A stretch of 64,000 nt of DNA from an archaeon. Lineage in GTDB: Archaea > Methanobacteriota_B > Thermococci > Methanofastidiosales > NM3. Shown here one piece after another: positions 1-64,000 of the stretch; the stretch's first letter is position 1; each line of letters begins with the position of its first letter. The translations under genes and the position numbers were made by a program. The notes beneath the pieces were generated by a model. The model was given only the letters and a program-made list of their open reading frames with translations. It ran no database searches and was not told the origin of the DNA. The stretch spans positions 1 through 64,000 of the forward strand of contig RXIG01000024.1 in the NCBI GenBank assembly GCA_004212155.1. The letters run 5' to 3'.

Positions 1-74
1 CCTTAACATACGTTCGTTTCCTTTTTAAATGCCTCAACCACACGCCATATCAAGACCTTGAAGAGGTGCATATC

Positions 75-569
75 ATGATGAAGAAACTCATACCACTGTT
101 TGGAATCCTGCTGGCGGCCATTGTCGTCATGTCGACAGGCGCGTTCACATCGGTGACCGCGGACCGAGATGCTACTATTAACGTCGCAAATGATGCAAGC
201 GCGTTGCTTGGGCTTGATGCTTCTACTGGCCCCAATGGCGAATATGCGGACACTGATACAGATGGTAAACTAGTTATTGCGATTAACAACCTGAACAAGA
301 GCGCTACAACCGTGATGAACGATGTGTTCGTAGTACAAAACAACGGCACACAGGATGTACAAGTGACGATCACCTGGGATGACGCACATCTTGCATTTTC
401 ATCTGCTGACGACGGATTCACTTCAACTACGCCCACAGTCGGTGCCAGTAGCATAACGTTTGATTTAGACTCAGGTGCAATAAAAAACATCTCAATCGCT
501 ATACAGAGTGAAACAGCTAACATATCAGAAACAATTACTATTACGGCAGAGGCTGTTTCAACTGCATAA
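75..569 (+). CDS. Secreted DUF1102-like archaeal surface protein
   Basis: Signal peptide MKKLIPLFGILLAAIVVMSTGA followed by the GAFTSVTADR..VANDASALLGL motif typical of DUF1102 proteins; Thr/Ser-rich beta composition; GAGGTG RBS; T-tract after the stop. Confidence 0.7.
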   Translation: MMKKLIPLFGILLAAIVVMSTGAFTSVTADRDATINVANDASALLGLDASTGPNGEYADTDTDGKLVIAINNLNKSATTVMNDVFVVQNNGTQDVQVTITWDDAHLAFSSADDGFTSTTPTVGASSITFDLDSGAIKNISIAIQSETANISETITITAEAVSTA

Positions 570-612
570 AATAAGAAAGGATATTATCCTTTCTAATCTT
601 TTTTTGACATTT

Positions 613-1191
613 CTATATTTCTTCTTTTAGATTCATTATTTCTACGTGATGTAAAGGTTTCTTGTCACGCGTACCAATCATGTTATCCACGATATGTGAC
701 ACCCTCTGAGGCAGTGCGCGCACAATGACAAGCGAGACGGCAGTATTTGCTATGATCGAGAGTGTCACCGCGGGGAATATCGCAACCCACATCGACGGGA
801 TGAGCGCCGGGTCACCATTGAGAAGCACCGCGACCGATATGGCGATGAGGCCCGAGGTAAAGATATAGCGGGAGAGCTGGCCGCATATGATCGCTACGTC
901 TGTTCGGTACTTGCGCACGAGCAACACGGTGAAGACGGCCATGAGCGCGTCCCCTATGCCTGCTGCCATCTCGATGTAGGGCTGACCTGTCCACAACGAA
1001 GCTCCAATACCCTTGATAAGGCCTGTGAGGAAGGCTATCTGTGGGGGAAAGAGCACTCCGGCGACCGAAACGGGTGTTGAGCCAAGATTCGGGTTGCCAA
1101 AGTGCATCGGTACCTTGATGAACGTGGCAAGCAGCGCAAGAGCGCCGAACATGCCCGCGCATGCGATCGTCTTTGAATTCAACTTAAACAT
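613..1191 (-). CDS. ECF transporter S-component (probably for a CoA precursor)
   Basis: 192 aa with ~6 TM segments and an N-terminal AxxxA-like helix (AGMFGALA); last gene of the PoK-PPS operon. Confidence 0.7.
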   Translation of the reverse strand: MFKLNSKTIACAGMFGALALLATFIKVPMHFGNPNLGSTPVSVAGVLFPPQIAFLTGLIKGIGASLWTGQPYIEMAAGIGDALMAVFTVLLVRKYRTDVAIICGQLSRYIFTSGLIAISVAVLLNGDPALIPSMWVAIFPAVTLSIIANTAVSLVIVRALPQRVSHIVDNMIGTRDKKPLHHVEIMNLKEEI

Positions 1192-1195
1192 TTTA

Positions 1196-1930
1196 TCACC
1201 TGTATCGTTCTGTCATGGAACGGTGAGCCTCGTGCAAGGCCCCTTCTTTGTCAAATCGTGAGATTACCTCAAGCTCCTTTCTTGATCGTTTTTTGAGGAA
1301 CCTCACTGCGTCGCGAATGAGTGGAACGGCGCGCGTGATGTTGTCAACGACGGTGATGTCGGCGTCGTGTGCGCTTCGAGAGAGCGGATTGAGGTCGATC
1401 GTGGCCGTCTTCATGCCTGCTTTTTTCAATGCGTGCACCATGTCGCCATCCTGCAGGGGGGCGACCACGAAGTCGGCACTGCCAAGCCCGAAGACGCTTA
1501 TGCTGGAGCGCGAGGAGCTCACGCCGGGCAACGTCGCCGTGTCTTCCTCTGGCGTATGCGCAACGCCGCCCAAGCCTTCGATGAGTTCAACGATGGTCCT
1601 TGTGCGCCCCGCACTCGGCGTGAACAAGTTGACCTCGAGATGGAGTGGTGCGTCTCGCGAGAGCGCAACGACGTCCTCTGCCACAAGACCAGCTACGTTT
1701 CCATTGACCACGAAGACAGGATGTCGGGCCAGTACGATATTGGCGGCCATCGCTTCTATTGCATCGATTGCGAAACCATGGGTGTACTCGCCGAGAAGGT
1801 AGTCGAACGCCTCGCCTCGTCCATGCGCTATGAGTCCCGCGATCGAGACGATGCCTCGCTCATGTGCCTGTATCAGTCGTTCGCGCAAGGAAAGCGATAC
1901 ATACCGGGGATGGTCTGGCGTCACATGCAT
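1196..1930 (-). CDS. Phosphopantothenate synthetase (4-phosphopantoate--beta-alanine ligase)
   Basis: Motifs HPRYxSL, AHGRGEAFDYLLGE, VNGNV, IDLNPLSRS, VDNITRA. Confidence 0.93.
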   Translation of the reverse strand: MHVTPDHPRYVSLSLRERLIQAHERGIVSIAGLIAHGRGEAFDYLLGEYTHGFAIDAIEAMAANIVLARHPVFVVNGNVAGLVAEDVVALSRDAPLHLEVNLFTPSAGRTRTIVELIEGLGGVAHTPEEDTATLPGVSSSRSSISVFGLGSADFVVAPLQDGDMVHALKKAGMKTATIDLNPLSRSAHDADITVVDNITRAVPLIRDAVRFLKKRSRKELEVISRFDKEGALHEAHRSMTERYR

Positions 1931-2793
1931 GGCACAGCCTCCGCAAGGTTTGAGACAAGTAGCGTCCCGCCGAGCGGGCGCAGACCCTTTAGGAGTTGTT
2001 CCACGCCCTCATCGTCTGTGAGCGTGAACGCTCCCTCGCCAAGCATGACCATGGCGCCTGGCAACATGTTGATGTCATCTATTACCCGTATTGCCTTTTC
2101 TACCGGCCCAGTGGCCATCCTGGTTCGTTGTGTGAAGTAGGAAGCGCATTCCATGAGCGTCTCGACGGACGATGATGAGACAAGCGTTTCAAGACAGTGT
2201 TCTCCCGCGTGATTGATGCGCTCGATAAGCACTGAGTCTGAGAGCACCGCCTTTGTTTCCAGCGGCCCAAACGAAACGCTCACGACACGGAGCCCATGGG
2301 CGTCGACTGGTATGGTCCCCGTTGTCGAACAAGGGCGGGTGCGAATGCATACCCCACCTTCATGCTGGGCGATCACGTCGCCGTATCCGCCACACGTACG
2401 CACCTCTGCATCGAGTGCAACAGTGAGCGGGTCTGGAGGGTCGTTGCACAGTGGCATGAGGCAACGGGCAGTGCCCAGGGCCGATGCCCCGCTGACACCG
2501 TATCCCGCGCCTATGGGCAGCGAGGTTTCGTAGGCGATGGACACATCCATCGACTCACAAAGATGCGAAGCAAATCGTTCACAGACGTGGCGCCCCACTG
2601 GAAGCGAGCATCCCACACCGTTTGTACGATGAGAAAAGGAGGTATGACCAGCTGAGCGTGCATGGATGGTAGTGCGCACACCGTCTAAAAGACAGATGCT
2701 TGCGCCGACCGAGCCCTTCCCCCGAAAGGACGGCCCATCCTGCACCGCGAAGAAGGCGGTTATGCTTCCAGGTACGAAGGTAGAGGTATGCAC
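1921..2793 (-). CDS. Pantoate kinase (GHMP kinase family)
   Basis: PGxITxFF, GSVGA, PIGAGYGVSGA GHMP motif, GDV, MLGE; overlaps PPS. Confidence 0.88.
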   Translation of the reverse strand: MHTSTFVPGSITAFFAVQDGPSFRGKGSVGASICLLDGVRTTIHARSAGHTSFSHRTNGVGCSLPVGRHVCERFASHLCESMDVSIAYETSLPIGAGYGVSGASALGTARCLMPLCNDPPDPLTVALDAEVRTCGGYGDVIAQHEGGVCIRTRPCSTTGTIPVDAHGLRVVSVSFGPLETKAVLSDSVLIERINHAGEHCLETLVSSSSVETLMECASYFTQRTRMATGPVEKAIRVIDDINMLPGAMVMLGEGAFTLTDDEGVEQLLKGLRPLGGTLLVSNLAEAVPCM

Positions 2794-2909
2794 ACGAAGG
2801 TTACTTGGGGTGAATTCATATAATTTTCATATAGGGAAAATATATACCCTATAGAAAAAATATGATCTATATTGGATAACTCTAAAGGGCCATTGTACGT
2901 CCTCACATC

Positions 2910-4100
2910 ATGGACGTTGTCACAAAGAGGCTTTCCGGAAAGCACATCGTGCTCTGCGTAACGGGAAGCATCGCTGCCATAGAGACGGTCAAGCTCGCAC
3001 GGGAACTACGACGCCAGGGCGCATCCGTTACGGCAGTGATGAGCGAAGCGGCTACGAGGATTTTGCATCCCGACGCCCTTGAGTTCGCAACAGGCATGCC
3101 TGTTGTCACCTCCATTACCGGCAATGTGGAGCATGTAGCGCTAGGCGGCAACTGGGAAGGCCACGGTGACCTCGTGCTCGTCTGCCCCGCGACGATAAAC
3201 ACGTTGGCAAAGATCGAGCACGGCATCGCAGACACCCCCCCCTCGCTCGTCGTGGCAACGGCACTCTCGCATGTCCCTATCATGGCGGTGCCGGCGATGC
3301 ATGAGACGATGTTTCGACACCCCCACTATGAAGCGATGATCGAAACGCTGCGTGGATGGGGCGTTTTTGTACTTGAACCTCACCTGAATGAACAAAAAGC
3401 GAAACTTCCGCCGACCGATGAGATAACATACAACGTGAAACGGGCGCTAGTGCCCAAGGACATGAAGGGCGTGCGCGCTCTCGTGGCCGCCGGACCGACC
3501 ATTGAGGAGATCGATGACGTGCGCTTCATATCCAACAGGAGCTCCGGAAAGATGGGCATTGCCATTGCCGAGGAGCTCGAGCTGCGCGGAGCGGATGTAC
3601 GTCTCGTGCTCGGAAGGACCAATCAGAATACGTTCGCAAGCGATGTCGTGAAAAGGGAGAAATATGATGACATGAAGCGTGAAGTGACGCGCGACGTGTC
3701 GTTTGACCTCTACGTGCTCGCCGTTGCGGCCTCGGACTTCACGGTGCAAAAACGCGAAGGCAAGACGCCGTCTTCGGAAGGATTCTCGATCACGCTCGCA
3801 CCCAGCGAAAAGATCGTGGACCTGCTTGCAAGGCAAACAAGCGGGAAGATAATATGCTTCAAGGCCGAACACGGGGTTGAGGAAAAAGAGCTTATAGAAC
3901 GTGCGAAGAGATCGCTGCAGAGGGGTGTATGCTCCATGGTCGTTGCAAACGACGTAGGACGGGAAAAGCGAGGATTTGAGGGTGATACGAATGAGGTCTA
4001 CGTTGTCAGCGAGGACGATGTAGTACATCTTACGCTCTCATCGAAGCGCACGATAGCGAAGCATCTCGTGGACATCCTTTCGTCTGGTCAGGGTTTGTAG
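2910..4100 (+). CDS. coaBC: Bifunctional phosphopantothenoylcysteine decarboxylase / phosphopantothenate--cysteine ligase
   Basis: CVTGSIAA, PAT.NTLAK, PAMHETM, DDVRFISNRSSGKMG, AASDF, FKAE, VAND. Confidence 0.96.
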   Translation: MDVVTKRLSGKHIVLCVTGSIAAIETVKLARELRRQGASVTAVMSEAATRILHPDALEFATGMPVVTSITGNVEHVALGGNWEGHGDLVLVCPATINTLAKIEHGIADTPPSLVVATALSHVPIMAVPAMHETMFRHPHYEAMIETLRGWGVFVLEPHLNEQKAKLPPTDEITYNVKRALVPKDMKGVRALVAAGPTIEEIDDVRFISNRSSGKMGIAIAEELELRGADVRLVLGRTNQNTFASDVVKREKYDDMKREVTRDVSFDLYVLAVAASDFTVQKREGKTPSSEGFSITLAPSEKIVDLLARQTSGKIICFKAEHGVEEKELIERAKRSLQRGVCSMVVANDVGREKRGFEGDTNEVYVVSEDDVVHLTLSSKRTIAKHLVDILSSGQGL

Positions 4101-5041
4101 GCAAGCTGTGCGACCTCGATGCCCTTCTCCCCGATCCCCTTGATGTTCTCAAGGATGTTGCGCAGATGGATTGCGTGGGGCGAGGAGAGTACCTGCTCAT
4201 CGAGTCGGTCCTTAATCGCATAGAACTCATCCTTTTTTCTGAGCACGCATCCGCCGCATTCCTTGTCGGTCTCGAGGAATGCGCGCAAAGCATTTTTTGT
4301 GATCTCCTCGGCAAGCGTGCTGAACTCCTCGATGCGGGCGATAAGCGAGTCGTCATCGAGAGGCGCGAGCTGGAGCACGACCTTCGCGATCGCTGCAGCA
4401 TGGTCGCCGATCTCCTCGATGGCCTTCGATACGACACGAATGTCCATGCCCTCGAGGCTGTTGACGCCGATGCTGTCTGCCACCTTCGTGTCCTGCAGTG
4501 CGGTGCGCAGCTGCCTGACGGTAAAGAAGTAGAGCTTGTTGACCTCCGAATCGCGCCGTATGACGTCACGGGCGAGCTCGATGTCGTGATTGACCATTGC
4601 CGAGACGGCGTCGCTGTGCATGAGCGATGCAAGGAAGAACTCTCGGCGCAGCGTCTTGAATGTGTTGAGCTGTGCCGGATTGAGCAGGTCGGTGATGACG
4701 ATCTTGTCTTCTGCCTCCTCGATGATGTCATACCCCAGCAGCTCGCCGATGGTGTCCTTGATGATCGTGCGCTCCGAGCTCGATATGGGTCCCTTGATAA
4801 TCACGTGGTTGTAGCCGTACGTGTAGCGTGCGATGAGCTCCTTGGAAACGTAGTCGGTGACGCCGATCGTTGCCGTCCGGTCGTGCGTCTCGTTGAAACT
4901 GGGGGTTATATATAGACCGTTTTCCATCTCTACGATGCCAAACTTGTCTCCTTTCTCTATTCCATACTTTTCAAGCCACTTCTTTGGCAGGGAGAGCACG
5001 AACGTACCCTTTCCACTGTACTGGAGCTTTCTAATCTCCAT
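4088..5041 (-). CDS. AbrB-like DNA-binding + PhoU domain phosphate-uptake regulator
   Basis: N-terminal EIRKLQYSGKGTFVLSLPKKW (AbrB/MazE fold) plus two PhoU repeats (EEIGDH); start set at the ATG after the GAGG RBS. Confidence 0.88.
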   Translation of the reverse strand: MEIRKLQYSGKGTFVLSLPKKWLEKYGIEKGDKFGIVEMENGLYITPSFNETHDRTATIGVTDYVSKELIARYTYGYNHVIIKGPISSSERTIIKDTIGELLGYDIIEEAEDKIVITDLLNPAQLNTFKTLRREFFLASLMHSDAVSAMVNHDIELARDVIRRDSEVNKLYFFTVRQLRTALQDTKVADSIGVNSLEGMDIRVVSKAIEEIGDHAAAIAKVVLQLAPLDDDSLIARIEEFSTLAEEITKNALRAFLETDKECGGCVLRKKDEFYAIKDRLDEQVLSSPHAIHLRNILENIKGIGEKGIEVAQLAYKP

Positions 5042-5170
5042 CGTCACATCCTCAAAAGTTCTTTCTATTCGCATGAATAATATTCTGGCGCCTGACTGAG
5101 TAACGTAGCGCGATACTATTAAATAGGTTTCTGCATATAATGAAGGATACACGCTTATAGGAGGGATAAT

Positions 5171-5536
5171 ATGAAAAAATCGATTGTGATAGCAGTTATG
5201 ATGATTGTTGGGATGGTGGCTGCAATGCCAATGGCCCTTGCTACCACTAACGGCAATTCTGTGCCCGGTATGCCGGGCATGCCATGCGCAGGCAACGGCA
5301 TCTACACGCCGGCATCCAACATGCCACTCTACGTGACGGCCCTTCAGGACGTCAACGAACTCATCGACGAGGTCCACGCCCAGATGGCGGACATGGAGGA
5401 CACGACCGAGTGGGAGGAACAGCTCGAAGCTGTCAACGAAAAGATCGCAGCGGCATCAGAGGGTACCAACTACGTGAACAAGAAGGACCTTATGATGGAA
5501 GCCAAGGCGATGCTTGAAGCTCTACTAAACGAATAA
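5171..5536 (+). CDS. Small secreted protein of unknown function
   Basis: GGAGG RBS, signal peptide, C-terminal amphipathic helices, followed by a hairpin and T-tract. Confidence 0.75.
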   Translation: MKKSIVIAVMMIVGMVAAMPMALATTNGNSVPGMPGMPCAGNGIYTPASNMPLYVTALQDVNELIDEVHAQMADMEDTTEWEEQLEAVNEKIAAASEGTNYVNKKDLMMEAKAMLEALLNE

Positions 5537-5550
5537 GTTTACTTTACATT

Positions 5551-5586
5551 GCATATCCCCTTTCGGGGATGCACTTCTTTTTTTCT
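5551..5586 (+). terminator. Stem-loop plus T-tract terminator
   Basis: GCATATCCCC-TTTC-GGGGATGC followed by TTCTTTTTTTCTT. Confidence 0.65.
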
Positions 5587-5687
5587 TACGATTCCACCAG
5601 CGAAAGCCATGGGCATGATGAATAGAATAAGAAGGGAGGGAAAAAGAGCTTTTTTCAGGAAAGGAGGTATAAAGGATCTTTTTCCCT

Positions 5688-6338
5688 CTAGATATATTGT
5701 ATGTCGCCTTCTTTAAGATAAATCGTGCGATTTGCTATGTTTAGTGCATGGTCTGCTACCCGCTCGAGATGGCGCGCCACGAGCATGAGGCTAAAGGCCT
5801 GCGAGATATTTTTCGGATTCTCGAGGATATAGGTCGTAAGCAGCCTGAAGGTGCGGTCATAGAGCGAGTCGACCTCGTCGTCCATCGGATGGACCTGGCG
5901 CGCCATGTCAGCATCCTCCGTCTCGAACGACTCGAGGCTTATCTGGACCATGCTGAGCGCGATCTCGTTCATGCGGGGGATGTTGATGAGCTTGGTAATA
6001 TACTCCTCGTCCTTGTGCCTGAGTGCGATCTCTGCGATATCTTTCGCATAGTCGCCGAGACGCTCGATATCGGTGGCATTCTTCAAGGCGGTCAGCAGCA
6101 GCCGGAGGTCACCGGCAACAGGGGCCTGCATGGCGATCGTGCGCATGATCTTCTTCTCGATATTGACATACTCCCTGTCGATCTGCTTGTCGCTGGCGAT
6201 TACTTTTTTCGCAAGCTCCTCGTCCTGGTCCTTGAGCGACTGCACAGACAGGCCGATGAGTTCCTCTGAGAGCGACCCCATCGATAAGAGGCGCTTTTTT
6301 ATCTCCGCGAGCTGTTGCTCGAACTTGTTACGCGTCAT
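5688..6338 (-). CDS. phoU: Phosphate signalling complex protein PhoU
   Basis: QAPVAGDLR, DIERLGD, DDEVD, LERVADH; last gene of the pst operon. Confidence 0.95.
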   Translation of the reverse strand: MTRNKFEQQLAEIKKRLLSMGSLSEELIGLSVQSLKDQDEELAKKVIASDKQIDREYVNIEKKIMRTIAMQAPVAGDLRLLLTALKNATDIERLGDYAKDIAEIALRHKDEEYITKLINIPRMNEIALSMVQISLESFETEDADMARQVHPMDDEVDSLYDRTFRLLTTYILENPKNISQAFSLMLVARHLERVADHALNIANRTIYLKEGDIQYI

Positions 6339-6346
6339 ATGATCAC

Positions 6347-7093
6347 CTATCCGAACTTGCCCGTGATGTACCTCTCGGTCTCGGGATTGTCGGGATTCGT
6401 AAATATCTTTTTCGTTTTGTTGAACTCCTTGAGCTCACCGAGGTAGAAGTACCCCGTATAGTCGCTGATGCGTGCCGCCTGCTGCATGTTGTGCGTCACG
6501 ATGACGATGGTGTAGTGGCGCTTGAGCTCATTGATGAGGTCCTCTATCTTCCCCGTCGATATGGGGTCGAGCGCGGAGCACGGCTCGTCGAAGAGGATGA
6601 CGTCCGGCTCCACGGCGAGGCAGCGTGCGATACAAAGCCGCTGCTGCTGACCCCCTGAGAGGTCCATGGCGTTTTGCCCCAGTATGTCCTTGACCTCGGA
6701 CCACAGGGCCGCATCCTTGAGCTTTTCCTCCACGAGCTCGTCTAGCCCCCTCTTCTTCCCGTGCAGCTTGGGGCCGTACGTGATGTTGTCATGAATGCTC
6801 ATCGGGAAGGGATTTGGTTTCTGGAACACCATGCCGACACGTTTTCGAAGATTCACGACATCGACGTCCTTATCGTAGATGTTCTTGTCGTCCAGGAGGA
6901 CTCGTCCCTCGACATGTACGTTGCCAATGAGGTCGTTCATCCTGTTGAGGCACCTGATCAGCGTCGACTTGCCGCACCCCGAAGGACCGATGAACGCAGT
7001 TACCTTGTGCTTGTACACCTTCATGTTGATGTCCTTGAGAGCATGGAACGAGCCATACCATAAGTTGAGATCGTGTACTTCCATCTTTACCAT
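6347..7093 (-). CDS. pstB: Phosphate ABC transporter ATPase
   Basis: [44 protein letters not shown]; alternative GTG start at 7102. Confidence 0.97.
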
Positions 7094-7098
7094 TTGTT

Positions 7099-7929
7099 TC
7101 ACCGTCGCAATGCCTTCTTCTTGCGTATGAGGGACACGAGCATGTTGAACACGAGCACGATCACGATGAGCACGAGGGCCGTGCCGAACGCGTTTTGCAT
7201 CGATATACCCTCGGATGTGAGCGTATAAAGATGTGCTGGCAGTGCCATCGTCGGCTGCATGATCGACTCGGGTAGTACGGGGTTGAGGATGGCGGCAGTG
7301 AAGATGATGGGTGCCGTCTCGCCTGCCGCACGCCCCAACCCCAGGATGATGCCTGTGACTATGCCCGATATCGACTGTGGGAGCACCACGTGCCATATCG
7401 TCTGTAATTTCGTCGCGCCGAGCGCATAGCTTCCCTCCTTGTCCCAGCGCGGCACGGCGCGTATCGCCTCCTCAGCGGTCCGAAACACGGTCGGCAGTAT
7501 CATGAACGCCAGCGTAAGGCCGCCCGAGAGTATACTGATGCCAAAGCCCATGTAGTAGACGAGGAACGCAAAGCCGAAAAGACCGAATATGATCGACGGC
7601 ACGCCGTTGAGCGTGTCGGCGCCAAATCGTATGAATCGTGTGAACTTGCTCTCCTTGGAGAACTCGGTGAGGAAAAGCGCCCCGCCCACGCCGATGGGCG
7701 TGGCCACGAGCACCGCAAGACCCGCCAGGTATATCGTGCCCACGATGGCAGGGAATATGCCGCCCAGCCTCCCGGACCGTCTCGGCGCTTCCGTGAGGAA
7801 CTCCCAGCTTATCGCCGGAGCGCCCTTGTAGACTATGAATCCTATGATAATGACCAGAAATGATATGGTGATGAGGGCAGAAGCCCACAGCACGCCCTTC
7901 ATGATCGTTTGCTTCGTATACCTATCCAC
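7099..7929 (-). CDS. pstA: Phosphate ABC transporter permease
   Basis: [14 protein letters not shown]-type loop, GRAAGETAP. Confidence 0.95.
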
Positions 7930-8791
7930 GCTTCAACCCCCTTCCGAGCCAGACGTTCGATACGATGTTGAGCACCATTACGATGAGGAAGAGCAGGATG
8001 CCAAGTGCGAATATTGAGTAGTAATGCGGCGAACCGACTGCCGCCTCGCCCATCTCGAGAAGTATTGTCGAGGTGAGCGGCTCCCCGGAGTCGAAAAAGC
8101 TTGTTGGAAGCTTTTCGACGTTGCCCACAACAAGCACGACGGCCATCGTCTCGCCGATGGCCCGTCCGACGCCAAGGATGATCGATGCCATTATCCCCGA
8201 ACTTGCCGAAGGCACGATGATGCGGGCGATCGACTCCCAGTGCGTGGCGCCGAGCGCGAGCGAGCCTTCCTTGTAGGCGCGGGGCACCTGCCGCAACGAG
8301 TCCTCAGAGATCGATATGATCGTGGGCAGGATCATGATGGCGAGTATGATCGACCCGGCAAGGATCGACTCGCCCGTGGGCTGATCGAGTGTGATTCTGA
8401 TGTACTTGACGATGACGATGAGGCCGAAGAGACCGAAGATGACCGACGGTATGCCTGCCAGGAGCTCGATGGCCGGTTTGACAATCTCGCGCACGCGCTG
8501 GGGCGAAAGCTCTGCCAAGAATATCGCAGTGAGCAACCCGATAGGAACGGCGATGACGATGGCGCCCACCGTGACAAGCAACGAGCTGACGATAAACGCG
8601 GCCGCCCCAAACGTTTCCTTGGACGGATTCCATTCCCTTCCAAAGACGAAGTCGATGACGTTCGTGTATGAGAAGGCCTCAAGGCCCTCCCTGAAGAGGA
8701 ATATGATAATCAGAAAAATAATGATGATCGAGAAGATTGCGCAAATCCCAAGGATGCCCTTGACCATGTCTTCGCTCAATCTTCGTGCCAT
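7922..8791 (-). CDS. pstC: Phosphate ABC transporter permease
   Basis: ELLAGIPSVIFG, GRAIGETMAV. Confidence 0.95.
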   Translation of the reverse strand: MARRLSEDMVKGILGICAIFSIIIIFLIIIFLFREGLEAFSYTNVIDFVFGREWNPSKETFGAAAFIVSSLLVTVGAIVIAVPIGLLTAIFLAELSPQRVREIVKPAIELLAGIPSVIFGLFGLIVIVKYIRITLDQPTGESILAGSIILAIMILPTIISISEDSLRQVPRAYKEGSLALGATHWESIARIIVPSASSGIMASIILGVGRAIGETMAVVLVVGNVEKLPTSFFDSGEPLTSTILLEMGEAAVGSPHYYSIFALGILLFLIVMVLNIVSNVWLGRGLKRG

Positions 8792-8831
8792 GAGTGCCCA
8801 CCATGAAAACAAATAATAAAAAAAGGATTTA

Positions 8832-9668
8832 TCAGAGCTTGATAAATCCTTCGGCTGCTACGATATCCTGGCCCTCGTCGCTCAAGACGAAGTTGATAAA
8901 CGCCTTTGTGAGGCCTTCTGGTTCGCCGTTCGTTATCATGTAGAGCAGACGGGAGATGGGGTAGCTGCCATTTGCAACATTGGCTTCGGTTGGTATCACG
9001 CCGTCGATCTTTACCGGCTGGACCGTATCATCGAGATAACCAATACCGATGTAGCCTATGGAGTATGGCGTCTGACCCACCGTGGTCTTTACGGCGCCGT
9101 TTGACGGCTTTTGGAGCGCTTCGGATGAGGGGTCTACGTCATCATGGACGATCTCCTCGAATGTGGCGCGTGTGCCCGATCCGTCCTCGCGTACGACAAC
9201 GACGATCTCCTCGTCAGGGCCACCGACTTCGGACCAGTTCGTGATCTGACCCGTGAATATCTTTTCTACTTGCTCCATCGAAAGAGCGTCGATATCATTC
9301 GAGGGGTGAGTGACGACCGCGATGCCGTCGGCAGCCACCGCAGTGGGGACAAGGCCTGGATATTCCTCCATCTCGCTCGGCTTGACCTCGCGCGATGCGT
9401 TGCCGATGTCGACCGTTCCCTGCGCGACCTGCGTGACGCCGGTGCCTGAGCCGCCGCCCTGAACGGTCACGGTCACGTCAGGGTGCATCTCCATGAACGC
9501 CTCTGCCGCGGCCGATGCGATGGGCTGGACGGTCGTTGATCCTGCGATACTGATCGTTCCTGAAAGCTCTGAGTCGCCGCCCTCATCGTCTCCGCCGCCG
9601 ATGCATCCTGCAAGCAGCGAGCCGATCAAAACAGCCATTAACATAAATCCGATTCGTTTATTCAACAC
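8832..9668 (-). CDS. pstS: Phosphate-binding lipoprotein
   Basis: Lipobox LAGC, AGSTTVQP, GGGSGTG, REDGSGTR. Confidence 0.95.
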   Translation of the reverse strand: MLNKRIGFMLMAVLIGSLLAGCIGGGDDEGGDSELSGTISIAGSTTVQPIASAAAEAFMEMHPDVTVTVQGGGSGTGVTQVAQGTVDIGNASREVKPSEMEEYPGLVPTAVAADGIAVVTHPSNDIDALSMEQVEKIFTGQITNWSEVGGPDEEIVVVVREDGSGTRATFEEIVHDDVDPSSEALQKPSNGAVKTTVGQTPYSIGYIGIGYLDDTVQPVKIDGVIPTEANVANGSYPISRLLYMITNGEPEGLTKAFINFVLSDEGQDIVAAEGFIKL

Positions 9669-9824
9669 ATATCACCTCAAAAGTGCTCTAAACGAGAGTG
9701 CAACCATGTAAAATAAATACATTGTCGAAGTAATCTAAATATCTCTCAATATTTATATAAAATAAAAAAATTTATATATAATATAGATTTTATAGTAAAA
9801 TATATAGTATGATTTGTGGTCATC

Positions 9825-10796
9825 ATGGAACAACGCAAGATACAGATCACGGGCGGTAACTCGTATATCGTGTCACTCCCTCGAGAATGGGTGCTTGCCA
9901 CGGGGCTTTCCAAGGGCGATTATGTCGGTGTCGAGACGAACGAGGACGGGTCCATTAGCGTCTACCCCAAGGCCAAGGAACGTAAGAAGCGCCGATTCGT
10001 CATCGAGCTGACAGACTCGCTAACACTAAACAACAGGCTGCTCATCTCCAAATATCTTGAGGGATACGACGTCATCGAGCTGGTCTCCAGCGAACGCATA
10101 CAAAAGGACGTTCGAAAGGAGATAATACACACGGTACAAAACCTCATCGGTATCGAGATCTTCGAGGAGACGTCAAACAAGTTCGTGCTCTCTACGCTCA
10201 TCGACTTCGGATCGATTCGCATTGAGAAGATCCTCAGGAGGATGATCATCCTCACATCATCGATCTTTTCCGAATCGCTACAGGCACTCGCAGAGGGTAA
10301 CGTGGAGTTCGCCCAGGAGATCATACCGCGGGAGGACGAGGTCGACAAGTTCTACTTCCACGGGATCCGCGAGCTGGCCGAGGCGTCGCGCACGCCCCAG
10401 ATCCTCAAGAGCATGGGTATCAACAGGAGCACCGACATCCTCTCCTACCTCACCATACTCAAATCGATAGAGCGCATATCCGACTACCTTATCGACATCC
10501 TCGGCCTCTTCATAGAAAGCGATCACAGGGTGCCGCAGGAGGTAAGCGCGTTCGGGGAGAAGTGCAACGTCATATTCAAGGACGTCACGGACAATCTCTT
10601 CACGAAGGACCTCAAGAAGGCAAACACGTTCCTCGACTCGTTAAAGGACGAAGAGGCCAACGTGCCCAACATCACGAAGCTCGAGGACACGTCGATGAAG
10701 GGCGTCACATCATACTCGAAGATGGTCGACTACTACCTCCGCATCACGAGGCACTGTGCGAACATGTCCGAACTTACCATCAATCTCGCCGTGTAG
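9825..10796 (+). CDS. AbrB-PhoU phosphate-uptake regulator, divergent from pstS
   Basis: EQRKIQITGGNSYIVSLPREW plus PhoU repeats (EDEVDK, ERISDY). Confidence 0.9.
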   Translation: MEQRKIQITGGNSYIVSLPREWVLATGLSKGDYVGVETNEDGSISVYPKAKERKKRRFVIELTDSLTLNNRLLISKYLEGYDVIELVSSERIQKDVRKEIIHTVQNLIGIEIFEETSNKFVLSTLIDFGSIRIEKILRRMIILTSSIFSESLQALAEGNVEFAQEIIPREDEVDKFYFHGIRELAEASRTPQILKSMGINRSTDILSYLTILKSIERISDYLIDILGLFIESDHRVPQEVSAFGEKCNVIFKDVTDNLFTKDLKKANTFLDSLKDEEANVPNITKLEDTSMKGVTSYSKMVDYYLRITRHCANMSELTINLAV

Positions 10797-11859
10797 GGGG
10801 CCCTTCGACGCGTATGGGGTGTCCGCAGTCGGGACAGTGGCCGTCATCGGTCACGCGGTACGAGATGATGTCATAGCTTGCGCAAAAGGGGCTGATCACC
10901 GTGTCATCGCCAACGGACCCCTCCCGCTCTATGAGCATCGCTCCGCACGAGGGGCAGACCGTGCTCTCGTACCGGGATCCGTAGAGGTCTGATATATATA
11001 CATATTCTATGCCCGCATCACGGGCCTTTCTGTGATATGATACCAGCATCTCAGATGGCGTCTCATCATCGGTACTCTTGTACGAGGGGAAGAACTTGCC
11101 GAGATGAAGTATCTGCGGGCCATCGAACTGCGAGATAAAGGACAGAAAGTCGCCATATCCCCTGTCGTCGTTTCGCACGAGGTATGAAAACTCCACGTGC
11201 CAGCCCGCCCCCATGACGTGCGATAGTGCCTCCTTGAGTCGAGCAAGCGAAGCGTTGCAGCTTCGGGCATAGAACTCCTCGTCAAACGTCTTGACGCCGA
11301 CGATGCATGCATCCATGTGTGGTGAGAGGTAGTCGACCGCCTCCTTGCTCAGATACCCGTTCGTGGCCATGGCGGTGAAAAATCCCTTCTTGTGTGCGAG
11401 ACGGGAGATGTCGTGCACGCTCTCTGCGGAGATCGCGGGCTCGTTGAACGTGAAGGCTATGCCGTCGGCCCTCTGCGTCCGCGCCTGGCGTATTATCTGC
11501 ATGGGGGCCACTCGCGTCAGCTCCACTGATGCAAACTCGATGCTCACCATGTAGTTCTGACAGAAGTCGCATGCGAAGTTGCATCCCACGCCGCCTATCG
11601 AATATACCAGGCTGCCTGGCCGATAGTGAAAGAGCGGCTTGCGCTCGATGGGGTCGGCCCGCGCATGGGAGACGTAGTCGAGCAAACCATAGAGTTCTCC
11701 GCCCCTGTTCATCCTCACGCCGCACACCCCATACTGACCCTGCTGCAGGAGACATGCGTGCATGCATGCGCTGCAACGAACGCACTCCCCCTCTGTGACA
11801 TAGAGCGTGCATCGCCTCCATACCGCTTCTGACGCGGTCACTCGTTCATCGCGGTACAT
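10780..11859 (-). CDS. AmmeMemoRadiSAM-type radical SAM enzyme
   Basis: CNFACDFC radical-SAM motif, DPIERKPLFHYRPG, N-terminal Cys cluster, C-terminal CPSCG/CPDCG. Confidence 0.87.
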   Translation of the reverse strand: MYRDERVTASEAVWRRCTLYVTEGECVRCSACMHACLLQQGQYGVCGVRMNRGGELYGLLDYVSHARADPIERKPLFHYRPGSLVYSIGGVGCNFACDFCQNYMVSIEFASVELTRVAPMQIIRQARTQRADGIAFTFNEPAISAESVHDISRLAHKKGFFTAMATNGYLSKEAVDYLSPHMDACIVGVKTFDEEFYARSCNASLARLKEALSHVMGAGWHVEFSYLVRNDDRGYGDFLSFISQFDGPQILHLGKFFPSYKSTDDETPSEMLVSYHRKARDAGIEYVYISDLYGSRYESTVCPSCGAMLIEREGSVGDDTVISPFCASYDIISYRVTDDGHCPDCGHPIRVEGPPTRRD

Positions 11860-12454
11860 TCATCCCACACGGCAACTGGACCATTTCTTCCTTGGACGCC
11901 GGCGTGAACTCCAGCGCGACAAGCAGGCCCATGAACCCGTCGAAGTCGGCGAGGTCATAGTACATGGCGCCCTCGAGCGTTCCCATCTGCCTGTTGAGAA
12001 GGTTCATCCGATTGGTACGTGCCATCATCGCAAAGCTCTTGTTGGCGCCAAGGATCTTTCCCTCATAGGTCGTGACGGCAAGCGCCTTGTGGCCCTCCAT
12101 CTCTACGAGTGCGTTGTACTCCCTGATCATCTGCGTGTCGTCAAGGCGTGTTGCGATGCCGATTGTTCCACCGTCAGGATGGGGGCGGATCACGATGTTG
12201 TTGAGAAACGCCCTGAGGTCGCTTCGCAGGTTGACCGTGGTGAACTCGACCTCGCTTCCCTCATCGACATCATCGAGGATGTTGTCGAGCATGAGCTTCC
12301 TGCGCTTATCGACATCCATGCGTTCGATCGAGTGAATGAACGTGTTGAGCGACCAGTCCATCACCTCTTCTGCCTCGAAGCCGAAAAGCTCTTCGGCCTC
12401 CAGCGACCAGTGGGTGACAAAGCCTACGTCATCGGTTCGAATAATAGCCTGCAT
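11846..12454 (-). CDS. Stand-alone tandem PAS-domain protein
   Basis: IIRTDDVGFVTHWSLEAEELFGFEAEEVM and VTTYEGKILGANKSFAMM PAS-like starts; no output domain. Confidence 0.7.
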   Translation of the reverse strand: MQAIIRTDDVGFVTHWSLEAEELFGFEAEEVMDWSLNTFIHSIERMDVDKRRKLMLDNILDDVDEGSEVEFTTVNLRSDLRAFLNNIVIRPHPDGGTIGIATRLDDTQMIREYNALVEMEGHKALAVTTYEGKILGANKSFAMMARTNRMNLLNRQMGTLEGAMYYDLADFDGFMGLLVALEFTPASKEEMVQLPCGMNVPR

Positions 12455-12686
12455 GCACACACTTACGCGCACCTGCTTAAAAAGTTTAATCGAAAAGGGA
12501 TACCAGCAGACACAATGCTGTGGGAGGTGGAAACAAATAGCCGATTGTGCCTGCTACCTCTCCCATTCGGTTTCCCTTTTTAAATTTTTCTGAAATAATG
12601 GGTGCGATACGATCATCGATTCTACCTTAGGAAATCGCACTTGCAAAACGCAAATCTTTATAATGCATCATGCACAGATAGCGTGG

Positions 12687-13127
12687 ATGAGCATCAAGTC
12701 ACGATTGCGTGGTGTGGAAAAGCAACAGGTCAAACGGGAGAAGAGAAAGGCCAAGGTCGAGGAACGTGAGGAACGCAGGGACTTCCCTCCGCTCGTGCTC
12801 ATGGGCATCCTCGCGGCCGGCAGCCTGATCGCCCTCATGCCCATACCGCTATGGTTCCTTTTTTTGATCTTCCCGCTTGTCACCCGCAACATGGCTACAT
12901 GGGACTTCTGGACATCGCTAAAGGTCGGAGCGATGATATCCATCGTGACGTTTATCACGAGACTCGTGTTCTATCTCAGCGAGATAGGCATCGTCGATTT
13001 GCTGATGTACTTTGGATACAGCCTTGCTATCATCACGCTGCTGCTCTATACCGGTTCGTTCCTCGTTGCATTGTTCCAGGGAAGGGGCGTAGAAAAGAAA
13101 TCGACCGGAAAGAAAAAGAAGAAGTGA
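12687..13127 (+). CDS. Hypothetical membrane protein
   Basis: Basic N- and C-termini with 3-4 hydrophobic segments. Confidence 0.7.
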   Translation: MSIKSRLRGVEKQQVKREKRKAKVEEREERRDFPPLVLMGILAAGSLIALMPIPLWFLFLIFPLVTRNMATWDFWTSLKVGAMISIVTFITRLVFYLSEIGIVDLLMYFGYSLAIITLLLYTGSFLVALFQGRGVEKKSTGKKKKK

Positions 13128-13739
13128 TCACTCGAGTTCGAACACGAGCTCGATGCCGCGCTCAAGCTCCTCGACGATGATGCCGTTTGCACGCGTTTGC
13201 GGATGTGACGGCACGGCCTTGCATCCCGCGGCACCCTCAACGGAGATGTCATACGTCCCGATATCCTTTGCGATCTGTTCTATCTCGAGCTTGTCCATGC
13301 ACAGGAGCGGGCGCACGACGTGGCGGGGGCTTGCCTTGGATATGAGGATCATGTTGTCAAGCGTCTGCGAGGCCACCTGGCCGAGGTTCTCGCCCGTGAC
13401 GATGACATCGGCGCCCTCATCATCTGCCACCTCGTTGGCGAGCTTCATCATGGCCCTCTTGCACAACACGCACACGTACGAGCGCGACTTCTCAGAGATC
13501 GATGTGATGATCTTTTGCAGGTTCGGGCCGTGCTTGAGCACGTAGAGCTTGATGGGGCGGCCATGCAGCTCTGCCAGGTGCATGATGTGGCGCTTGGTCA
13601 CCTCGAGGTTGATCGGTTCAGAGAATGGGGACGTGTCGTAGGTAAGTGCGATGACATCGTAGCCCTGCTCAAGGGCCAGATGGCACGCCACAGGGCTGTC
13701 GATGCCGTCCGAGATGAGTGCGATCGCCTTTTTCACCAC
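13128..13739 (-). CDS. ThiI-like PP-loop sulfurtransferase, catalytic domain only
   Basis: ALISDGIDSPVA PP-loop, CVLCKR, TGENLGQVASQTL, RPLL, C-terminal Cys; only 203 aa, no THUMP domain. Confidence 0.85.
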   Translation of the reverse strand: MVKKAIALISDGIDSPVACHLALEQGYDVIALTYDTSPFSEPINLEVTKRHIMHLAELHGRPIKLYVLKHGPNLQKIITSISEKSRSYVCVLCKRAMMKLANEVADDEGADVIVTGENLGQVASQTLDNMILISKASPRHVVRPLLCMDKLEIEQIAKDIGTYDISVEGAAGCKAVPSHPQTRANGIIVEELERGIELVFELE

Positions 13740-13744
13740 TCCAC

Positions 13745-14887
13745 CTACATATACTTGTCCTTAATCTCTAAAAAGCTTTCCACAATGTAGTCGACCTGCT
13801 CATCGGTAAAGCCAAACGTCGAGAACTTGAAGTGCTTGGTACGCCCCGGCTTGATACCGACGATGCCGCGCGACTTGAGCTCCTTTGCGAGGAAGTATCC
13901 GCGTTTCTTGTGGTGTGAGGCGATCTCGTCGTAGGCGGGCGTCTCGATGGCGATGATGTCGTGCTCCTTGGGCGACATGCCAAGGAGCGAGAAGCCACCA
14001 GCATCCAAAAGCCGCGAAACGACAGAACGGGCATGTGCGACCTCCCTTTCCCAGTGCTTGACGCGCTCTTTTACATGCGGAAACGACGAGATGAGTGCGA
14101 CGACCTCCGAGCCGCGCGTCGAGCAGCCGAGGATCTCGATCGGTTTGACGGGATACTCCTTCGAAAAGCGTATGATCCTATCACGATACTCCTCGTTCAC
14201 TGCAAGGAGACCGGCGTTCCCGCCGCCGATTGCCCACGATTTGTGGGCAGAGCATGCGATGAAGTCCACACCGAGCTCACGTCCCGATACCGGCATCCTG
14301 CCTGCAGAGTATGCGGCGTTGAGGAGAACGGGGACCCCGTGGTCGTGGCATACCGAAGCGATCGACTTCGCATCGACGACATTGCCGTAGTTGCCGTCCA
14401 CATGGGTCACGACGGCAAGCACCGGAGGGCGGCCATGCTCCTTCGTGCCCCGTTCGATAGCCTCATCGAACATGGCGGGCGTGATCTCAAATGTGGGATG
14501 CCCCGACGTTTCGGTACGTATTACCGGCACGCCGTTGCGTTCGGCGGCAACAAGCGTCGAATAGTGTGCATTGCCATCGGCTACCATCCAGTCGTCCCTG
14601 GATGCAAGAGAATGTATGACCGTCTCCTTTGCCTCGCGCGCGCCGTTGGTAAGGAGCGCATTGTCCATGCCGAGGAACGCAGAGACGTCCTCGATGAACT
14701 GCCTGATGGGCGGTTTGTCCGTTGTTCTTAGCGAACCCTTGCACGCATCACAGACGGCATAGCCATCGACCCACGAGAATATCGCCTTGCGGGTGTCGGC
14801 GGGCGTTCGACCCCCCGTCTGGAGGGGGTTGATGTTAAGATAGAGTTCCTCGACCATGCGTTCCCCGATGCCACAGACAAGGCTCAC
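13745..14887 (-). CDS. pscS: O-phosphoseryl-tRNA:Cys-tRNA synthase (SepCysS)
   Basis: INPLQTGG, DGYAVCDAC, GAREAK, AHYS, HVDGNYGN, CSAHKS (PLP Lys), LGCSTRG, GIKPGRTK. Confidence 0.95.
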   Translation of the reverse strand: MSLVCGIGERMVEELYLNINPLQTGGRTPADTRKAIFSWVDGYAVCDACKGSLRTTDKPPIRQFIEDVSAFLGMDNALLTNGAREAKETVIHSLASRDDWMVADGNAHYSTLVAAERNGVPVIRTETSGHPTFEITPAMFDEAIERGTKEHGRPPVLAVVTHVDGNYGNVVDAKSIASVCHDHGVPVLLNAAYSAGRMPVSGRELGVDFIACSAHKSWAIGGGNAGLLAVNEEYRDRIIRFSKEYPVKPIEILGCSTRGSEVVALISSFPHVKERVKHWEREVAHARSVVSRLLDAGGFSLLGMSPKEHDIIAIETPAYDEIASHHKKRGYFLAKELKSRGIVGIKPGRTKHFKFSTFGFTDEQVDYIVESFLEIKDKYM

Positions 14888-15063
14888 AGCATCTCCTCCT
14901 CAATCGTGTCAAGGGACGTGCGGACCTTTTCAAGAAGTGAGGTGAGCTCCTCCCTGTCACGTTCGGAAAGGGTATGGAAGGGACGAGTGCGCCGCCAAAT
15001 CTCCTGAATATCGATGAGCGCAAAAATCGCATTGTACGTGTTTTGCACAGAACGTTCGCTCAT
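14884..15063 (-). CDS. 59-aa helical protein, probable SepCysE-N-like (SepCysSn) partner of SepCysS
   Basis: Hand translation MSERSVQNTYNAIFALIDIQEIWRRTRPFHTLSERDREELTSLLEKVRTSLDTIEEEML; GGTGA RBS; stop overlaps the pscS GTG (GTGA); below the ORF-track cutoff. Confidence 0.75.
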   Translation of the reverse strand: MSERSVQNTYNAIFALIDIQEIWRRTRPFHTLSERDREELTSLLEKVRTSLDTIEEEML

Positions 15064-15240
15064 GGTATCACCTTGAAGTTAGCATGTATGGGGCACATAT
15101 AAAACTTTGGAGCAATATGCCATGACGCACATGATTTCTGATTATTCTGGAGGATCAAGTTGATATGATTATGTAATTTGATTGAGGTATAGGACAAAGG
15201 GAAGAAAGGAAAGCTTACAAAAGATTAACATATACAGAAG

Positions 15241-15311
15241 AGCCGGGGGGGAGATTTGAACTCCCGTGCGAGGATCTGCAGTCCACTGCCAAGCCGCTAG
15301 GCGACCCCGGC
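15241..15311 (-). tRNA. tRNA-Cys(GCA)
   Basis: Reverse complement GCCGGGG..CT-GCA-GA..GGGAG-TTCAAAT-CTCCC-CCCCGGC-T; U discriminator, G37, CCA not encoded. Confidence 0.95.
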
Positions 15312-15340
15312 ATGAAGGCATGTATCATAATTTGTGACTG

Positions 15341-15354
15341 CTTAAAAGCTTTTC
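15341..15354 (-). promoter_or_regulatory. BRE/TATA promoter of tRNA-Cys
   Basis: GAAAAGCTTTTAAG on the minus strand ~30 nt upstream of the tRNA. Confidence 0.6.
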
Positions 15355-15425
15355 GGATTTGTTCTGATGTCTGTTTTTTCCGTTGAAATGGAAAAATATT
15401 TTTCGTATGACGTCGATGAGTATTC

Positions 15426-15689
15426 ATGCGCGCACGAGAGATGCTCAACAAGCTCAAATGGCACCCGGATTACGAGGCGCGGCGCTACACGGTGGTCTAT
15501 CTTCACAGGGGTGCACCGAGAAACGAACGTGCCATCGCATTCGAGGACATCGATGAGCTGTGCACCTCAGACTTCCGAATCGTGCGCGAAGACGGCATCG
15601 AAAGCTATATACCCTACCACAGGGTGTTGCGCATCGAGGGGCCAGATGGCAAGGTGGTATGGAGGAAGCGACCTCCACCCACCACTTAG
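15426..15689 (+). CDS. DUF504 / MJ1316-like putative RNA-repair domain protein
   Basis: REMLNKLKW, YLHRGAP, IPYHRVLRI, VVWRK. Confidence 0.85.
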   Translation: MRAREMLNKLKWHPDYEARRYTVVYLHRGAPRNERAIAFEDIDELCTSDFRIVREDGIESYIPYHRVLRIEGPDGKVVWRKRPPPTT

Positions 15690-16363
15690 CCGGCAAAAAT
15701 GTGGGTCGAGATGAGCGAGCGTACGTCATCGATTCCCAGCGGTGGTCCGTGCCCCGGATGAAACGTCGTGCATCCGCGCACCGCAAGAGACCTGATGCTC
15801 TCGCGAAGCGCCCCCTCATCATTGGCGAAGGGGGGATAGGGCGAGAAGATGCGCATGTTAAAGAGCGTGTCGCCCACGATGCAGTCCCCTCCCTCGAGCA
15901 CCACGGTCATCGAACCGTCCGTGTGGCCGGGGGTGTGAAACAGTGCACCACGAACGCCATGCGACAGGAGGTCGTAGGGCGCGTTGACCACGATGGAGGG
16001 ATCGACCGGATCGAACCGGCCTCTGCTCTTCATGAGCGCATTGCCGATGCGGGAGAGGATACGTGTGATGAGCCTCGTTCCCCGCGGAAACGGCGCGAAT
16101 CCCTGCCTAAGGTAGTGCGCATCGTCGTGATGAACGACCACCTTGGCGCCGAAGCGTTGCGCAACGTGTGCCAGATTCCCCACATGGTCCTCGTGGGCGT
16201 GGGTCACGACGACGAGATCTATCCTGTTGAGGCCATCAAGCGCGCGCATGAGCGCATCGCGCGACGATGCAGGCCCGGTGTCGACGAGCATGACGGTCGA
16301 GCCAGACCTCACGAGATATGCGTTCGAACGGCCAACGTTGATGCGAAGGAGTTCATCGACCAT
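15686..16363 (-). CDS. Metallo-beta-lactamase fold hydrolase
   Basis: VDTG, THAHEDHVG, TPGHTDGS, GD, PGHG. Confidence 0.92.
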   Translation of the reverse strand: MVDELLRINVGRSNAYLVRSGSTVMLVDTGPASSRDALMRALDGLNRIDLVVVTHAHEDHVGNLAHVAQRFGAKVVVHHDDAHYLRQGFAPFPRGTRLITRILSRIGNALMKSRGRFDPVDPSIVVNAPYDLLSHGVRGALFHTPGHTDGSMTVVLEGGDCIVGDTLFNMRIFSPYPPFANDEGALRESIRSLAVRGCTTFHPGHGPPLGIDDVRSLISTHIFAG

Positions 16364-16418
16364 ACTTCTTATTGGCATATACATATATTTTAAATGTTCG
16401 AAGGAAGAAGGTTAAGAT

Positions 16419-18638
16419 ATGACGTCATTCTCCTTTTCCGGGATGCACGATGCGGACGACGCCATAAAAATACTCCTTGTTGACGACGACGAGGATCTGC
16501 TCACCATTGCGAAACACCTTCTCGAAAAAGACGAACCATGCCTGTCTATCGACGTGGCAAAGGATGGCGAGGCTGCCTATGCATTGTTCATGAAACACGG
16601 ATACGAGGCCGTCGTCTCCGACTACCAGATGCCTAAGATGGACGGGCTGGAACTATTGCGCCGCATCCGGGAGAATGACGCGGAGATGCCGTTCATACTG
16701 TTTACCGGCAAGGGGCGGGAGGAGGTGGCGATCGAGGCGCTCAATCACGGTGCGAATCGCTACATACAAAAGAAGGGCGATCCCTCCACCCAATATGCCC
16801 TGTTAAAGGACGCCATCGTCAAGGAAGTCCGCTCCAAGCGCGCCCACGAGGCACTGCGCGAAAGCGAGCACAAGTTCAGGACGTTTACGGAACTTGCCCC
16901 CGTTGCCATCATGATACACATGGACGAGCGATGGGTCTATGTCAATCCCGCCGCCAAGAGGCTTATCGGCCGCCCCGAGAATGACATAGTGGGTTCGAGC
17001 ATTTGGGATATCGTCCATCCCGATCACCGAAGACTCATCGAGCGCCGACGAGATGACTGGCTTTGTGGAAAACCGGAAAAGGATGAGGTCGAGCTGAAGA
17101 TCATATGTGGACAGGAGATAAAATGGGCTGGTATGAAGGTGCGGCCCATCACCTACGGAGATAAGAAGGCATTTCTTGTCGTTGCCATTGAAATCACGGA
17201 GCGTAAAAGGGCCGAAAAGGCGCTCAAGGAAAGCGAGAACAGATTCCAACGGCTGATCGATCAGGCACCCATGGGCATCGTTCGCGTCGACCTCAACGAA
17301 AACATCGTCGAGGCGAACAGAGCAATGAACGACCTGCTCGGATACGGCCCGGGTGAAATACAAAAGAAGAATCCGAGACGATTCGTCCATCCTGCGGACA
17401 TGGAGATCCACCGCAAGAACGTCAGATTCCTCCTCGAGGGCAAAGAGGACAACGTTACGTATGAACTGCGCATCGTCACCAGGAATGGAGACATCAAATG
17501 GGTCAGGGTCGTCAGCAACATCGTCGACGACGATGAGGGGCGCCCCCTCTTTCGCGTAAGCATGCTCGAGGACATCACGGCCCAAAAAGAGGCAGAAGAA
17601 CGCCTTCACACCTCGCAGGTCCGCCTCAACACGGCGATGGAGAAGGGTAACATCGCCTGGTGGGAGATGGAGCTTCCATCGGGACGCGTGAAGTTCGACG
17701 ATAAAAAGGCGCGCATGCTTGGCCATGCGCCAGAACGATTCAAGACCTATACCGACTTCATGGAGCTCGTCCATCCCGAAGATCACGAGCGCGTCATGGA
17801 GGACATGCGCAGCCACCTCGAGGGAAGGTCGGCGACATACGACAGCGAATACAGGATCCTAACCGCCCGTGGCGACTGGACCTGGTTCGAGGACCGCGGC
17901 GGCATCACCAGACGCGATGAAGGGGGCCGCCCAACGCTTGTCACCGGCATCGTCATCGACATTAGCGAGAGAAAGGAAGCCGAGGAGGAGGTCGATTTCC
18001 TGCTCACCCTGCTGCGTCACGACCTGAAGAACAAGACCCACATCATACAAAGCTACCTCGACCTCATCAACCTGACGTCGCTTGACGACGACACTGCACA
18101 ATATATCGAACGCGCAGCAAGTGTGAACAAGGTGGGCCAACAGCTCCTAGAAAAGGTCGGCAAACTCCGTGAGATCGAACAGGCGACAGAGCGGCGCCCC
18201 GTAAACATCGACCGCTTGCTCACGACCATCATCAAGCGCTACGAGGCACCTGCCAACGAGAGGGGCATAGAAATCGAACATCGTGGAAAGCCATCACGCG
18301 TCGAGGGCGGCGAGCTCCTCGAAGAGCTCTTTTCCAACCTCATCGAGAACGCCATCATCCACTCCAAAGGGTCGCTCATTCGCATCTCGATCGAGGAGCA
18401 AAACGGCGAGACGCGTGTAAGCATGGAGGACGACGGGCGAGGCATCGGTGAAAAGGATTTGGTGAACCTGTTCAACAAGGGATTCAAGGGAAGGGACTCC
18501 AAGGGGCTTGGAATCGGCACCTACCTCATCAAGAAGATCGCTGAGGCCTATGGCGGCAGGGTCCGTGCGCTCAAATCAGACCTCGGGGGAGCGCGTTTTG
18601 ATGTCTACCTGAGGTCAAGCGCCAGCGCGGCGCAGTGA
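16419..18638 (+). CDS. Hybrid sensor histidine kinase (REC-PAS-PAS-PAS-HisKA-HATPase)
   Basis: ILLVDDD/SDYQMP receiver, three HP(D/A/E)D PAS motifs, RHDLKN, NLIENA, DDGRGI, GLGIG. Confidence 0.93.
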   Translation: MTSFSFSGMHDADDAIKILLVDDDEDLLTIAKHLLEKDEPCLSIDVAKDGEAAYALFMKHGYEAVVSDYQMPKMDGLELLRRIRENDAEMPFILFTGKGREEVAIEALNHGANRYIQKKGDPSTQYALLKDAIVKEVRSKRAHEALRESEHKFRTFTELAPVAIMIHMDERWVYVNPAAKRLIGRPENDIVGSSIWDIVHPDHRRLIERRRDDWLCGKPEKDEVELKIICGQEIKWAGMKVRPITYGDKKAFLVVAIEITERKRAEKALKESENRFQRLIDQAPMGIVRVDLNENIVEANRAMNDLLGYGPGEIQKKNPRRFVHPADMEIHRKNVRFLLEGKEDNVTYELRIVTRNGDIKWVRVVSNIVDDDEGRPLFRVSMLEDITAQKEAEERLHTSQVRLNTAMEKGNIAWWEMELPSGRVKFDDKKARMLGHAPERFKTYTDFMELVHPEDHERVMEDMRSHLEGRSATYDSEYRILTARGDWTWFEDRGGITRRDEGGRPTLVTGIVIDISERKEAEEEVDFLLTLLRHDLKNKTHIIQSYLDLINLTSLDDDTAQYIERAASVNKVGQQLLEKVGKLREIEQATERRPVNIDRLLTTIIKRYEAPANERGIEIEHRGKPSRVEGGELLEELFSNLIENAIIHSKGSLIRISIEEQNGETRVSMEDDGRGIGEKDLVNLFNKGFKGRDSKGLGIGTYLIKKIAEAYGGRVRALKSDLGGARFDVYLRSSASAAQ

Positions 18639-18643
18639 ACCCC

Positions 18644-19837
18644 TTATCTCTTTTCATTCGACCCGAACGTTACCTCATCATCGGCAAAGGAACGCAGGTG
18701 GCCACGCTTGTGCGCCATCACGACGGCGTTGGAGAAGTAGGGAAATTCAAACTCCGTCATCTCTCCCACACGTTTTTCCGTAAGCGGGAAGAGCCGCGTC
18801 GTGAGCGGTTTGTGCAGGCGCGCTGAAAGCCCTGCGACATCGAGCATCAGGGCATTGAGGTCGTCCTCGCTCGTCGCGCCGGGAAGGGGGATGCAGTCAA
18901 GGCCCGTGCCGCACACGGCACTGTAGAGCATGAGCGACTCGATGGAAAGCGATCCATCGCCAACGCGCCTTGCGATGCCCGCATCCTCGAGCACGGGATA
19001 CATCAGGCCCGAAAACCCAATATTTCCGCCAAGCGATTTTATCGCGTCTGCCAAAAACGCAGACAGGAATAACGTCCCGTGGGCGCCAAATCGCCTGATG
19101 CCAAGCGACTCGAGGGCGCATGCGATGCTATCGGTCTCGGCAGGCGCCGGCGCGAGGGTAAAGTCCGCTCCGTAGAACGCGATGCCAAACTCCTCTTCCA
19201 GCGCAAGCGACGTCGAGAGCAACGAGCAATACCGGTCGCGAACGACGGCAAGCAGCGCCTCGCGCGCCGCGTCCAGCGAATCGCACGACGTGAACGCGTC
19301 GATTGCAAGGTCTGCCGCCTCGAGCGCGAGCGAGAAGTTGGGCACATCCCCTGAGGCGTACGATGTTGGGAAGAAGGGATTGTCGGGCTGGCAGTTGTAG
19401 AGGCCTGCAAAACGCAGATTGGCAAAGCCGTCCTCAAGCGACGAGAGCGCCCGCACCGTCCGGGCGCATAGGCGTGTGGCACGGAGATTGATCGTGCCCC
19501 CCCATGCAAGCTGGCAGTTCGAGAAGACGTGCGAGGTCTCGGAGAGGATATCGGGCACCCATTCGAGAAACGCAAGGTCGTCAGCTGAGGGATACCGCCC
19601 AAGGCCGAACCCCCCGACGTAGTCGATGGTCGACGAGGATGCCCAGTCGTCGTACCGGCGTGCGGCATCGATGGCCGACGACGCGTCATCGAATCGGCCG
19701 TTTTGCGGCACTGTGGAGACCCGAACGGTCTGTACCTCAATGCCGTACTCCTTTCTTGCCGTATCCAAAAACGATTCAAGCGCATCCCAGTCGTGGCGCT
19801 CGAGGTCTGTATGAACGGTGACCGATCTGATCTTCAT
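18644..19837 (-). CDS. DUF711 family (PFL-like fold) protein
   Basis: MKIRSVT start, PFFP, GFSGLMYPVLED, YSAVCGTGLDCIPLPG, KPLTTRL. Confidence 0.85.
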   Translation of the reverse strand: MKIRSVTVHTDLERHDWDALESFLDTARKEYGIEVQTVRVSTVPQNGRFDDASSAIDAARRYDDWASSSTIDYVGGFGLGRYPSADDLAFLEWVPDILSETSHVFSNCQLAWGGTINLRATRLCARTVRALSSLEDGFANLRFAGLYNCQPDNPFFPTSYASGDVPNFSLALEAADLAIDAFTSCDSLDAAREALLAVVRDRYCSLLSTSLALEEEFGIAFYGADFTLAPAPAETDSIACALESLGIRRFGAHGTLFLSAFLADAIKSLGGNIGFSGLMYPVLEDAGIARRVGDGSLSIESLMLYSAVCGTGLDCIPLPGATSEDDLNALMLDVAGLSARLHKPLTTRLFPLTEKRVGEMTEFEFPYFSNAVVMAHKRGHLRSFADDEVTFGSNEKR

Positions 19838-19893
19838 GGTATCTCCTGAATGGTCCGCAAAGGTATTTAAATGCTCTCTCACCTGTGGTCGCA

Positions 19894-21048
19894 ATGGGTG
19901 TGAAGCGCGTCGAAGTGGACGGCAACGAGGTCGTGCTCGTTGGTACTGCGCACGTGTCCAAGCGCAGCAGGGAGCTTGTCAGGGAGACCCTCGAGGAAGA
20001 GTCGCCCGACATCGTTGGCGTCGAGCTCGACAAGGGGAGGCGCGAAACGCTTATCAACGAACCGCAGTGGCAAGAGACCAACGTCTATGACATCATACGT
20101 TCAGGCAGGGCCCCGATGTTTCTTGCAAGCCTCCTTCTCACAAACTTTCAAAAGCGCATGGGGGAGGAGCTGGGCACGAAGCCGGGCGCCGAGATGCTCG
20201 AGGCGATCGAGTATGCGGGCGATGCGCCCGTGGAGCTGCTCGACAGGGACATCAACACCACCTTCAAGCGCGCCTGGCAGCGCATGTCGCTCAGGGAGAA
20301 GCTCAAGATCCTTTATTCAGTGCTCTTCTCGTTCCTTGAAGAAGGGGAGGCCATCGACGAGGGGGCGCTCGAGAAGCTGCAGGAGGAGGACGCGCTCAAT
20401 GCGATGCTCGAGGAGCTCGCACAGGAGATACCAAGCGTGAAGGAGGTGCTCATCGACGAGCGTGACGCCTACATCGCTGCCAAGATACAAGGCGCGCTTT
20501 CAGGGAAAACGGGCGCCACGATGGTCGCAGTGGTGGGCGCCGGACACATCAACGGCATCGTCTCCCACCTCCCCGCACCCGTCGATGCGGCGCCGCTCGA
20601 ACGGGTCGAACGTTCGAGGAGCTGGTTCAAGATCGTCGCGTGGGGCGTGCCGGTCCTGCTCGCAGCGTTGCTTGTCATCGGATTCTACACCAATGGGGCC
20701 GACGTGACGGTCAAGATGCTCAAGGCCTGGTTTCTCATCAACGGCACGCTCTCCACCGTCGGCGTCATCTGCGCTCTCGGACACCCGCTCTCAGCGCTCG
20801 TCGCATTCCTCGCCGCGCCGTTCACCTCACTCAATCCGACGCTTGCCGCCGGATGGTTTGCCGGGCTTACCGAGGCGCATGTGCGAAAACCGAAGGTGCG
20901 CGACTTCGAGTCTCTGGGCACGATCGCGGGGGTTACCGACCTGTGGAGGAACAAGATCACGCGCACGCTGCTTGTCGTGGCGTTTGCCAACATCGGCTCC
21001 ACCATCGGCACGGCGGTCGCGCTGCCCTGGATCATATCGCTCCTGTGA
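19894..21048 (+). CDS. TraB/GumN (PrgY) family protein
   Basis: LVGTAHVS, VELD, PGAEM, DRDI, LIDERD, VVGAGH; C-terminal TM region APFTSLNP. Confidence 0.92.
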   Translation: MGVKRVEVDGNEVVLVGTAHVSKRSRELVRETLEEESPDIVGVELDKGRRETLINEPQWQETNVYDIIRSGRAPMFLASLLLTNFQKRMGEELGTKPGAEMLEAIEYAGDAPVELLDRDINTTFKRAWQRMSLREKLKILYSVLFSFLEEGEAIDEGALEKLQEEDALNAMLEELAQEIPSVKEVLIDERDAYIAAKIQGALSGKTGATMVAVVGAGHINGIVSHLPAPVDAAPLERVERSRSWFKIVAWGVPVLLAALLVIGFYTNGADVTVKMLKAWFLINGTLSTVGVICALGHPLSALVAFLAAPFTSLNPTLAAGWFAGLTEAHVRKPKVRDFESLGTIAGVTDLWRNKITRTLLVVAFANIGSTIGTAVALPWIISLL

Positions 21049-21315
21049 TCACCCGCCTGCCACGGGAGGAAAGAGCGCTACCTCGTCGTCGGGACCGATG
21101 GGCGTGCCCCGACCCGAAAGGAACGTGATGTCGCGTCCGTTCACGAATATCCTCACATACGGGCGAAGCTCCCCTTCTTCCAGGATCGCCTCGTACACGT
21201 CGCGATGCGTGTAGAAGAGGCGGTCGATGAGGGCGCCGATGCTTTCCGCATCGATGCGCGCCTCCTTTTCCCTCGCACGCCCCCTCAGATCGGCGTAGAA
21301 TCGCACCAGCGCCAT
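21049..21315 (-). CDS. Ubiquitin-like sulfur carrier (SAMP/MoaD family)
   Basis: VRFYADLR, IFVNGRDI, C-terminal FPPVAGG. Confidence 0.92.
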   Translation of the reverse strand: MALVRFYADLRGRAREKEARIDAESIGALIDRLFYTHRDVYEAILEEGELRPYVRIFVNGRDITFLSGRGTPIGPDDEVALFPPVAGG

Positions 21316-21324
21316 ATGCCCCAC

Positions 21325-22569
21325 CTAAAAGGATGTTGCGCACTGCGGCCCTTCGTTCACACGAAAGATGGCATCGAGCACGCCAGTGTACGACGGGTCC
21401 GACATACCAACGAGCCCATAGGCGCGAAGCTTCGAAAACGTCACCGTGCCCATGAGAAGCGAGGAGAGCTCGGCGATGCCGAGGCGCACCGTGACATCGA
21501 CGTCGCACTTGCAGTGGCTCGCGCGTCCATTCCGAAACGTCACGGCCACAGGCGATGTGTTGTCCGGAAGGAACGAGTCGTCGGGCTCGATCTTGACGCT
21601 GCAGTCACCGGGGCCGAACCGGGCGCTGCCAAGCACGTCGAACATGAGCTGGGCATCGACCACGCGATACATGAGGCCGACGCCGCTGCGCCGGGTGGGG
21701 TGCGATATGGGGTGCAGCAGGTCGTCGGTCCCATCCCGGGGGTCGTCGACCACGAAATGAAGGAAGTCATCATGCGTGTTGAAGTGGATGCGGCGCACCT
21801 GGTCCGACTGCCGATTGAGGAATGAAAGCAGTGCCCTTAACGCATCCTTGTTAAGATAAGCGAATTCCAATACTTCGATGTCGTTGACAAGCGACGTATG
21901 CCCGCGGGCAAATCGGAAGTGGGCGTATCCGTCCATGACCTCGCCGTCCCAGTGACAGGCTATGAACGTATCATCGGACGTGAGCATCTGGCGCACCTCG
22001 TGGTCGCTCTTGTCGACCATGCCGTGGTGCTCACGCACGTAGCGGCGGGAGCATTCAACGAGGGCGTTTTTGTCCTCGGGCCGAAGGTAGCGCACGCCGC
22101 CTAGCTGCTTGTTTGCAGGAAGCGCCGCCGGGGACAACGAATAACGGTTGAGCAGGGGGCCGTACCCAAATCCCATGCGCTTATAGAAGTCGGGCCTGAA
22201 CGGGTAGAGCATTGCAAGCGGTCGCACCGTCGTTCGGCAGTATGCGAGGAAGTGCTCGATGAGCTCCTTGCAGACATGCTCGCGCTTGTGGATGAGATCG
22301 ACGGCAACGAGTCCCACCCCTCCCGCATTGATCATCGTCGAGCGGACGTTGGTGCAAAAGTTATGGACCCTCATGCCGCCGAGCAGTTCGTCGTCGCGGT
22401 AGAGCCCATAAAACGTCACCGACGGTTCCTCGTGCTGCATGGTGCGAAGGCGCTCTATTGTCTCCTCGCGATACGACTGCTTGGAATACGTGAATCCCGG
22501 ATAGGCGCGGGACACGATGTCGGCAAAGCGGGGAATGTCCTCATCGGGTAGGGGCATCACGTCGCTCAC
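21325..22569 (-). CDS. Eis-like GNAT acetyltransferase with SCP2 C-terminal domain
   Basis: GGVGLVAVD, LYPFRPDFYKRMGFG, MYRVVD, LSSLLMG; GTG start overlaps the upstream stop. Confidence 0.85.
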   Translation of the reverse strand: MSDVMPLPDEDIPRFADIVSRAYPGFTYSKQSYREETIERLRTMQHEEPSVTFYGLYRDDELLGGMRVHNFCTNVRSTMINAGGVGLVAVDLIHKREHVCKELIEHFLAYCRTTVRPLAMLYPFRPDFYKRMGFGYGPLLNRYSLSPAALPANKQLGGVRYLRPEDKNALVECSRRYVREHHGMVDKSDHEVRQMLTSDDTFIACHWDGEVMDGYAHFRFARGHTSLVNDIEVLEFAYLNKDALRALLSFLNRQSDQVRRIHFNTHDDFLHFVVDDPRDGTDDLLHPISHPTRRSGVGLMYRVVDAQLMFDVLGSARFGPGDCSVKIEPDDSFLPDNTSPVAVTFRNGRASHCKCDVDVTVRLGIAELSSLLMGTVTFSKLRAYGLVGMSDPSYTGVLDAIFRVNEGPQCATSF

Positions 22570-23234
22570 TTCGATCCCCCCATGCGCGACTCGAGCAGCT
22601 CGCGTATGGCGCGAAGCTCGGACAACACGTCCGGCTCGCTGGAGGCGCCAGTCGCAGAAGATGAAAAAGCGCGCGTTTGGCGCACGTATTCCATGAGCAT
22701 GTCGCGCAGTGCCTCGTGGCGCTCGATGCCCGTTATCGAAATCTCGGCAGAGCTTTTTGAAGCGGAGTAGCCTGCCGTCTGGAGCTTGACCGACGCGATA
22801 CCGAGCCGCCTGGAGAGCGGTCCCTGCGATACGTCCACGTTCGTTATCTTCCGGTAGGGGACGATACCTGTCGTCCTGAACCAGACCCCGCGCTGCCAGC
22901 TGACCTCGTCGGACCCGACCGTATACGAGATCGTCTCGTGGTATCGCGGTATCCAGTAGAGCACGAACGCTATGGCGGCCACCACGGGCAGCGTCGTGAG
23001 CACCTTTGCCAGCATGGGAGCGAACACGAGCAGCGGCACGTACCATGGCAGGACGAGCAGGGCAACGCCCATGGTAAAGTACCAGTAGAGCAGCTTCCTG
23101 TACGTGGGCGACGGCGAAAACGGCGTATCTATCCTCACAGGTTGATCGTGATACATATGTTGGTCCACCTCTGTCACATTGTTAACGGTTCCATTCTTGA
23201 AGGCTGCGATGCGCATGGCGGCACATCGCCTCAT
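22566..23234 (-). CDS. Bacterial PH (bPH_2) domain membrane protein
   Basis: Two TM helices then RGVWFR..VPYRKITNVDVSQGPLSRRLG..TAG; start position uncertain. Confidence 0.82.
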   Translation of the reverse strand: MRRCAAMRIAAFKNGTVNNVTEVDQHMYHDQPVRIDTPFSPSPTYRKLLYWYFTMGVALLVLPWYVPLLVFAPMLAKVLTTLPVVAAIAFVLYWIPRYHETISYTVGSDEVSWQRGVWFRTTGIVPYRKITNVDVSQGPLSRRLGIASVKLQTAGYSASKSSAEISITGIERHEALRDMLMEYVRQTRAFSSSATGASSEPDVLSELRAIRELLESRMGGSK

Positions 23235-23290
23235 GCACGTAGTAGTAGTGTTCAGTTAAAGACTTATATTCCTTGTTACACATTAGACAT

Positions 23291-25306
23291 ATGCAGGATG
23301 ATGACGCAGGCCACAATGGGGGTCACACGTCCCATCACAAGATGATGGTCGAAGACTTCAAGCGGAGATTCTTCGTTTCCATGATCGCCACCGCTCCCGT
23401 GCTCGCGCTCTCGCCCCTTGTGCAGGACTTCCTTTCGATAGAGTTCTCGTTTGTGGGCGACAGCTATCTGCTCTTTGCGCTCTCGGCGTTCGTCTACGCC
23501 TACGGGGGTTATCCGTTCACGAAGGGGCTCTACAGGGAGCTCAGCTCGCGTGCTCCCGGCATGATGACGCTCATCGGCCTTGCCATAAGCGTTGCGTTCT
23601 TCTACAGCAGCGCGGTCGTCTTCGGCCTCCCGGGAAAGTTCTTCTTCTGGGAGCTCGTGACCCTGATCGACATCATGCTCCTCGGCCACTGGGTGGAGAT
23701 GCGCTCTGTCATGGGCGCCTCTCGCGCTCTCGAGGAGCTTGCAAGGCTCATGCCCTCCACCGCCCACAGGATATCAGAAGACGGGTCCACCGAAGATGTG
23801 GCGATCTCGTCGCTTGGGGCCGGCGACCGCGTGCTCGTCAAGCCGGGGGAGAAGGTGCCTTCCGACGGGACGATCGTCGACGGGACCACGAGCGTCAACG
23901 AATCGCTCCTCACGGGTGAATCGACGCCTGTGGCCAAGGGCGAGGGGGACAAGGTCATCGGCGCCTCGATCAACGGGGAGGGCTCGATAACGGTAGAGAT
24001 CACCCACACCGGCAAGGACTCGTACATCTCGCAGGTCATCTCGCTTGTCAAGCAGGCGCAGCAGTCCCGCTCAAAGACGCAAAACCTTGCCGACAGGGCC
24101 GCGCTGTGGTTGACTGTCATCTCGATATCCGTTGGCATCACCACGTTTGCGGCATGGTATCTGGCAGGAAGGGATGCGGTCTTTTCCATCGAGAGGATGG
24201 TGACGGTGATGGTGATCACCTGCCCGCACGCCCTCGGGCTCGCGATACCGCTCGTCGTTGCCGTCTCCATATCGCTTTCGGTGAAAAATGGCGTACTCGT
24301 CCGCGACAGGCGAGCGTTTGAGCAGATGCGCCTGCTAGACACCATCGTCTTCGACAAGACGGGCACGCTCACCAAGGGCGAGTTCGGAGTGACCGACGTG
24401 GTGGCCCTCGACGGCGACGAGGGGTCGCTCGTGCGCGACGCCGCATCGCTTGAATCACGCTCTGAGCACCCCATTGGAGTGGGTATCGTAAAGAAGGCGG
24501 AGGAGATGTCGCTCGAGCCAGGGGAGGTAGCGTCGTTTTCCTCGATCACGGGGCGAGGCATCGAGGGCGTGGTGGACGGCACGAACATACGCGTCGTGAG
24601 CCACAACTACGTCAAGGAGCAAGGCGACATGCCAGACGAAAAAAGCCTCGAGGCGCTTCTCGAACAGGGCAAGACGCTCGCGTTCGTCTACAGGGACGAC
24701 ACGCTCGCCGGCGCCCTGGCGCTTGCCGACATCATCAGGCCCGAGTCCCGCGACGCGATAGCGTCGCTCCAGGCCGAAGGCATCCGCTGCATGATGCTGA
24801 CAGGCGACAACGCAAAGGTGGCGGCCTGGGTGGCACGCGAGGTGGGCCTCGACGACTACTTCGCAGAGGTGCTTCCCGAACAGAAGTCCGAGACGATCAA
24901 GCGGATACAGGACGAGGGGCATCGCGTCGGCATGGTGGGCGACGGCGTCAATGATGCGCCCGCCCTCGCTCAGGCGGACGTTGGCATAGCCATCGGCGCA
25001 GGCACCGACGTCGCCATCGAATCGGCCGACGTGATACTGGTGCGAAGCGAGCCGACCGCCGTATTGGGTAGCTACCTCTTGTCGAAGGCGACGTACGCGA
25101 AGATGAAGCAGAATCTCTTCTGGGCGACCGGTTACAACGCAGTGACGATACCGCTTGCGGCAGGCGTGCTCTATCCGTTCGGCATCCTGCTCAGCCCGGC
25201 AGTCGGTGCCGTGCTCATGTCGCTTAGCACCGTGATCGTTGCCATCAACGCACGATTCCTTTCCGTTGACGAGCAGACGGACCGCAACGGAGGTCGTCAT
25301 GGATGA
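23291..25306 (+). CDS. copB: Copper-translocating P1B-type ATPase (CopB type)
   Basis: His-rich N-terminus, TGES, CPH in TM, DKTGT, SEHP, GDGVNDAP, YN, MSLST. Confidence 0.93.
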   Translation: MQDDDAGHNGGHTSHHKMMVEDFKRRFFVSMIATAPVLALSPLVQDFLSIEFSFVGDSYLLFALSAFVYAYGGYPFTKGLYRELSSRAPGMMTLIGLAISVAFFYSSAVVFGLPGKFFFWELVTLIDIMLLGHWVEMRSVMGASRALEELARLMPSTAHRISEDGSTEDVAISSLGAGDRVLVKPGEKVPSDGTIVDGTTSVNESLLTGESTPVAKGEGDKVIGASINGEGSITVEITHTGKDSYISQVISLVKQAQQSRSKTQNLADRAALWLTVISISVGITTFAAWYLAGRDAVFSIERMVTVMVITCPHALGLAIPLVVAVSISLSVKNGVLVRDRRAFEQMRLLDTIVFDKTGTLTKGEFGVTDVVALDGDEGSLVRDAASLESRSEHPIGVGIVKKAEEMSLEPGEVASFSSITGRGIEGVVDGTNIRVVSHNYVKEQGDMPDEKSLEALLEQGKTLAFVYRDDTLAGALALADIIRPESRDAIASLQAEGIRCMMLTGDNAKVAAWVAREVGLDDYFAEVLPEQKSETIKRIQDEGHRVGMVGDGVNDAPALAQADVGIAIGAGTDVAIESADVILVRSEPTAVLGSYLLSKATYAKMKQNLFWATGYNAVTIPLAAGVLYPFGILLSPAVGAVLMSLSTVIVAINARFLSVDEQTDRNGGRHG

Positions 25307-26850
25307 AGTGCGCCCACGAGTACCGGACCGCAGGGAAGAAGTGCCCCTATGAAGCGGAGGAGGGAAGCGAGCTGTGCCGGTGGCACGTGCAGCAATCGGG
25401 CAAGAGGCTCTCAGGCAAGGACCTGACGAAGATCGACCTGGAGGAAGCCTATCTCAAGGGAGCAGACCTCTCCTCATCGAACCTTACCGGGGCGCGCCTT
25501 GTCGGTGCGAACCTCTTCGGTGCCGTGCTTGAAGGGGCGACCCTCGTCGATGCTGACCTCTCCGATGCCGACATATCAAAGTCCCAGATGCGCGGCGTCG
25601 ACCTCGAGAACGCCAAGCTCAAGTACTGCAAGGCAGAGGGTACGATACTTGCCAACAGCAATCTGCAAAACGCCGACCTATCATGGGCGGTGATGCGGGA
25701 GGCAATCCTTACCGGGGCGCGCCTTCCCTATGCGACGCTGCTCGATGCGTCGCTTGTCAACGCGGTGCTGCTCCATGCCATGCTTGAAAACGCAACGATG
25801 CGCGGCGTCGACCTCAAGGGGGCCGACATGCAGGTCGCCGACATGCGCGGCGCGGATTTGAGGGGGGCGACGCTTGACGGCTGCAACATGCGTGGCGCTG
25901 ACCTGAGGGGAACAGACCTCAAATACGCCAGCCTTGAGGGAGCCATACTTGCCAACAGCAATCTCCAGCGCGCCGACTTCGCTCGCGCACAGCTCAAGAA
26001 CGTGCTCGTCCAGAGCACGACCGCACAGCGCGCCAACTTCAGGGAGTGCGATCTCGAGAACGCCGACTTCTCGGATGCCAATCTCGACAAGGCAAATCTT
26101 CGTGGAGCCAATCTCAAGGGTGCCAACTTCGATGACGCGATTCTCACCGACGCAGACCTCTTCAATGCGAAGATAGAGGGCATACAAAATCTCAGGTACG
26201 CGGCCCTCGATGACGTATCCATCACCGAACGCCTCGCCGACGAGAATGTGAGAAAAGGCGAGCACATCGCCGCGCTCAAGCGCTACGACGAGGCGATAGC
26301 GACCTATCTTGACCTCAAGAATCACTTCAATGCGGCCGGGCTCTACGAGAAGTCGAGCGAATACTACATCCATGAATGGACGGTGCGCGGCAAGCTCGAA
26401 CGTACGGCACTCAGGTTGGACGAGGGCCAGCTCAAGGCGAACAAGTTCGTGCCATACCACTTCCCGTTCTCGTTCAAGTACCGATCGAACAGGCTCTTCG
26501 CATCGATACTGCAACTCGAGGGATGGACAAAATGGATCTCAAACAAACTTTTCTATCTTATCTCAAACTACGGGCAAAGCCCCCTGCGCGTCTTGCTCAC
26601 CTCGCTTACGATCATCTTTTCCTACACGTTCATCTACTGGCTGTCGGGTGGCATCACGACAGGTCCGGAGACGTTCGTACCGACATTTGCCGAATCGCTC
26701 TACTTCAGCGTGGTGACGTTCACGACGCTCGGATACGGTGACTTCCACCCCAAGCCATCGATCCAGCTCGTGGCGATAAGCGAGGCGTTTTTAGGTGCGT
26801 TCATCATCGCGTTCTTCGTCGTGGTGGTGAGCAGGCGACTCATCAGGTGA
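25303..26850 (+). CDS. Pentapeptide-repeat protein with C-terminal 2-TM K+ channel domain
   Basis: Long A(D/N)LxG repeat tract; YFSVVTFTTLGYGD selectivity filter; N-terminal Cys3His motif. Confidence 0.9.
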   Translation: MKCAHEYRTAGKKCPYEAEEGSELCRWHVQQSGKRLSGKDLTKIDLEEAYLKGADLSSSNLTGARLVGANLFGAVLEGATLVDADLSDADISKSQMRGVDLENAKLKYCKAEGTILANSNLQNADLSWAVMREAILTGARLPYATLLDASLVNAVLLHAMLENATMRGVDLKGADMQVADMRGADLRGATLDGCNMRGADLRGTDLKYASLEGAILANSNLQRADFARAQLKNVLVQSTTAQRANFRECDLENADFSDANLDKANLRGANLKGANFDDAILTDADLFNAKIEGIQNLRYAALDDVSITERLADENVRKGEHIAALKRYDEAIATYLDLKNHFNAAGLYEKSSEYYIHEWTVRGKLERTALRLDEGQLKANKFVPYHFPFSFKYRSNRLFASILQLEGWTKWISNKLFYLISNYGQSPLRVLLTSLTIIFSYTFIYWLSGGITTGPETFVPTFAESLYFSVVTFTTLGYGDFHPKPSIQLVAISEAFLGAFIIAFFVVVVSRRLIR

Positions 26851-26860
26851 AGGGAACCGG

Positions 26861-27322
26861 TTACGTGAGGCGCGTCCTGCGCGCGCCGGTGTGGCGGATG
26901 ATCTCTTCGGGTGCGATCTTTATGAGGCCGCTATCGCTTCCCCCGCCTGCCCACACGCACGGGAGTTCGAGCACCGCCTCGTCGATCAGAAAGCATGCAT
27001 CGAAGCCGATGGGGGGCACGCCCCCTGCAGGAAATCCGGTGTGGGAAAGCACCTCGCATGCCCGCGCGATGCGGGGAACGGGGGCCTCAAGCGCCTCGCC
27101 GATGCGCCGCGGCAAGACGCGGTCGCACCCGCGAACGATGGCCACGACGATGCCATCATCAGCCATGAAGCAGATCGATTTGACGAACTCCTCGGGCGCT
27201 GCGCCCGTGGCCTTGCAGGCCGCCTGGACGGAATGACACGAATCGTCGTAAGTAAAAAGAGAGCAGTCCACGCCGTTCCTGCGTATGTAGTCCTGTAGTT
27301 TCTTCGTGTATTCATTCTCCAT
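26861..27322 (-). CDS. YbaK/EbsC aminoacyl-tRNA deacylase family protein
   Basis: FVKSICF, TGFPAGGVPPIG, AGGGS. Confidence 0.9.
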   Translation of the reverse strand: MENEYTKKLQDYIRRNGVDCSLFTYDDSCHSVQAACKATGAAPEEFVKSICFMADDGIVVAIVRGCDRVLPRRIGEALEAPVPRIARACEVLSHTGFPAGGVPPIGFDACFLIDEAVLELPCVWAGGGSDSGLIKIAPEEIIRHTGARRTRLT

Positions 27323-27460
27323 AGGGTGCAGGCATCATGAATGTATAAAAAACATGCGCTGCTTGCCACGACGAACAATTTAAAAAATAGAAAAGTTTAT
27401 AAATCACAGTACTCATGAGGAAAAGGAGCGAACCGGCGCGACCTGTCCGTTCTTTTTGAT

Positions 27461-27536
27461 GCGGCCGTAGTGTAGTGGCCCAGCACATAAGCCTGCCACG
27501 CTTGTAACCCGGGTTCAAATCCCGGCGGCCGCACCA
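27461..27536 (+). tRNA. tRNA-Gly(GCC), CCA encoded
   Basis: GCGGCCG acceptor stem, CT-GCC-AC anticodon loop, CCGGGTTCAAATCCCGG T-arm, ends ACCA; TTTATAAA box upstream. Confidence 0.96.
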
Positions 27537-27741
27537 CAACCTTTCTTACATGATTTCAACTCATTTTAGGGAAAAAACCTATAATTATTGTCTATTTCAA
27601 AGATACGCATCCAATTTTTGTTAACTTCAGCATGAATTGAACTATCTCAAAACGTTTAAAAAAATTGCAGTGCATCTCTTCTCGTAGGGAAATCAACCCA
27701 AATCAGTATCATGAAAGTGGAATTCAAAGGAGTTGAGTGAG

Positions 27742-28257
27742 ATGAAAAAGATTGTAACCCTTCTGCTCGTGCTGGGAATGCTTTGTGCGATAGCTTCCCC
27801 GCTCGCAGCGGATGAAAAGACGGGCGATGTCGAGGAATATGACAATCTCGTCAGGCCTTCGACATCAGAGGGCGATGTGTTCATACTGGGCGACCCCGAC
27901 GAAGCGGGTGACCGAGATGATTCGGGGGGTGATGAGCCACCGCTCATCGCGCCGAACCCCAACGGGGATGAGGAGCCGCTCATCGTCCCCAATCCAAATG
28001 CGGTAAGCGATGAGGACTGGGACGGCGATGGCATACCGAACGAACAGGATGCCTGTCCGACCGTCTGGGCGGACACCGAGGATGGATGCCCCGTCGACAA
28101 CCCCCTTGCAGAGAACGACACTACCATCGGCATTGACGAGGAAGACGATGAGAAGGAAGAGGATGGCCCAAAACGACCCGGCATCCTCGCATTAGGCGCG
28201 ATCATGGTGTGCGCCGCAGTGCTTGCCCTCGGTATTGCCAAGAGGAAGTGGAACTAA
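27742..28257 (+). CDS. Acidic cell-surface protein with Ca-binding DxDGDG motif and C-terminal anchor
   Basis: Signal peptide, two GDE(P/E)PLI(A/V)PNP repeats, DWDGDGIPNEQDACP...DGCP, TM helix plus KRK tail. Confidence 0.75.
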   Translation: MKKIVTLLLVLGMLCAIASPLAADEKTGDVEEYDNLVRPSTSEGDVFILGDPDEAGDRDDSGGDEPPLIAPNPNGDEEPLIVPNPNAVSDEDWDGDGIPNEQDACPTVWADTEDGCPVDNPLAENDTTIGIDEEDDEKEEDGPKRPGILALGAIMVCAAVLALGIAKRKWN

Positions 28258-28560
28258 CGTTCCTCATTTCTTTTTTTTTCTCAACTTTTAATTGCCCTTG
28301 AACTGTTCCCCCGTCGCCTTTGTCACGATCATCGGGAGGAGAAATGACAGCATGATGACGGCAAATGCAACGTATTGAAGGGGATAGTTCACGAACTCGG
28401 AGCCAAAGAGCAAGATCACACCGAGTATGAGCAGTCCGTAGGAATACTTGTTCATCGTTGTGCTCTTCGAGTTCCCCCTTTAAATAATTGACTTTCATGA
28501 AGGGTGGGCAGCGGCGGAAGCGACCAATCGTTTTTTAGTGCGGCACGCATACGTATATGT

Positions 28561-29682
28561 ATGAAGACGGTAGGATTTTTGATCAATCCCATCGCTGGTA
28601 TGGGTGGACGGGTCGGCCTCAAGGGCACTGACGGCATGCTCGAGGAGGCTCGGCGCAGGGGTGCCGCACCCGTTACCCCGCAACGTGCGGCACGGTTCTT
28701 CGATTCGCTCGATCGCGACGTGGCGGCACAAGCTCGCTGGCTCACGTGTGCGGGGCTGATGGGTGCCGACACCATGAAAGACACCGGGCTTGAGTACGAT
28801 ACCGTCTACACGCCAAAGGGCGGCTCGAGCGGAGCGGATACGCGGCGTGCCTGCGAACTGTTCCTTGAGCGCGGATGTGACCTCATCGTGTTCTGTGGTG
28901 GCGACGGGACCGCCCGTGACGTCAACGCGGCCGTTGGGCGCTCGGTGCCCGTCCTCGGCATCCCTAGCGGTGTCAAGATGCTCTCAGGCGTATTCGCCAT
29001 CAATCCGTCGGCAGGAGCCGAGCTGCTCGAGCTCTACCTCGCCGGGTCGGCCGAGACGCAGGAAGCGGAGGTGGTCGACCTCGATGAGGAGGAATACCGT
29101 CATGACCGCTTCTCGTTCAAGGTCTTTGGCACGGCCCTGACGCTCTTTGAAGGCAATTACACCCAGTCATCGAAGATGCTCATCCGCGGTGCGCGCGAGG
29201 ATGACATCAAGGACGACATCGCGCGCACCGTCATCGAGGATATGGACGACGGGACGCTCTACCTTCTGGGGCCGGGGAGCACGGTGCGCTCCATAGCCGA
29301 ACGGCTTGGCATCGATAACACGCTCCTTGGCATCGATGCCGTGAAAGGGAAGGAACTCGTCGGGCGCGACCTCAACGAGGAGCGCATACTCGGGCTCATC
29401 GAGGGCGAACAAAACGTCATGCTCATCCTCTCGCCCATCGGCGCCCAGGGGTTCGTCATCGGGCGCGGCAATCTTCAGATCTCACCAGCGGTGCTCGAAC
29501 GCATCAGCATCGAAAACATACTAATTGTATCGACACCGGCGAAATTGAAGACAATACGTCACCTCCTGGTGGACACAGGGGATGCCAACCTTGACAAAAA
29601 GTTTATGGAAAAACAGTACCTGCCTGTCATTATTGGTTATAGAACGTCTACATTAAAGAATATTGGAATACAAAACCTTTAA
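28561..29682 (+). CDS. ATP-NAD/AcoX kinase family protein
   Basis: INPIAGMGGRVGLKGTDG, GGDGTARD, IPSGVKM, GPGST, GQ-like AQGFVIGRGNLQIS. Confidence 0.88.
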   Translation: MKTVGFLINPIAGMGGRVGLKGTDGMLEEARRRGAAPVTPQRAARFFDSLDRDVAAQARWLTCAGLMGADTMKDTGLEYDTVYTPKGGSSGADTRRACELFLERGCDLIVFCGGDGTARDVNAAVGRSVPVLGIPSGVKMLSGVFAINPSAGAELLELYLAGSAETQEAEVVDLDEEEYRHDRFSFKVFGTALTLFEGNYTQSSKMLIRGAREDDIKDDIARTVIEDMDDGTLYLLGPGSTVRSIAERLGIDNTLLGIDAVKGKELVGRDLNEERILGLIEGEQNVMLILSPIGAQGFVIGRGNLQISPAVLERISIENILIVSTPAKLKTIRHLLVDTGDANLDKKFMEKQYLPVIIGYRTSTLKNIGIQNL

Positions 29683-29707
29683 ATAATGAACATATTGTTT
29701 TAGTACC

Positions 29708-30742
29708 ATGAAAGCAGCTGTGAAGGTCAGGCCCGAATACGGGGGCACCGAGGTGCGTGACGTGCCCACCCCCCAACCAGGGCCGGATGACGCACTCATC
29801 AAGATGGATGCCGCCTCCATATGCGGAACCGACATGCATATTTACGAGTGGGACGCCTGGGCGCAAAAAAACATTGACGTCCCGCGAATCTACGGCCATG
29901 AGTTCGCCGGCACGGTGGTCGAGGTAGGCAAGAACGTTGATTCGGTCAAGGTAGGGGACAAGGTCTCAGGCGAGTGCCATGTCTACTGCGGACACTGCCC
30001 ACAATGTATGAGAGGAAACATGCACATCTGCATGAACATGTCCGCGTTCGGCGTGAGCTCTGAAGGCATCTTCTGCGAGTATCAGGCGCTGCCCGCACAG
30101 AACCTGTGGGTCAACGACCCCACGATCCCCGCGAAGTACACCACGCTCCAGGACCCCCTGGGCAACGCCGTACATACCGTCTTTTCAGCAGGCGACATCA
30201 CGGGCAAGAACGTTGCAGTGCTCGGGTGCGGCCCCATCGGTCTTTTGGCCATCACCGTTGCAAAGGCCGCCGGCGCCGCGCAGGTCGTTGCCGTGGGGCA
30301 CACGAACGAATACCGCATCAACCTCGCCAAGAAGCTGGGGGCCGACGTCGTGCTCAAGAAGGGCGACGACTTCGGCAAGGTGGCACGCGACCTCACCGAC
30401 GGGCTTGGCATGGACGCCGTCTACGAGATAACGGGCAATCCGAATGCCGTGCTCACAGGGCTCGACATGGTGCGCGGCGGCGGAACACTGGCATTGCTTG
30501 GCATATTCAACGACCCCGTCACGATCAATCTCACCGACGACATCGTCTTCAAGTGCGTCGATATGAAGGGCATCTACGGAAGGAAGATATGGGACACGTG
30601 GTTCACGTCCACCGGACTCCTCAAGTCGGGCAAGCTCGACCTCGATACGATCATCACACATACATTTAAGTTCGATGACATTTTAGAGGGAATGGAAGTC
30701 ATGGCCTCTGGCAATTCTGGAAAGATTGTCCTTACGTTTTGA
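29708..30742 (+). CDS. tdh: L-threonine 3-dehydrogenase
   Basis: ICGTDMHIYEWD.W, GHE, CGHCPQC..C, GCGPIG, GIYGR; adjacent to kbl. Confidence 0.93.
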   Translation: MKAAVKVRPEYGGTEVRDVPTPQPGPDDALIKMDAASICGTDMHIYEWDAWAQKNIDVPRIYGHEFAGTVVEVGKNVDSVKVGDKVSGECHVYCGHCPQCMRGNMHICMNMSAFGVSSEGIFCEYQALPAQNLWVNDPTIPAKYTTLQDPLGNAVHTVFSAGDITGKNVAVLGCGPIGLLAITVAKAAGAAQVVAVGHTNEYRINLAKKLGADVVLKKGDDFGKVARDLTDGLGMDAVYEITGNPNAVLTGLDMVRGGGTLALLGIFNDPVTINLTDDIVFKCVDMKGIYGRKIWDTWFTSTGLLKSGKLDLDTIITHTFKFDDILEGMEVMASGNSGKIVLTF

Positions 30743-30752
30743 AGGTGGTAGC

Positions 30753-31940
30753 ATGGAACGAGATCCAAACGCATTCCTCAGGGAAGAATATGAAAAGCTC
30801 AAGGAGAAGAATCTCAACTGGAACCTGCGCGTGCTCGAGGGCCCCTCCGCGCCACGGACCGTGGTGGATGGAAAGCCCGTCATCATGCTCTGTTCCAACA
30901 ACTATCTCAACTTATCGAATCATCCAAAGATCATCGAGGCGTCCATCGAGGCCACTCGGCGGCTTGGTGCAGGTTCTGGCTCCGTACGCCCGATAGCAGG
31001 GAATATGGGGCTCCACATGGAGGTGGAGCGCGAGCTTGCCAGATTCAAGCGAAGCGAGTCGGCGCTCGTCTACCAGACGGGATTCGCCACCAACGCTGGC
31101 CTCATACCCCAGCTTGCCGACAAGGGTGACATCATCATCTCCGATGAGCTCAACCACGGCAGCATCATCGACGGCGTGCGCCTCTCGCGTGCTGACAAGG
31201 CGATATACGCCCACCAGAACATGGGTCAGCTCGAGGACCAGCTACGCGAGGCCGACAAGAAGGGATACCGCCGCATCCTCGTCATCACCGATGGTGTCTT
31301 CTCCATGGACGGCGATGTCGCACAAGCCGACACGATCGTCAAGCTCTGCAAGGAGGTCGGCGCCATGACGTACTTCGACGATGCCCATGGCGAGGGCGTC
31401 CTTGGACCACATGGCGAGGGCATATCGGCCCACTACGGCATCGAGGGCGAGATCGATGTGGAGGTCGGCACGTTCTCAAAGGCATACGGCGTCGTCGGCG
31501 GGCTCGTGGCGGGAAGCCAGGACCTTGTCAACTACGCGTACAACACGTCGAGGACATGGCTGCTCTCCGGATCGCATCCGCCAGGCGTGGCCGCGGCGCA
31601 GCTCGAGGCGATCCGCGTGCTCTCACGCGAACCCGAGCACCACAAGCGTCTCTGGGACAACACCAACTACTTCAAGAAGGAGCTCCAGTCGCTCGGATTC
31701 GACACCGGCGACTCGGTGACGCCCATCACCCCCGTGATGTGCGGCGAGTCGAAGATGGCAAAGGACCTCTCCGATGGACTCTACAAAAACGGCGTCTTCG
31801 CGCTTCCCATCGTCTTCCCCATGGTCGCGCAGGGCAAGGCGCGCATCCGCACCATCATGAACGCCGGACTCACCAAGGACGACCTCGACGAGGCCATCTC
31901 CGCGTTCGAGAAGGTCGGCAAATCGATAGGGCTTATCTGA
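30753..31940 (+). CDS. kbl: Glycine C-acetyltransferase (2-amino-3-ketobutyrate CoA ligase)
   Basis: SNNYL, SDELNHGSIIDG, DGVFSMDGD, DDAHG, GTFSKA, ARIR. Confidence 0.88.
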   Translation: MERDPNAFLREEYEKLKEKNLNWNLRVLEGPSAPRTVVDGKPVIMLCSNNYLNLSNHPKIIEASIEATRRLGAGSGSVRPIAGNMGLHMEVERELARFKRSESALVYQTGFATNAGLIPQLADKGDIIISDELNHGSIIDGVRLSRADKAIYAHQNMGQLEDQLREADKKGYRRILVITDGVFSMDGDVAQADTIVKLCKEVGAMTYFDDAHGEGVLGPHGEGISAHYGIEGEIDVEVGTFSKAYGVVGGLVAGSQDLVNYAYNTSRTWLLSGSHPPGVAAAQLEAIRVLSREPEHHKRLWDNTNYFKKELQSLGFDTGDSVTPITPVMCGESKMAKDLSDGLYKNGVFALPIVFPMVAQGKARIRTIMNAGLTKDDLDEAISAFEKVGKSIGLI

Positions 31941-32614
31941 TGCGTATGTGCCCCCGCTACAAGATCGTCGTCTTCGACCTCGACGGCACGCTTATCCACT
32001 ACGGATCGTCGTGGGAGACGCTGCATGACCACTTCGAGGCGATGCCCGAAGACGTTCGTGCGAACATGGACGCATTCCTCGCGGGTGAGATCGACTACAA
32101 GGAGTGGATGGAGCGCGATATCGCGCTCTGGCACCACATGGCCCCAACGTCACGCGACGTCGACGAGGCGTTCAGGGACCATGTGCCGTGTGACGAGACC
32201 CGTGCGGCCATCGCCCGGCTCAAGGAGCACGGCATCAAGGTCTTTATCGTTTCCTCCGGCATCGATGTCCTCGCACGGCGCATCGGTGAGGAGCTCGGGA
32301 TCGATGGCGCCTATGCCAATGCGCTCGACTGCGACGAGGACGGACGCCTCACCGGACGCGGCGAGTGCAGCGTCGACCCCCTGCGCAAGCACGAGGTCGT
32401 TCACCGAATCGCGTGCGAGGAGGGCGTACCGCTCGATGAGATCGCCTGTGTGGGCGACACGAAGTACGACATCTCGATGTTTCACGGCGTGGGAGGGAAA
32501 TTTGCCCTCAAGGCAAAGCACGACGAGCTTCGCGAGGCTGCCGATGCGTCGTTCGAGTCGATCACCGACCTAGTGGACCATATTCTGGGCGAACAGGGAA
32601 CTGCCATGCCATGA
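31940..32614 (+). CDS. HAD-IB phosphatase (phosphoserine phosphatase-like)
   Basis: FDLDGTL, SSW..LH, VSSG, K, GD..YD; start overlaps the kbl stop. Confidence 0.85.
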   Translation: MRMCPRYKIVVFDLDGTLIHYGSSWETLHDHFEAMPEDVRANMDAFLAGEIDYKEWMERDIALWHHMAPTSRDVDEAFRDHVPCDETRAAIARLKEHGIKVFIVSSGIDVLARRIGEELGIDGAYANALDCDEDGRLTGRGECSVDPLRKHEVVHRIACEEGVPLDEIACVGDTKYDISMFHGVGGKFALKAKHDELREAADASFESITDLVDHILGEQGTAMP

Positions 32615-32647
32615 AAACCTTTTTCTTTCTATAATGCTAATAGGTGT

Positions 32648-32866
32648 ATGCCTCAAGCAACGAGCAATTACGTGAAAATAGGCGATATCGAACTTTCTTC
32701 AAAGGAATCCCTGGATTCGCTCATGGAAAAGGCCATGCGCCTCTATGTATGGAAGATGGAGGCCAGGCAGGCGAAGAAGTCCGGCGAGGACATCGACCTC
32801 GAGATGGTCTTCGACGAGGGAGAGAAGCAGGCTCCTGAAGAAAAGAAAGAGTTCGTGGGCATCTAG
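32648..32866 (+). CDS. Small hypothetical protein
   Basis: AGGTG RBS, host-like codon usage, charged 72-aa product. Confidence 0.6.
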   Translation: MPQATSNYVKIGDIELSSKESLDSLMEKAMRLYVWKMEARQAKKSGEDIDLEMVFDEGEKQAPEEKKEFVGI

Positions 32867-32889
32867 GGCTTTGTGTGCAAAGCCGGCAT

Positions 32890-34008
32890 CTAAGAAAAGT
32901 CCTTGAGCACCGCCAATATGTCCTCGGAGGGGAATCGTGGCGTGAACACCCTGCTCCTTCCACGGCCCATCATAACGACATTGCTATCGATGAGCCCGTA
33001 GGACTCGAGCTTTGCCAGCGCCTGGGAGAACGACTTCTTGTTAAACGATCCTTTCATGCGCTCGAAGAGTGCCCCTGAACGCACATCCTTGTCCGTTGCT
33101 ATCTCAAGCAGCATCTGCCGCTCGGCGGCGGAAAGCACCGCAACCTTTTCGTGAAGCGTGACGAATCGGGCCTTCTTCTCATATGCGGCATCGATGTCCT
33201 CGCGTTCGATCTTTCGCTTCGCATGCGATTCAGCGATGATGCCGCTCGATGAAAGAAGCGTTATGCCGACACGAAGGTCGCCCTGCGAGGCGGTGAGCTC
33301 CGCGATGTGTTCAACGAGTTCCTGTGATATGACGCCCGGGAAGAACCCCGCCTGGGCCCGCTTGAGCAGTATCTCGTACGTCTCTGAGAGTGAGTATGGG
33401 GGGAACGTGACCTCCTGGGGCATGAAGATGCTGTAAAGCTTCGTTGCGATCACCTCCTTGAAGTCCTCGCGCGATAGGATGGCGACGACGCCGGTGCGCA
33501 CGCGCGGATACTGCTCATAGGCGCGCAGAATATCGTACATGATGTCGTTTGCATACTTTTGCTCGAAGAGGAAGTCGATGTCGTCAAGCGCCACAAGGAG
33601 ACTGAGCCCCTTGCGGTCGAGATGGTTCATCACCTTCTCGTAGACGCGTGTGTAGGGGACCCCCGTCTCGGGCGGGCGATGGCCAAAGATCTTCTTGTGC
33701 ACCTCGGACATGACGGTGAACTTCGTGTTCGAGAGCTTGCAGTTGATGTGGACGGGCACCATCCTGTCCGAAGCGTTCTGGATCTCGTCGAATAGGAAGT
33801 GCACCGTCGTCGTCTTTCCCGTGCCGGGGGGACCGATGATGAGCGTGTTGTGCGGCTTCCCGCCCCGAAGGCCGGGGCGCACGAGCGAGACGAGTGCCTG
33901 GAGCTCCTTGTCCCTGAACAGCAGGGTGTCGGGAAGATAATTGGGATTGAACACCTGTTCATCCTTGAAGAGCGTCTCATCAGACATGAGCATGTCCTTT
34001 ATGTTCAT
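32890..34008 (-). CDS. cdc6: Orc1/Cdc6 replication initiator
   Basis: ETLFKD..VF...YLP, GPPGTGKT, INC, LDDID, FPPYS, GDLR, C-terminal winged helix GRGRSR. Confidence 0.94.
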   Translation of the reverse strand: MNIKDMLMSDETLFKDEQVFNPNYLPDTLLFRDKELQALVSLVRPGLRGGKPHNTLIIGPPGTGKTTTVHFLFDEIQNASDRMVPVHINCKLSNTKFTVMSEVHKKIFGHRPPETGVPYTRVYEKVMNHLDRKGLSLLVALDDIDFLFEQKYANDIMYDILRAYEQYPRVRTGVVAILSREDFKEVIATKLYSIFMPQEVTFPPYSLSETYEILLKRAQAGFFPGVISQELVEHIAELTASQGDLRVGITLLSSSGIIAESHAKRKIEREDIDAAYEKKARFVTLHEKVAVLSAAERQMLLEIATDKDVRSGALFERMKGSFNKKSFSQALAKLESYGLIDSNVVMMGRGRSRVFTPRFPSEDILAVLKDFS

Positions 34009-34397
34009 ACTGTACTCCAATCGTGCGGCGCACATATAAAATGATTACCTTCCAAAGATGGAGGATATCACTTGATGTTTTTCCTCTCGGGGCGCGTCGG
34101 TATGCATTAGTCCGTTCTTCAACAATATGGGAAATGGTATGTATCGTTCCATGTGTTACCACCACTATTGATTATCAATGTCGCATATAAAACGAACATC
34201 CAAGAGAGGAGGAGTAAGGTGACCTTAATTTTGGAACGAAAATTATTTTTAGAATCAAAGAAAAAGCATGAAATATATTCTTAAAAAAAATATAAAATAA
34301 AATAATTGATTAGATTAGAATATAAAATATTTTTTAGGATAATATGAAATATAAAAAGATTTATAAATCAATGCACAACGTTCATACTGTGGTTACC

Positions 34398-35324
34398 ATG
34401 GAACCAGCGATCAAGCTCAACAATCTGACGAAGCGCTACACCTTCAAGATTCTCGCGCTCAAGGGCATATCCCTCGAGATCGACCAGGGTGAATGCGTCG
34501 GGTTTCTGGGGCCAAACGGTGCCGGCAAGAGCACAACGATCAAAATCCTTACCGGACTCATACGCCCCACGGATGGTACCGCGTTCCTTAACGGTCATGA
34601 CATCAGGAAGAACAAGAAGGAGGCACTGCGAAGCGTAGGGTGCGTCGTCGAGACGCCCGACTTCTACCCATACCTCACGCCGATCGACACGCTCAACTAC
34701 CTGGGCAATCTCAGGGGCGTCGACGGTCTTGATGGCAGGATAGAAGAGGTCCTCGACCTTGTCAACCTCCAGGACTGGGCCGACACGCGCGTCGGTTCGT
34801 TCTCGAAGGGCATGAAGCAGCGCCTCGGACTGGCGCAGGCGCTCCTGCACGACCCGCAGTTGCTCATCCTCGATGAACCTTCCTCTGGTCTCGACCCGAA
34901 GGGAATGGCGGAGATACGCCAGCTCATCAACAAGCTCAAGCACGAGAAGACGATCTTTCTCTCATCGCACCTGCTATCCGAGGTACAGCAGATAGCGGAT
35001 AAGGTCGCACTCATCAACAAGGGTGAGATCCTCGCCTACGACACGATGCGCGGGCTCTCAAGCAAGCTCTCAAGCGTCCAAGAAGCGACCATCGAGACGC
35101 TCTCCCCCCTCACGGAGGAACAGCTGGAGACGGTGAGGTCACACCCCATCGTCAAGGACATCAAGCTCACCGATGTGAAGCACTACCTCCTCATCTTCCA
35201 GGGGGAGACGGAGGAATGCAGGATGGACCTCATGCGCGAGCTCATCGAACGCGGCATACCGCTCACGGCGTTCACGCCCAAGGGGCTTGGACTCGAGGAC
35301 ATCTACATGGAGATGATACAATGA
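34398..35324 (+). CDS. ABC-2 type exporter ATPase
   Basis: GPNGAGKST, FSKGMKQR, LDEPSSGLDP, SSH. Confidence 0.93.
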   Translation: MEPAIKLNNLTKRYTFKILALKGISLEIDQGECVGFLGPNGAGKSTTIKILTGLIRPTDGTAFLNGHDIRKNKKEALRSVGCVVETPDFYPYLTPIDTLNYLGNLRGVDGLDGRIEEVLDLVNLQDWADTRVGSFSKGMKQRLGLAQALLHDPQLLILDEPSSGLDPKGMAEIRQLINKLKHEKTIFLSSHLLSEVQQIADKVALINKGEILAYDTMRGLSSKLSSVQEATIETLSPLTEEQLETVRSHPIVKDIKLTDVKHYLLIFQGETEECRMDLMRELIERGIPLTAFTPKGLGLEDIYMEMIQ

Positions 35325-36121
35325 GCACGGTCTCTGACCTCTCACAATTGATGACGATCATGCGCTACGAGATGCTCAAGTTCCTGCGCGGAAAGAAGCT
35401 CTACATCATGCTCGGCCTCATTGCCGTCATCGCAGTGGCAATCATGATCATCCCGCCCGCGCTTGGCGAGGCCTACCCCAATGCGGATGAGTTCATACAG
35501 TTCTTCGCACAGTTCGCAAACATCCTCGTCATACTCATCGTGACGCTCTTCGGGGCAGACTCGATCGTCTACGACTTCGAGAAGGGAACGGCGTTCGTGC
35601 TCTACCCGAATCCGGTGCGAAGGCGCACGATCTTCGTCGGCAAGTTCCTCTCGGCGTTTTTGGTCTCGGCAGGGGTGCTCGCAGCCTACTATATGCTTGC
35701 AGCGGTACTTGACTTCGGCATCAATCAGGCGGTGCCGCTCGAAACGGTCTGGTCGCTGCTTCTGGCGATAGGCTACATGTTCACGCTCATGTCGGTGACG
35801 TTTCTCATCTCGACGACGATGAAGTCGACACTTGCCGCCAGCGTCATCGTGTTCGCGCTCTTCTTCCTCGTCTTTTCGATGGTGGAAGGGGTGCTGACGG
35901 TCGTGGGGCAGGAACCATTCTTTGTCATCACGTCTATGAGCACGGTGATACAGGACATCATGGTCACCCCGTTCCCTGAAACGGTAAAGCAGGACTTCGG
36001 CGCGTTCCAGGTGCTCATATACCATCCGACGGTGCGAACGGCGCTTCTGGTGTTTGCAGGCTATGCGATACCGTCGCTTGCCCTTGCCTACAACAGATTC
36101 CTGAAAAAAGAGCTCCAGTGA
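35321..36121 (+). CDS. ABC-2 type exporter permease
   Basis: Six TM helices, D.EKGT....PV.R...GK motif; ATGA overlap with the ATPase gene. Confidence 0.88.
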   Translation: MSTVSDLSQLMTIMRYEMLKFLRGKKLYIMLGLIAVIAVAIMIIPPALGEAYPNADEFIQFFAQFANILVILIVTLFGADSIVYDFEKGTAFVLYPNPVRRRTIFVGKFLSAFLVSAGVLAAYYMLAAVLDFGINQAVPLETVWSLLLAIGYMFTLMSVTFLISTTMKSTLAASVIVFALFFLVFSMVEGVLTVVGQEPFFVITSMSTVIQDIMVTPFPETVKQDFGAFQVLIYHPTVRTALLVFAGYAIPSLALAYNRFLKKELQ

Positions 36122-36123
36122 GC

Positions 36124-36603
36124 TCATCTCTTCTTTCTTATCCTTTTTTTCATGCGAACGAACTCATGTTCATCCCCATTCGTTTTCTGCATGAAGGTCC
36201 TTTCGATCTCAAACCCTGCCGACAGGTAGGTGCGTATGGCACGCTTGTTAAACGATGCCACGCTCAGGCATATATGGTCACCCTTGTAGCAAAAATGCTG
36301 GAGGCCAAACGCGATGCCCGAGCGTACGAACATCTCACCCTCTCCACGCCCCGTCATCCATGGGGCAAGGCCGAGGCCGACCTCCATGCATCCGGGAGTA
36401 AAGCCATACGTGAAGAATCCCACGAGCCGCCAACCATGGTCGAGAACGGCAAATGTGCGGTCCCATGTCTCGGGGTTAAAAAACTCCCGAAGGTCGTCCT
36501 CATCGGCGGTGAGGTCGTAGAAGGAGTATGGCTCCTCATACGTCCATTCGTATGCGATCTCCTTTGCGTATCGCTCATTCATCGGATAAAAGAAGAAGGC
36601 CAT
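36124..36603 (-). CDS. GNAT family acetyltransferase
   Basis: W.YEEPYSFYD, GLGLAP..TGRGEG, FNKRAI..Y..AGF. Confidence 0.87.
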   Translation of the reverse strand: MAFFFYPMNERYAKEIAYEWTYEEPYSFYDLTADEDDLREFFNPETWDRTFAVLDHGWRLVGFFTYGFTPGCMEVGLGLAPWMTGRGEGEMFVRSGIAFGLQHFCYKGDHICLSVASFNKRAIRTYLSAGFEIERTFMQKTNGDEHEFVRMKKRIRKKR

Positions 36604-36739
36604 AGGCTCACCGACCGCAAACAACTATGGCAAGAGAGAATAAATAATTGATGACAAGACCCCCTTTTCAGAAAAGAGGTCGATGGCAAAATCGGCCAAA
36701 GGGGGTCGCGCCCCGCCCCCGGCCAGGTTCAAAAGAATG

Positions 36740-36913
36740 TCACTTGCGGATCATGCGCGCTCCGCATTTAGGGCACGTCATCTCGCTACATGGTTTTCGT
36801 AGTGTATGGGGTTCCTCGTGGCCACACTCCGGACACTGGCACGAGTCGGGTGGTCCGCGACCGCGGCCGGGCCGGCGAACGCCTGGTGGTGGGCCGACGC
36901 CTCCTTGTTGCAT
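36740..36913 (-). CDS. 57-aa Cys-rich zinc-ribbon protein
   Basis: Hand translation MQQGGVGPPPGVRRPGRGRGPPDSCQCPECGHEEPHTLRKPCSEMTCPKCGARMIRK; GAGGTGA RBS; missing from the ORF track. Confidence 0.82.
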   Translation of the reverse strand: MQQGGVGPPPGVRRPGRGRGPPDSCQCPECGHEEPHTLRKPCSEMTCPKCGARMIRK

Positions 36914-36976
36914 GTTCTATCACCTCACGGATAATATGATTCCCCTCGTTGAAAAATTCTTTCCCGTTCCTCCTTT

Positions 36977-37600
36977 CTAGAAGAAAAGCGTGTACGAGAG
37001 CGCCATGACCAGTCCCGACACGATGGGAACGAAGAAGTTGTCATCGATGAAGATGCGCTGATAGATGCTCGTGCCCCGGTGGAGCTCGAAGGGTATCATC
37101 TCGACGATGGCACCAACGATGGCGCCGATCGCGGCGAGCATGGCAACATCACGCAGCGTATCCAACGGCGCCGTGAAGTGCATGGCAAAGATGAGGGCAG
37201 CGAACGCGAAGATGAAAAACGCGATTGACCCCTCGACCGTCTTGTTGTCGTCAACGGGATTTCTCGTCCTTCCCCATCGCTTGCCGACGATGGTGGCAAA
37301 GCCGTCTCCAAACGCCATCACGCCAATGGACGCGGCGGATATGAAGAGGGGATAAAAGACCACGCAGACACCGATGGCGCAGATATAGATAAGGGGGCCG
37401 ATAAGGTACCCATAGACATAGTCCTCCTCCCTTGCCATGGCGACAAACGATGCTCGCCATGCATGTAATCGAAAGACGAAGAGCGCAAGGAAGAGCATGA
37501 TGGCAACGACAAGCAGGGCCGGTATGCGCGTGAGCACGAGGGGATAGAACATCCATAGACCCATTCCGATGTGTACCGTCTTGCGCCTGAGCTCCTCCAC
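36977..37600 (-). CDS. SEC59/dolichol-phytol kinase-like membrane protein
   Basis: RKTVH, GDGFATIVGKRWG, KTVEGS, DDN; GTG start after an AGGTGAGG RBS. Confidence 0.85.
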   Translation of the reverse strand: MEELRRKTVHIGMGLWMFYPLVLTRIPALLVVAIMLFLALFVFRLHAWRASFVAMAREEDYVYGYLIGPLIYICAIGVCVVFYPLFISAASIGVMAFGDGFATIVGKRWGRTRNPVDDNKTVEGSIAFFIFAFAALIFAMHFTAPLDTLRDVAMLAAIGAIVGAIVEMIPFELHRGTSIYQRIFIDDNFFVPIVSGLVMALSYTLFF

Positions 37601-37625
37601 GTCCTCACCTTTAAAATGCGAGAGG

Positions 37626-37919
37626 CTAGATTGCCTCGTACTCCTCTTCATCGAAATCGTCATAGAGAACGTCGATGAGTTCCTCGAGCTCCTCGAGCTC
37701 GACAACGCCTTCCACCTTGGTAATGACTGCATCGCCCACCTCGAAGACGAGCGTGGGGATGTTGATTATCTCATACTTCCTGGCCTTGTTGTCCTGGTAG
37801 TCGACGTTGACGAGCTCGAACGTCACATCGTCAAACTCCATGGAGAGCTGATCGAGGATTTGATTCTGAATCTCGCAGTCCTGGCACCAATCGGCGTAGA
37901 AATGGATAATCTTAATCAT
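37626..37919 (-). CDS. Thioredoxin family protein
   Basis: FYADWCQDC, IPTLV; acidic tail. Confidence 0.85.
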   Translation of the reverse strand: MIKIIHFYADWCQDCEIQNQILDQLSMEFDDVTFELVNVDYQDNKARKYEIINIPTLVFEVGDAVITKVEGVVELEELEELIDVLYDDFDEEEYEAI

Positions 37920-38281
37920 GCAAAAAGGAGTACTTGGGTGTTTCTTTTAAGCTTTGTGGTTTTCAACGCGAGGGGTAATTGTTTTTCAACCCTCATGAAT
38001 CATTCGCCGATGAAATTAATAGGAAATGAGGAAAAAGCCGAATAAAAAAATAGTAAATTAATAATCTCAAAAATCGTACAAATCAATGGACAAAATTAAA
38101 GGATTTTAAAAGCACTATGATGGCGCATGAAACAGCTGCCTCCTGACGACCCAAAGAAGAGCGATCGCCATCAGAGGGGCATGTGCCACGCAGGCAATTC
38201 CTCTTGTTATGATCCCATGGTGCGGTCTGATGGCATCCAGGTGACGGACCCCTCACTGACAACCCATGGCACAGCTGCAAG

Positions 38282-39460
38282 CTAATCGATCAGGTACTCT
38301 TCCTGTATCCGGGAGATGAGCGTGCAGATGATCATCGCGACGCCTATGATGATAAGCGTTCGTGGAAGTGACCATTCCACGAGAACCCCCACGACAGGAT
38401 AGATGACGGCCTGCACGATACTATTGAGCATCGATATGGTGGATATTACCGTTGCCCGATTGTGTGACTCGATATGTTTGTTGAAATAACTCTGGAAGAG
38501 CACATACCTTGTAAGACCGAAGGCACAAATGATGAGAAGCAGGCTTATGACACCTGGCACCCAAGCAATGACCCCTAGCGCTACGAATCCTATGCCAGGT
38601 ATTATCGAGCTGACTGCGAGATATCTTCGTTTGGAGCCGACAAGGCGCTCCAAGCGTTCTAAGTTGTTCATGACAAGTATTTGCGCCCCTGTCATTGCGG
38701 CATTTATGAATCCAAAGAAGATGATTGCTACACCAAGGGACTGCAGGAGCGGTTGGTAGGTCCAAATGATGAAGAATGAAAGAGAGCCTATAGATACCGC
38801 ATCGAACGCAAGGATCTGGAGAATCCGATGGTGCCTGAAATATTGGATCCCATCCTTTACCATGGAAAAATAGTTGCTACTCTGATCCTTGCGATGAATG
38901 GGTGGCTCGTCGAGGGTGAGCGTGATGAGAAACGCGATGAAGAAGGGGATAGACATGGCCAGCATCGCAAATCGAAGCCCCAGAACCGAGGCGATGATGC
39001 TGCCTATCGGACTGCTGACCATGATAGCAGCCAACTCAACACTCCCGAATCGCCCGAAGATGAATTTTGAACGATGTTCCTCCCCCATTTCTCTGAGGGT
39101 GTCGTAAACGAACGCCTCGGCAGCGCCAGAAAGCAGAGCCCCGCCCAACGCCCATAGGAACTCGCCAATGGCAAAGACAAAGATCGAGGGATACGATGCG
39201 TAGACGGCAGTTGCTGCAGAGAGCGAGAGGGCTCCGAACAGGAGCGACGTCTTTCTGCCGAACGAATCCGCTATTGCACCGGTAGGCACCTCGAGGATGA
39301 AGATCGATATGACAAAAAACGACTGAAGAAGCATGATCTGGCTGTAGCGTATGCCACCCCAGTCGAGGAAGAACGGGACGAGCACCCCGCCTATGAAATG
39401 GAGGCTGAGGAAGAATCGCAATGCGTACATCTTCCGAATGTTGGCACTATACGCTGACAC
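38282..39460 (-). CDS. MFS transporter
   Basis: EVPTGAIADSFGRK motif A; ~12 TM helices. Confidence 0.92.
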   Translation of the reverse strand: MSAYSANIRKMYALRFFLSLHFIGGVLVPFFLDWGGIRYSQIMLLQSFFVISIFILEVPTGAIADSFGRKTSLLFGALSLSAATAVYASYPSIFVFAIGEFLWALGGALLSGAAEAFVYDTLREMGEEHRSKFIFGRFGSVELAAIMVSSPIGSIIASVLGLRFAMLAMSIPFFIAFLITLTLDEPPIHRKDQSSNYFSMVKDGIQYFRHHRILQILAFDAVSIGSLSFFIIWTYQPLLQSLGVAIIFFGFINAAMTGAQILVMNNLERLERLVGSKRRYLAVSSIIPGIGFVALGVIAWVPGVISLLLIICAFGLTRYVLFQSYFNKHIESHNRATVISTISMLNSIVQAVIYPVVGVLVEWSLPRTLIIIGVAMIICTLISRIQEEYLID

Positions 39461-39597
39461 GGTGATGTGGAGTAAAAATAGAAAATAAATAATTATTGAC
39501 GAGGGGGCCGCTCATCAAGGAAAAACTATGATTCCCATGCTGATCACACTATCAAAAATATAGCTTCATTACATCTTGAAGTTTATATTAGAATGAA

Positions 39598-40779
39598 TCA
39601 AGGCTCCTTGGACAATGCGGGGATGGGGGCTCCCCTCGCTTCATTGGTGCATACACCGTTTGTGAAGAATCTTTTGCCACGCACCCATGTCTCGACGACG
39701 CGTGCCTCGACCTCCATGCCAGAAAAGGGCGAGTGCTTCGCCTTAGAATGGAATGTCGTCGGGTCAATAGCATAGGTCTCGCTCGTATCGACGATTGAGA
39801 AGTCCGCTCGTCCGCCGATGCCGAATCCGAATTCGAAGCCGTGCGAACGCAATATGCGCTTTGGATTCTCATGCATTACAGCGTAGAATTGCTTGAACGA
39901 GATCTCGCCACGCACGAGCGCAGTCACCATCAAAGGAAGCATGGTCTCGACCCCGGAGATGCCAAAGGCGCCGTGTTCCTTCTCCTCGAGCGTATGGGGC
40001 GCATGGTCGCTTGCGACGATGTCGATTGTCGTGCCAAGCGCTGCCCAGAGAGCATCCCTGTCGTTGACGTTGCCAAGCGGCGGCTTGACGGTATAACCCC
40101 CAGAGAGGAAAAGATGGTGGGGCGTTGCCTCGCACGTGATGCGCTCATCCTTGTGGCGGGCGATGAGCTCGACCTCCTCCCTGCGGGAAACGTGGCATAT
40201 GTGGAGTGGCGTCTCGTAGCGCTTCGAGTACTTGATCGCCTCCCGCATGCCCTCAATGTCGGCATGGATGGCAACGGGTTTTCTCAACATGAAGACGTTC
40301 TCAAGCAGCCCCTTCTCGAGAACGTATGAACCAGTGGTCTCTCCAAGGAAGACCTTGATGAAGAACGGGTCGACACTAGCCGCCTGGCTGAGCGAATATT
40401 TGTCGTCGACACAGAAGTTCAGGACAAAATCGCATGCCGCATCATGGGACATGAGCTCCAGCCGGCGCTCGTACGTCTCACGATCCGCCACCGGGGGCAC
40501 GGTGTTTGGCATGTCGGCCACGGCGCAGATGCCCCCTGCAAGCGCCGCGCGCGTCCCTGAGGAAACGGTCTCCTTCTGGAGCTGCTCGAAGTCGCGCAGA
40601 TGGACGTGCAGGTCGACAGGCGACGGAATGAGCAGCCGCGTCGGTGATGCGTGGGCCCCGTCCGTATAGGTGATCGAGTCAATGCGCTCCCCCTCGAACC
40701 CGATGGTGACGGGAAAGAGCCCGCGGCCTGTGGCAATATTTATATTGAACTGGGGCATATGACCACTATAGGCAGCCAT
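39598..40779 (-). CDS. pyrC: Dihydroorotase
   Basis: DLHVHLRD, DMPNT.P, HICHVS, TPHHL, KPPL, SDHAPH; divergent from pyrBI. Confidence 0.9.
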   Translation of the reverse strand: MAAYSGHMPQFNINIATGRGLFPVTIGFEGERIDSITYTDGAHASPTRLLIPSPVDLHVHLRDFEQLQKETVSSGTRAALAGGICAVADMPNTVPPVADRETYERRLELMSHDAACDFVLNFCVDDKYSLSQAASVDPFFIKVFLGETTGSYVLEKGLLENVFMLRKPVAIHADIEGMREAIKYSKRYETPLHICHVSRREEVELIARHKDERITCEATPHHLFLSGGYTVKPPLGNVNDRDALWAALGTTIDIVASDHAPHTLEEKEHGAFGISGVETMLPLMVTALVRGEISFKQFYAVMHENPKRILRSHGFEFGFGIGGRADFSIVDTSETYAIDPTTFHSKAKHSPFSGMEVEARVVETWVRGKRFFTNGVCTNEARGAPIPALSKEP

Positions 40780-40804
40780 CTATAAAAGGTCGTTGCCTAG
40801 GTGA

Positions 40805-42173
<1,369 letters not shown>

Positions 42174-42177
<4 letters not shown>

Positions 42178-43034
42178 TACGCAAAAGTGTAGCAGCAGGG
42201 GGATTCTACCCCTATGACCCCACGCTTCTGAAGCGTGAACTGACATCGTTTTTCGAAATTAACGGTTCGCAGGACATAAGCGTCAATCGAAGCGACGACA
42301 TCGTGTGCGGTGTCTGCCCACATGCGGGATACACCTATTCGGGCAAGACCGCTTCGATGTTCTATAAGGAGCTTGCCGATGCGATGCCGAACAGATTCAT
42401 CCTCGTCGGTCCCAACCACTACGGCCTCGGGCCAAGGGTCGCGGTGATGGATGAGGGATCATGGGAGACGCCGCTTGGCCAGATGCCGGTCGACACCGAA
42501 CTCGCCTCGGCCATCCTTGACGAATCGGACTACCTCTCGCCGGACGAACACGCACACCGACAAGAACACTCCATCGAGGTGCAGCTCCCGTTCCTCCAGT
42601 ATCTGCGAGACGATATCTCGTTCGTCCCCATCTCGATGAACACGCAGGATCTTGACTCGGCAATAGAGGTTGCCCAGGCGATAAAGAACAGCGTTGAGGG
42701 TAACGTTGGCGTCATAGCCTCAAGCGACCTGGTCCACTATGGCGCATCGTTTGGATACAAGCCCGTTCGCGGAAGCGACAGCGAGATAATCGAATGGATC
42801 GAGCGAAACGACCGGCAGGTACTCACCATGATCGTCGAAAAGGACGTCGACGGGCTCTACGACTTCATATCAGGCCTCAACTACACGATGTGCGGGTACG
42901 GACCTTCGGCCGTTACGATGATCCTGGCCTCAAACTTCGGTCTCGACGGCACGGTGCTCGACTATACGAACTCGTACACACACTCGAAAAACACCGATCT
43001 CGTTGTCGGTTACGGCTCTGTGATCTTCAGGTGA
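42174..43034 (+). CDS. MEMO1 family protein (AmmeMemoRadiSAM protein B)
   Basis: AG.FYP, PHAGY.YSG, GPNH, EHSIEVQLPFLQ, SSDLVHY, MCGYGP. Confidence 0.93.
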
Positions 43035-43242
43035 CGCCCCTCCCCAAGGAAGATTCCGTGTGCGATTCGCTTGATGGGAAAATCTTTTCAAAACTATTTT
43101 AATTTTCTAATTTTTTTTCATTCTTTCATAACGATAAAATAAATTTTTGAACGATAAAAAAAAGAATAATATACTCCTAAAATCACGAAATAAAAAGATT
43201 TATATGTGTTATTTGCACATCACTTGTAAGGGGGGTGGTAGC

Positions 43243-44463
43243 GTGTCAACGACCACGTTCGAGATCAATCCGGCGACCCGTATAGAGGGTCACGCGAAGA
43301 TCGTCCTTGAAACGAATGAAGAGGATATCATAGAAAACGCTTACTTCATGTCCACCAGCATGGTGCGTGGATTCGAATATCTCGTGAGAGGGAGGCACTA
43401 TAACTTTGCAACATTGGTGACGCAGCGCATCTGCGGCATCTGCCCCATTCCGCATGGGCTTGCGTCAGCAGAGGCGATCGAGGATGCCATGGGCGTCACG
43501 CCTCCTCGAAACGCCATGTTGCTTCGCGAACTTCTCCTGCTGGCAAACAAGATACAAAGCCACGCTCTGCACCAATACCTCATCCTTCCCGACCTTCCGG
43601 CCGACGAAGCGGTGCGTGCGGAGATGACAGAAAGGATACAGGAGATACGAAGGCTCAGCCAGAAGATCGTCGATACGGTCGGAGGCGAGGCGATCCATCC
43701 CTCGAACATCGAGGTCGGCGGCATGCGGGCGCCGATCACCGCCTATGCGGCAGCCATGCTCTACCGGGTGCTTCGCAAGTGCGAACGGCTCGTGAAGATA
43801 CAACGAGACGACATGATGGCGCTCCTCGAAAAGATGTCTGAGGAGTCAGAGCATCCCATGGGGCGGTATCGAGAGGCGATGCTTGCCACGGACATGACGT
43901 ATGGCAACAGGGAACGATTCGACCTGTCAGCAATCACCGAGATCACCCCGTACCGATTCTACCAGGAGCATGAACCCGGAAAGGAGACCCACATCATGAT
44001 CCCACTCTACTACGGCGAGACCGTCGAGGTGGGCCCGCGTGCACGATTCTCCCACTTCAAGGGATTTCGTGGCGAGACGCCCATCGACATCAACATCGCC
44101 CGGGCGCGTGAGATGATGATCATGGTCTATCGTGCCGTGGAGATACTCGATGACCTGTCTCCCACTGCGCCGACAAGAGCAGACGTCGTCGTGAGGAAGG
44201 GCAGCGGCATCGGCGTCGTCGAGGCACCGCGCGGAACGAACGCACACATGGTCTCGGTCGATGACAGCGGCACTATCACCGCCTACAACATGATCGTCCC
44301 CACGACCTGGAACATGCCCACCGTTGAGAGGGCGCTTCGCGGCAATCACCATTCGCTTGCCGAGTTCATCGTCAGGTCCTACGACCCGTGCGTCGAATGC
44401 GCCACGCACTGCATCGAGGTGCGCGACCTTGATGGCAACGTCACGGAAAGGAGGATGATGTAG
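43243..44463 (+). CDS. frhA: F420-reducing-type [NiFe] hydrogenase large subunit (group 3a)
   Basis: RIEGH, RICGICPIPH (L1), EAPRG, DPCVECATH (L2) plus C-terminal extension; 406 aa from the GTG. Confidence 0.9.
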   Translation: MSTTTFEINPATRIEGHAKIVLETNEEDIIENAYFMSTSMVRGFEYLVRGRHYNFATLVTQRICGICPIPHGLASAEAIEDAMGVTPPRNAMLLRELLLLANKIQSHALHQYLILPDLPADEAVRAEMTERIQEIRRLSQKIVDTVGGEAIHPSNIEVGGMRAPITAYAAAMLYRVLRKCERLVKIQRDDMMALLEKMSEESEHPMGRYREAMLATDMTYGNRERFDLSAITEITPYRFYQEHEPGKETHIMIPLYYGETVEVGPRARFSHFKGFRGETPIDINIARAREMMIMVYRAVEILDDLSPTAPTRADVVVRKGSGIGVVEAPRGTNAHMVSVDDSGTITAYNMIVPTTWNMPTVERALRGNHHSLAEFIVRSYDPCVECATHCIEVRDLDGNVTERRMM

Positions 44464-44922
44464 ATGGCAGCAACGGTCATCGTGGGCTGCGGCAATCTGC
44501 TACGGGGCGACGACGGATTCGGCTGCCTCGTGGCGCAGCGGCTCGCCTCCATGCTCTCTCCAAGGCGCGACATCGAGATCGTCGATGCGGGAAGTGCCGC
44601 CGGGCAGTATATCAATCTTCTCTCAAGCAAGGACGACCCTCCATCGCTCATCGTGATCGACGCAGGCATGTTCGGTGCCCGGCGCGGCGAGCTCCGCCTC
44701 TTCACGCCAGATGAACTTGGTGCCGATGCGTGCGGACACTCGCTACACGGCTGGCCCCTTCAGACAGAGATTGCTCGCTATCCCGGCGCCGCAAAGGCCC
44801 TTCTCTGCCAGGTTGACGACGATGGAACGAAGGACATGAGCCTGGATGTGAGCTCCGATGTGCGCGACGCCGTGGCGCAAGCATGCACGATGGTGTGCCA
44901 GTTGACGGAGGTGCGCGCATGA
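44464..44922 (+). CDS. frhD: Hydrogenase maturation protease
   Basis: GCGNLLRGDDGFG, DAG, IDA, SLH. Confidence 0.9.
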   Translation: MAATVIVGCGNLLRGDDGFGCLVAQRLASMLSPRRDIEIVDAGSAAGQYINLLSSKDDPPSLIVIDAGMFGARRGELRLFTPDELGADACGHSLHGWPLQTEIARYPGAAKALLCQVDDDGTKDMSLDVSSDVRDAVAQACTMVCQLTEVRA

Positions 44923-46472
44923 GCAAGCCGGTCGTCGTATGGGTGGAACTTGCCGCCTGCAGCGGATGCAGCGTCTCGTTCTTGGACAATCACGACTCGG
45001 TCGGCCGCATACTCGAAGCCATCGACCTCAGGTACGACACGCTCATTATCGACGGACGCGACATACCCGACCATATCGACCTTGCCATCGTCGAGGGCGG
45101 GGTCGCGATCACCGACAAGCAAATAGAGCTCGTGCGCTGCATCAGGAGGCGCTCGGACGTCGTCGTGGCCATGGGCGCGTGTGCCGAGACAGGGGGCGTG
45201 CTCAACTACGCCGAGGGCAATCAGATGCCGATGCCCGAGCTTGATGCCTATCTTCCCCTGCACGACCTGATCGAGGTCGACTACGTGCTGCCCGGATGCC
45301 CACCGGCGTCGGAGGCCATCGCCAAGTTCTTCGAGGCGTATCTCGACAAGGACTGGGCATACCTTGCACCATACAACACCATCAAGGGGAAGAGCGAGGG
45401 GAAGATACGCGACATCGTGAAGATGGGGCTTTGCGTCTCCTGCGGACTGTGCGGCGCGACGTGCCCGACAAACGCTATACGATTCGTCGAGGGCAAGCCG
45501 GTGATACGCGACGAGCGCTGCATCATCTGCGGCGAATGCTACTTCCAGTGCCCCCGTTCGTTCCTGCGGCTCGAAGAGCGCGACCCCGGCACGCCAAACG
45601 GGTCGGTGGGCCCCTATCTCGAGGCATACCAGATGCGCACCACCAGCTCAACGCTTCGCCGCGCCGCACAGTCGGGCGGCATCGTCACCACACTGTTCAC
45701 CTATGCGCTTGACAACAATCTCATCGACGGCGTCATCGCCGCCAAGAAGAGCGAGGAGAGCGTATGGATGGGCGATCCCTACATCGCGACGACGCCCGAG
45801 GAGCTCCTTGCCACCACGGGCACGAAGTATTCGGTCTGCCCGACACTCAACTACCTGCGCGATGCGGTGACGACCCACGGCCTGGGGAAGCTTGGCATCG
45901 TCGGACTGCCATGCCAGCACGAGGCGCTCAAGAAGCTCGATGACTATCCGCTCGGACTGCGCCACATATCCGATAAGATCGCGCTCAAGGTCGGCCTCTT
46001 CTGCACATCGAACTTCAGGTACAATGCCATGACAAAGATGGTTGAGGAGGTGGGCGGCGTTCGCCCGGAGGACATACGCAAGATCGACATCGGCGCGGGA
46101 AGCTTCAACATCAGCGCCCTCACGGGCGAACTCATCAAGATCCCCCTTGACGTAGTGCACAACTACGAGCAGGAGTCGTGCAAGATCTGCCCCGACTTCA
46201 CATCGGAGTATGCCGACATCTCGGTGGGCTCAATCGGCGCCGATGAGCACTGGTCGACCGTCTTCGTGCGCACGCAGCGGGGCAAGGAGATCCTCGACGG
46301 CGCGGTCGAGAACGGCTACATCGATTCGCGTGAGCTGCCGGAAAACGCGCTCAAGCTCGTCGGAAAGATCGCGGCATCGAAGCGAAAGAAGGGTGCACGA
46401 TACCTTGCAACGAGGAAGGACTACGGCCTGCTCATCCCGTTCAGGTATGTCGAGACCGATAGTTCAACATGA
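44919..46472 (+). CDS. Fused FrhG (small subunit + ferredoxin) - FrhB (F420/FAD-binding) subunit
   Basis: CSGC, GACA..GG, PGCPP, two CxxCxxCxxxCP motifs, then SGGIVT, GTKY, GLPC, GLFC, CKICPDF, ADISVGS in one 517-aa frame. Confidence 0.9.
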   Translation: MSKPVVVWVELAACSGCSVSFLDNHDSVGRILEAIDLRYDTLIIDGRDIPDHIDLAIVEGGVAITDKQIELVRCIRRRSDVVVAMGACAETGGVLNYAEGNQMPMPELDAYLPLHDLIEVDYVLPGCPPASEAIAKFFEAYLDKDWAYLAPYNTIKGKSEGKIRDIVKMGLCVSCGLCGATCPTNAIRFVEGKPVIRDERCIICGECYFQCPRSFLRLEERDPGTPNGSVGPYLEAYQMRTTSSTLRRAAQSGGIVTTLFTYALDNNLIDGVIAAKKSEESVWMGDPYIATTPEELLATTGTKYSVCPTLNYLRDAVTTHGLGKLGIVGLPCQHEALKKLDDYPLGLRHISDKIALKVGLFCTSNFRYNAMTKMVEEVGGVRPEDIRKIDIGAGSFNISALTGELIKIPLDVVHNYEQESCKICPDFTSEYADISVGSIGADEHWSTVFVRTQRGKEILDGAVENGYIDSRELPENALKLVGKIAASKRKKGARYLATRKDYGLLIPFRYVETDSST

Positions 46473-46544
46473 ATGTCGATAAGCGCTACGACAGATGGCA
46501 TAACTATATATAGATGTCAATCATAGGAAAATAGGGGAAGGGTT

Positions 46545-47075
46545 TTGAATAACATATGGGGGAGTTCGTACAAGGAGCTTGTCCTGAAGGAGCTGCGTAA
46601 CAACTGCCGGCGGAGCGACAGGGACATATCGAAGGCGATCAAGGTCCATCCGTCCACTGTCGGCCGCATACGCAACACGCTCGAGGAAGAGGGCAAGATA
46701 TTCGGTTACACTGTATGCCGCGACTACTTGAAGGCAAACTACAACATGATGTTGATCTGCCTCAAGACATCGACCGTCGATGAGGCGTTCTATCACAAGA
46801 TACGCGACATCCTCGAGCAGAGCGAACCCGACATCGGCGAGCGCGAGCCTGACACCACCAAGGAGATCATACTCATCGACTTTTACGAATGCGTCGGGAA
46901 GTACGACTTCATGCTCACCGTCGCATCGAAAGAGGCGCTCTCGCTCAAGCGGTTCATCAACGAGATGAAGCGCCAGCTCGATGGATGGCTCGAGGCGGAT
47001 ATCGAACTTATCAACATCGCGTCGATCTTCAAGAAGAACGAGATACTCAATCCGTACAAGGTCTCGACACGCTAG
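46545..47075 (+). CDS. Lrp/AsnC family transcriptional regulator
   Basis: HTH SDRDISKAIKVHPSTVGRIR..LEEEG.I.GYT; GKYDF. Confidence 0.85.
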   Translation: MNNIWGSSYKELVLKELRNNCRRSDRDISKAIKVHPSTVGRIRNTLEEEGKIFGYTVCRDYLKANYNMMLICLKTSTVDEAFYHKIRDILEQSEPDIGEREPDTTKEIILIDFYECVGKYDFMLTVASKEALSLKRFINEMKRQLDGWLEADIELINIASIFKKNEILNPYKVSTR

Positions 47076-47086
47076 GAAGGATGCAC

Positions 47087-47317
47087 ATGGACTACAGGCT
47101 GATCTTTACGTTCCTATGGATAATTTTCATCTTGCTGTTTTCAAGCCTTGCCATGAGGAGTGGCAGGCAGTACCAACGAACGGGCAGATGGGGGTGGCTT
47201 CATCCTCCGAGCTCGCTTTCGCATATGTACAAGGAGATCGCGCAGTACTTCGTTTGGTTTGGGTTCGTTGCGCCGCTGCTTGTTATCATCCTGCTCGCCG
47301 TCATCACGTACGGTTGA
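47087..47317 (+). CDS. Small two-TM membrane protein
   Basis: Two hydrophobic segments; GGAAGG RBS-like sequence. Confidence 0.55.
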   Translation: MDYRLIFTFLWIIFILLFSSLAMRSGRQYQRTGRWGWLHPPSSLSHMYKEIAQYFVWFGFVAPLLVIILLAVITYG

Positions 47318-47353
47318 CGGTGCATGGAGATAGATAAAAAAAGAGGGAAATGG

Positions 47354-47935
47354 CTAAGTGCCGTCCCCGATTTTTGATGCCAAAGCGACGATACGCTTGC
47401 CAAGCGCATACGCTTCTTCGATCGATTCCACATTCTCTGCAGCCTCGCCCATCTCGTCCGCATAGACCATGAGCCCGAGGCCGGGTATGCCGCCGATACT
47501 GGTCAGCACCGCCTTGTTGGTAAGGAGAAATCCGCTGATAGAGGCGAGCGTGGGGAAGTGTCCCCACTTCCAGGCGACCGCCACGGCCGCGCCGACCTTT
47601 CCGTCAAACGTCTTTTCCTGATGCCAGAGCACGCGCTCGCGGTCGATGAGCGCCTTGAGCGGCGCCGCGATGTTGCCGAAGTAGACGGGCGAACCGATGA
47701 CTATCCCGTCCGCGTCCATCATCTTGTCGAAAATGAGCTCGGCATCATCATCGTAGGTGCACTCCTTGTGCTCGGCGCAGTACTCGCATGCCTTGCATGG
47801 ATGCACCGTCTTGTTGGCCATTGGGAGGAACTCTGTCGAGGCCCCCGATTCCTTTGCCGACTTCAAGACCTCCTTGATGATGAAGTCGGTGTTTCCGCCA
47901 GATCTGGGACTTGCGGATATGCCAAGTATATGCAT
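47354..47935 (-). CDS. Iron-sulfur flavoprotein (Isf)/flavodoxin family protein
   Basis: SPR.GGNT, CKACEYC....C, GSPVYFG. Confidence 0.9.
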   Translation of the reverse strand: MHILGISASPRSGGNTDFIIKEVLKSAKESGASTEFLPMANKTVHPCKACEYCAEHKECTYDDDAELIFDKMMDADGIVIGSPVYFGNIAAPLKALIDRERVLWHQEKTFDGKVGAAVAVAWKWGHFPTLASISGFLLTNKAVLTSIGGIPGLGLMVYADEMGEAAENVESIEEAYALGKRIVALASKIGDGT

Positions 47936-48194
47936 ATCATCACCACGAATTATTGTTTTTTTTTAGTATAAATAATTAACTAATAATTGTTTAAATCAAT
48001 AAATAAAAAATAAAACAAATTCATATTAAATTAGTACAAAATAATGAAACTTTAATTTAAAATAAAATAATATTAATATCATTAAAATAAATAATTTAAA
48101 TATTCTTAAATAAAATAATCAAATAAGTAATATAAAGATTCTTAATGAGTAAAGAACAATAAATTAATATATAATGAAGTTATAGGTAGATACC

Positions 48195-48629
48195 ATGAAT
48201 CACTATGCGATCGGGAAGGTCATCGACAATACGCTGTACCTTCCAAAGGACGTCCTCTCCATGATGGGGATCAACAAAGACGCTTATGTGCTTATCGAGG
48301 TTGACCGCCATGACAAGGAGGCGGTGGTGACGAGAATTGGCTCTGCCGACACCGAGCTCGTGGAGATGAATCTTATCCTGAAGAACATGCCCGGCACGAA
48401 CGCCAAGATAGACACGGTCCTTGGCGACGGTAACATCAACATCCTCTTCGGCGAGGGTGAGGCCATAGACGACGAAACCTATATCTCGATCAAGATGCTT
48501 GACATGAAGAGGTCGGACATGACGATCTCCGAACTCTGCACGAAGCTACGCGAGACGGGGGTCGTCTACGAGGTAGAGCTCAAACCGCTGGACAAGGCGA
48601 GCGCATGCCATCACGTCGAAGATTTCTAA
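48195..48629 (+). CDS. AbrB-like + ACT-like domain protein
   Basis: N-terminal LYLPKDVL..MGI swapped-hairpin motif; C-terminal KNMPG..AKI...L...INIL ACT-like motif. Confidence 0.6.
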   Translation: MNHYAIGKVIDNTLYLPKDVLSMMGINKDAYVLIEVDRHDKEAVVTRIGSADTELVEMNLILKNMPGTNAKIDTVLGDGNINILFGEGEAIDDETYISIKMLDMKRSDMTISELCTKLRETGVVYEVELKPLDKASACHHVEDF

Positions 48630-49126
48630 GGGACGAGCTCGAGGGCCTCAAGGAGAAGCTCTCCACCGAGCACGACGGCTGGCAGGAACTCAGGTTTCCC
48701 CGCAAGATGCAGGCACGGGAGATCATGGAGGAGCCACATCTCATCGATGACGACGCGACCATCAAGGATCTCCTCTACAAGATGAAGCTGCTCAATGCCA
48801 CGAACTTCATCGTCGTCGACGACGACGAGAAGGTACGGGGCATCGTCACCGAGAGCGATTTCCTCAAGATCGTTTCGCGCCCCTCGCTTCCCTCGGGCAT
48901 AGGCGGCGCCCATTCGGCCGACCTCTTCTTCCGCGCCTCTGAGGTGGTGCGCGACATCATGACCGAAGACCCCATCACAGTGCGCGAAGATGATTCCCTC
49001 GAAGAGGTAACGACGACGATGCGCAAGTTCAAGATCAGCCACGTGCCGGTGGTCGACAAGACTGAAAAGGTCTTGGGCATCATCAGCACAAAGGATGTCC
49101 TTACCGTACTGCGGCTACTCGGGTGA
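48605..49126 (+). CDS. CBS-pair protein
   Basis: AREIM, GIVTESD, VRDIMT..P, VPVVD, GIISTKD. Confidence 0.9.
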   Translation: MPSRRRFLRDELEGLKEKLSTEHDGWQELRFPRKMQAREIMEEPHLIDDDATIKDLLYKMKLLNATNFIVVDDDEKVRGIVTESDFLKIVSRPSLPSGIGGAHSADLFFRASEVVRDIMTEDPITVREDDSLEEVTTTMRKFKISHVPVVDKTEKVLGIISTKDVLTVLRLLG

Positions 49127-49132
49127 AGCGAC

Positions 49133-50269
49133 ATGGACCTCATCCTCGATATTGCCATACTGCTGCTGGCAGCAAAGGTCGGCGGAGAACTGACCGAGTA
49201 TGCTGGATATCCTTCCATCATAGGCGAGCTCGCCGGCGGCATCATCGTTGGCACGTCGGTGCTCGGCCTCATAGGTGATACGAGCGCGCTTGAGCGCTTT
49301 GCTGACATCGGCATCCTGCTGCTCATGTTCCTGGCAGGCGCAGAGACGAATCTGCAGGAGCTCACGAAGTCGGCAGGCAGCTCAGTTGCCGTGGCGATAT
49401 CAGGAGTCGTGTTCCCGTTCATGCTCGGGTATCTTGCTGCCGTCGCGTTCGGATACGGGGCATCGGAGGGCATGTTCCTCGGCGCGGCCCTGACGGCGAC
49501 TTCGGTGAGCATCACTGTGCGCGCCCTGTTTGACATCGAAAAGCTCAATACAAGTAAGGGCATGACCATCCTTGGTGCAGCGATCATCGACGACGTCATC
49601 GGCGTCATCATCTTCACACTTGTAGTCGGACTGGCTGTGCAGGGTGAGCTCTCGGCGCTCCGCATCATCGAGGTGATAGGGGTAATCATTGCGTTCTTCC
49701 TGCTCTCGCACTTCGTGGTGCGCAGAGCCATGCGCCGCCTCTTCAAATATTCTCGCATGCTCAGGACCGAGGAGGGTACGGAAACGTTCGTCATCGTCTT
49801 CGTGCTCCTCTTCGCCCTCGTCGCAGAGGAGGCCTACATCGCAGGCATCACGGGCAGCTTCCTGGCAGGCATCATGCTAGCGCAGACGCATGACCGAAAC
49901 ACGATCATAGAAAAGACGAAGACGGTCGGCTATGCGTTTTTCATCCCTCTCTTCTTCGCCTTCGTGGGGAGCCGCGTCGACATCTGGCAAATTCTTGATG
50001 TCGGGGCGATAAGTGTGGTGGTGATCGTCTTTGCCATCGTAGGCAAGATGGGTGGCAGTGCCATCGCATGCAAGGCGATCGGCATGAAGATCAGAGACGG
50101 ACTCGAGATAGGCATCGGCATGACCCCCCGCATGGAAGTGGCCATCGTCATCGCGAACGCGGCACTGACAGAGGGCGTCTTCGCGGTGCCACTCTACACG
50201 TCAGTCGTGATGATGAGCTTTGCGACGACGCTCATCACGCCGCCGCTCCTCAAGAAGTTCTTTACGTGA
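49133..50269 (+). CDS. CPA2 family cation:proton antiporter
   Basis: PSIIGELAGG, ATSVSIT, GAAIIDD, FIPLFF, GM.PR.EV. Confidence 0.92.
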   Translation: MDLILDIAILLLAAKVGGELTEYAGYPSIIGELAGGIIVGTSVLGLIGDTSALERFADIGILLLMFLAGAETNLQELTKSAGSSVAVAISGVVFPFMLGYLAAVAFGYGASEGMFLGAALTATSVSITVRALFDIEKLNTSKGMTILGAAIIDDVIGVIIFTLVVGLAVQGELSALRIIEVIGVIIAFFLLSHFVVRRAMRRLFKYSRMLRTEEGTETFVIVFVLLFALVAEEAYIAGITGSFLAGIMLAQTHDRNTIIEKTKTVGYAFFIPLFFAFVGSRVDIWQILDVGAISVVVIVFAIVGKMGGSAIACKAIGMKIRDGLEIGIGMTPRMEVAIVIANAALTEGVFAVPLYTSVVMMSFATTLITPPLLKKFFT

Positions 50270-51962
50270 ACTCCTTCGGGGTGAGCGTGAGCGTGCGAAT
50301 GTTCTGCACAGGTGTGCCCACGGTGATATCGCATCCCGAGGCAAGAATGAGTCCCTTGCCGCCCATGTCCTCGATGCATCGGCGCGCCTCGGTGCGTACC
50401 TTGTCGGGGGACGACATGTAGAGCGTCTCGAGTGCCGATACGTTGCCGATGATAGCGAAGCGGTCGCCAAGCATCCGTCTCGCGAACGAGAGGTCGACAT
50501 GCGAGTCGATGCTCACGGCATCGGTGTTGAGGCCGCGGAACAGGTCAAGCCTGTCGCTGATGTTTCCGCAGATGTGAAGCGCCGTCTTGTCGTCGCTTCG
50601 GTTGAAGTGGCCAAAGACGTCGTTGATGAACGGAAGCGAGAACTCCTCGAAGACCTCGGCGGATATGAGGTCGCCCGATGCGACGGGGTCGCAGAAGAGA
50701 TATGCCTCGATGCCCGCCTCCTGCATGAGACGGGTGAATGAAAGCGTGAGCTCGGTGCAGTACTTGAGCAGTTTGAACGCAAACGGCCTGTTCACGAAGA
50801 GGTCCATGAGGAGATTCTGGGTGCCGCGAAGCTCGGCGGCCAGGGTAAACGGCATCGCGAGCGTAGCATACGTGAAGCGAGATCCATCATTGAGCTCGTT
50901 TATCGCAGTTGCCGCCTCGATGGCCGAACTGATGCGCTCATGCGACTGCAGCTCGGGCATCTCCAGCGAATCGATGTCCTCCGCGCGCTTGAGCAAAGGC
51001 TCGATGGTCACCGGATTACCCTTCGCCTCAATACGCACGTGCCCCCCTGCCGCTTCGATGGGGGCGAGCCAGTCCCATGCGCACTCGTAGGCGTCAAAGC
51101 CGCAGTTACGGACCTCCTTGTACTGGGTCTTTGCGGCTAGTTCTGGATGTGCGATCGACTGACCCACCGTCATGCCCGCGTGGTGCAGCGCCCAGTAGCC
51201 CTGAAAGGGGGGGGCGGTGGACACCATGTCAGGCACATCGCCACGAAGCGTCATCATGACGCGCTGGTGGGGCGAGACCTTGCGCTTCTTTCCCTTCAGT
51301 GTGGCAGCTCGCTGCTTGACGAGCTCGTGCGAGAGTTCCACGGTCTTGACCGCGTCGTCGGCGTAGCCGTCTGCGCCGATGGTGCGGGCGAACTCCTCGG
51401 TGACGGGGGCCCCGCCCACCATGACCTTGACGTCGTCGCGGCGCTCGAGAAAGAGGTTGACAACATCGATCATGTTCTCCATGCTCGTCGTCATGAGCGC
51501 CGAGACGCCGACGATGTCCGCATCGACCTCGATGGCCTTTTCAAGGAACGTCTCGGCAGGCGTGTCGACGCCGAGATCATAGACCTTGAACCCACCCAGC
51601 TCAAGCAGCATCTTGACCATGTTCTTTCCGATATCGTGGAAATCGCCCGTGGTCACGCCGAGCACGACGGTGCCCTCGTTGTGGGAGTTGTTGTTCTGCG
51701 AAAGATAAGAATGAAGGATATCAATGGCCGCGTTTGCGGCGCGAGAAGAGAGCAGGACCTCGGGGATGAAGATCTTTCGCTGTTCGAACAGCTCGCCGAG
51801 CACCTGCATTGTGTCATGACAGGCAAACGAGAGGGCCTTGCGCACGTCGACGTCATGCTCGATGACCTGTCGGGCGGCATCTACCGCACCGTCAACATCG
51901 CCGTGGATGATGCTCCTGCACAGAGCACCCAGGATCTCGTCGTCCCGTTTCATCATGGTCAC
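50262..51962 (-). CDS. Corrinoid protein - MtaA/UroD-like methyltransferase fusion
   Basis: N-terminal B12 domain (DFHDIGKN, SALMTTS, VGGAP) fused to a methyltransferase with HICG...GC Zn motif. Confidence 0.9.
   Translation of the reverse strand: MTMMKRDDEILGALCRSIIHGDVDGAVDAARQVIEHDVDVRKALSFACHDTMQVLGELFEQRKIFIPEVLLSSRAANAAIDILHSYLSQNNNSHNEGTVVLGVTTGDFHDIGKNMVKMLLELGGFKVYDLGVDTPAETFLEKAIEVDADIVGVSALMTTSMENMIDVVNLFLERRDDVKVMVGGAPVTEEFARTIGADGYADDAVKTVELSHELVKQRAATLKGKKRKVSPHQRVMMTLRGDVPDMVSTAPPFQGYWALHHAGMTVGQSIAHPELAAKTQYKEVRNCGFDAYECAWDWLAPIEAAGGHVRIEAKGNPVTIEPLLKRAEDIDSLEMPELQSHERISSAIEAATAINELNDGSRFTYATLAMPFTLAAELRGTQNLLMDLFVNRPFAFKLLKYCTELTLSFTRLMQEAGIEAYLFCDPVASGDLISAEVFEEFSLPFINDVFGHFNRSDDKTALHICGNISDRLDLFRGLNTDAVSIDSHVDLSFARRMLGDRFAIIGNVSALETLYMSSPDKVRTEARRCIEDMGGKGLILASGCDITVGTPVQNIRTLTLTPKEFT
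51184..51212. repeat. 29-bp exact repeat shared with 53948-53976 (paralogous methyltransferase domains)
   Basis: TGCAGCGCCCAGTAGCCCTGAAAGGGGGG at both positions, encoding the PFQGYWAL segment. Confidence 0.85.
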
Positions 51963-52010
51963 AGCTTCTTGTTTATACCAACTCCTTAAAAAGGTAATTC
52001 AGGATAGAGC

Positions 52011-53024
52011 TCAAAGTCCGTGCGCATACGACGTGTAGGCGCGTATGTTGTCAAGCGGCGTCTTGGGCGATATGCCGCAGCCCGGGGCGAGGATGTCCGC
52101 GCCCTTCTCGATGCATGAGCGCGCCTCGTCGACCACGCGCCGAGCGTCGCCGAAGAGGAGCGTGTCGATGGGATTGATGTTTCCCACGAGCGCAGCGGAG
52201 CGGACCTTCTCGCGCGCAACAGCCATGTCAACGAGGTGGTCAATCGATATGCCCTTGGCACCGATGCGCTGCATATCATCAAGTATCTCAGTGGTGTCCC
52301 CGCAGATGTGGAGCACCACCGGCACGTCGAGCGAATCGATGACGGCATGCAGCTGTGGTCCTGCAAGCGAGGCGAACATCTCGGGTCCGATGAGCTCGGT
52401 TGTCGCCGAAGGATCGATGAGCGTGATGACATCTGCCCCGTTGGCCACGAGGTGGCGGGCGTATGCGACGCACACGTCGGTGGTGAACGCGAGCACGCGT
52501 TCGAGGAAGTCGTAATCATCGAACGAGTCGATGAGGAGCGTCTCGATGCCGCGTATCTGCCCGGCCAGTGTGAACGGCCCGACCACTCCGCCGATGACGG
52601 GAAGCCCATGCCGGTCCGCGCGTTCCGAGAGCAAGCCAAGCGCCGTTGCCACCACGGGCATGCGCCCTGTCTTGGAGGGATCGGGAACCGAGAGCGAGTC
52701 GAGCGCATCCTTGTCAGCGAGCACGGGGCGTTCCACCGAAGGCTGCGACGTGTCTGCGCCGCTGTGGATCGAGCATCCCAGCGCCTCCGCCTCCACGGTG
52801 AGGCAAAACGGAACGCGCACGCTCTCGATGTCGGCACACTTCCATGCTGCGTAGGCGAGGTCCGCCATCTTCTTCGCATCGTAGTGCGCATCGGGCCAGC
52901 GAGCACCGCTTCGCTCCATCATCTCGAGCGTCGCCGTCTGGAGCGGACATGCGCACGATGGGCGGTCTGCCGGTTCGCCGTCGAGTATGGCAAGCAGCCG
53001 TTCGCGGGAGGAGAGCTCGGGCAT
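52011..53024 (-). CDS. MtaA/CmuA-family methylcobamide:thiol (CoM) methyltransferase
   Basis: WPDAH, RVPFCLTVEAEALG, GPFTLA, DPSA, LHICG, APGCG. Confidence 0.9.
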   Translation of the reverse strand: MPELSSRERLLAILDGEPADRPSCACPLQTATLEMMERSGARWPDAHYDAKKMADLAYAAWKCADIESVRVPFCLTVEAEALGCSIHSGADTSQPSVERPVLADKDALDSLSVPDPSKTGRMPVVATALGLLSERADRHGLPVIGGVVGPFTLAGQIRGIETLLIDSFDDYDFLERVLAFTTDVCVAYARHLVANGADVITLIDPSATTELIGPEMFASLAGPQLHAVIDSLDVPVVLHICGDTTEILDDMQRIGAKGISIDHLVDMAVAREKVRSAALVGNINPIDTLLFGDARRVVDEARSCIEKGADILAPGCGISPKTPLDNIRAYTSYAHGL

Positions 53025-53028
53025 GGTA

Positions 53029-54057
53029 TCACTTCCGCGCGACGACCGTCTTGAGCGCCTCGACGTTATCCATCGGACTTCCCGGTGCGATATCGCATCC
53101 AGCACCCAGCACGAACGCCTTGCCGTCGGTCTTTTGTATGCACGCCTGCGCCTCGCGCACGACCTGTTCGGCCGTCCCGTTAAAGAGCGTCTCTGCGGGA
53201 TTCACGTTGCCAAGCAGCGTGGGCGAGTCTCCAAGCGTCTCCTTCGCATAGGCGAGGTCGACGAGGAAGTCGAGCGAGAAGACGTCAATGTCGAGCTCGC
53301 CGATGGTATCGAGCCTGTCGGACGTGTTGCCGCAGATGTGAAGGAGCACGTAGGCGTCGGCATCGCGAATGGCCTTGATGGGTGCCTTGAGATAGTGTTT
53401 CGAGAACGTCTCGAAGTCCTCTTTTGATATAAGGTCCGCCGAAGCGGTGGGATCGCAAAGAATGACGCCGTCAACACCCCAGCTCGTGAGATATTCGCTG
53501 TAGCGCACGACGACGTCCTCTGCAAACGAGAGCATGTCGTGGACGAAGTCAGGCTCGTCGTACATGTCAAGCATGAGATTCTCGACGCCGCGAAGCTCGC
53601 CTACGAGCGTGAACGGCGATACGAGCGTCGTGTAAAGGAACTTGTCGCTTCCCAGCTTGTTCCTGATGATGCTTGTCGTGTGCATTGCGCTCTGAAGGCG
53701 GTAGTCCTTCTCAGGATCGGGGACCTCGAGTGAGTCGAGAACTGAGGGTGAGGTAACGACATGAGTTGCCGTGCTTGGGTTCCCGACATCCGGCATGTCC
53801 ACCGTGCAGCCCACAGCCTCCACAGGGGCGAGCCAGTCCCACATCGTCTCGAAGCCGTCAAAGGCGCAGCGCTCCACCGCTTTGAGCTGGGCCGAAGCGG
53901 CAAGCTGCGGCTTGTCGATCGACGTCCTGACGGGGACGCCGGCCTGCTGCAGCGCCCAGTAGCCCTGAAAGGGGGGCCCGATGGGCACCCTGTCGACGGG
54001 CTCGCCGTTGATGGCAGCCACGAATCTGTCGCGAGATGAGTGCGACACCATTGTCAT
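53029..54057 (-). CDS. UroD/MtaA-like methyltransferase
   Basis: PPFQGYWAL, WDWLAPVEA, CDPTAS, LHICGN, GAGCD. Confidence 0.87.
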   Translation of the reverse strand: MTMVSHSSRDRFVAAINGEPVDRVPIGPPFQGYWALQQAGVPVRTSIDKPQLAASAQLKAVERCAFDGFETMWDWLAPVEAVGCTVDMPDVGNPSTATHVVTSPSVLDSLEVPDPEKDYRLQSAMHTTSIIRNKLGSDKFLYTTLVSPFTLVGELRGVENLMLDMYDEPDFVHDMLSFAEDVVVRYSEYLTSWGVDGVILCDPTASADLISKEDFETFSKHYLKAPIKAIRDADAYVLLHICGNTSDRLDTIGELDIDVFSLDFLVDLAYAKETLGDSPTLLGNVNPAETLFNGTAEQVVREAQACIQKTDGKAFVLGAGCDIAPGSPMDNVEALKTVVARK

Positions 54058-54689
54058 GCCCCCACCAACTTACCGATGAGCTTGACCGCCTTTGCCGCGT
54101 CGTCGGCGTAACCGTCTGCACCGATCGTGTCAGCATAGCTCTGTGAGACGGCGCCACCACCAATGATGATCTTGATGTTGCCATCGACCTCCCTTACGGC
54201 GGCGATGACGTCGGGCATGCCCACCATGCTTGTCGTCATGAGCGATGACATGCCCACGACCTGTGGAGATGAGTCCTTGACCGAGGCGACAAAGGCATCC
54301 TTTGTGACGCTCTTGCCAAGGTCGACGACGGTGTAGCCCGCTGCCTCGCACAGCAGCTTGACGAGGTTCTTCCCGATGTCGTGGATGTCGCCCTCGACGA
54401 CGCCCAGCACCACGGTGCCCGATGACTTCGAATCGACCTCGAGGTGCGGCTTGAGGATTTCCACTGCCATGTTCATCGCCCGCGCTGAGCGAAGGATCTG
54501 TGGCACGAACACCTTGCGCTGCTCGTAGAGGTCGCTTACGATCTGCATGCCCTTGTTCAGGCCCTGCTGTATGCACTCGTACGCATCGAGTTCCATGGAT
54601 ATCGCATCATGTGCCGTGGCGGTGGAAAGCTTCTCATCACCGCTAACGACCGCATCGGTCAGTTTTTTGTAAACATCTTCCTTTTTCAT
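54054..54689 (-). CDS. Methyltransferase cognate corrinoid protein
   Basis: GDIHDIGKN, SSLMTTS, IGGG, GADGYADDA. Confidence 0.93.
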   Translation of the reverse strand: MKKEDVYKKLTDAVVSGDEKLSTATAHDAISMELDAYECIQQGLNKGMQIVSDLYEQRKVFVPQILRSARAMNMAVEILKPHLEVDSKSSGTVVLGVVEGDIHDIGKNLVKLLCEAAGYTVVDLGKSVTKDAFVASVKDSSPQVVGMSSLMTTSMVGMPDVIAAVREVDGNIKIIIGGGAVSQSYADTIGADGYADDAAKAVKLIGKLVGA

Positions 54690-56581
54690 TTTATCACTTC
54701 CTTCATCGTTGCAAGGTCGAAATGGTCCTCGTAGAGGGAGGGTTCGATCCCGACGGATGCGAGCATCTCCCTGGTAGGATATCCGTCCCTCGTCCATCCC
54801 CTCATCCTGTAGCATTCCTGCATCATGTCGTCAAATGGCGGCGCCTTACCCATGCGGGCGCCATCGGGTGCGGGCGTGAGGAGCTTCTTTGGAAGCACGT
54901 CGTATGCCGGCCCCTTCCCGTCGCGTATGTTGACGAGACGCTGGAAGTTATAGATGCGCTCGCCGCAGCGCGAGAGGTCTTCAAACGACCATCCCCAGCC
55001 GGTCATGGCATTGAGCGCGTCCAGATAGCGAGATATCGACGCCTCGCCCTCGACGAACATGAACGCGCAGAGGACCGCCGATCCCATGATCGCGCCGAAG
55101 TTCTGATGGATGACGGCAAGTCGCGTCTTGTCCCCGACCTCGAAGAAGCGCGGTTTTTTTGTCACGCCGTACTCGGGGAGGAGGAATCCGCCGATCTCGG
55201 TCTCCTCGGGGCATCCTCGGTAATGGCATGCGCCGCGGGTCCCTGTCGCATAGTTTACCGAGAGGCTGTAGCACAGGCGCGGGTCGTGTCCGGGCACGTC
55301 GAGTCCCCGTACATGGACCGCATGCCCTTCCTTACCGAGGGTGGCCCCGAGCGTGGCGGCACCCTCGGCCATGATGCTCCCTATGCCTTCCCGTTTGCCT
55401 ATGAGGTCGATGAGGTGGAGGACAATGGCAGGATCTCCCCAATCGATTCGCAGGTCCCCGATGACGTGAGGTGGAAACCACCCCTTCTCGTAGGCTTCCA
55501 TGGCAAGGGCTATGGCCGAGCCCGCAGAGATGGTGTCCATCCCGTAGCGATTGCACAGATCATTAGCCTTCGCTACGGCGCGCACCTCGCGGACGAGGCA
55601 GTTCGCCCCTAGCATTGCCAGAGTCTCGTACTCGGGTCCTGGTCCATCGACCCCATAGGACGGGTGCTCAAAGGAGACATGACGGTGACAGGCAAGCGGG
55701 CAGCTGAGACAGGCCTTGGGCTTGACGTTGAGCGCCTCGTTGTAATGGGGCGTCTCCATCTCCTTGCCCTCCTCCGTCCAGCTGCTGCCGTCCCAGTTCT
55801 TCTTTGGAGTGTTGTCAAGGGCATTATAGGTGGCAAAGCCACCTGGTGTGCCCCAGGCGCGAAGCTCCTTGCCCCGGTCGCTTCGCACCATCGTCCTGGT
55901 GATATCCTTCCTGATGTCGTCAAGTGCCCCTCCATCGAAATACGAAGGTGTCGCGCTCCCCAAGAGCGCGATGCCCTTGAACTTCTTGGAGCCCAACACA
56001 GCGCCGATGCCCGACCGGCCAGCGTAGCTGTGCTTGTCGACGACGACGCAGGCGAAGCGGACGAGCCGCTCCCCTGCCGGCCCTATGGCAGCGACACTCG
56101 CCTTCTTGTTCGTGTCGCTTTTCATGGCGTCAATGGTATCGAACGTCTCGAGCCCCCATAAGGCCGAGGCGTCCCTGAGCTCGACCGCGCCGTCCTCTAT
56201 CCATAGATAGACGGGTGATGGCGAGCGTCCCTCGACGACGATGGCGTCGAGTCCGCATCCGCGAAGGGACGGCCCGAAGCTGGCACCCGCCGCCGAATCG
56301 CCAAAGGTGTGGGTCATAGGAGACTTGGAGACTAGCGACCATTTGGCGGATCCGGGGATGCGCGTGCCCTGGAACGGTCCTGTGGCGAAGACGACCTTGT
56401 TTGCAGGTTGGAATGGGTCGACGTGGGAGGGAACTTCATCGAGAAGGATCTTTGCGCCCATTCCCGCTCCGCCGAGAAACACCTTGTAGAACCGTTCGTC
56501 GGTGTGCTCTATATGGGTCCGTCCCTTCGTGAGGTCGACCCTCAACACCTTGTTATGGTAACCAGACGACAACAGGATCAC
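54686..56581 (-). CDS. aor: Aldehyde:ferredoxin oxidoreductase (tungsten family)
   Basis: KSP.T, IGPAGE, AGRSG.GAV.GSK, CLSCPLAC, GPEYET, DTIS, HDPR, RGACH. Confidence 0.9.
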   Translation of the reverse strand: MILLSSGYHNKVLRVDLTKGRTHIEHTDERFYKVFLGGAGMGAKILLDEVPSHVDPFQPANKVVFATGPFQGTRIPGSAKWSLVSKSPMTHTFGDSAAGASFGPSLRGCGLDAIVVEGRSPSPVYLWIEDGAVELRDASALWGLETFDTIDAMKSDTNKKASVAAIGPAGERLVRFACVVVDKHSYAGRSGIGAVLGSKKFKGIALLGSATPSYFDGGALDDIRKDITRTMVRSDRGKELRAWGTPGGFATYNALDNTPKKNWDGSSWTEEGKEMETPHYNEALNVKPKACLSCPLACHRHVSFEHPSYGVDGPGPEYETLAMLGANCLVREVRAVAKANDLCNRYGMDTISAGSAIALAMEAYEKGWFPPHVIGDLRIDWGDPAIVLHLIDLIGKREGIGSIMAEGAATLGATLGKEGHAVHVRGLDVPGHDPRLCYSLSVNYATGTRGACHYRGCPEETEIGGFLLPEYGVTKKPRFFEVGDKTRLAVIHQNFGAIMGSAVLCAFMFVEGEASISRYLDALNAMTGWGWSFEDLSRCGERIYNFQRLVNIRDGKGPAYDVLPKKLLTPAPDGARMGKAPPFDDMMQECYRMRGWTRDGYPTREMLASVGIEPSLYEDHFDLATMKEVIK

Positions 56582-56600
56582 CTGTAAAAAAAAGAAGGGC

Positions 56601-57878
56601 CTAGAGGGCCCTGTCCAACAGTTGTACCAGGTCTAGCGTCGGTATGTTCTTGTTCGCCGCGCGCGCACCGTCGTTGAGGTTGGTGTGGCAGAAGGGGCAG
56701 ATTGACACGATCGCCTCGGCGTTCTTCTCCTCTGCCTCGTCCACGCGTCGCTTTGACGTGTTCACCGCGAAGTCCGGATAGTCGGTCTTCACGCCGCCAC
56801 CGGCGCCGCAGCACAGCGAATCGCGGCGTATGCGTTCGAACTCGACGAAGTCGATGCCCGGTATCGCGCTCAGGAGCTCGCGGGGCTGGTCGTAGAGCGA
56901 ATGACTCTGGTCCTCATCGCCCGTTCCTTCCTTGTAGCGGTGCAGATGGCGTCCCGTGTGGCACGGGTCGTGATAGGTAACGCGCATGTTGACCTCCTTT
57001 TCCGGCCTCCACTCGCCCGCCTTGTACTTCTCGTGCAGGAAGTCGACGAGGTGCATGATGCGTATGCCGTCGATGTAGTCCTCGTATCCTTCCACATCTG
57101 GATAGTCCTTGTTGAAGCAGCGGAAGCAGCCTGCGCACGCAGTGACGATCGTGTTCACGCCGTGGTTTTCATGCATGTCCTTGAACGTCTCAAGCGATTT
57201 CTTGGCAACGCGCTGGAACTCGTTTTCAACACCCATCCTGCGCACGGTCGAACCGCAGCAGACCTCCTTGTCGTAGAGATAGCCGAAGTCGATGCCGAGC
57301 TTGTTGAGGACATTGACGGTGGAGACGGCGATGCAGCGGTTGTTGGAGTTGTAGGCAGGCGTGCAGCCGGCATAGTAGAGGACCTCTGCGTCCTCCTTGT
57401 TGAGGTTTTTGACCGGCGTGTCCTTGAACTCCTTGGTCCACCTCGTTCGCATCTTGCGCGAGCCGGTGTAGGGGTTGTCGTTGTTTCGCATCGACTTGAT
57501 GAGCACCTCTCCGGACTCGGGCCCAAGGCCCTTGTCCTGCAGCTCGAATCGGATGTGCTGCAGGATCTCGGCGCCATAGGCGCGTATGGGCTTCCAGGCG
57601 TCCTCGTCGTTGATGTAGCACTGCTCGGCGCAGGCACCGCATAATGTACAGTAGGAGAACATCTCTGCCACGTCGTCGTCCCACTCGAGCTCGCCGTTGC
57701 GCAGGGCCCGATAGACCTGCATCCTCCCCTGGAGCGTATAGTCAAGAAACGACCTGTCAAGGTACGATGGGCACACGATCTCCCTGTTGCCCTCGTGCTG
57801 TGTCCTGCAGGTGCCGCATCCTATGCAGCGCTCGGGCAGATTGTTCTCCTTTAGGATCTTTTCTATGTCGAGTTTCAT
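56601..57878 (-). CDS. HdrD/GlcF-like Fe-S oxidoreductase with CCG domains
   Basis: CIGCGTC, CTLCGACAEQC, YAGC, CCG, CAGC, YHDPCH, CCGAGGG, CPFC. Confidence 0.9.
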   Translation of the reverse strand: MKLDIEKILKENNLPERCIGCGTCRTQHEGNREIVCPSYLDRSFLDYTLQGRMQVYRALRNGELEWDDDVAEMFSYCTLCGACAEQCYINDEDAWKPIRAYGAEILQHIRFELQDKGLGPESGEVLIKSMRNNDNPYTGSRKMRTRWTKEFKDTPVKNLNKEDAEVLYYAGCTPAYNSNNRCIAVSTVNVLNKLGIDFGYLYDKEVCCGSTVRRMGVENEFQRVAKKSLETFKDMHENHGVNTIVTACAGCFRCFNKDYPDVEGYEDYIDGIRIMHLVDFLHEKYKAGEWRPEKEVNMRVTYHDPCHTGRHLHRYKEGTGDEDQSHSLYDQPRELLSAIPGIDFVEFERIRRDSLCCGAGGGVKTDYPDFAVNTSKRRVDEAEEKNAEAIVSICPFCHTNLNDGARAANKNIPTLDLVQLLDRAL

Positions 57879-59336
57879 TTAGATGCCCCCTATCTGGCCC
57901 CGATTCATGATGCGGTACGGATCGATGAGGTCCTTGATCTGTTTGATGAACTCCACCGTGTTCGGGTCCGCATGCGACATGTTCACCCTGCTGTTTGAGT
58001 ATGAGGGCTTGTAGACGACCGCCCCGAGCTCGACCTCCTTTTCGGCGATGGCCTTGAGCAGCGCGCGGTCGCGCTCCTTCTCCTCCTCCGATGCGTCCTT
58101 GTGCTGGAAGACGTTGAAGCGAAGGATCGTCTCGTGGCCGTTGTCCATCACGCGATTGTACTGCATGATCGGATGCTCTGGCTCGACGTAACCAAGCTTC
58201 TCGTAGACCTTCTCGACAGCACGGTAGATCTCGGCCTGCTTGAACGGGGGAGCGTAGCAGCCGGCCCACTCACCCGTGCCGCCCCTGTTGCCGTCCATGT
58301 CGTTTGAGAGCTGCATGGGCAGGTCGTGGAAGTACTGCATCTGATTGCCTGGAGGAAGCTTCGGGAGGCCCTCCTCCTCAGGCTCTATCTCGATGCCCTT
58401 GTCCTCCTTGCATATCTTGTAGAGCTCCTCGATCTTGCCATCCATGATCTTCTCGTTGGCCGCCTGGAGCACCACCCAGCTCTCGAGCTCTGGCTCTCCC
58501 TTTTCGCGGCTGAACGGGAGCTTGATGCCCGCCTCGCAGCGCCCCCACGCCCAGTTGTTGGACGCGATGTCGACGGCGATCTGCTGCTTTGCGATGTTCA
58601 TCTGATTGAGGTAGCCGTGCTCGACCGTGTCTGCGTTGACGTAGAACGCCTGTTGCTCGGCAGGTTGCTTGTAGATCTTAACGGATGCCTTGGTGACGAT
58701 GCCGGTCGTTCCGGCCCATCCTATGAAGAGGCCAGCCAGGTCGATGATGGGCGCCCTCGTGCCCCAATATGGCGAGATCATGTGGTTTCCCGTCTTGATC
58801 AGCTCGCCGTTTGGCAGCACGACCTCCATGCCGGTGATGTAGAAGCTGCCGTCGCCGTGGGCAAGGCTGACATCCATCATGCCGCAAAGCAGATACCCTG
58901 TCACGACGCCGCTTGACGGCGGAGAATAGGTATATGCACCGATGTAGCCCGGTGCGCGCTTCATCATCTCGCGCTTGAAGTCGGCCCACGTGAGGCCTCC
59001 ATCGACAACGGCATAAAGACCATCGGTGTTGATCTCCTCGACCTTGTTCATGCGTCGCAAGTCGAGGATGATGCCTCCATGGTGGGCATTGCACATGCCC
59101 CCAGTCGTAAGATTGCACACCCATGGAATGACGTTTACCTTGTTCTTCCATGCGATGCGCATGATGGCCTGGACCTCCTCGGTGGAGCCGGGCATGAGGA
59201 CGGCGTCGGGATGCCCGTTCGGTTCGACGCTCGTCCAGTCATTTGAATAAGCGTATCGGGTGGTCTTCTTTTCCGATATATACTTCTGGCCGACCACGCC
59301 TTCTAGCTCTTTGAATACATTTCTATCTAAAGTCAT
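57879..59336 (-). CDS. GlcD-like FAD-binding oxidoreductase (VAO/PCMH family)
   Basis: PDAVLMP.STEEV, IILDLRRMNK, EVVLPNGE, GLFIG..GT.GIVT, DP..IMN.G. Confidence 0.88.
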   Translation of the reverse strand: MTLDRNVFKELEGVVGQKYISEKKTTRYAYSNDWTSVEPNGHPDAVLMPGSTEEVQAIMRIAWKNKVNVIPWVCNLTTGGMCNAHHGGIILDLRRMNKVEEINTDGLYAVVDGGLTWADFKREMMKRAPGYIGAYTYSPPSSGVVTGYLLCGMMDVSLAHGDGSFYITGMEVVLPNGELIKTGNHMISPYWGTRAPIIDLAGLFIGWAGTTGIVTKASVKIYKQPAEQQAFYVNADTVEHGYLNQMNIAKQQIAVDIASNNWAWGRCEAGIKLPFSREKGEPELESWVVLQAANEKIMDGKIEELYKICKEDKGIEIEPEEEGLPKLPPGNQMQYFHDLPMQLSNDMDGNRGGTGEWAGCYAPPFKQAEIYRAVEKVYEKLGYVEPEHPIMQYNRVMDNGHETILRFNVFQHKDASEEEKERDRALLKAIAEKEVELGAVVYKPSYSNSRVNMSHADPNTVEFIKQIKDLIDPYRIMNRGQIGGI

Positions 59337-59379
59337 GATAGTTCCACCTCCCACATGGGGAAAAAGAAAAAAAGAGGGG

Positions 59380-60729
59380 TTAGTCCTCGACCACCCCTGT
59401 AGGTACGTCAATAACGTACTGGTCCGCGTACCTGCTGCGTTCCCAGCGAAGGAAGAGCCAAACGACAAATCCGATCGCGAAGTAGGCAAAGAACATGTAC
59501 CACAGCGTACTGTCGAAGTACTTGAACGTGTAGTACGTCATCACTAGGCCGCATCCCACTGCGAGCACACCCGTTGCGCTTCCGCCTGGCACCTTCCATG
59601 GACGGCGCCACTTGGGGAATACCCTGCGCATCTGAAGGAACGAAAGACTTGAGATGGTATATGTTATACCAACGCCGATCGCCATCAGGGTAAAGAGATA
59701 CTCCAGCCACTGCGTGCCTGAAATGGCAATGAAAAACAGTGTGACGGCAAGTATCGACCAGTTGGCAGTCGATGGTACGTGCTGCTTGTTGAGGTTCCCG
59801 AACTGACGCGGCAGGATGCGGGAACGTCCCATGCTGTAGAGCAGCCTGGAGCCTGCAAGCCAGAATCCGTTGAGGCAGGTCGCAAGCGCGCAGAAGTTGG
59901 CCAATGCTATCGCATACTGGGCCCATGTACCGTAAAGCGCGCCCGCGATTGTGGCGCTTACCATCGGCGTTTCGTTGACGATGGTGTCGAACGGAAGCAT
60001 CGCTGCGTTCACGATGCAAAGACCGCCGTAGAACGCGATACAGAAGATGATGGAGCCAACGATAAGCCTCCAGTGCTTCTCGGTCGGGTATTTAGACTCC
60101 TCGGCGAACTGCGGGATGATCTCGAATCCGAAGAACATCGTCACCATGAGGGCCGTAGCAGTAAAGAATCCGTCCCTTCCTGTTTGGAAGAACGGGCTCC
60201 AGTTAGCCGTATCGAACGTCGGGTGGGACACGAAGAGGACCACGATTGTCACAGCAATAACAACGAGTACCAAGAACATCAAGAACTGTGCTGTAGCGCT
60301 GATGATGAGCTCACGAGAGTTCATTATGGCAAAGCCCACGGCAAGAATAGCTGCGATAATCATCATGGAGGTCAACGGCATGCCGGGCCACCACAGATAT
60401 TCAACGATCCACATGAGTGCCATGAGCTGGAACGAAAGCACTGTCGTGTACGAGAGCAAAAGTGCCCATGAGGTCCAGAACGAAGCCTCTTTGCCAAACG
60501 CGTTTTGTATAAAGACAAAAGGCCCACCGACGAATGGGAGCATGGCGGTCATTTCACCATACACCAATCCTATGGGGATACACATCAATCCGACGACCAA
60601 GAACGAGAGAGCTATAGACGCGCCGGTAAGTGAGATCCACCATTGCATCATCACTAACCAGGGTCCTATGACGGCAGCTGTCGCCATGGCGAACAGATAC
60701 CAGCTCCCAAGTGACTTTTGAAGTCGCAT
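59380..60729 (-). CDS. APC family amino acid/amine permease
   Basis: ~12 TM helices, YGEM...P..GG, FFGFE...QFAEE, SRLLYSMGR. Confidence 0.92.
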   Translation of the reverse strand: MRLQKSLGSWYLFAMATAAVIGPWLVMMQWWISLTGASIALSFLVVGLMCIPIGLVYGEMTAMLPFVGGPFVFIQNAFGKEASFWTSWALLLSYTTVLSFQLMALMWIVEYLWWPGMPLTSMMIIAAILAVGFAIMNSRELIISATAQFLMFLVLVVIAVTIVVLFVSHPTFDTANWSPFFQTGRDGFFTATALMVTMFFGFEIIPQFAEESKYPTEKHWRLIVGSIIFCIAFYGGLCIVNAAMLPFDTIVNETPMVSATIAGALYGTWAQYAIALANFCALATCLNGFWLAGSRLLYSMGRSRILPRQFGNLNKQHVPSTANWSILAVTLFFIAISGTQWLEYLFTLMAIGVGITYTISSLSFLQMRRVFPKWRRPWKVPGGSATGVLAVGCGLVMTYYTFKYFDSTLWYMFFAYFAIGFVVWLFLRWERSRYADQYVIDVPTGVVED

Positions 60730-61032
60730 TGTGTCTCCGCCGCTTCCAGTGTCACTGATAGAATCACCTAGAAAAGGTAAAAAAAAGGCGCTTTATATTG
60801 TTTTTCGAACCTATTGCAGAAGGTTGCAACATTTAATCAATATATGAAAATAATTGTGTTTTTTGTTGCAAAAATAAAATATAATAATTCTATTGAAACT
60901 TTCAAGGACATGAATTTTACGTTATTTTTTCCTCCGGTAACACATATGCATATATAAGCTTATCGGTTTGAAAAGAATCACTTGGCGGAAGTGGAACGTA
61001 TGCGAGCCGCGTCCTGTGTTGGGTCGAGACGA

Positions 61033-61046
61033 GAAAAGATTTAAAT
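61033..61046 (+). promoter_or_regulatory. BRE/TATA promoter of SRP RNA
   Basis: GAAAAGATTTAAAT just upstream of the RNA. Confidence 0.6.
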
Positions 61047-61060
61047 GCATGCCTGCGAGA

Positions 61061-61383
61061 GGTGATGCGACTAGGTCGGGGAGGTAGGCGTGCCCTGTTA
61101 CCAGAAACCGTCTAGATGCTGGGACCGAAGCCCTCGGGGCGTCGACTGAACGTGGCAAAGGTGCTGCCTACGCCGATGAAGTCCTGTCCTGCTTGATTGG
61201 TGGGGCGCGAGGCCCTTTTGGAGGAAAGGGTTAACGCGCCTTGTCTCCCGAACCCCGCCAGGTCCGGAAGGAAGCAGCGGTAGGGAGGACATTCAATGCT
61301 TGCGGGATTGCAGGATGGAGAACGGGGCAGTCCTCTCTTTGCCACCGGATGTCGGCCACCCGCGGGCGCGTCGTGACCATCAC
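61061..61383 (+). ncRNA. ffs: Archaeal SRP (7S) RNA
   Basis: Helix-8 signature GCCAGGTCCGGAAGGAAGCAGCGG, helix 6 with GGAG loop (CCCTTTT-GGAG-GAAAGGG), complementary ends (GTGATG/CATCAC), ~320 nt; ends approximate. Confidence 0.92.
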
Positions 61384-61417
61384 AAACGTTTTTTAACGTG
61401 CCTGACCATTCGAGACC

Positions 61418-62344
61418 ATGCGTGCCGCCATCGAGAACAACTTCTCACTTGTCATCGCCCTCGCGTTCGTCGTTGGCATGGTGGCGCCCGGGTTCGCACG
61501 CGTGTTCAACCCCTATATACTCTACATACTCATGGGGGTGATGTATCTCACCATCCTCAAGATCGACCTGCGCGAGCTCAAGGCACATGCCGCCAACGCC
61601 GGTTACATGGGATACCTCACGTTCATCATCCTCATCGCGACGCCTGTTGCAGTCTTTGCTGTCACGCGCGCAGTCTACCCGGAGATCGCCGCAGCCGCGC
61701 TCATCGTGGGAAGCCTTCCCGCCGCGATAGCCTCGACGTCGTTTACCGACCTTCTCAAAGGGAATGTCAACATCGCGCTGCTCATGACGACGATAACGTC
61801 GCTTTTGGCACCGTTCACGATGCCGCTGCTCATCAGGCTGCTCATCGGCGTCGAGACCGATGCGAGTTTCACCGAAATGCTCCTGATGCTCGCCCAGGCC
61901 ATATTCATCCCGTTTGCGCTCGCCGTCCTTACCAAGTGGGCGGCGCCGGGCCTCATACGACGCACGAAACCCTTCTACGCATCCCTCAACATCCTGCTGC
62001 TCTTCTTCGTCATCATCGGCCCCGTCGGCCACAACGCCGAATTCATCTACGACAACGTCCGAAAGGCGATAACTATCGCGCTCTTTTTCATAGGCATCTC
62101 CGTCCTTCAGCACATCATCGGTTGGTACGCATCGTACTGGCGCCCCATCGAGGACAGGGTGGCATCGGCCACCGTCATCGCATACAACAACATCACGCTT
62201 GGCATCGTCTTCACATCGCAGTTCTTCTCGCCGCTCATCGTGCTCTCCGTCGTCCTCTACGAGGTCGCCTGGGACCTGATGCCAATGCCGTTCCAGTTCG
62301 TCGTGCGCCGCGCCAGGGGGTGGCATGCATCGCCCAAGGCATGA
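61418..62344 (+). CDS. Bile acid:sodium symporter (BASS) family transporter
   Basis: ~9-10 TM helices, P.AIAS..FT.L.KGN..IAL motif. Confidence 0.82.
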   Translation: MRAAIENNFSLVIALAFVVGMVAPGFARVFNPYILYILMGVMYLTILKIDLRELKAHAANAGYMGYLTFIILIATPVAVFAVTRAVYPEIAAAALIVGSLPAAIASTSFTDLLKGNVNIALLMTTITSLLAPFTMPLLIRLLIGVETDASFTEMLLMLAQAIFIPFALAVLTKWAAPGLIRRTKPFYASLNILLLFFVIIGPVGHNAEFIYDNVRKAITIALFFIGISVLQHIIGWYASYWRPIEDRVASATVIAYNNITLGIVFTSQFFSPLIVLSVVLYEVAWDLMPMPFQFVVRRARGWHASPKA

Positions 62345-62485
62345 CCCGGTATACGTGATGGCGGGGCGAGAATGGCATGGTTGAGATAAAAAGTTGCCCC
62401 ACACATCGAAAAATACATATAATGTGGCACGCATTCTGACTAAAATCGTCTTCGTGCCCGAGCCGCGAGGACGGGACGTGATCAC

Positions 62486-63433
62486 ATGATGAGACGGGAA
62501 GACATCGTGTCACAGTGCGGCGACCTGCCCTACATGACACCTTTTGAAAAGATATTTGCACTCATAGACGAAACTGGCAATGCCATCGAGCTCCACGAAT
62601 ACCATGCGCGAGGTATGTGCGACGGAGGGGCGGCATGGGACTGCTACCACTTTCCGCGCACTTCGCGCCTCATACGCGCCGGCATCAACCAGGGCGCGCA
62701 CAACACGTTCATACTCTCAACAGGCGCGGAGAAGCTCGACCTCATACCAGGTATTTGCGGCGCGGGCATCGAGCGAGCAGAGATCAGCAGCGACACCGTC
62801 TCCATCACCTATGCCGGACTCGCGGGCGCGGGGGTCTCGGTCACCATGGGGCGCGGCATGGCGTCAAACATCTCAGGTGTCGAGATCCACTCCATGGGGG
62901 GCGGCGCGAAACTGGGCCGCGCGACGATGCACCTGCCCGCCTACCGTAAGCTCGTCTTCGGCGTCGACGACACCGACGTTCCCGGAGAGGGCGCCACCTG
63001 GTCGATGATGAACGAGCTCGGTTACCTCGTCGAGCAAAAGGGCCTCGCGCACTACCTCAATCACACGATCACGCAGCTCTACCCCCAGGCCCCGAAGAAG
63101 ACGACCAACTGCGTCACCGTCGCCATCAATCTCGCCTGCCCGCTGGGCGAGGAGCGGCGGCTCAAGGACCTGCTGCTCAAGGAACTGGCCGAGCGCACCT
63201 ACAGCGACGATACCTCCGCCGTCTTCTGGGAGAAGGTCGACATCCCGGAAGGATTGAGGCGATACACGCAAAACGCGAAGAATCGCATCGTGGAGATTCC
63301 CGAGGCGGAGGACACCGCAAAGGAAAACGGCGTCGAGCTCGTCGAGGTGACCGGACCGATGGGAAAGATCGGCGCCGTGGCCTCGATCGGCCTCCACCGC
63401 GATAGGGAACGGGCTGTCATGCCGTATTATTGA
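62486..63433 (+). CDS. Methanogenesis marker protein 11-like (TiaS-like C-terminal domain)
   Basis: E.H...C.GGAAW...H..RTS, GAGI, TYAGLAGAGV, GVDDTD..EGATW, QLYP..P.KTTNC, GKIGAVA. Confidence 0.8.
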   Translation: MMRREDIVSQCGDLPYMTPFEKIFALIDETGNAIELHEYHARGMCDGGAAWDCYHFPRTSRLIRAGINQGAHNTFILSTGAEKLDLIPGICGAGIERAEISSDTVSITYAGLAGAGVSVTMGRGMASNISGVEIHSMGGGAKLGRATMHLPAYRKLVFGVDDTDVPGEGATWSMMNELGYLVEQKGLAHYLNHTITQLYPQAPKKTTNCVTVAINLACPLGEERRLKDLLLKELAERTYSDDTSAVFWEKVDIPEGLRRYTQNAKNRIVEIPEAEDTAKENGVELVEVTGPMGKIGAVASIGLHRDRERAVMPYY

Positions 63434-63577
63434 GTATCCTATGACATGAAAATACCCTAATAGTATAATAAATTGAACATATGTATCTTGTAAGGATAAA
63501 AATATAATAGCATTGTACATTGAAAAAGAAAACCTTAAAAAAGTATGACCTTTCCCTAGAGTTTAGGAAGGTGTAGT

Positions 63578-64000
63578 ATGCTCGACCATATCAAGAGCAA
63601 GGTCTCCGAGGACATCACGGTGGGCATCGGTGCCTACACCGATGTGAACAAGATCATGGACATCAGGGACGAGATCGACTTCTGTCCCGTGAAGGTCCTA
63701 AAGGACGAGGAGACAGCACTGCTCGCACTCAAGAAGGGGTATGTCGACTGCCTCGTGCGTGGAACACTGAGGTCATCCCATTTCATCCGTGCGCTCTTCA
63801 AGCAGTACGGGCTCGAAAAGACCTATCGTATCGCTTTGCTTGGCACCGTCGACCATAAGTACTTCCTCTTCGCCCCCGTCGGCATTGACGAGGGTGAGAG
63901 CCTGAAGGAGAAGATCAAGCTTGCCAATTACGGCAAGGACTTCCTCTCCACCCTCGGCGTCGAACCGCACATCACGATCCTTTCGGGCGGCAGGCGCGAC
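63578..64000 (+). CDS. mtxX: MtxX / methanogenesis marker protein 4-like, truncated by the window end
   Basis: Hand translation MLDHIKSK...LVRGTL...RIALL...FLFAPVGIDEG...ILSGGR; AGGTG RBS; no stop before the window end. Confidence 0.8.
   Translation, partial: MLDHIKSKVSEDITVGIGAYTDVNKIMDIRDEIDFCPVKVLKDEETALLALKKGYVDCLVRGTLRSSHFIRALFKQYGLEKTYRIALLGTVDHKYFLFAPVGIDEGESLKEKIKLANYGKDFLSTLGVEPHITILSGGRRD

What the first reader, a model, noticed from the sequence alone, without database searches (positions are those of the whole stretch)
50262..60729. Candidate undescribed uptake-oxidation-demethylation operon: APC permease, GlcD/GlcF, AOR, corrinoid proteins and three Zn-type methyltransferase domains
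Seen: eight co-oriented genes with overlaps or gaps under 50 bp, downstream of an AT-rich promoter region (60730-60960). Order: amino acid/amine permease, FAD oxidoreductase, CCG/HdrD-like Fe-S protein, AOR, corrinoid protein, methyltransferase, MtaA-like methyltransferase, corrinoid-methyltransferase fusion. All three methyltransferase domains carry HxC...C Zn ligands, and no MtaB/MttB/MtgB-type MT1 is present. Established: systems built only from MT2-type enzymes plus a corrinoid protein (Methanosarcina MtsAB, MtpCAP) handle methyl-thioethers, and Methanofastidiosa are predicted methylthiol reducers. Inference: an S-methylated amino acid or derivative (methionine, S-methylcysteine or their hydroxy/alcohol derivatives) is imported, oxidised via an aldehyde to an acid such as methylmercaptopropionate, and demethylated. 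The HdrD-like subunit could couple the oxidation to disulfide reduction. I know of no described operon combining these modules.
Basis: partly seen in the sequence, partly recalled or inferred. Interest (0 to 1): 0.85.

Follow-up and report, generated by a model that had tools for sequence, protein, structure and literature searches.

The report
Methyl-transfer operon with built-in oxidation module
An uncultured methane-producing archaeon carries one operon that joins a transporter, three cobalamin-type methyltransferase domains and an alcohol/aldehyde-type oxidation unit, which points to a methane substrate not yet identified, probably a sulfur-methylated amino-acid-like compound.

Summary
Eight co-oriented genes lie on the minus strand (50262-60729), separated by -4 to about 50 bp. 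They encode an APC permease, an FAD dehydrogenase, an HdrD/TfrB-like CCG iron-sulfur protein, an AOR, a corrinoid protein, a divergent MtaA/CmuA-type methyltransferase (mtX), a methylcobalamin:CoM methyltransferase (mtA) and a corrinoid-methyltransferase fusion. All three methyltransferase domains keep the His-Cys-Cys zinc site.

The host has mcrA, MtaB and two RamA genes. MtrA was not found.

- The whole block is colinear in a congener at 55-80% identity.
- FAD-CCG-mtX recurs in 4 of 4 informative Methanomethylicia loci.
- The permease-mtX pair sits side by side in 18 of 26 mtX-bearing Methanomassiliicoccales-order genomes, none of which has the oxidation genes nearby. The imported compound is therefore probably the methyl donor itself, not a downstream acid.

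"GlcD/GlcF" is a loose label. The flavoprotein scores nearer p-cresol methylhydroxylase by profile, and its fold match is ambiguous. It is predicted to bind the CCG protein (0.90, best control 0.00), and a natural fusion of the two exists.

Most likely this is an S-methyl-specific MT1/corrinoid/MT2 system linked to an organic-donor:heterodisulfide and ferredoxin oxidation module. The substrate is unknown. I found no description of the block in print. I rate it a new variant of a known kind.

The parts
60730..61063 (.). Intergenic promoter region shared with a divergent SRP RNA gene. AT-rich, with a TATA-like caatataaag at 60791-60800 and two TTGCAAC words at about 60823-60871 (minus-strand reading).
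   Evidence: GC 0.41; sequence read; SRP RNA at 61064-61377. Promoter function is inferred, not shown.
59380..60729 (-). APC-superfamily permease (449 aa), the likely importer of the methyl donor.
   Evidence: AA_permease_2 123 bits. Below every NCBIfam cut-off; best are TIGR00909 at 145 bits and BcaP at 130. Nearest solved structures are GkApcT and CAT-type amino-acid transporters. Orthologues (36-58% identity) lie next to mtX in 18 genomes of another order.
57879..59336 (-). FAD-dependent dehydrogenase of the VAO/PCMH-GlcD superfamily (485 aa). A distinct family, not GlcD proper.
   Evidence: FAD_binding_4 76 bits only. GlcD model 76 bits against a cut-off of 568. Profile against PDB: PCMH 217 bits, LDHD 166. 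AF2 model pLDDT 89.8. Foldseek gives LDHD TMq 0.80 and VAO-type 0.82-0.84. H401 is kept in 44/44, K443 in 43/44 and Y442 in 35/44 sequences.
56601..57878 (-). HdrD/TfrB-like iron-sulfur protein (425 aa): an N-terminal 2x[4Fe-4S] domain plus two CCG domains. Likely electron acceptor of the flavoprotein and thiol/disulfide site.
   Evidence: CCG 118 bits (2 stretches) and Fer4_8. Best NCBIfam is TfrB at 173 bits (cut-off 385); GlcF 50 bits (cut-off 333). PDB hits are HdrB and a 1042-aa Fe-S reductase. Predicted complex with the flavoprotein scores 0.90 against a best control of 0.00. A natural FAD+CCG fusion exists, P0250.
54686..56581 (-). Tungsten/molybdenum-pterin aldehyde:ferredoxin oxidoreductase (631 aa as listed).
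   Evidence: AFOR_N 250 bits and AFOR_C 373 bits. Nearest solved structures are canonical AORs, 9mqx at 397 bits and 1aor at 383, ahead of FOR, WOR5 and BamB.
54054..54689 (-). Corrinoid (cobalamin-binding) methyl-carrier protein (211 aa). Its stop overlaps the mtX start (ATGA).
   Evidence: B12-binding and B12-binding_2. TIGR02370 190 bits (cut-off 215). DxHxxG motif seen.
53029..54057 (-). mtX: divergent MtaA/CmuA-like, zinc-type methyltransferase (342 aa). Proposed substrate:corrinoid methyltransferase (MT1).
   Evidence: URO-D 238 bits. TIGR01463 196 bits, below the 235 cut-off; PRK06252 187, below 244. Best PDB hit is MtaA 4ay7, E 3.8e-34. It sits in a clade separate from MtaA-like sequences, SH-aLRT 95. 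His-Cys-Cys kept.
52011..53024 (-). mtA: methylcobalamin:coenzyme M methyltransferase (MT2, 337 aa).
   Evidence: NF004889 371 bits (cut-off 244) and TIGR01463 304 bits (cut-off 235); MtaA equivalog 335 bits, below 400. It falls in the MtaA-like clade with the genome's MtaB-linked MtaA. RNA-library contigs identical to the window cover 51975-52627.
50262..51956 (-). Fusion protein (564 aa): N-terminal corrinoid-binding domain plus a C-terminal mtX-clade methyltransferase domain (39.5% identical to mtX).
   Evidence: B12-binding_2, B12-binding and URO-D at residues 234-560. Paralogy shown. Full-length relatives number only 7 clusters at 54-94% identity; the named ones carry 'Methanofastidiosia' or 'Methanomicrobia archaeon' labels.

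Best explanation
The operon encodes a substrate-specific, corrinoid-dependent route from an imported methylated compound to methyl-coenzyme M, joined to an oxidation module that supplies electrons.

Proposed steps:
1. The APC permease imports an amino-acid- or amine-like compound that carries an S-methyl group (possibly Se-methyl).
2. mtX moves that methyl group onto the separate corrinoid protein. The corrinoid-MT fusion does the same for a second methyl group or a related donor.
3. mtA passes the methyl group from the cobalt to coenzyme M. Mcr, encoded elsewhere, releases methane and forms the CoM-S-S-CoB heterodisulfide.
4. The flavoprotein and the HdrD/TfrB-like CCG protein form a complex. 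It oxidises an alcohol or hydroxy compound, possibly the demethylated carbon skeleton, and hands the electrons to a disulfide, most plausibly the heterodisulfide.
5. The AOR oxidises the resulting aldehyde to the acid and reduces ferredoxin.

The module would let methyl reduction run on an organic donor rather than only on H2.

Shown here: the domain content, the conservation, the permease-mtX linkage, the clade separation of mtX from mtA, and the predicted FAD-CCG binding.

Inferred: the MT1 role of mtX, the sulfur chemistry, the acceptor of the CCG protein, and any link between the oxidised compound and the methyl donor.
For: - Domains and scores.
- Tight spacing, including the overlapping cor/mtX start.
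- mtA passes the CoM-methyltransferase cut-off, while mtX and the fusion do not. They form a separate clade: 33 rows with SH-aLRT 95, against 17 rows with SH-aLRT 99 for the MtaA-like clade.
- The fusion shows that an mtX-clade domain works with a corrinoid domain.
- His-Cys-Cys is kept in 121-123 of 126 aligned sequences. This site is described as the S/Se signature of UroD-type methyltransferases (PMC10418091 Results).
- Precedent: MtpA is an MT2-family protein that acts as an MMPA-specific MT1 with the corrinoid protein MtpC (bioRxiv 548461 passages).
- Permease-mtX linkage in one sample of 151 genomes: mtX in 26 and the permease orthologue in 20. Both occur in 18, and they are adjacent in all 18.
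- FAD-CCG-mtX adjacency holds in 4 of 4 informative loci of another phylum (L005, L006, L060, L111), with an AOR nearby in 3 of them.
- The whole block is colinear in L003.
- FAD-CCG complex: score 0.90 with best control 0.00. That mark was reached by 58 of 80 solved complexes and 2 of 110 mismatched pairs. The runs share at least 90% of contacts and the partner pLDDT is at least 90.
- A natural 882-aa FAD+Fer4+CCG fusion exists.
- The best family hit of the CCG protein is TfrB, the thiol-oxidising subunit of thiol:fumarate reductase.
- An 'HdrD-GlcD' heterodisulfide reductase has been proposed in print for Methanomethylicia (passages of PMC6783470, PMC6421429 and bioRxiv 2022.08.18.504445).
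- The host has mcrA and two RamA genes; MtrA was not found.
- Contigs from an RNA library cover parts of mtA, the AOR and the permease. One contig from a 92%-identical relative bridges the CCG/AOR junction.
Against: - No enzyme here has been assayed, and no characterised MtsA, MtpA or CmuA sequence could be placed in my tree. The MT1 assignment and the sulfur chemistry therefore rest on motif and analogy.
- The Methanomassiliicoccales permease-mtX loci have no corrinoid gene beside them.
- The oxidation genes are missing from those 18 loci, and FAD-CCG pairs occur three times in this genome. The oxidation module may therefore be a general energy unit, not tied to the methyl donor.
- The flavoprotein scores nearer the phenol-oxidising PCMH/VAO enzymes than D-lactate dehydrogenase by profile. 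This fits an aromatic substrate better than an amino-acid skeleton.
- The RNA evidence comes from assembled contigs of a library that may contain DNA, and it does not cover every gene.
- The complex prediction may partly reflect likeness to solved fused forms.
Confidence: 0.45

Rival explanations
1. Two independent units merely sit side by side. One is a methyltransferase system for an unknown methyl donor. The other is a general 'HdrD-GlcD'-type hydroxy-acid (for example lactate):heterodisulfide oxidoreductase with an AOR for aldehyde clean-up. The oxidised compound would have nothing to do with the methyl donor.
For: - This genome has three FAD+CCG gene pairs.
- The C20 pair has its own ferredoxin and an AFOR_N-only protein and no methyltransferase.
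- The 18 Methanomassiliicoccales permease-mtX loci lack the FAD, CCG and AOR genes.
- A general HdrD-GlcD role has been proposed in print.
Against: - The particular FAD-CCG orthologues (45-47% and 36-39% identity) sit directly next to mtX in 4 of 4 informative Methanomethylicia loci and in this genus, that is, in two phyla. Other FAD paralogues of the same genomes (28-33%) lie elsewhere.
- The gaps inside the block are 0-54 bp.
Confidence: 0.2
2. An S-methylated amino acid or alcohol is imported, oxidised through an aldehyde to an acid such as methylmercaptopropionate, and only then demethylated by MtsA/MtpA-like enzymes.
For: - The gene order runs permease, dehydrogenase, AOR, then methyltransferases.
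- The His-Cys-Cys sites are present.
- MtpA shows that MMPA can be an MT1 substrate of this protein family.
Against: - Permease and mtX travel together without any oxidation gene in 18 genomes. The transported compound is therefore probably mtX's own substrate.
- An acid like MMPA is not a typical substrate of APC amino-acid-type permeases, and the known MMPA system uses an MFS transporter (PMC7374477 passage).
- Two MT1-type domains would be unexplained for a single-methyl product.
Confidence: 0.13
3. A methoxylated or otherwise para-substituted aromatic compound is the substrate. Demethylation frees a phenol, the PCMH/VAO-like flavoprotein oxidises the benzylic carbon to the aldehyde, and the AOR makes the aromatic acid. 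This would be a CoM-directed counterpart of methoxydotrophic methanogenesis.
For: - The flavoprotein family profile scores best against p-cresol methylhydroxylase (217 bits, full length) and VAO-type enzymes, ahead of D-lactate dehydrogenase at 166 bits.
- A Tyr-Lys pair aligns with PCMH Tyr473-Arg474.
- Foldseek TM-scores are as good for VAO-type enzymes as for LDHD.
- DNA matches come from oil-field, crude-oil and subsurface metagenomes.
Against: - The zinc site is His-Cys-Cys, whereas O-demethylases of the superfamily replace the cysteines.
- The known archaeal O-demethylase MtoB is an MtvB-type protein of 47-48 kDa and works with an MtrH-like MT2, not MtaA (PMC8630106 passages).
- The transporter is an amino-acid-type APC permease.
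- The loop carrying the first phenolate-binding tyrosine of PCMH is deleted in the alignment.
Confidence: 0.12
4. The methyltransferases serve sulfur or selenium acquisition rather than energy metabolism. They would strip methyl groups from Se-methyl or S-methyl amino acids, as proposed for mlp/sdm clusters, and coenzyme M would only be the methyl sink.
For: Related UroD-type clusters are linked to methyl-selenide use, and ClMlp2 shows activity with selenide (PMC10418091 Results). His-Cys-Cys cannot tell S from Se.
Against: - A dedicated CoM methyltransferase, two carrier domains and an oxidation module in one operon of an Mcr-bearing, methyl-reducing archaeon fit catabolism better.
- mtX is in a clade other than those I could link to bacteria.
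- No selenium gene lies in the block.
Confidence: 0.07

Closest known systems
MtpCAP of Methanosarcina acetivorans (methylmercaptopropionate system)
   Same: It combines a corrinoid protein, an MT2-family (UroD-type, zinc) methyltransferase that acts as a substrate-specific MT1, and a transporter in one operon. A separate MT2 is needed (bioRxiv 548461 passages; PMC7374477 passage).
   Different: The transporter here is an APC permease, not MFS. The MT2 is encoded in the operon. There is a second, fused MT1-carrier, and an FAD/CCG/AOR oxidation module is attached. Sequence orthology to MtpA could not be tested.
MtsA/MtsB (M. barkeri) and the fused MtsD/F/H (M. acetivorans) methylsulfide systems
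   Same: Only MT2-family enzymes and corrinoid domains are involved, some of them fused, and the substrates are methyl thioethers.
   Different: The window has a clear division into an MtaA-like MT2 and a separate mtX clade. The fusion is corrinoid-N/MT-C. The genome has two other fusions of the opposite order, with RamA, on C15; these fall in the MtaA-like clade.
'HdrD-GlcD' pair proposed for Methanomethylicia (Verstraetearchaeota), Bathyarchaeota and Archaeoglobus
   Same: An FAD_binding_4 dehydrogenase is encoded next to an HdrD-like CCG protein, and the pair is proposed to reduce CoM-S-S-CoB.
   Different: The pair here is one of three in the genome and the most divergent of them. It sits inside a methyltransferase operon with an AOR. 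Its flavoprotein is not GlcD by the family cut-offs and scores nearer PCMH by profile. Whether the printed 'glcD-hdrD' is the mtX-adjacent copy I could not see, because supplements are closed.
Thiol:fumarate reductase TfrAB
   Same: A flavoprotein partners with an Fe-S/CCG subunit that handles the CoM and CoB thiols. TfrB is the best-scoring family for the CCG protein (173 bits).
   Different: The score is below the cut-off of 385. The partner flavoprotein belongs to another superfamily. The direction is presumed opposite: donor oxidation with disulfide reduction.
Type 1 mlp gene clusters (Kountz and Balskus preprint)
   Same: Several UroD-superfamily His-Cys-Cys methyltransferases occur with a corrinoid protein and are proposed to act on methyl-S/Se compounds.
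   Different: Those clusters are mostly bacterial, carry a Ram/RACE activase and lack a CoM methyltransferase context. No permease-FAD-CCG-AOR module is described in the Results I read.
Mto system of Methermicoccus shengliensis (methoxydotrophy)
   Same: A methanogen uses a demethylase, a corrinoid protein and transporters for a complex methylated organic substrate.
   Different: MtoB is MtvB-type, the MT2 is MtrH-like and delivers to H4MPT, and the transporters are MFS/efflux types. None of this is found in the block.

Membership tests
Methylcobalamin:CoM methyltransferase (NF004889/PRK06252; MT2) | Score over the curated cut-off of 244 bits | tested here: met
   Met for mtA only, at 370.8 bits. 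mtX scores 187.2 and the fusion 170.9, both below the cut-off.
MtaA/CmuA family (TIGR01463) | Score over the cut-off of 235.4 bits | tested here: not met
   mtX scores 195.9 and the fusion 169.6, both below the cut-off. mtA scores 304.3 and passes. mtX and the fusion are therefore relatives of the family, not members by the curated mark.
MtaA/CmuA-type zinc methyltransferases | His-x-Cys...Cys zinc ligands | tested here: met
   HICG and GC motifs are present in all three domains. They are kept in 121-123 of 126 aligned relatives.
MtaA equivalog (NF040654) / MtbA equivalog (NF041608) | Score over 400 / 600 bits | tested here: not met
   mtA scores 334.9 and 286. mtX scores 165 and 136. The fusion scores 141 and 130.
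True uroporphyrinogen decarboxylase HemE (TIGR01464) | Score over 302.95 bits | tested here: not met
   Scores are 87, 59.4 and 62.2 bits.
MtsA / MtpA (methylthiol or MMPA methyltransferases) | Orthology to the characterised proteins; activity with DMS, MeSH or MMPA | not testable with these tools
   No characterised sequence could be obtained, and no specific model appeared in NCBIfam. The MFS transporter of mtpCAP is not matched; the transporter here is APC.
Glycolate oxidase GlcD / GlcF | Scores over 567.9 (TIGR00387) and 333 (NF008434) | tested here: not met
   The flavoprotein scores 76.1 bits and the CCG protein 50.1 bits.
VAO/PCMH 4-phenol oxidoreductases | Phenolate-binding Tyr, Tyr and Arg (residue names recalled; positions read from the PCMH alignment) | tested here: not met
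   Y442-K443 align with PCMH Tyr473-Arg474, but the loop with the first tyrosine is a gap in the profile alignment.
HdrD-type heterodisulfide reductase subunit | N-terminal 2x[4Fe-4S] domain plus two CCG domains with CCG motifs; heterodisulfide activity | tested here: inconclusive
   The architecture is met: Fer4_8 plus 2 CCG, with cysteines C207/C208 and C356/C357 conserved. No HdrD-specific model was available. HdrB models score 37-62 bits, below their cut-offs. Activity was not tested.
Aldehyde:ferredoxin oxidoreductase (AOR family) | AFOR_N plus AFOR_C domains; closest to AOR proper | tested here: met
   250 and 373 bits. 9mqx and 1aor are the best solved relatives.
Methyltransferase-cognate corrinoid proteins (TIGR02370) | B12-binding_2 plus B12-binding domains with DxHxxG; score over 215.3 bits | tested here: inconclusive
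   The domains and the motif are present. Scores are 190.2 (cor) and 164.5 (fusion), below the cut-off.

The most novel reading that the evidence does not exclude
The permease-mtX pair marks an unrecognised class of methanogenic substrate: an S-methylated amino acid or amine such as methionine, S-methylcysteine or S-methylmethionine. Methyl-reducing methanogens of at least three phyla, including about one in eight sampled Methanomassiliicoccales species, would use it. In this lineage and in Methanomethylicia the added FAD-HdrD-like-AOR module would let the same compound, or its demethylated skeleton, also supply the electrons. That would make methyl-reducing methanogenesis independent of H2.
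Probability: 0.2. Interest if true: 0.85.

Novelty: new variant of a known kind. Interest (0 to 1): 0.64.

Why it matters
Methyl-reducing methanogens are thought to depend on a short list of methyl donors (methanol, methylamines, methyl sulfides) plus H2. A conserved transporter-methyltransferase pair of unknown substrate, found in gut-associated and subsurface lineages, would extend that list.

An operon-encoded organic-donor:heterodisulfide route would change how electron supply is modelled for these organisms in oil reservoirs, hot springs and guts.

The block also offers a concrete, clonable test case for the long-proposed but untested 'HdrD-GlcD' heterodisulfide reductase.

Tried and rejected
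- **Cluster names.** The names and accessions of the mtX relatives could not be expanded.
- **Phylogeny against characterised enzymes.** No reference sequences for MtsA, MtpA, MtbA or CmuA could be brought in. The tree holds only session sequences, uses a quick LG+G4 search with SH-aLRT support only, and has a long-branch warning for three rows.
- **Flavoprotein fold.** The fold search did not separate D-lactate-dehydrogenase-like from VAO/PCMH-like. I did not test the metal-binding residues of 2-hydroxy-acid dehydrogenases residue by residue.
- **ESM Atlas.** It gave only generic URO-D clusters.
- **Single-sequence PDB search of the flavoprotein.** Only the FAD domain matched; the profile search was needed.
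- **FMN reductase.** The FMN_red gene inside the L003 block is only 34% identical to the window's nearby FMN_red at 47354-47935. I do not count that gene as part of the operon.
- **Read laying.** The RNA library left 13 of 30 bins without cover, including the fusion's 3' part and most of the flavoprotein gene. No RNA contig identical to the window bridges a gene junction, so co-transcription is not shown.
- **Habitat.** Small-share runs were not used for habitat claims.
- **Genomic island.** The idea that the block is a foreign island was not supported by composition. GC is 0.52-0.65 in the block and 0.576 for contig C1.
- **Literature.** Searches that found no description of the block are (0 papers). 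Supplements are closed. Supplementary gene tables and figures of PMC6783470 and PMC6421429 (hdrD/glcD neighbourhoods) may show parts of this arrangement.

Full report
**What is there.** On the minus strand between 50262 and 60729 lie eight genes in one direction. Pfam and NCBIfam identify them as follows:
- an APC-superfamily permease (AA_permease_2, 123 bits);
- an FAD_binding_4 flavoprotein (76 bits);
- a protein with a 4Fe-4S dicluster domain and two CCG domains (118 bits);
- an aldehyde:ferredoxin oxidoreductase (AFOR_N 250, AFOR_C 373 bits);
- a corrinoid protein;
- two URO-D-family proteins;
- a protein with an N-terminal corrinoid-binding part and a C-terminal URO-D domain.

Reading the starts shortens four of the listed ORFs. 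The resulting gaps are 43, 0, 19, 0, -4, 4 and about 54 bp. The corrinoid gene's stop overlaps the start of the next methyltransferase (ATGA). All three URO-D domains carry His-x-Cys and a distal Cys, and both corrinoid domains carry DxHxxG. Upstream is an AT-rich 334-bp spacer (GC 0.41) that ends at a divergent archaeal SRP RNA gene (61064-61377, 208 bits).

**The organism.** The window is the first 64 kb of an 89-kb contig in a 1.49-Mb, 28-contig genome rated 90% complete.
- The genome has mcrA, MtaB with MtaA, MtaC and a RamA on contig C9, and a second RamA on C15.
- No MttB, MtrA or ComA was found. With a 90%-complete genome, these are 'not found', not 'absent'.
- The nearest proteins in public data carry the labels 'Candidatus Methanofastidiosia archaeon' or 'Methanomicrobia archaeon'.
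- This fits a methyl-reducing methanogen.
- The genome holds nine URO-D-family genes. Besides the three in the window and the C9 MtaA, these are a corrinoid-URO-D-MT2-like trio on C10, two fusions of the opposite domain order (methyltransferase first) next to RamA on C15, and one on C17.

**The methyltransferase part.**
- mtA (52011-53024) passes the curated cut-offs for methylcobalamin:CoM methyltransferase (371 bits against 244) and for the MtaA/CmuA family (304 against 235).
- mtX (53029-54057) and the fusion's domain score 187/196 and 171/170 bits, below both cut-offs. All three are far below the HemE cut-off.
- The best solved relative of mtX is MtaA (4ay7, E 3.8e-34).
- mtX and the fusion's domain are 39.5% identical to each other and 28-35% identical to mtA.
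- In a 65-row tree (quick search, LG+G4, SH-aLRT only) they fall in one clade of 33 rows (support 95), together with sequences from Methanomassiliicoccales-order genomes, Methanomethylicia loci and a Methanosarcinaceae-labelled protein. mtA, the MtaB-linked MtaA and the C15 fusions fall in a separate clade of 17 rows (support 99).
- The zinc ligands are kept in 121-123 of 126 aligned sequences.
- A preprint whose Results I read states that His-Cys-Cys marks the S- or Se-methyltransferases of this superfamily, while O-methyltransferases replace one or both cysteines (PMC10418091).
- Passages of another preprint show that MtpA, a member of the 'MT2' family, is in fact an MMPA-specific MT1 that works with the corrinoid protein MtpC and needs a separate MT2 (bioRxiv 548461).

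By analogy, I read the block as follows. mtX plus the corrinoid protein act as MT1 and carrier. The fusion is a second MT1 and carrier in one chain. mtA is the shared MT2. This assignment is inference.

Full-length relatives of the fusion are rare. Only 7 of the 155 proteins with E <= 1e-20 cover it fully (54-94% identity); those with names bear Methanofastidiosia or 'Methanomicrobia archaeon' labels. The search is word-based and its candidates were capped.

**The permease-mtX pair is the conserved core.**
- A scan of species-representative genomes with mtX gave 88 confirmed relatives, of which 80 loci were kept.
- Within the window's own order, orthologues above 60% identity occur only in the same genus: G001 at 99% and G002 at 64%. 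The other matching genomes among the 41 searched reach only 29-32%.
- The next-nearest relatives are in other phyla. mtX-clade matches (E <= 1e-60) occur in 26 of 151 sampled genomes of the order of a Methanomassiliicoccus-labelled locus and in 5 of 62 genomes of the class of a Methanomethylicales-labelled locus.
- I fetched the flanks of all of these and laid the block's proteins on them (L004). In 18 of the 26 Methanomassiliicoccales-order genomes, an orthologue of the window's permease (36-58% identity) lies on the same strand within 1.1 kb of mtX. In five of them two mtX paralogues lie within about 0.6 kb of a permease gene: they flank it in four (L086, L087, L088, L092), and L097 holds two tandem permease-mtX pairs.
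- None of these loci shows the FAD, CCG or AOR genes.
- Searching the same 151 genomes with the permease found it in 20 (E <= 1e-40). Eighteen of these are the genomes with the adjacent pair. Two have the permease match without an mtX match, and eight have mtX without the permease. One of those eight is cut at a contig end.
- Related genomes are not independent, so I give counts, not a test.

The pairing indicates that the transported compound is mtX's substrate. The permease is nearest to amino-acid transporters of the ApcT/CAT type and is below every specific NCBIfam cut-off. In three Methanomassiliicoccus-type loci a 227-aa gene follows mtX. In the two that I scanned it is an HTH_10 protein (the L004 copy was not scanned). 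From memory, this is the family of the Msr regulators of Methanosarcina methyltransferase operons.

**The oxidation part.**
- The flavoprotein is not GlcD by score (76 bits against a cut-off of 568), and the CCG protein is not GlcF (50 against 333). The CCG protein's best family is TfrB, the thiol-handling subunit of thiol:fumarate reductase (173 bits, cut-off 385).
- The flavoprotein's relatives are 77-80% identical under Methanofastidiosia labels. Unlabelled proteins of about 495 aa are 45-47% identical, like the Methanomethylicia copies. Asgard-labelled proteins are 35-39% identical, and proteins loosely called glycolate oxidase are about 30% identical.
- A 44-sequence profile of this family scores best, and over its full length, against p-cresol methylhydroxylase (217 bits) and bacterial vanillyl-alcohol oxidases (212). 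Mouse D-lactate dehydrogenase scores 166.
- A confident model (pLDDT 89.8) matches both groups about equally (TMq 0.80 against 0.82-0.84).
- A Tyr-Lys pair aligns with PCMH's Tyr473-Arg474: Y442 is kept in 35/44 sequences and K443 in 43/44. The loop with PCMH's first phenolate tyrosine is missing.

The substrate class of the flavoprotein is therefore open.

- The CCG protein keeps both CCG motifs.
- A library-wide search found an 882-aa natural fusion of FAD_binding_4, FAD-oxidase_C, a 4Fe-4S domain and two CCG domains (P0250).
- The complex predictor gives 0.90 for the window's pair against 0.00 for the best of three controls. That mark was reached by 58 of 80 solved complexes and 2 of 110 mismatched pairs. 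My own alignments were used, so those counts hold only roughly. The runs share at least 90% of contacts and the partner pLDDT is at least 90. The CCG protein's ferredoxin-like N-terminus (residues 13-94) lies against the FAD domain. The pass may partly reflect likeness to solved fused forms.
- The AOR is nearest to canonical broad-range AORs.
- The genome has three FAD+CCG gene pairs and four AORs. The pair on C20 (its CCG protein 44% identical to the window's) is followed by a ferredoxin and an AFOR_N-only protein, without methyltransferases. So the flavoprotein-CCG-AOR trio is a recurring unit in its own right.

**Linkage of the two parts.**
- In L003 (a congener) all eight genes are colinear at 55-80% identity, with one extra FMN-reductase-type gene between the AOR and the corrinoid gene.
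- In the four informative Methanomethylicia loci (L005, L006, L060, L111), orthologues of the flavoprotein (45-47%) and the CCG protein (36-39%) lie directly upstream of mtX. In three of them an AOR and the permease lie within about 6 kb. L005 is cut by the contig end 1.1 kb upstream, and the fifth locus, L112, is only 3 kb.
- Other FAD paralogues of the same genomes (28-33%) lie elsewhere.
- The same orthologues being adjacent in two phyla argues for a functional link. The Methanomassiliicoccales loci show that the link is optional.

**Expression and occurrence.**
- Near-identical DNA occurs in oil-field, crude-oil, lake-water and subsurface metagenomes. One lake-water run covers the whole stretch colinearly at about 94-96%.
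- One metatranscriptome library holds contigs identical to the window over 51975-52627 (mtA).
- It also holds contigs with 3-11 differences in the AOR and permease genes.
- A 749-nt contig from a 92%-identical relative spans the CCG/AOR junction.

Contigs cannot give strand or level, the library may hold DNA, and 13 of 30 bins had no RNA cover. This is a weak hint of expression, not proof of co-transcription.

**Most likely mechanism.** A methylated amino-acid-like compound is imported. Its methyl group or groups, most likely on sulfur, pass through mtX and the corrinoid protein, and through the fusion, to mtA and coenzyme M. The flavoprotein-CCG complex oxidises an alcohol or hydroxy compound and reduces a disulfide, most plausibly CoM-S-S-CoB, as proposed in print for 'HdrD-GlcD' pairs (passages read). 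The AOR takes the aldehyde on to the acid with ferredoxin reduction. I put 0.45 on this whole picture. By part:
- about 0.85 that the right half is a CoM-directed corrinoid methyl-transfer system;
- about 0.55 that the donor is S-methyl;
- about 0.35 that the left half feeds the heterodisulfide.

**Comparison and novelty.** The closest known system is mtpCAP. Further relatives in kind are MtsAB and MtsDFH, the mlp clusters, TfrAB and the proposed HdrD-GlcD pair. None of the texts I searched or read describes the permease-mtX pair or the eight-gene block (searches; supplements could not be seen). I file it as a new variant of a known kind. The parts are familiar; the clade of mtX, its fixed pairing with an APC permease, the corrinoid-first fusion and the attachment of an FAD-CCG-AOR module are not.

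Noticed in passing
window 61064-61377 (+): Archaeal SRP RNA gene (Rfam RF01857, 208 bits), divergent from the operon. The listed ORF 61300-62358 overlaps it and has no Pfam match, so its start is probably spurious.
   Followed up: partly
G000 contig C20:105074-109435 (locus L082): A paralogous cluster without any methyltransferase: FAD_binding_4 gene, CCG gene (44% identical to the window's), a 111-aa ferredoxin, and a 410-aa protein with only the AOR N-terminal domain.
   Followed up: partly
G000 contig C15:200422-206250 (locus L085): Two tandem fusions of the opposite order (methyltransferase N-terminal, corrinoid C-terminal; 583-596 aa), followed by a RamA-type activase. They fall in the MtaA-like clade. 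These may be the methylsulfide-type enzymes of this lineage.
   Followed up: partly
G000 contig C10:62486-66489 (locus L083): A second corrinoid (46% identical to the window's), a very divergent URO-D and an MT2-like gene in a trio, followed by an aldo/keto reductase and a SAM-type methyltransferase.
   Followed up: partly
window 43147-46472 (+): A NiFe-hydrogenase large-subunit gene is followed by a 529-aa protein that fuses a hydrogenase small-subunit domain (Oxidored_q6), 4Fe-4S motifs and FrhB N- and C-terminal domains. This is an unusual fusion.
   Followed up: no
window about 60823-60871: The word TTGCAAC occurs twice, about 40 bp apart, in the AT-rich spacer upstream of the permease. 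It could be a regulator site.
   Followed up: no
L003 8663-9241: In the congener, an FMN_red (iron-sulfur-flavoprotein-like) gene sits inside the block between the AOR and the corrinoid gene. The window's nearest FMN_red gene (47354-47935, minus strand) is only 34% identical.
   Followed up: yes
L107 11021-11704, L105 9318-10001, L004 7144-7827: A 227-aa gene lies convergent just downstream of permease-mtX in Methanomassiliicoccus-type loci. The L107 and L105 copies have a C-terminal HTH_10 domain; the L004 copy was not scanned. It may be a regulator of the pair.
   Followed up: partly
protein P0250 (882 aa, from the representative library): A natural single-chain fusion of an FAD_binding_4/FAD-oxidase_C dehydrogenase with a 4Fe-4S domain and two CCG domains. 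Other CCG relatives are fused to LUD, cytochrome c, NarI-like or 2Fe-2S modules.
   Followed up: partly
L017-L064 (Nitrospirota-labelled loci): Distant mtX relatives (about 30% identity) lie 2-3 kb from an MtaA-like gene and a corrinoid gene, with a CCG protein about 5 kb further on. This arrangement is conserved across many Nitrospirota MAGs.
   Followed up: no
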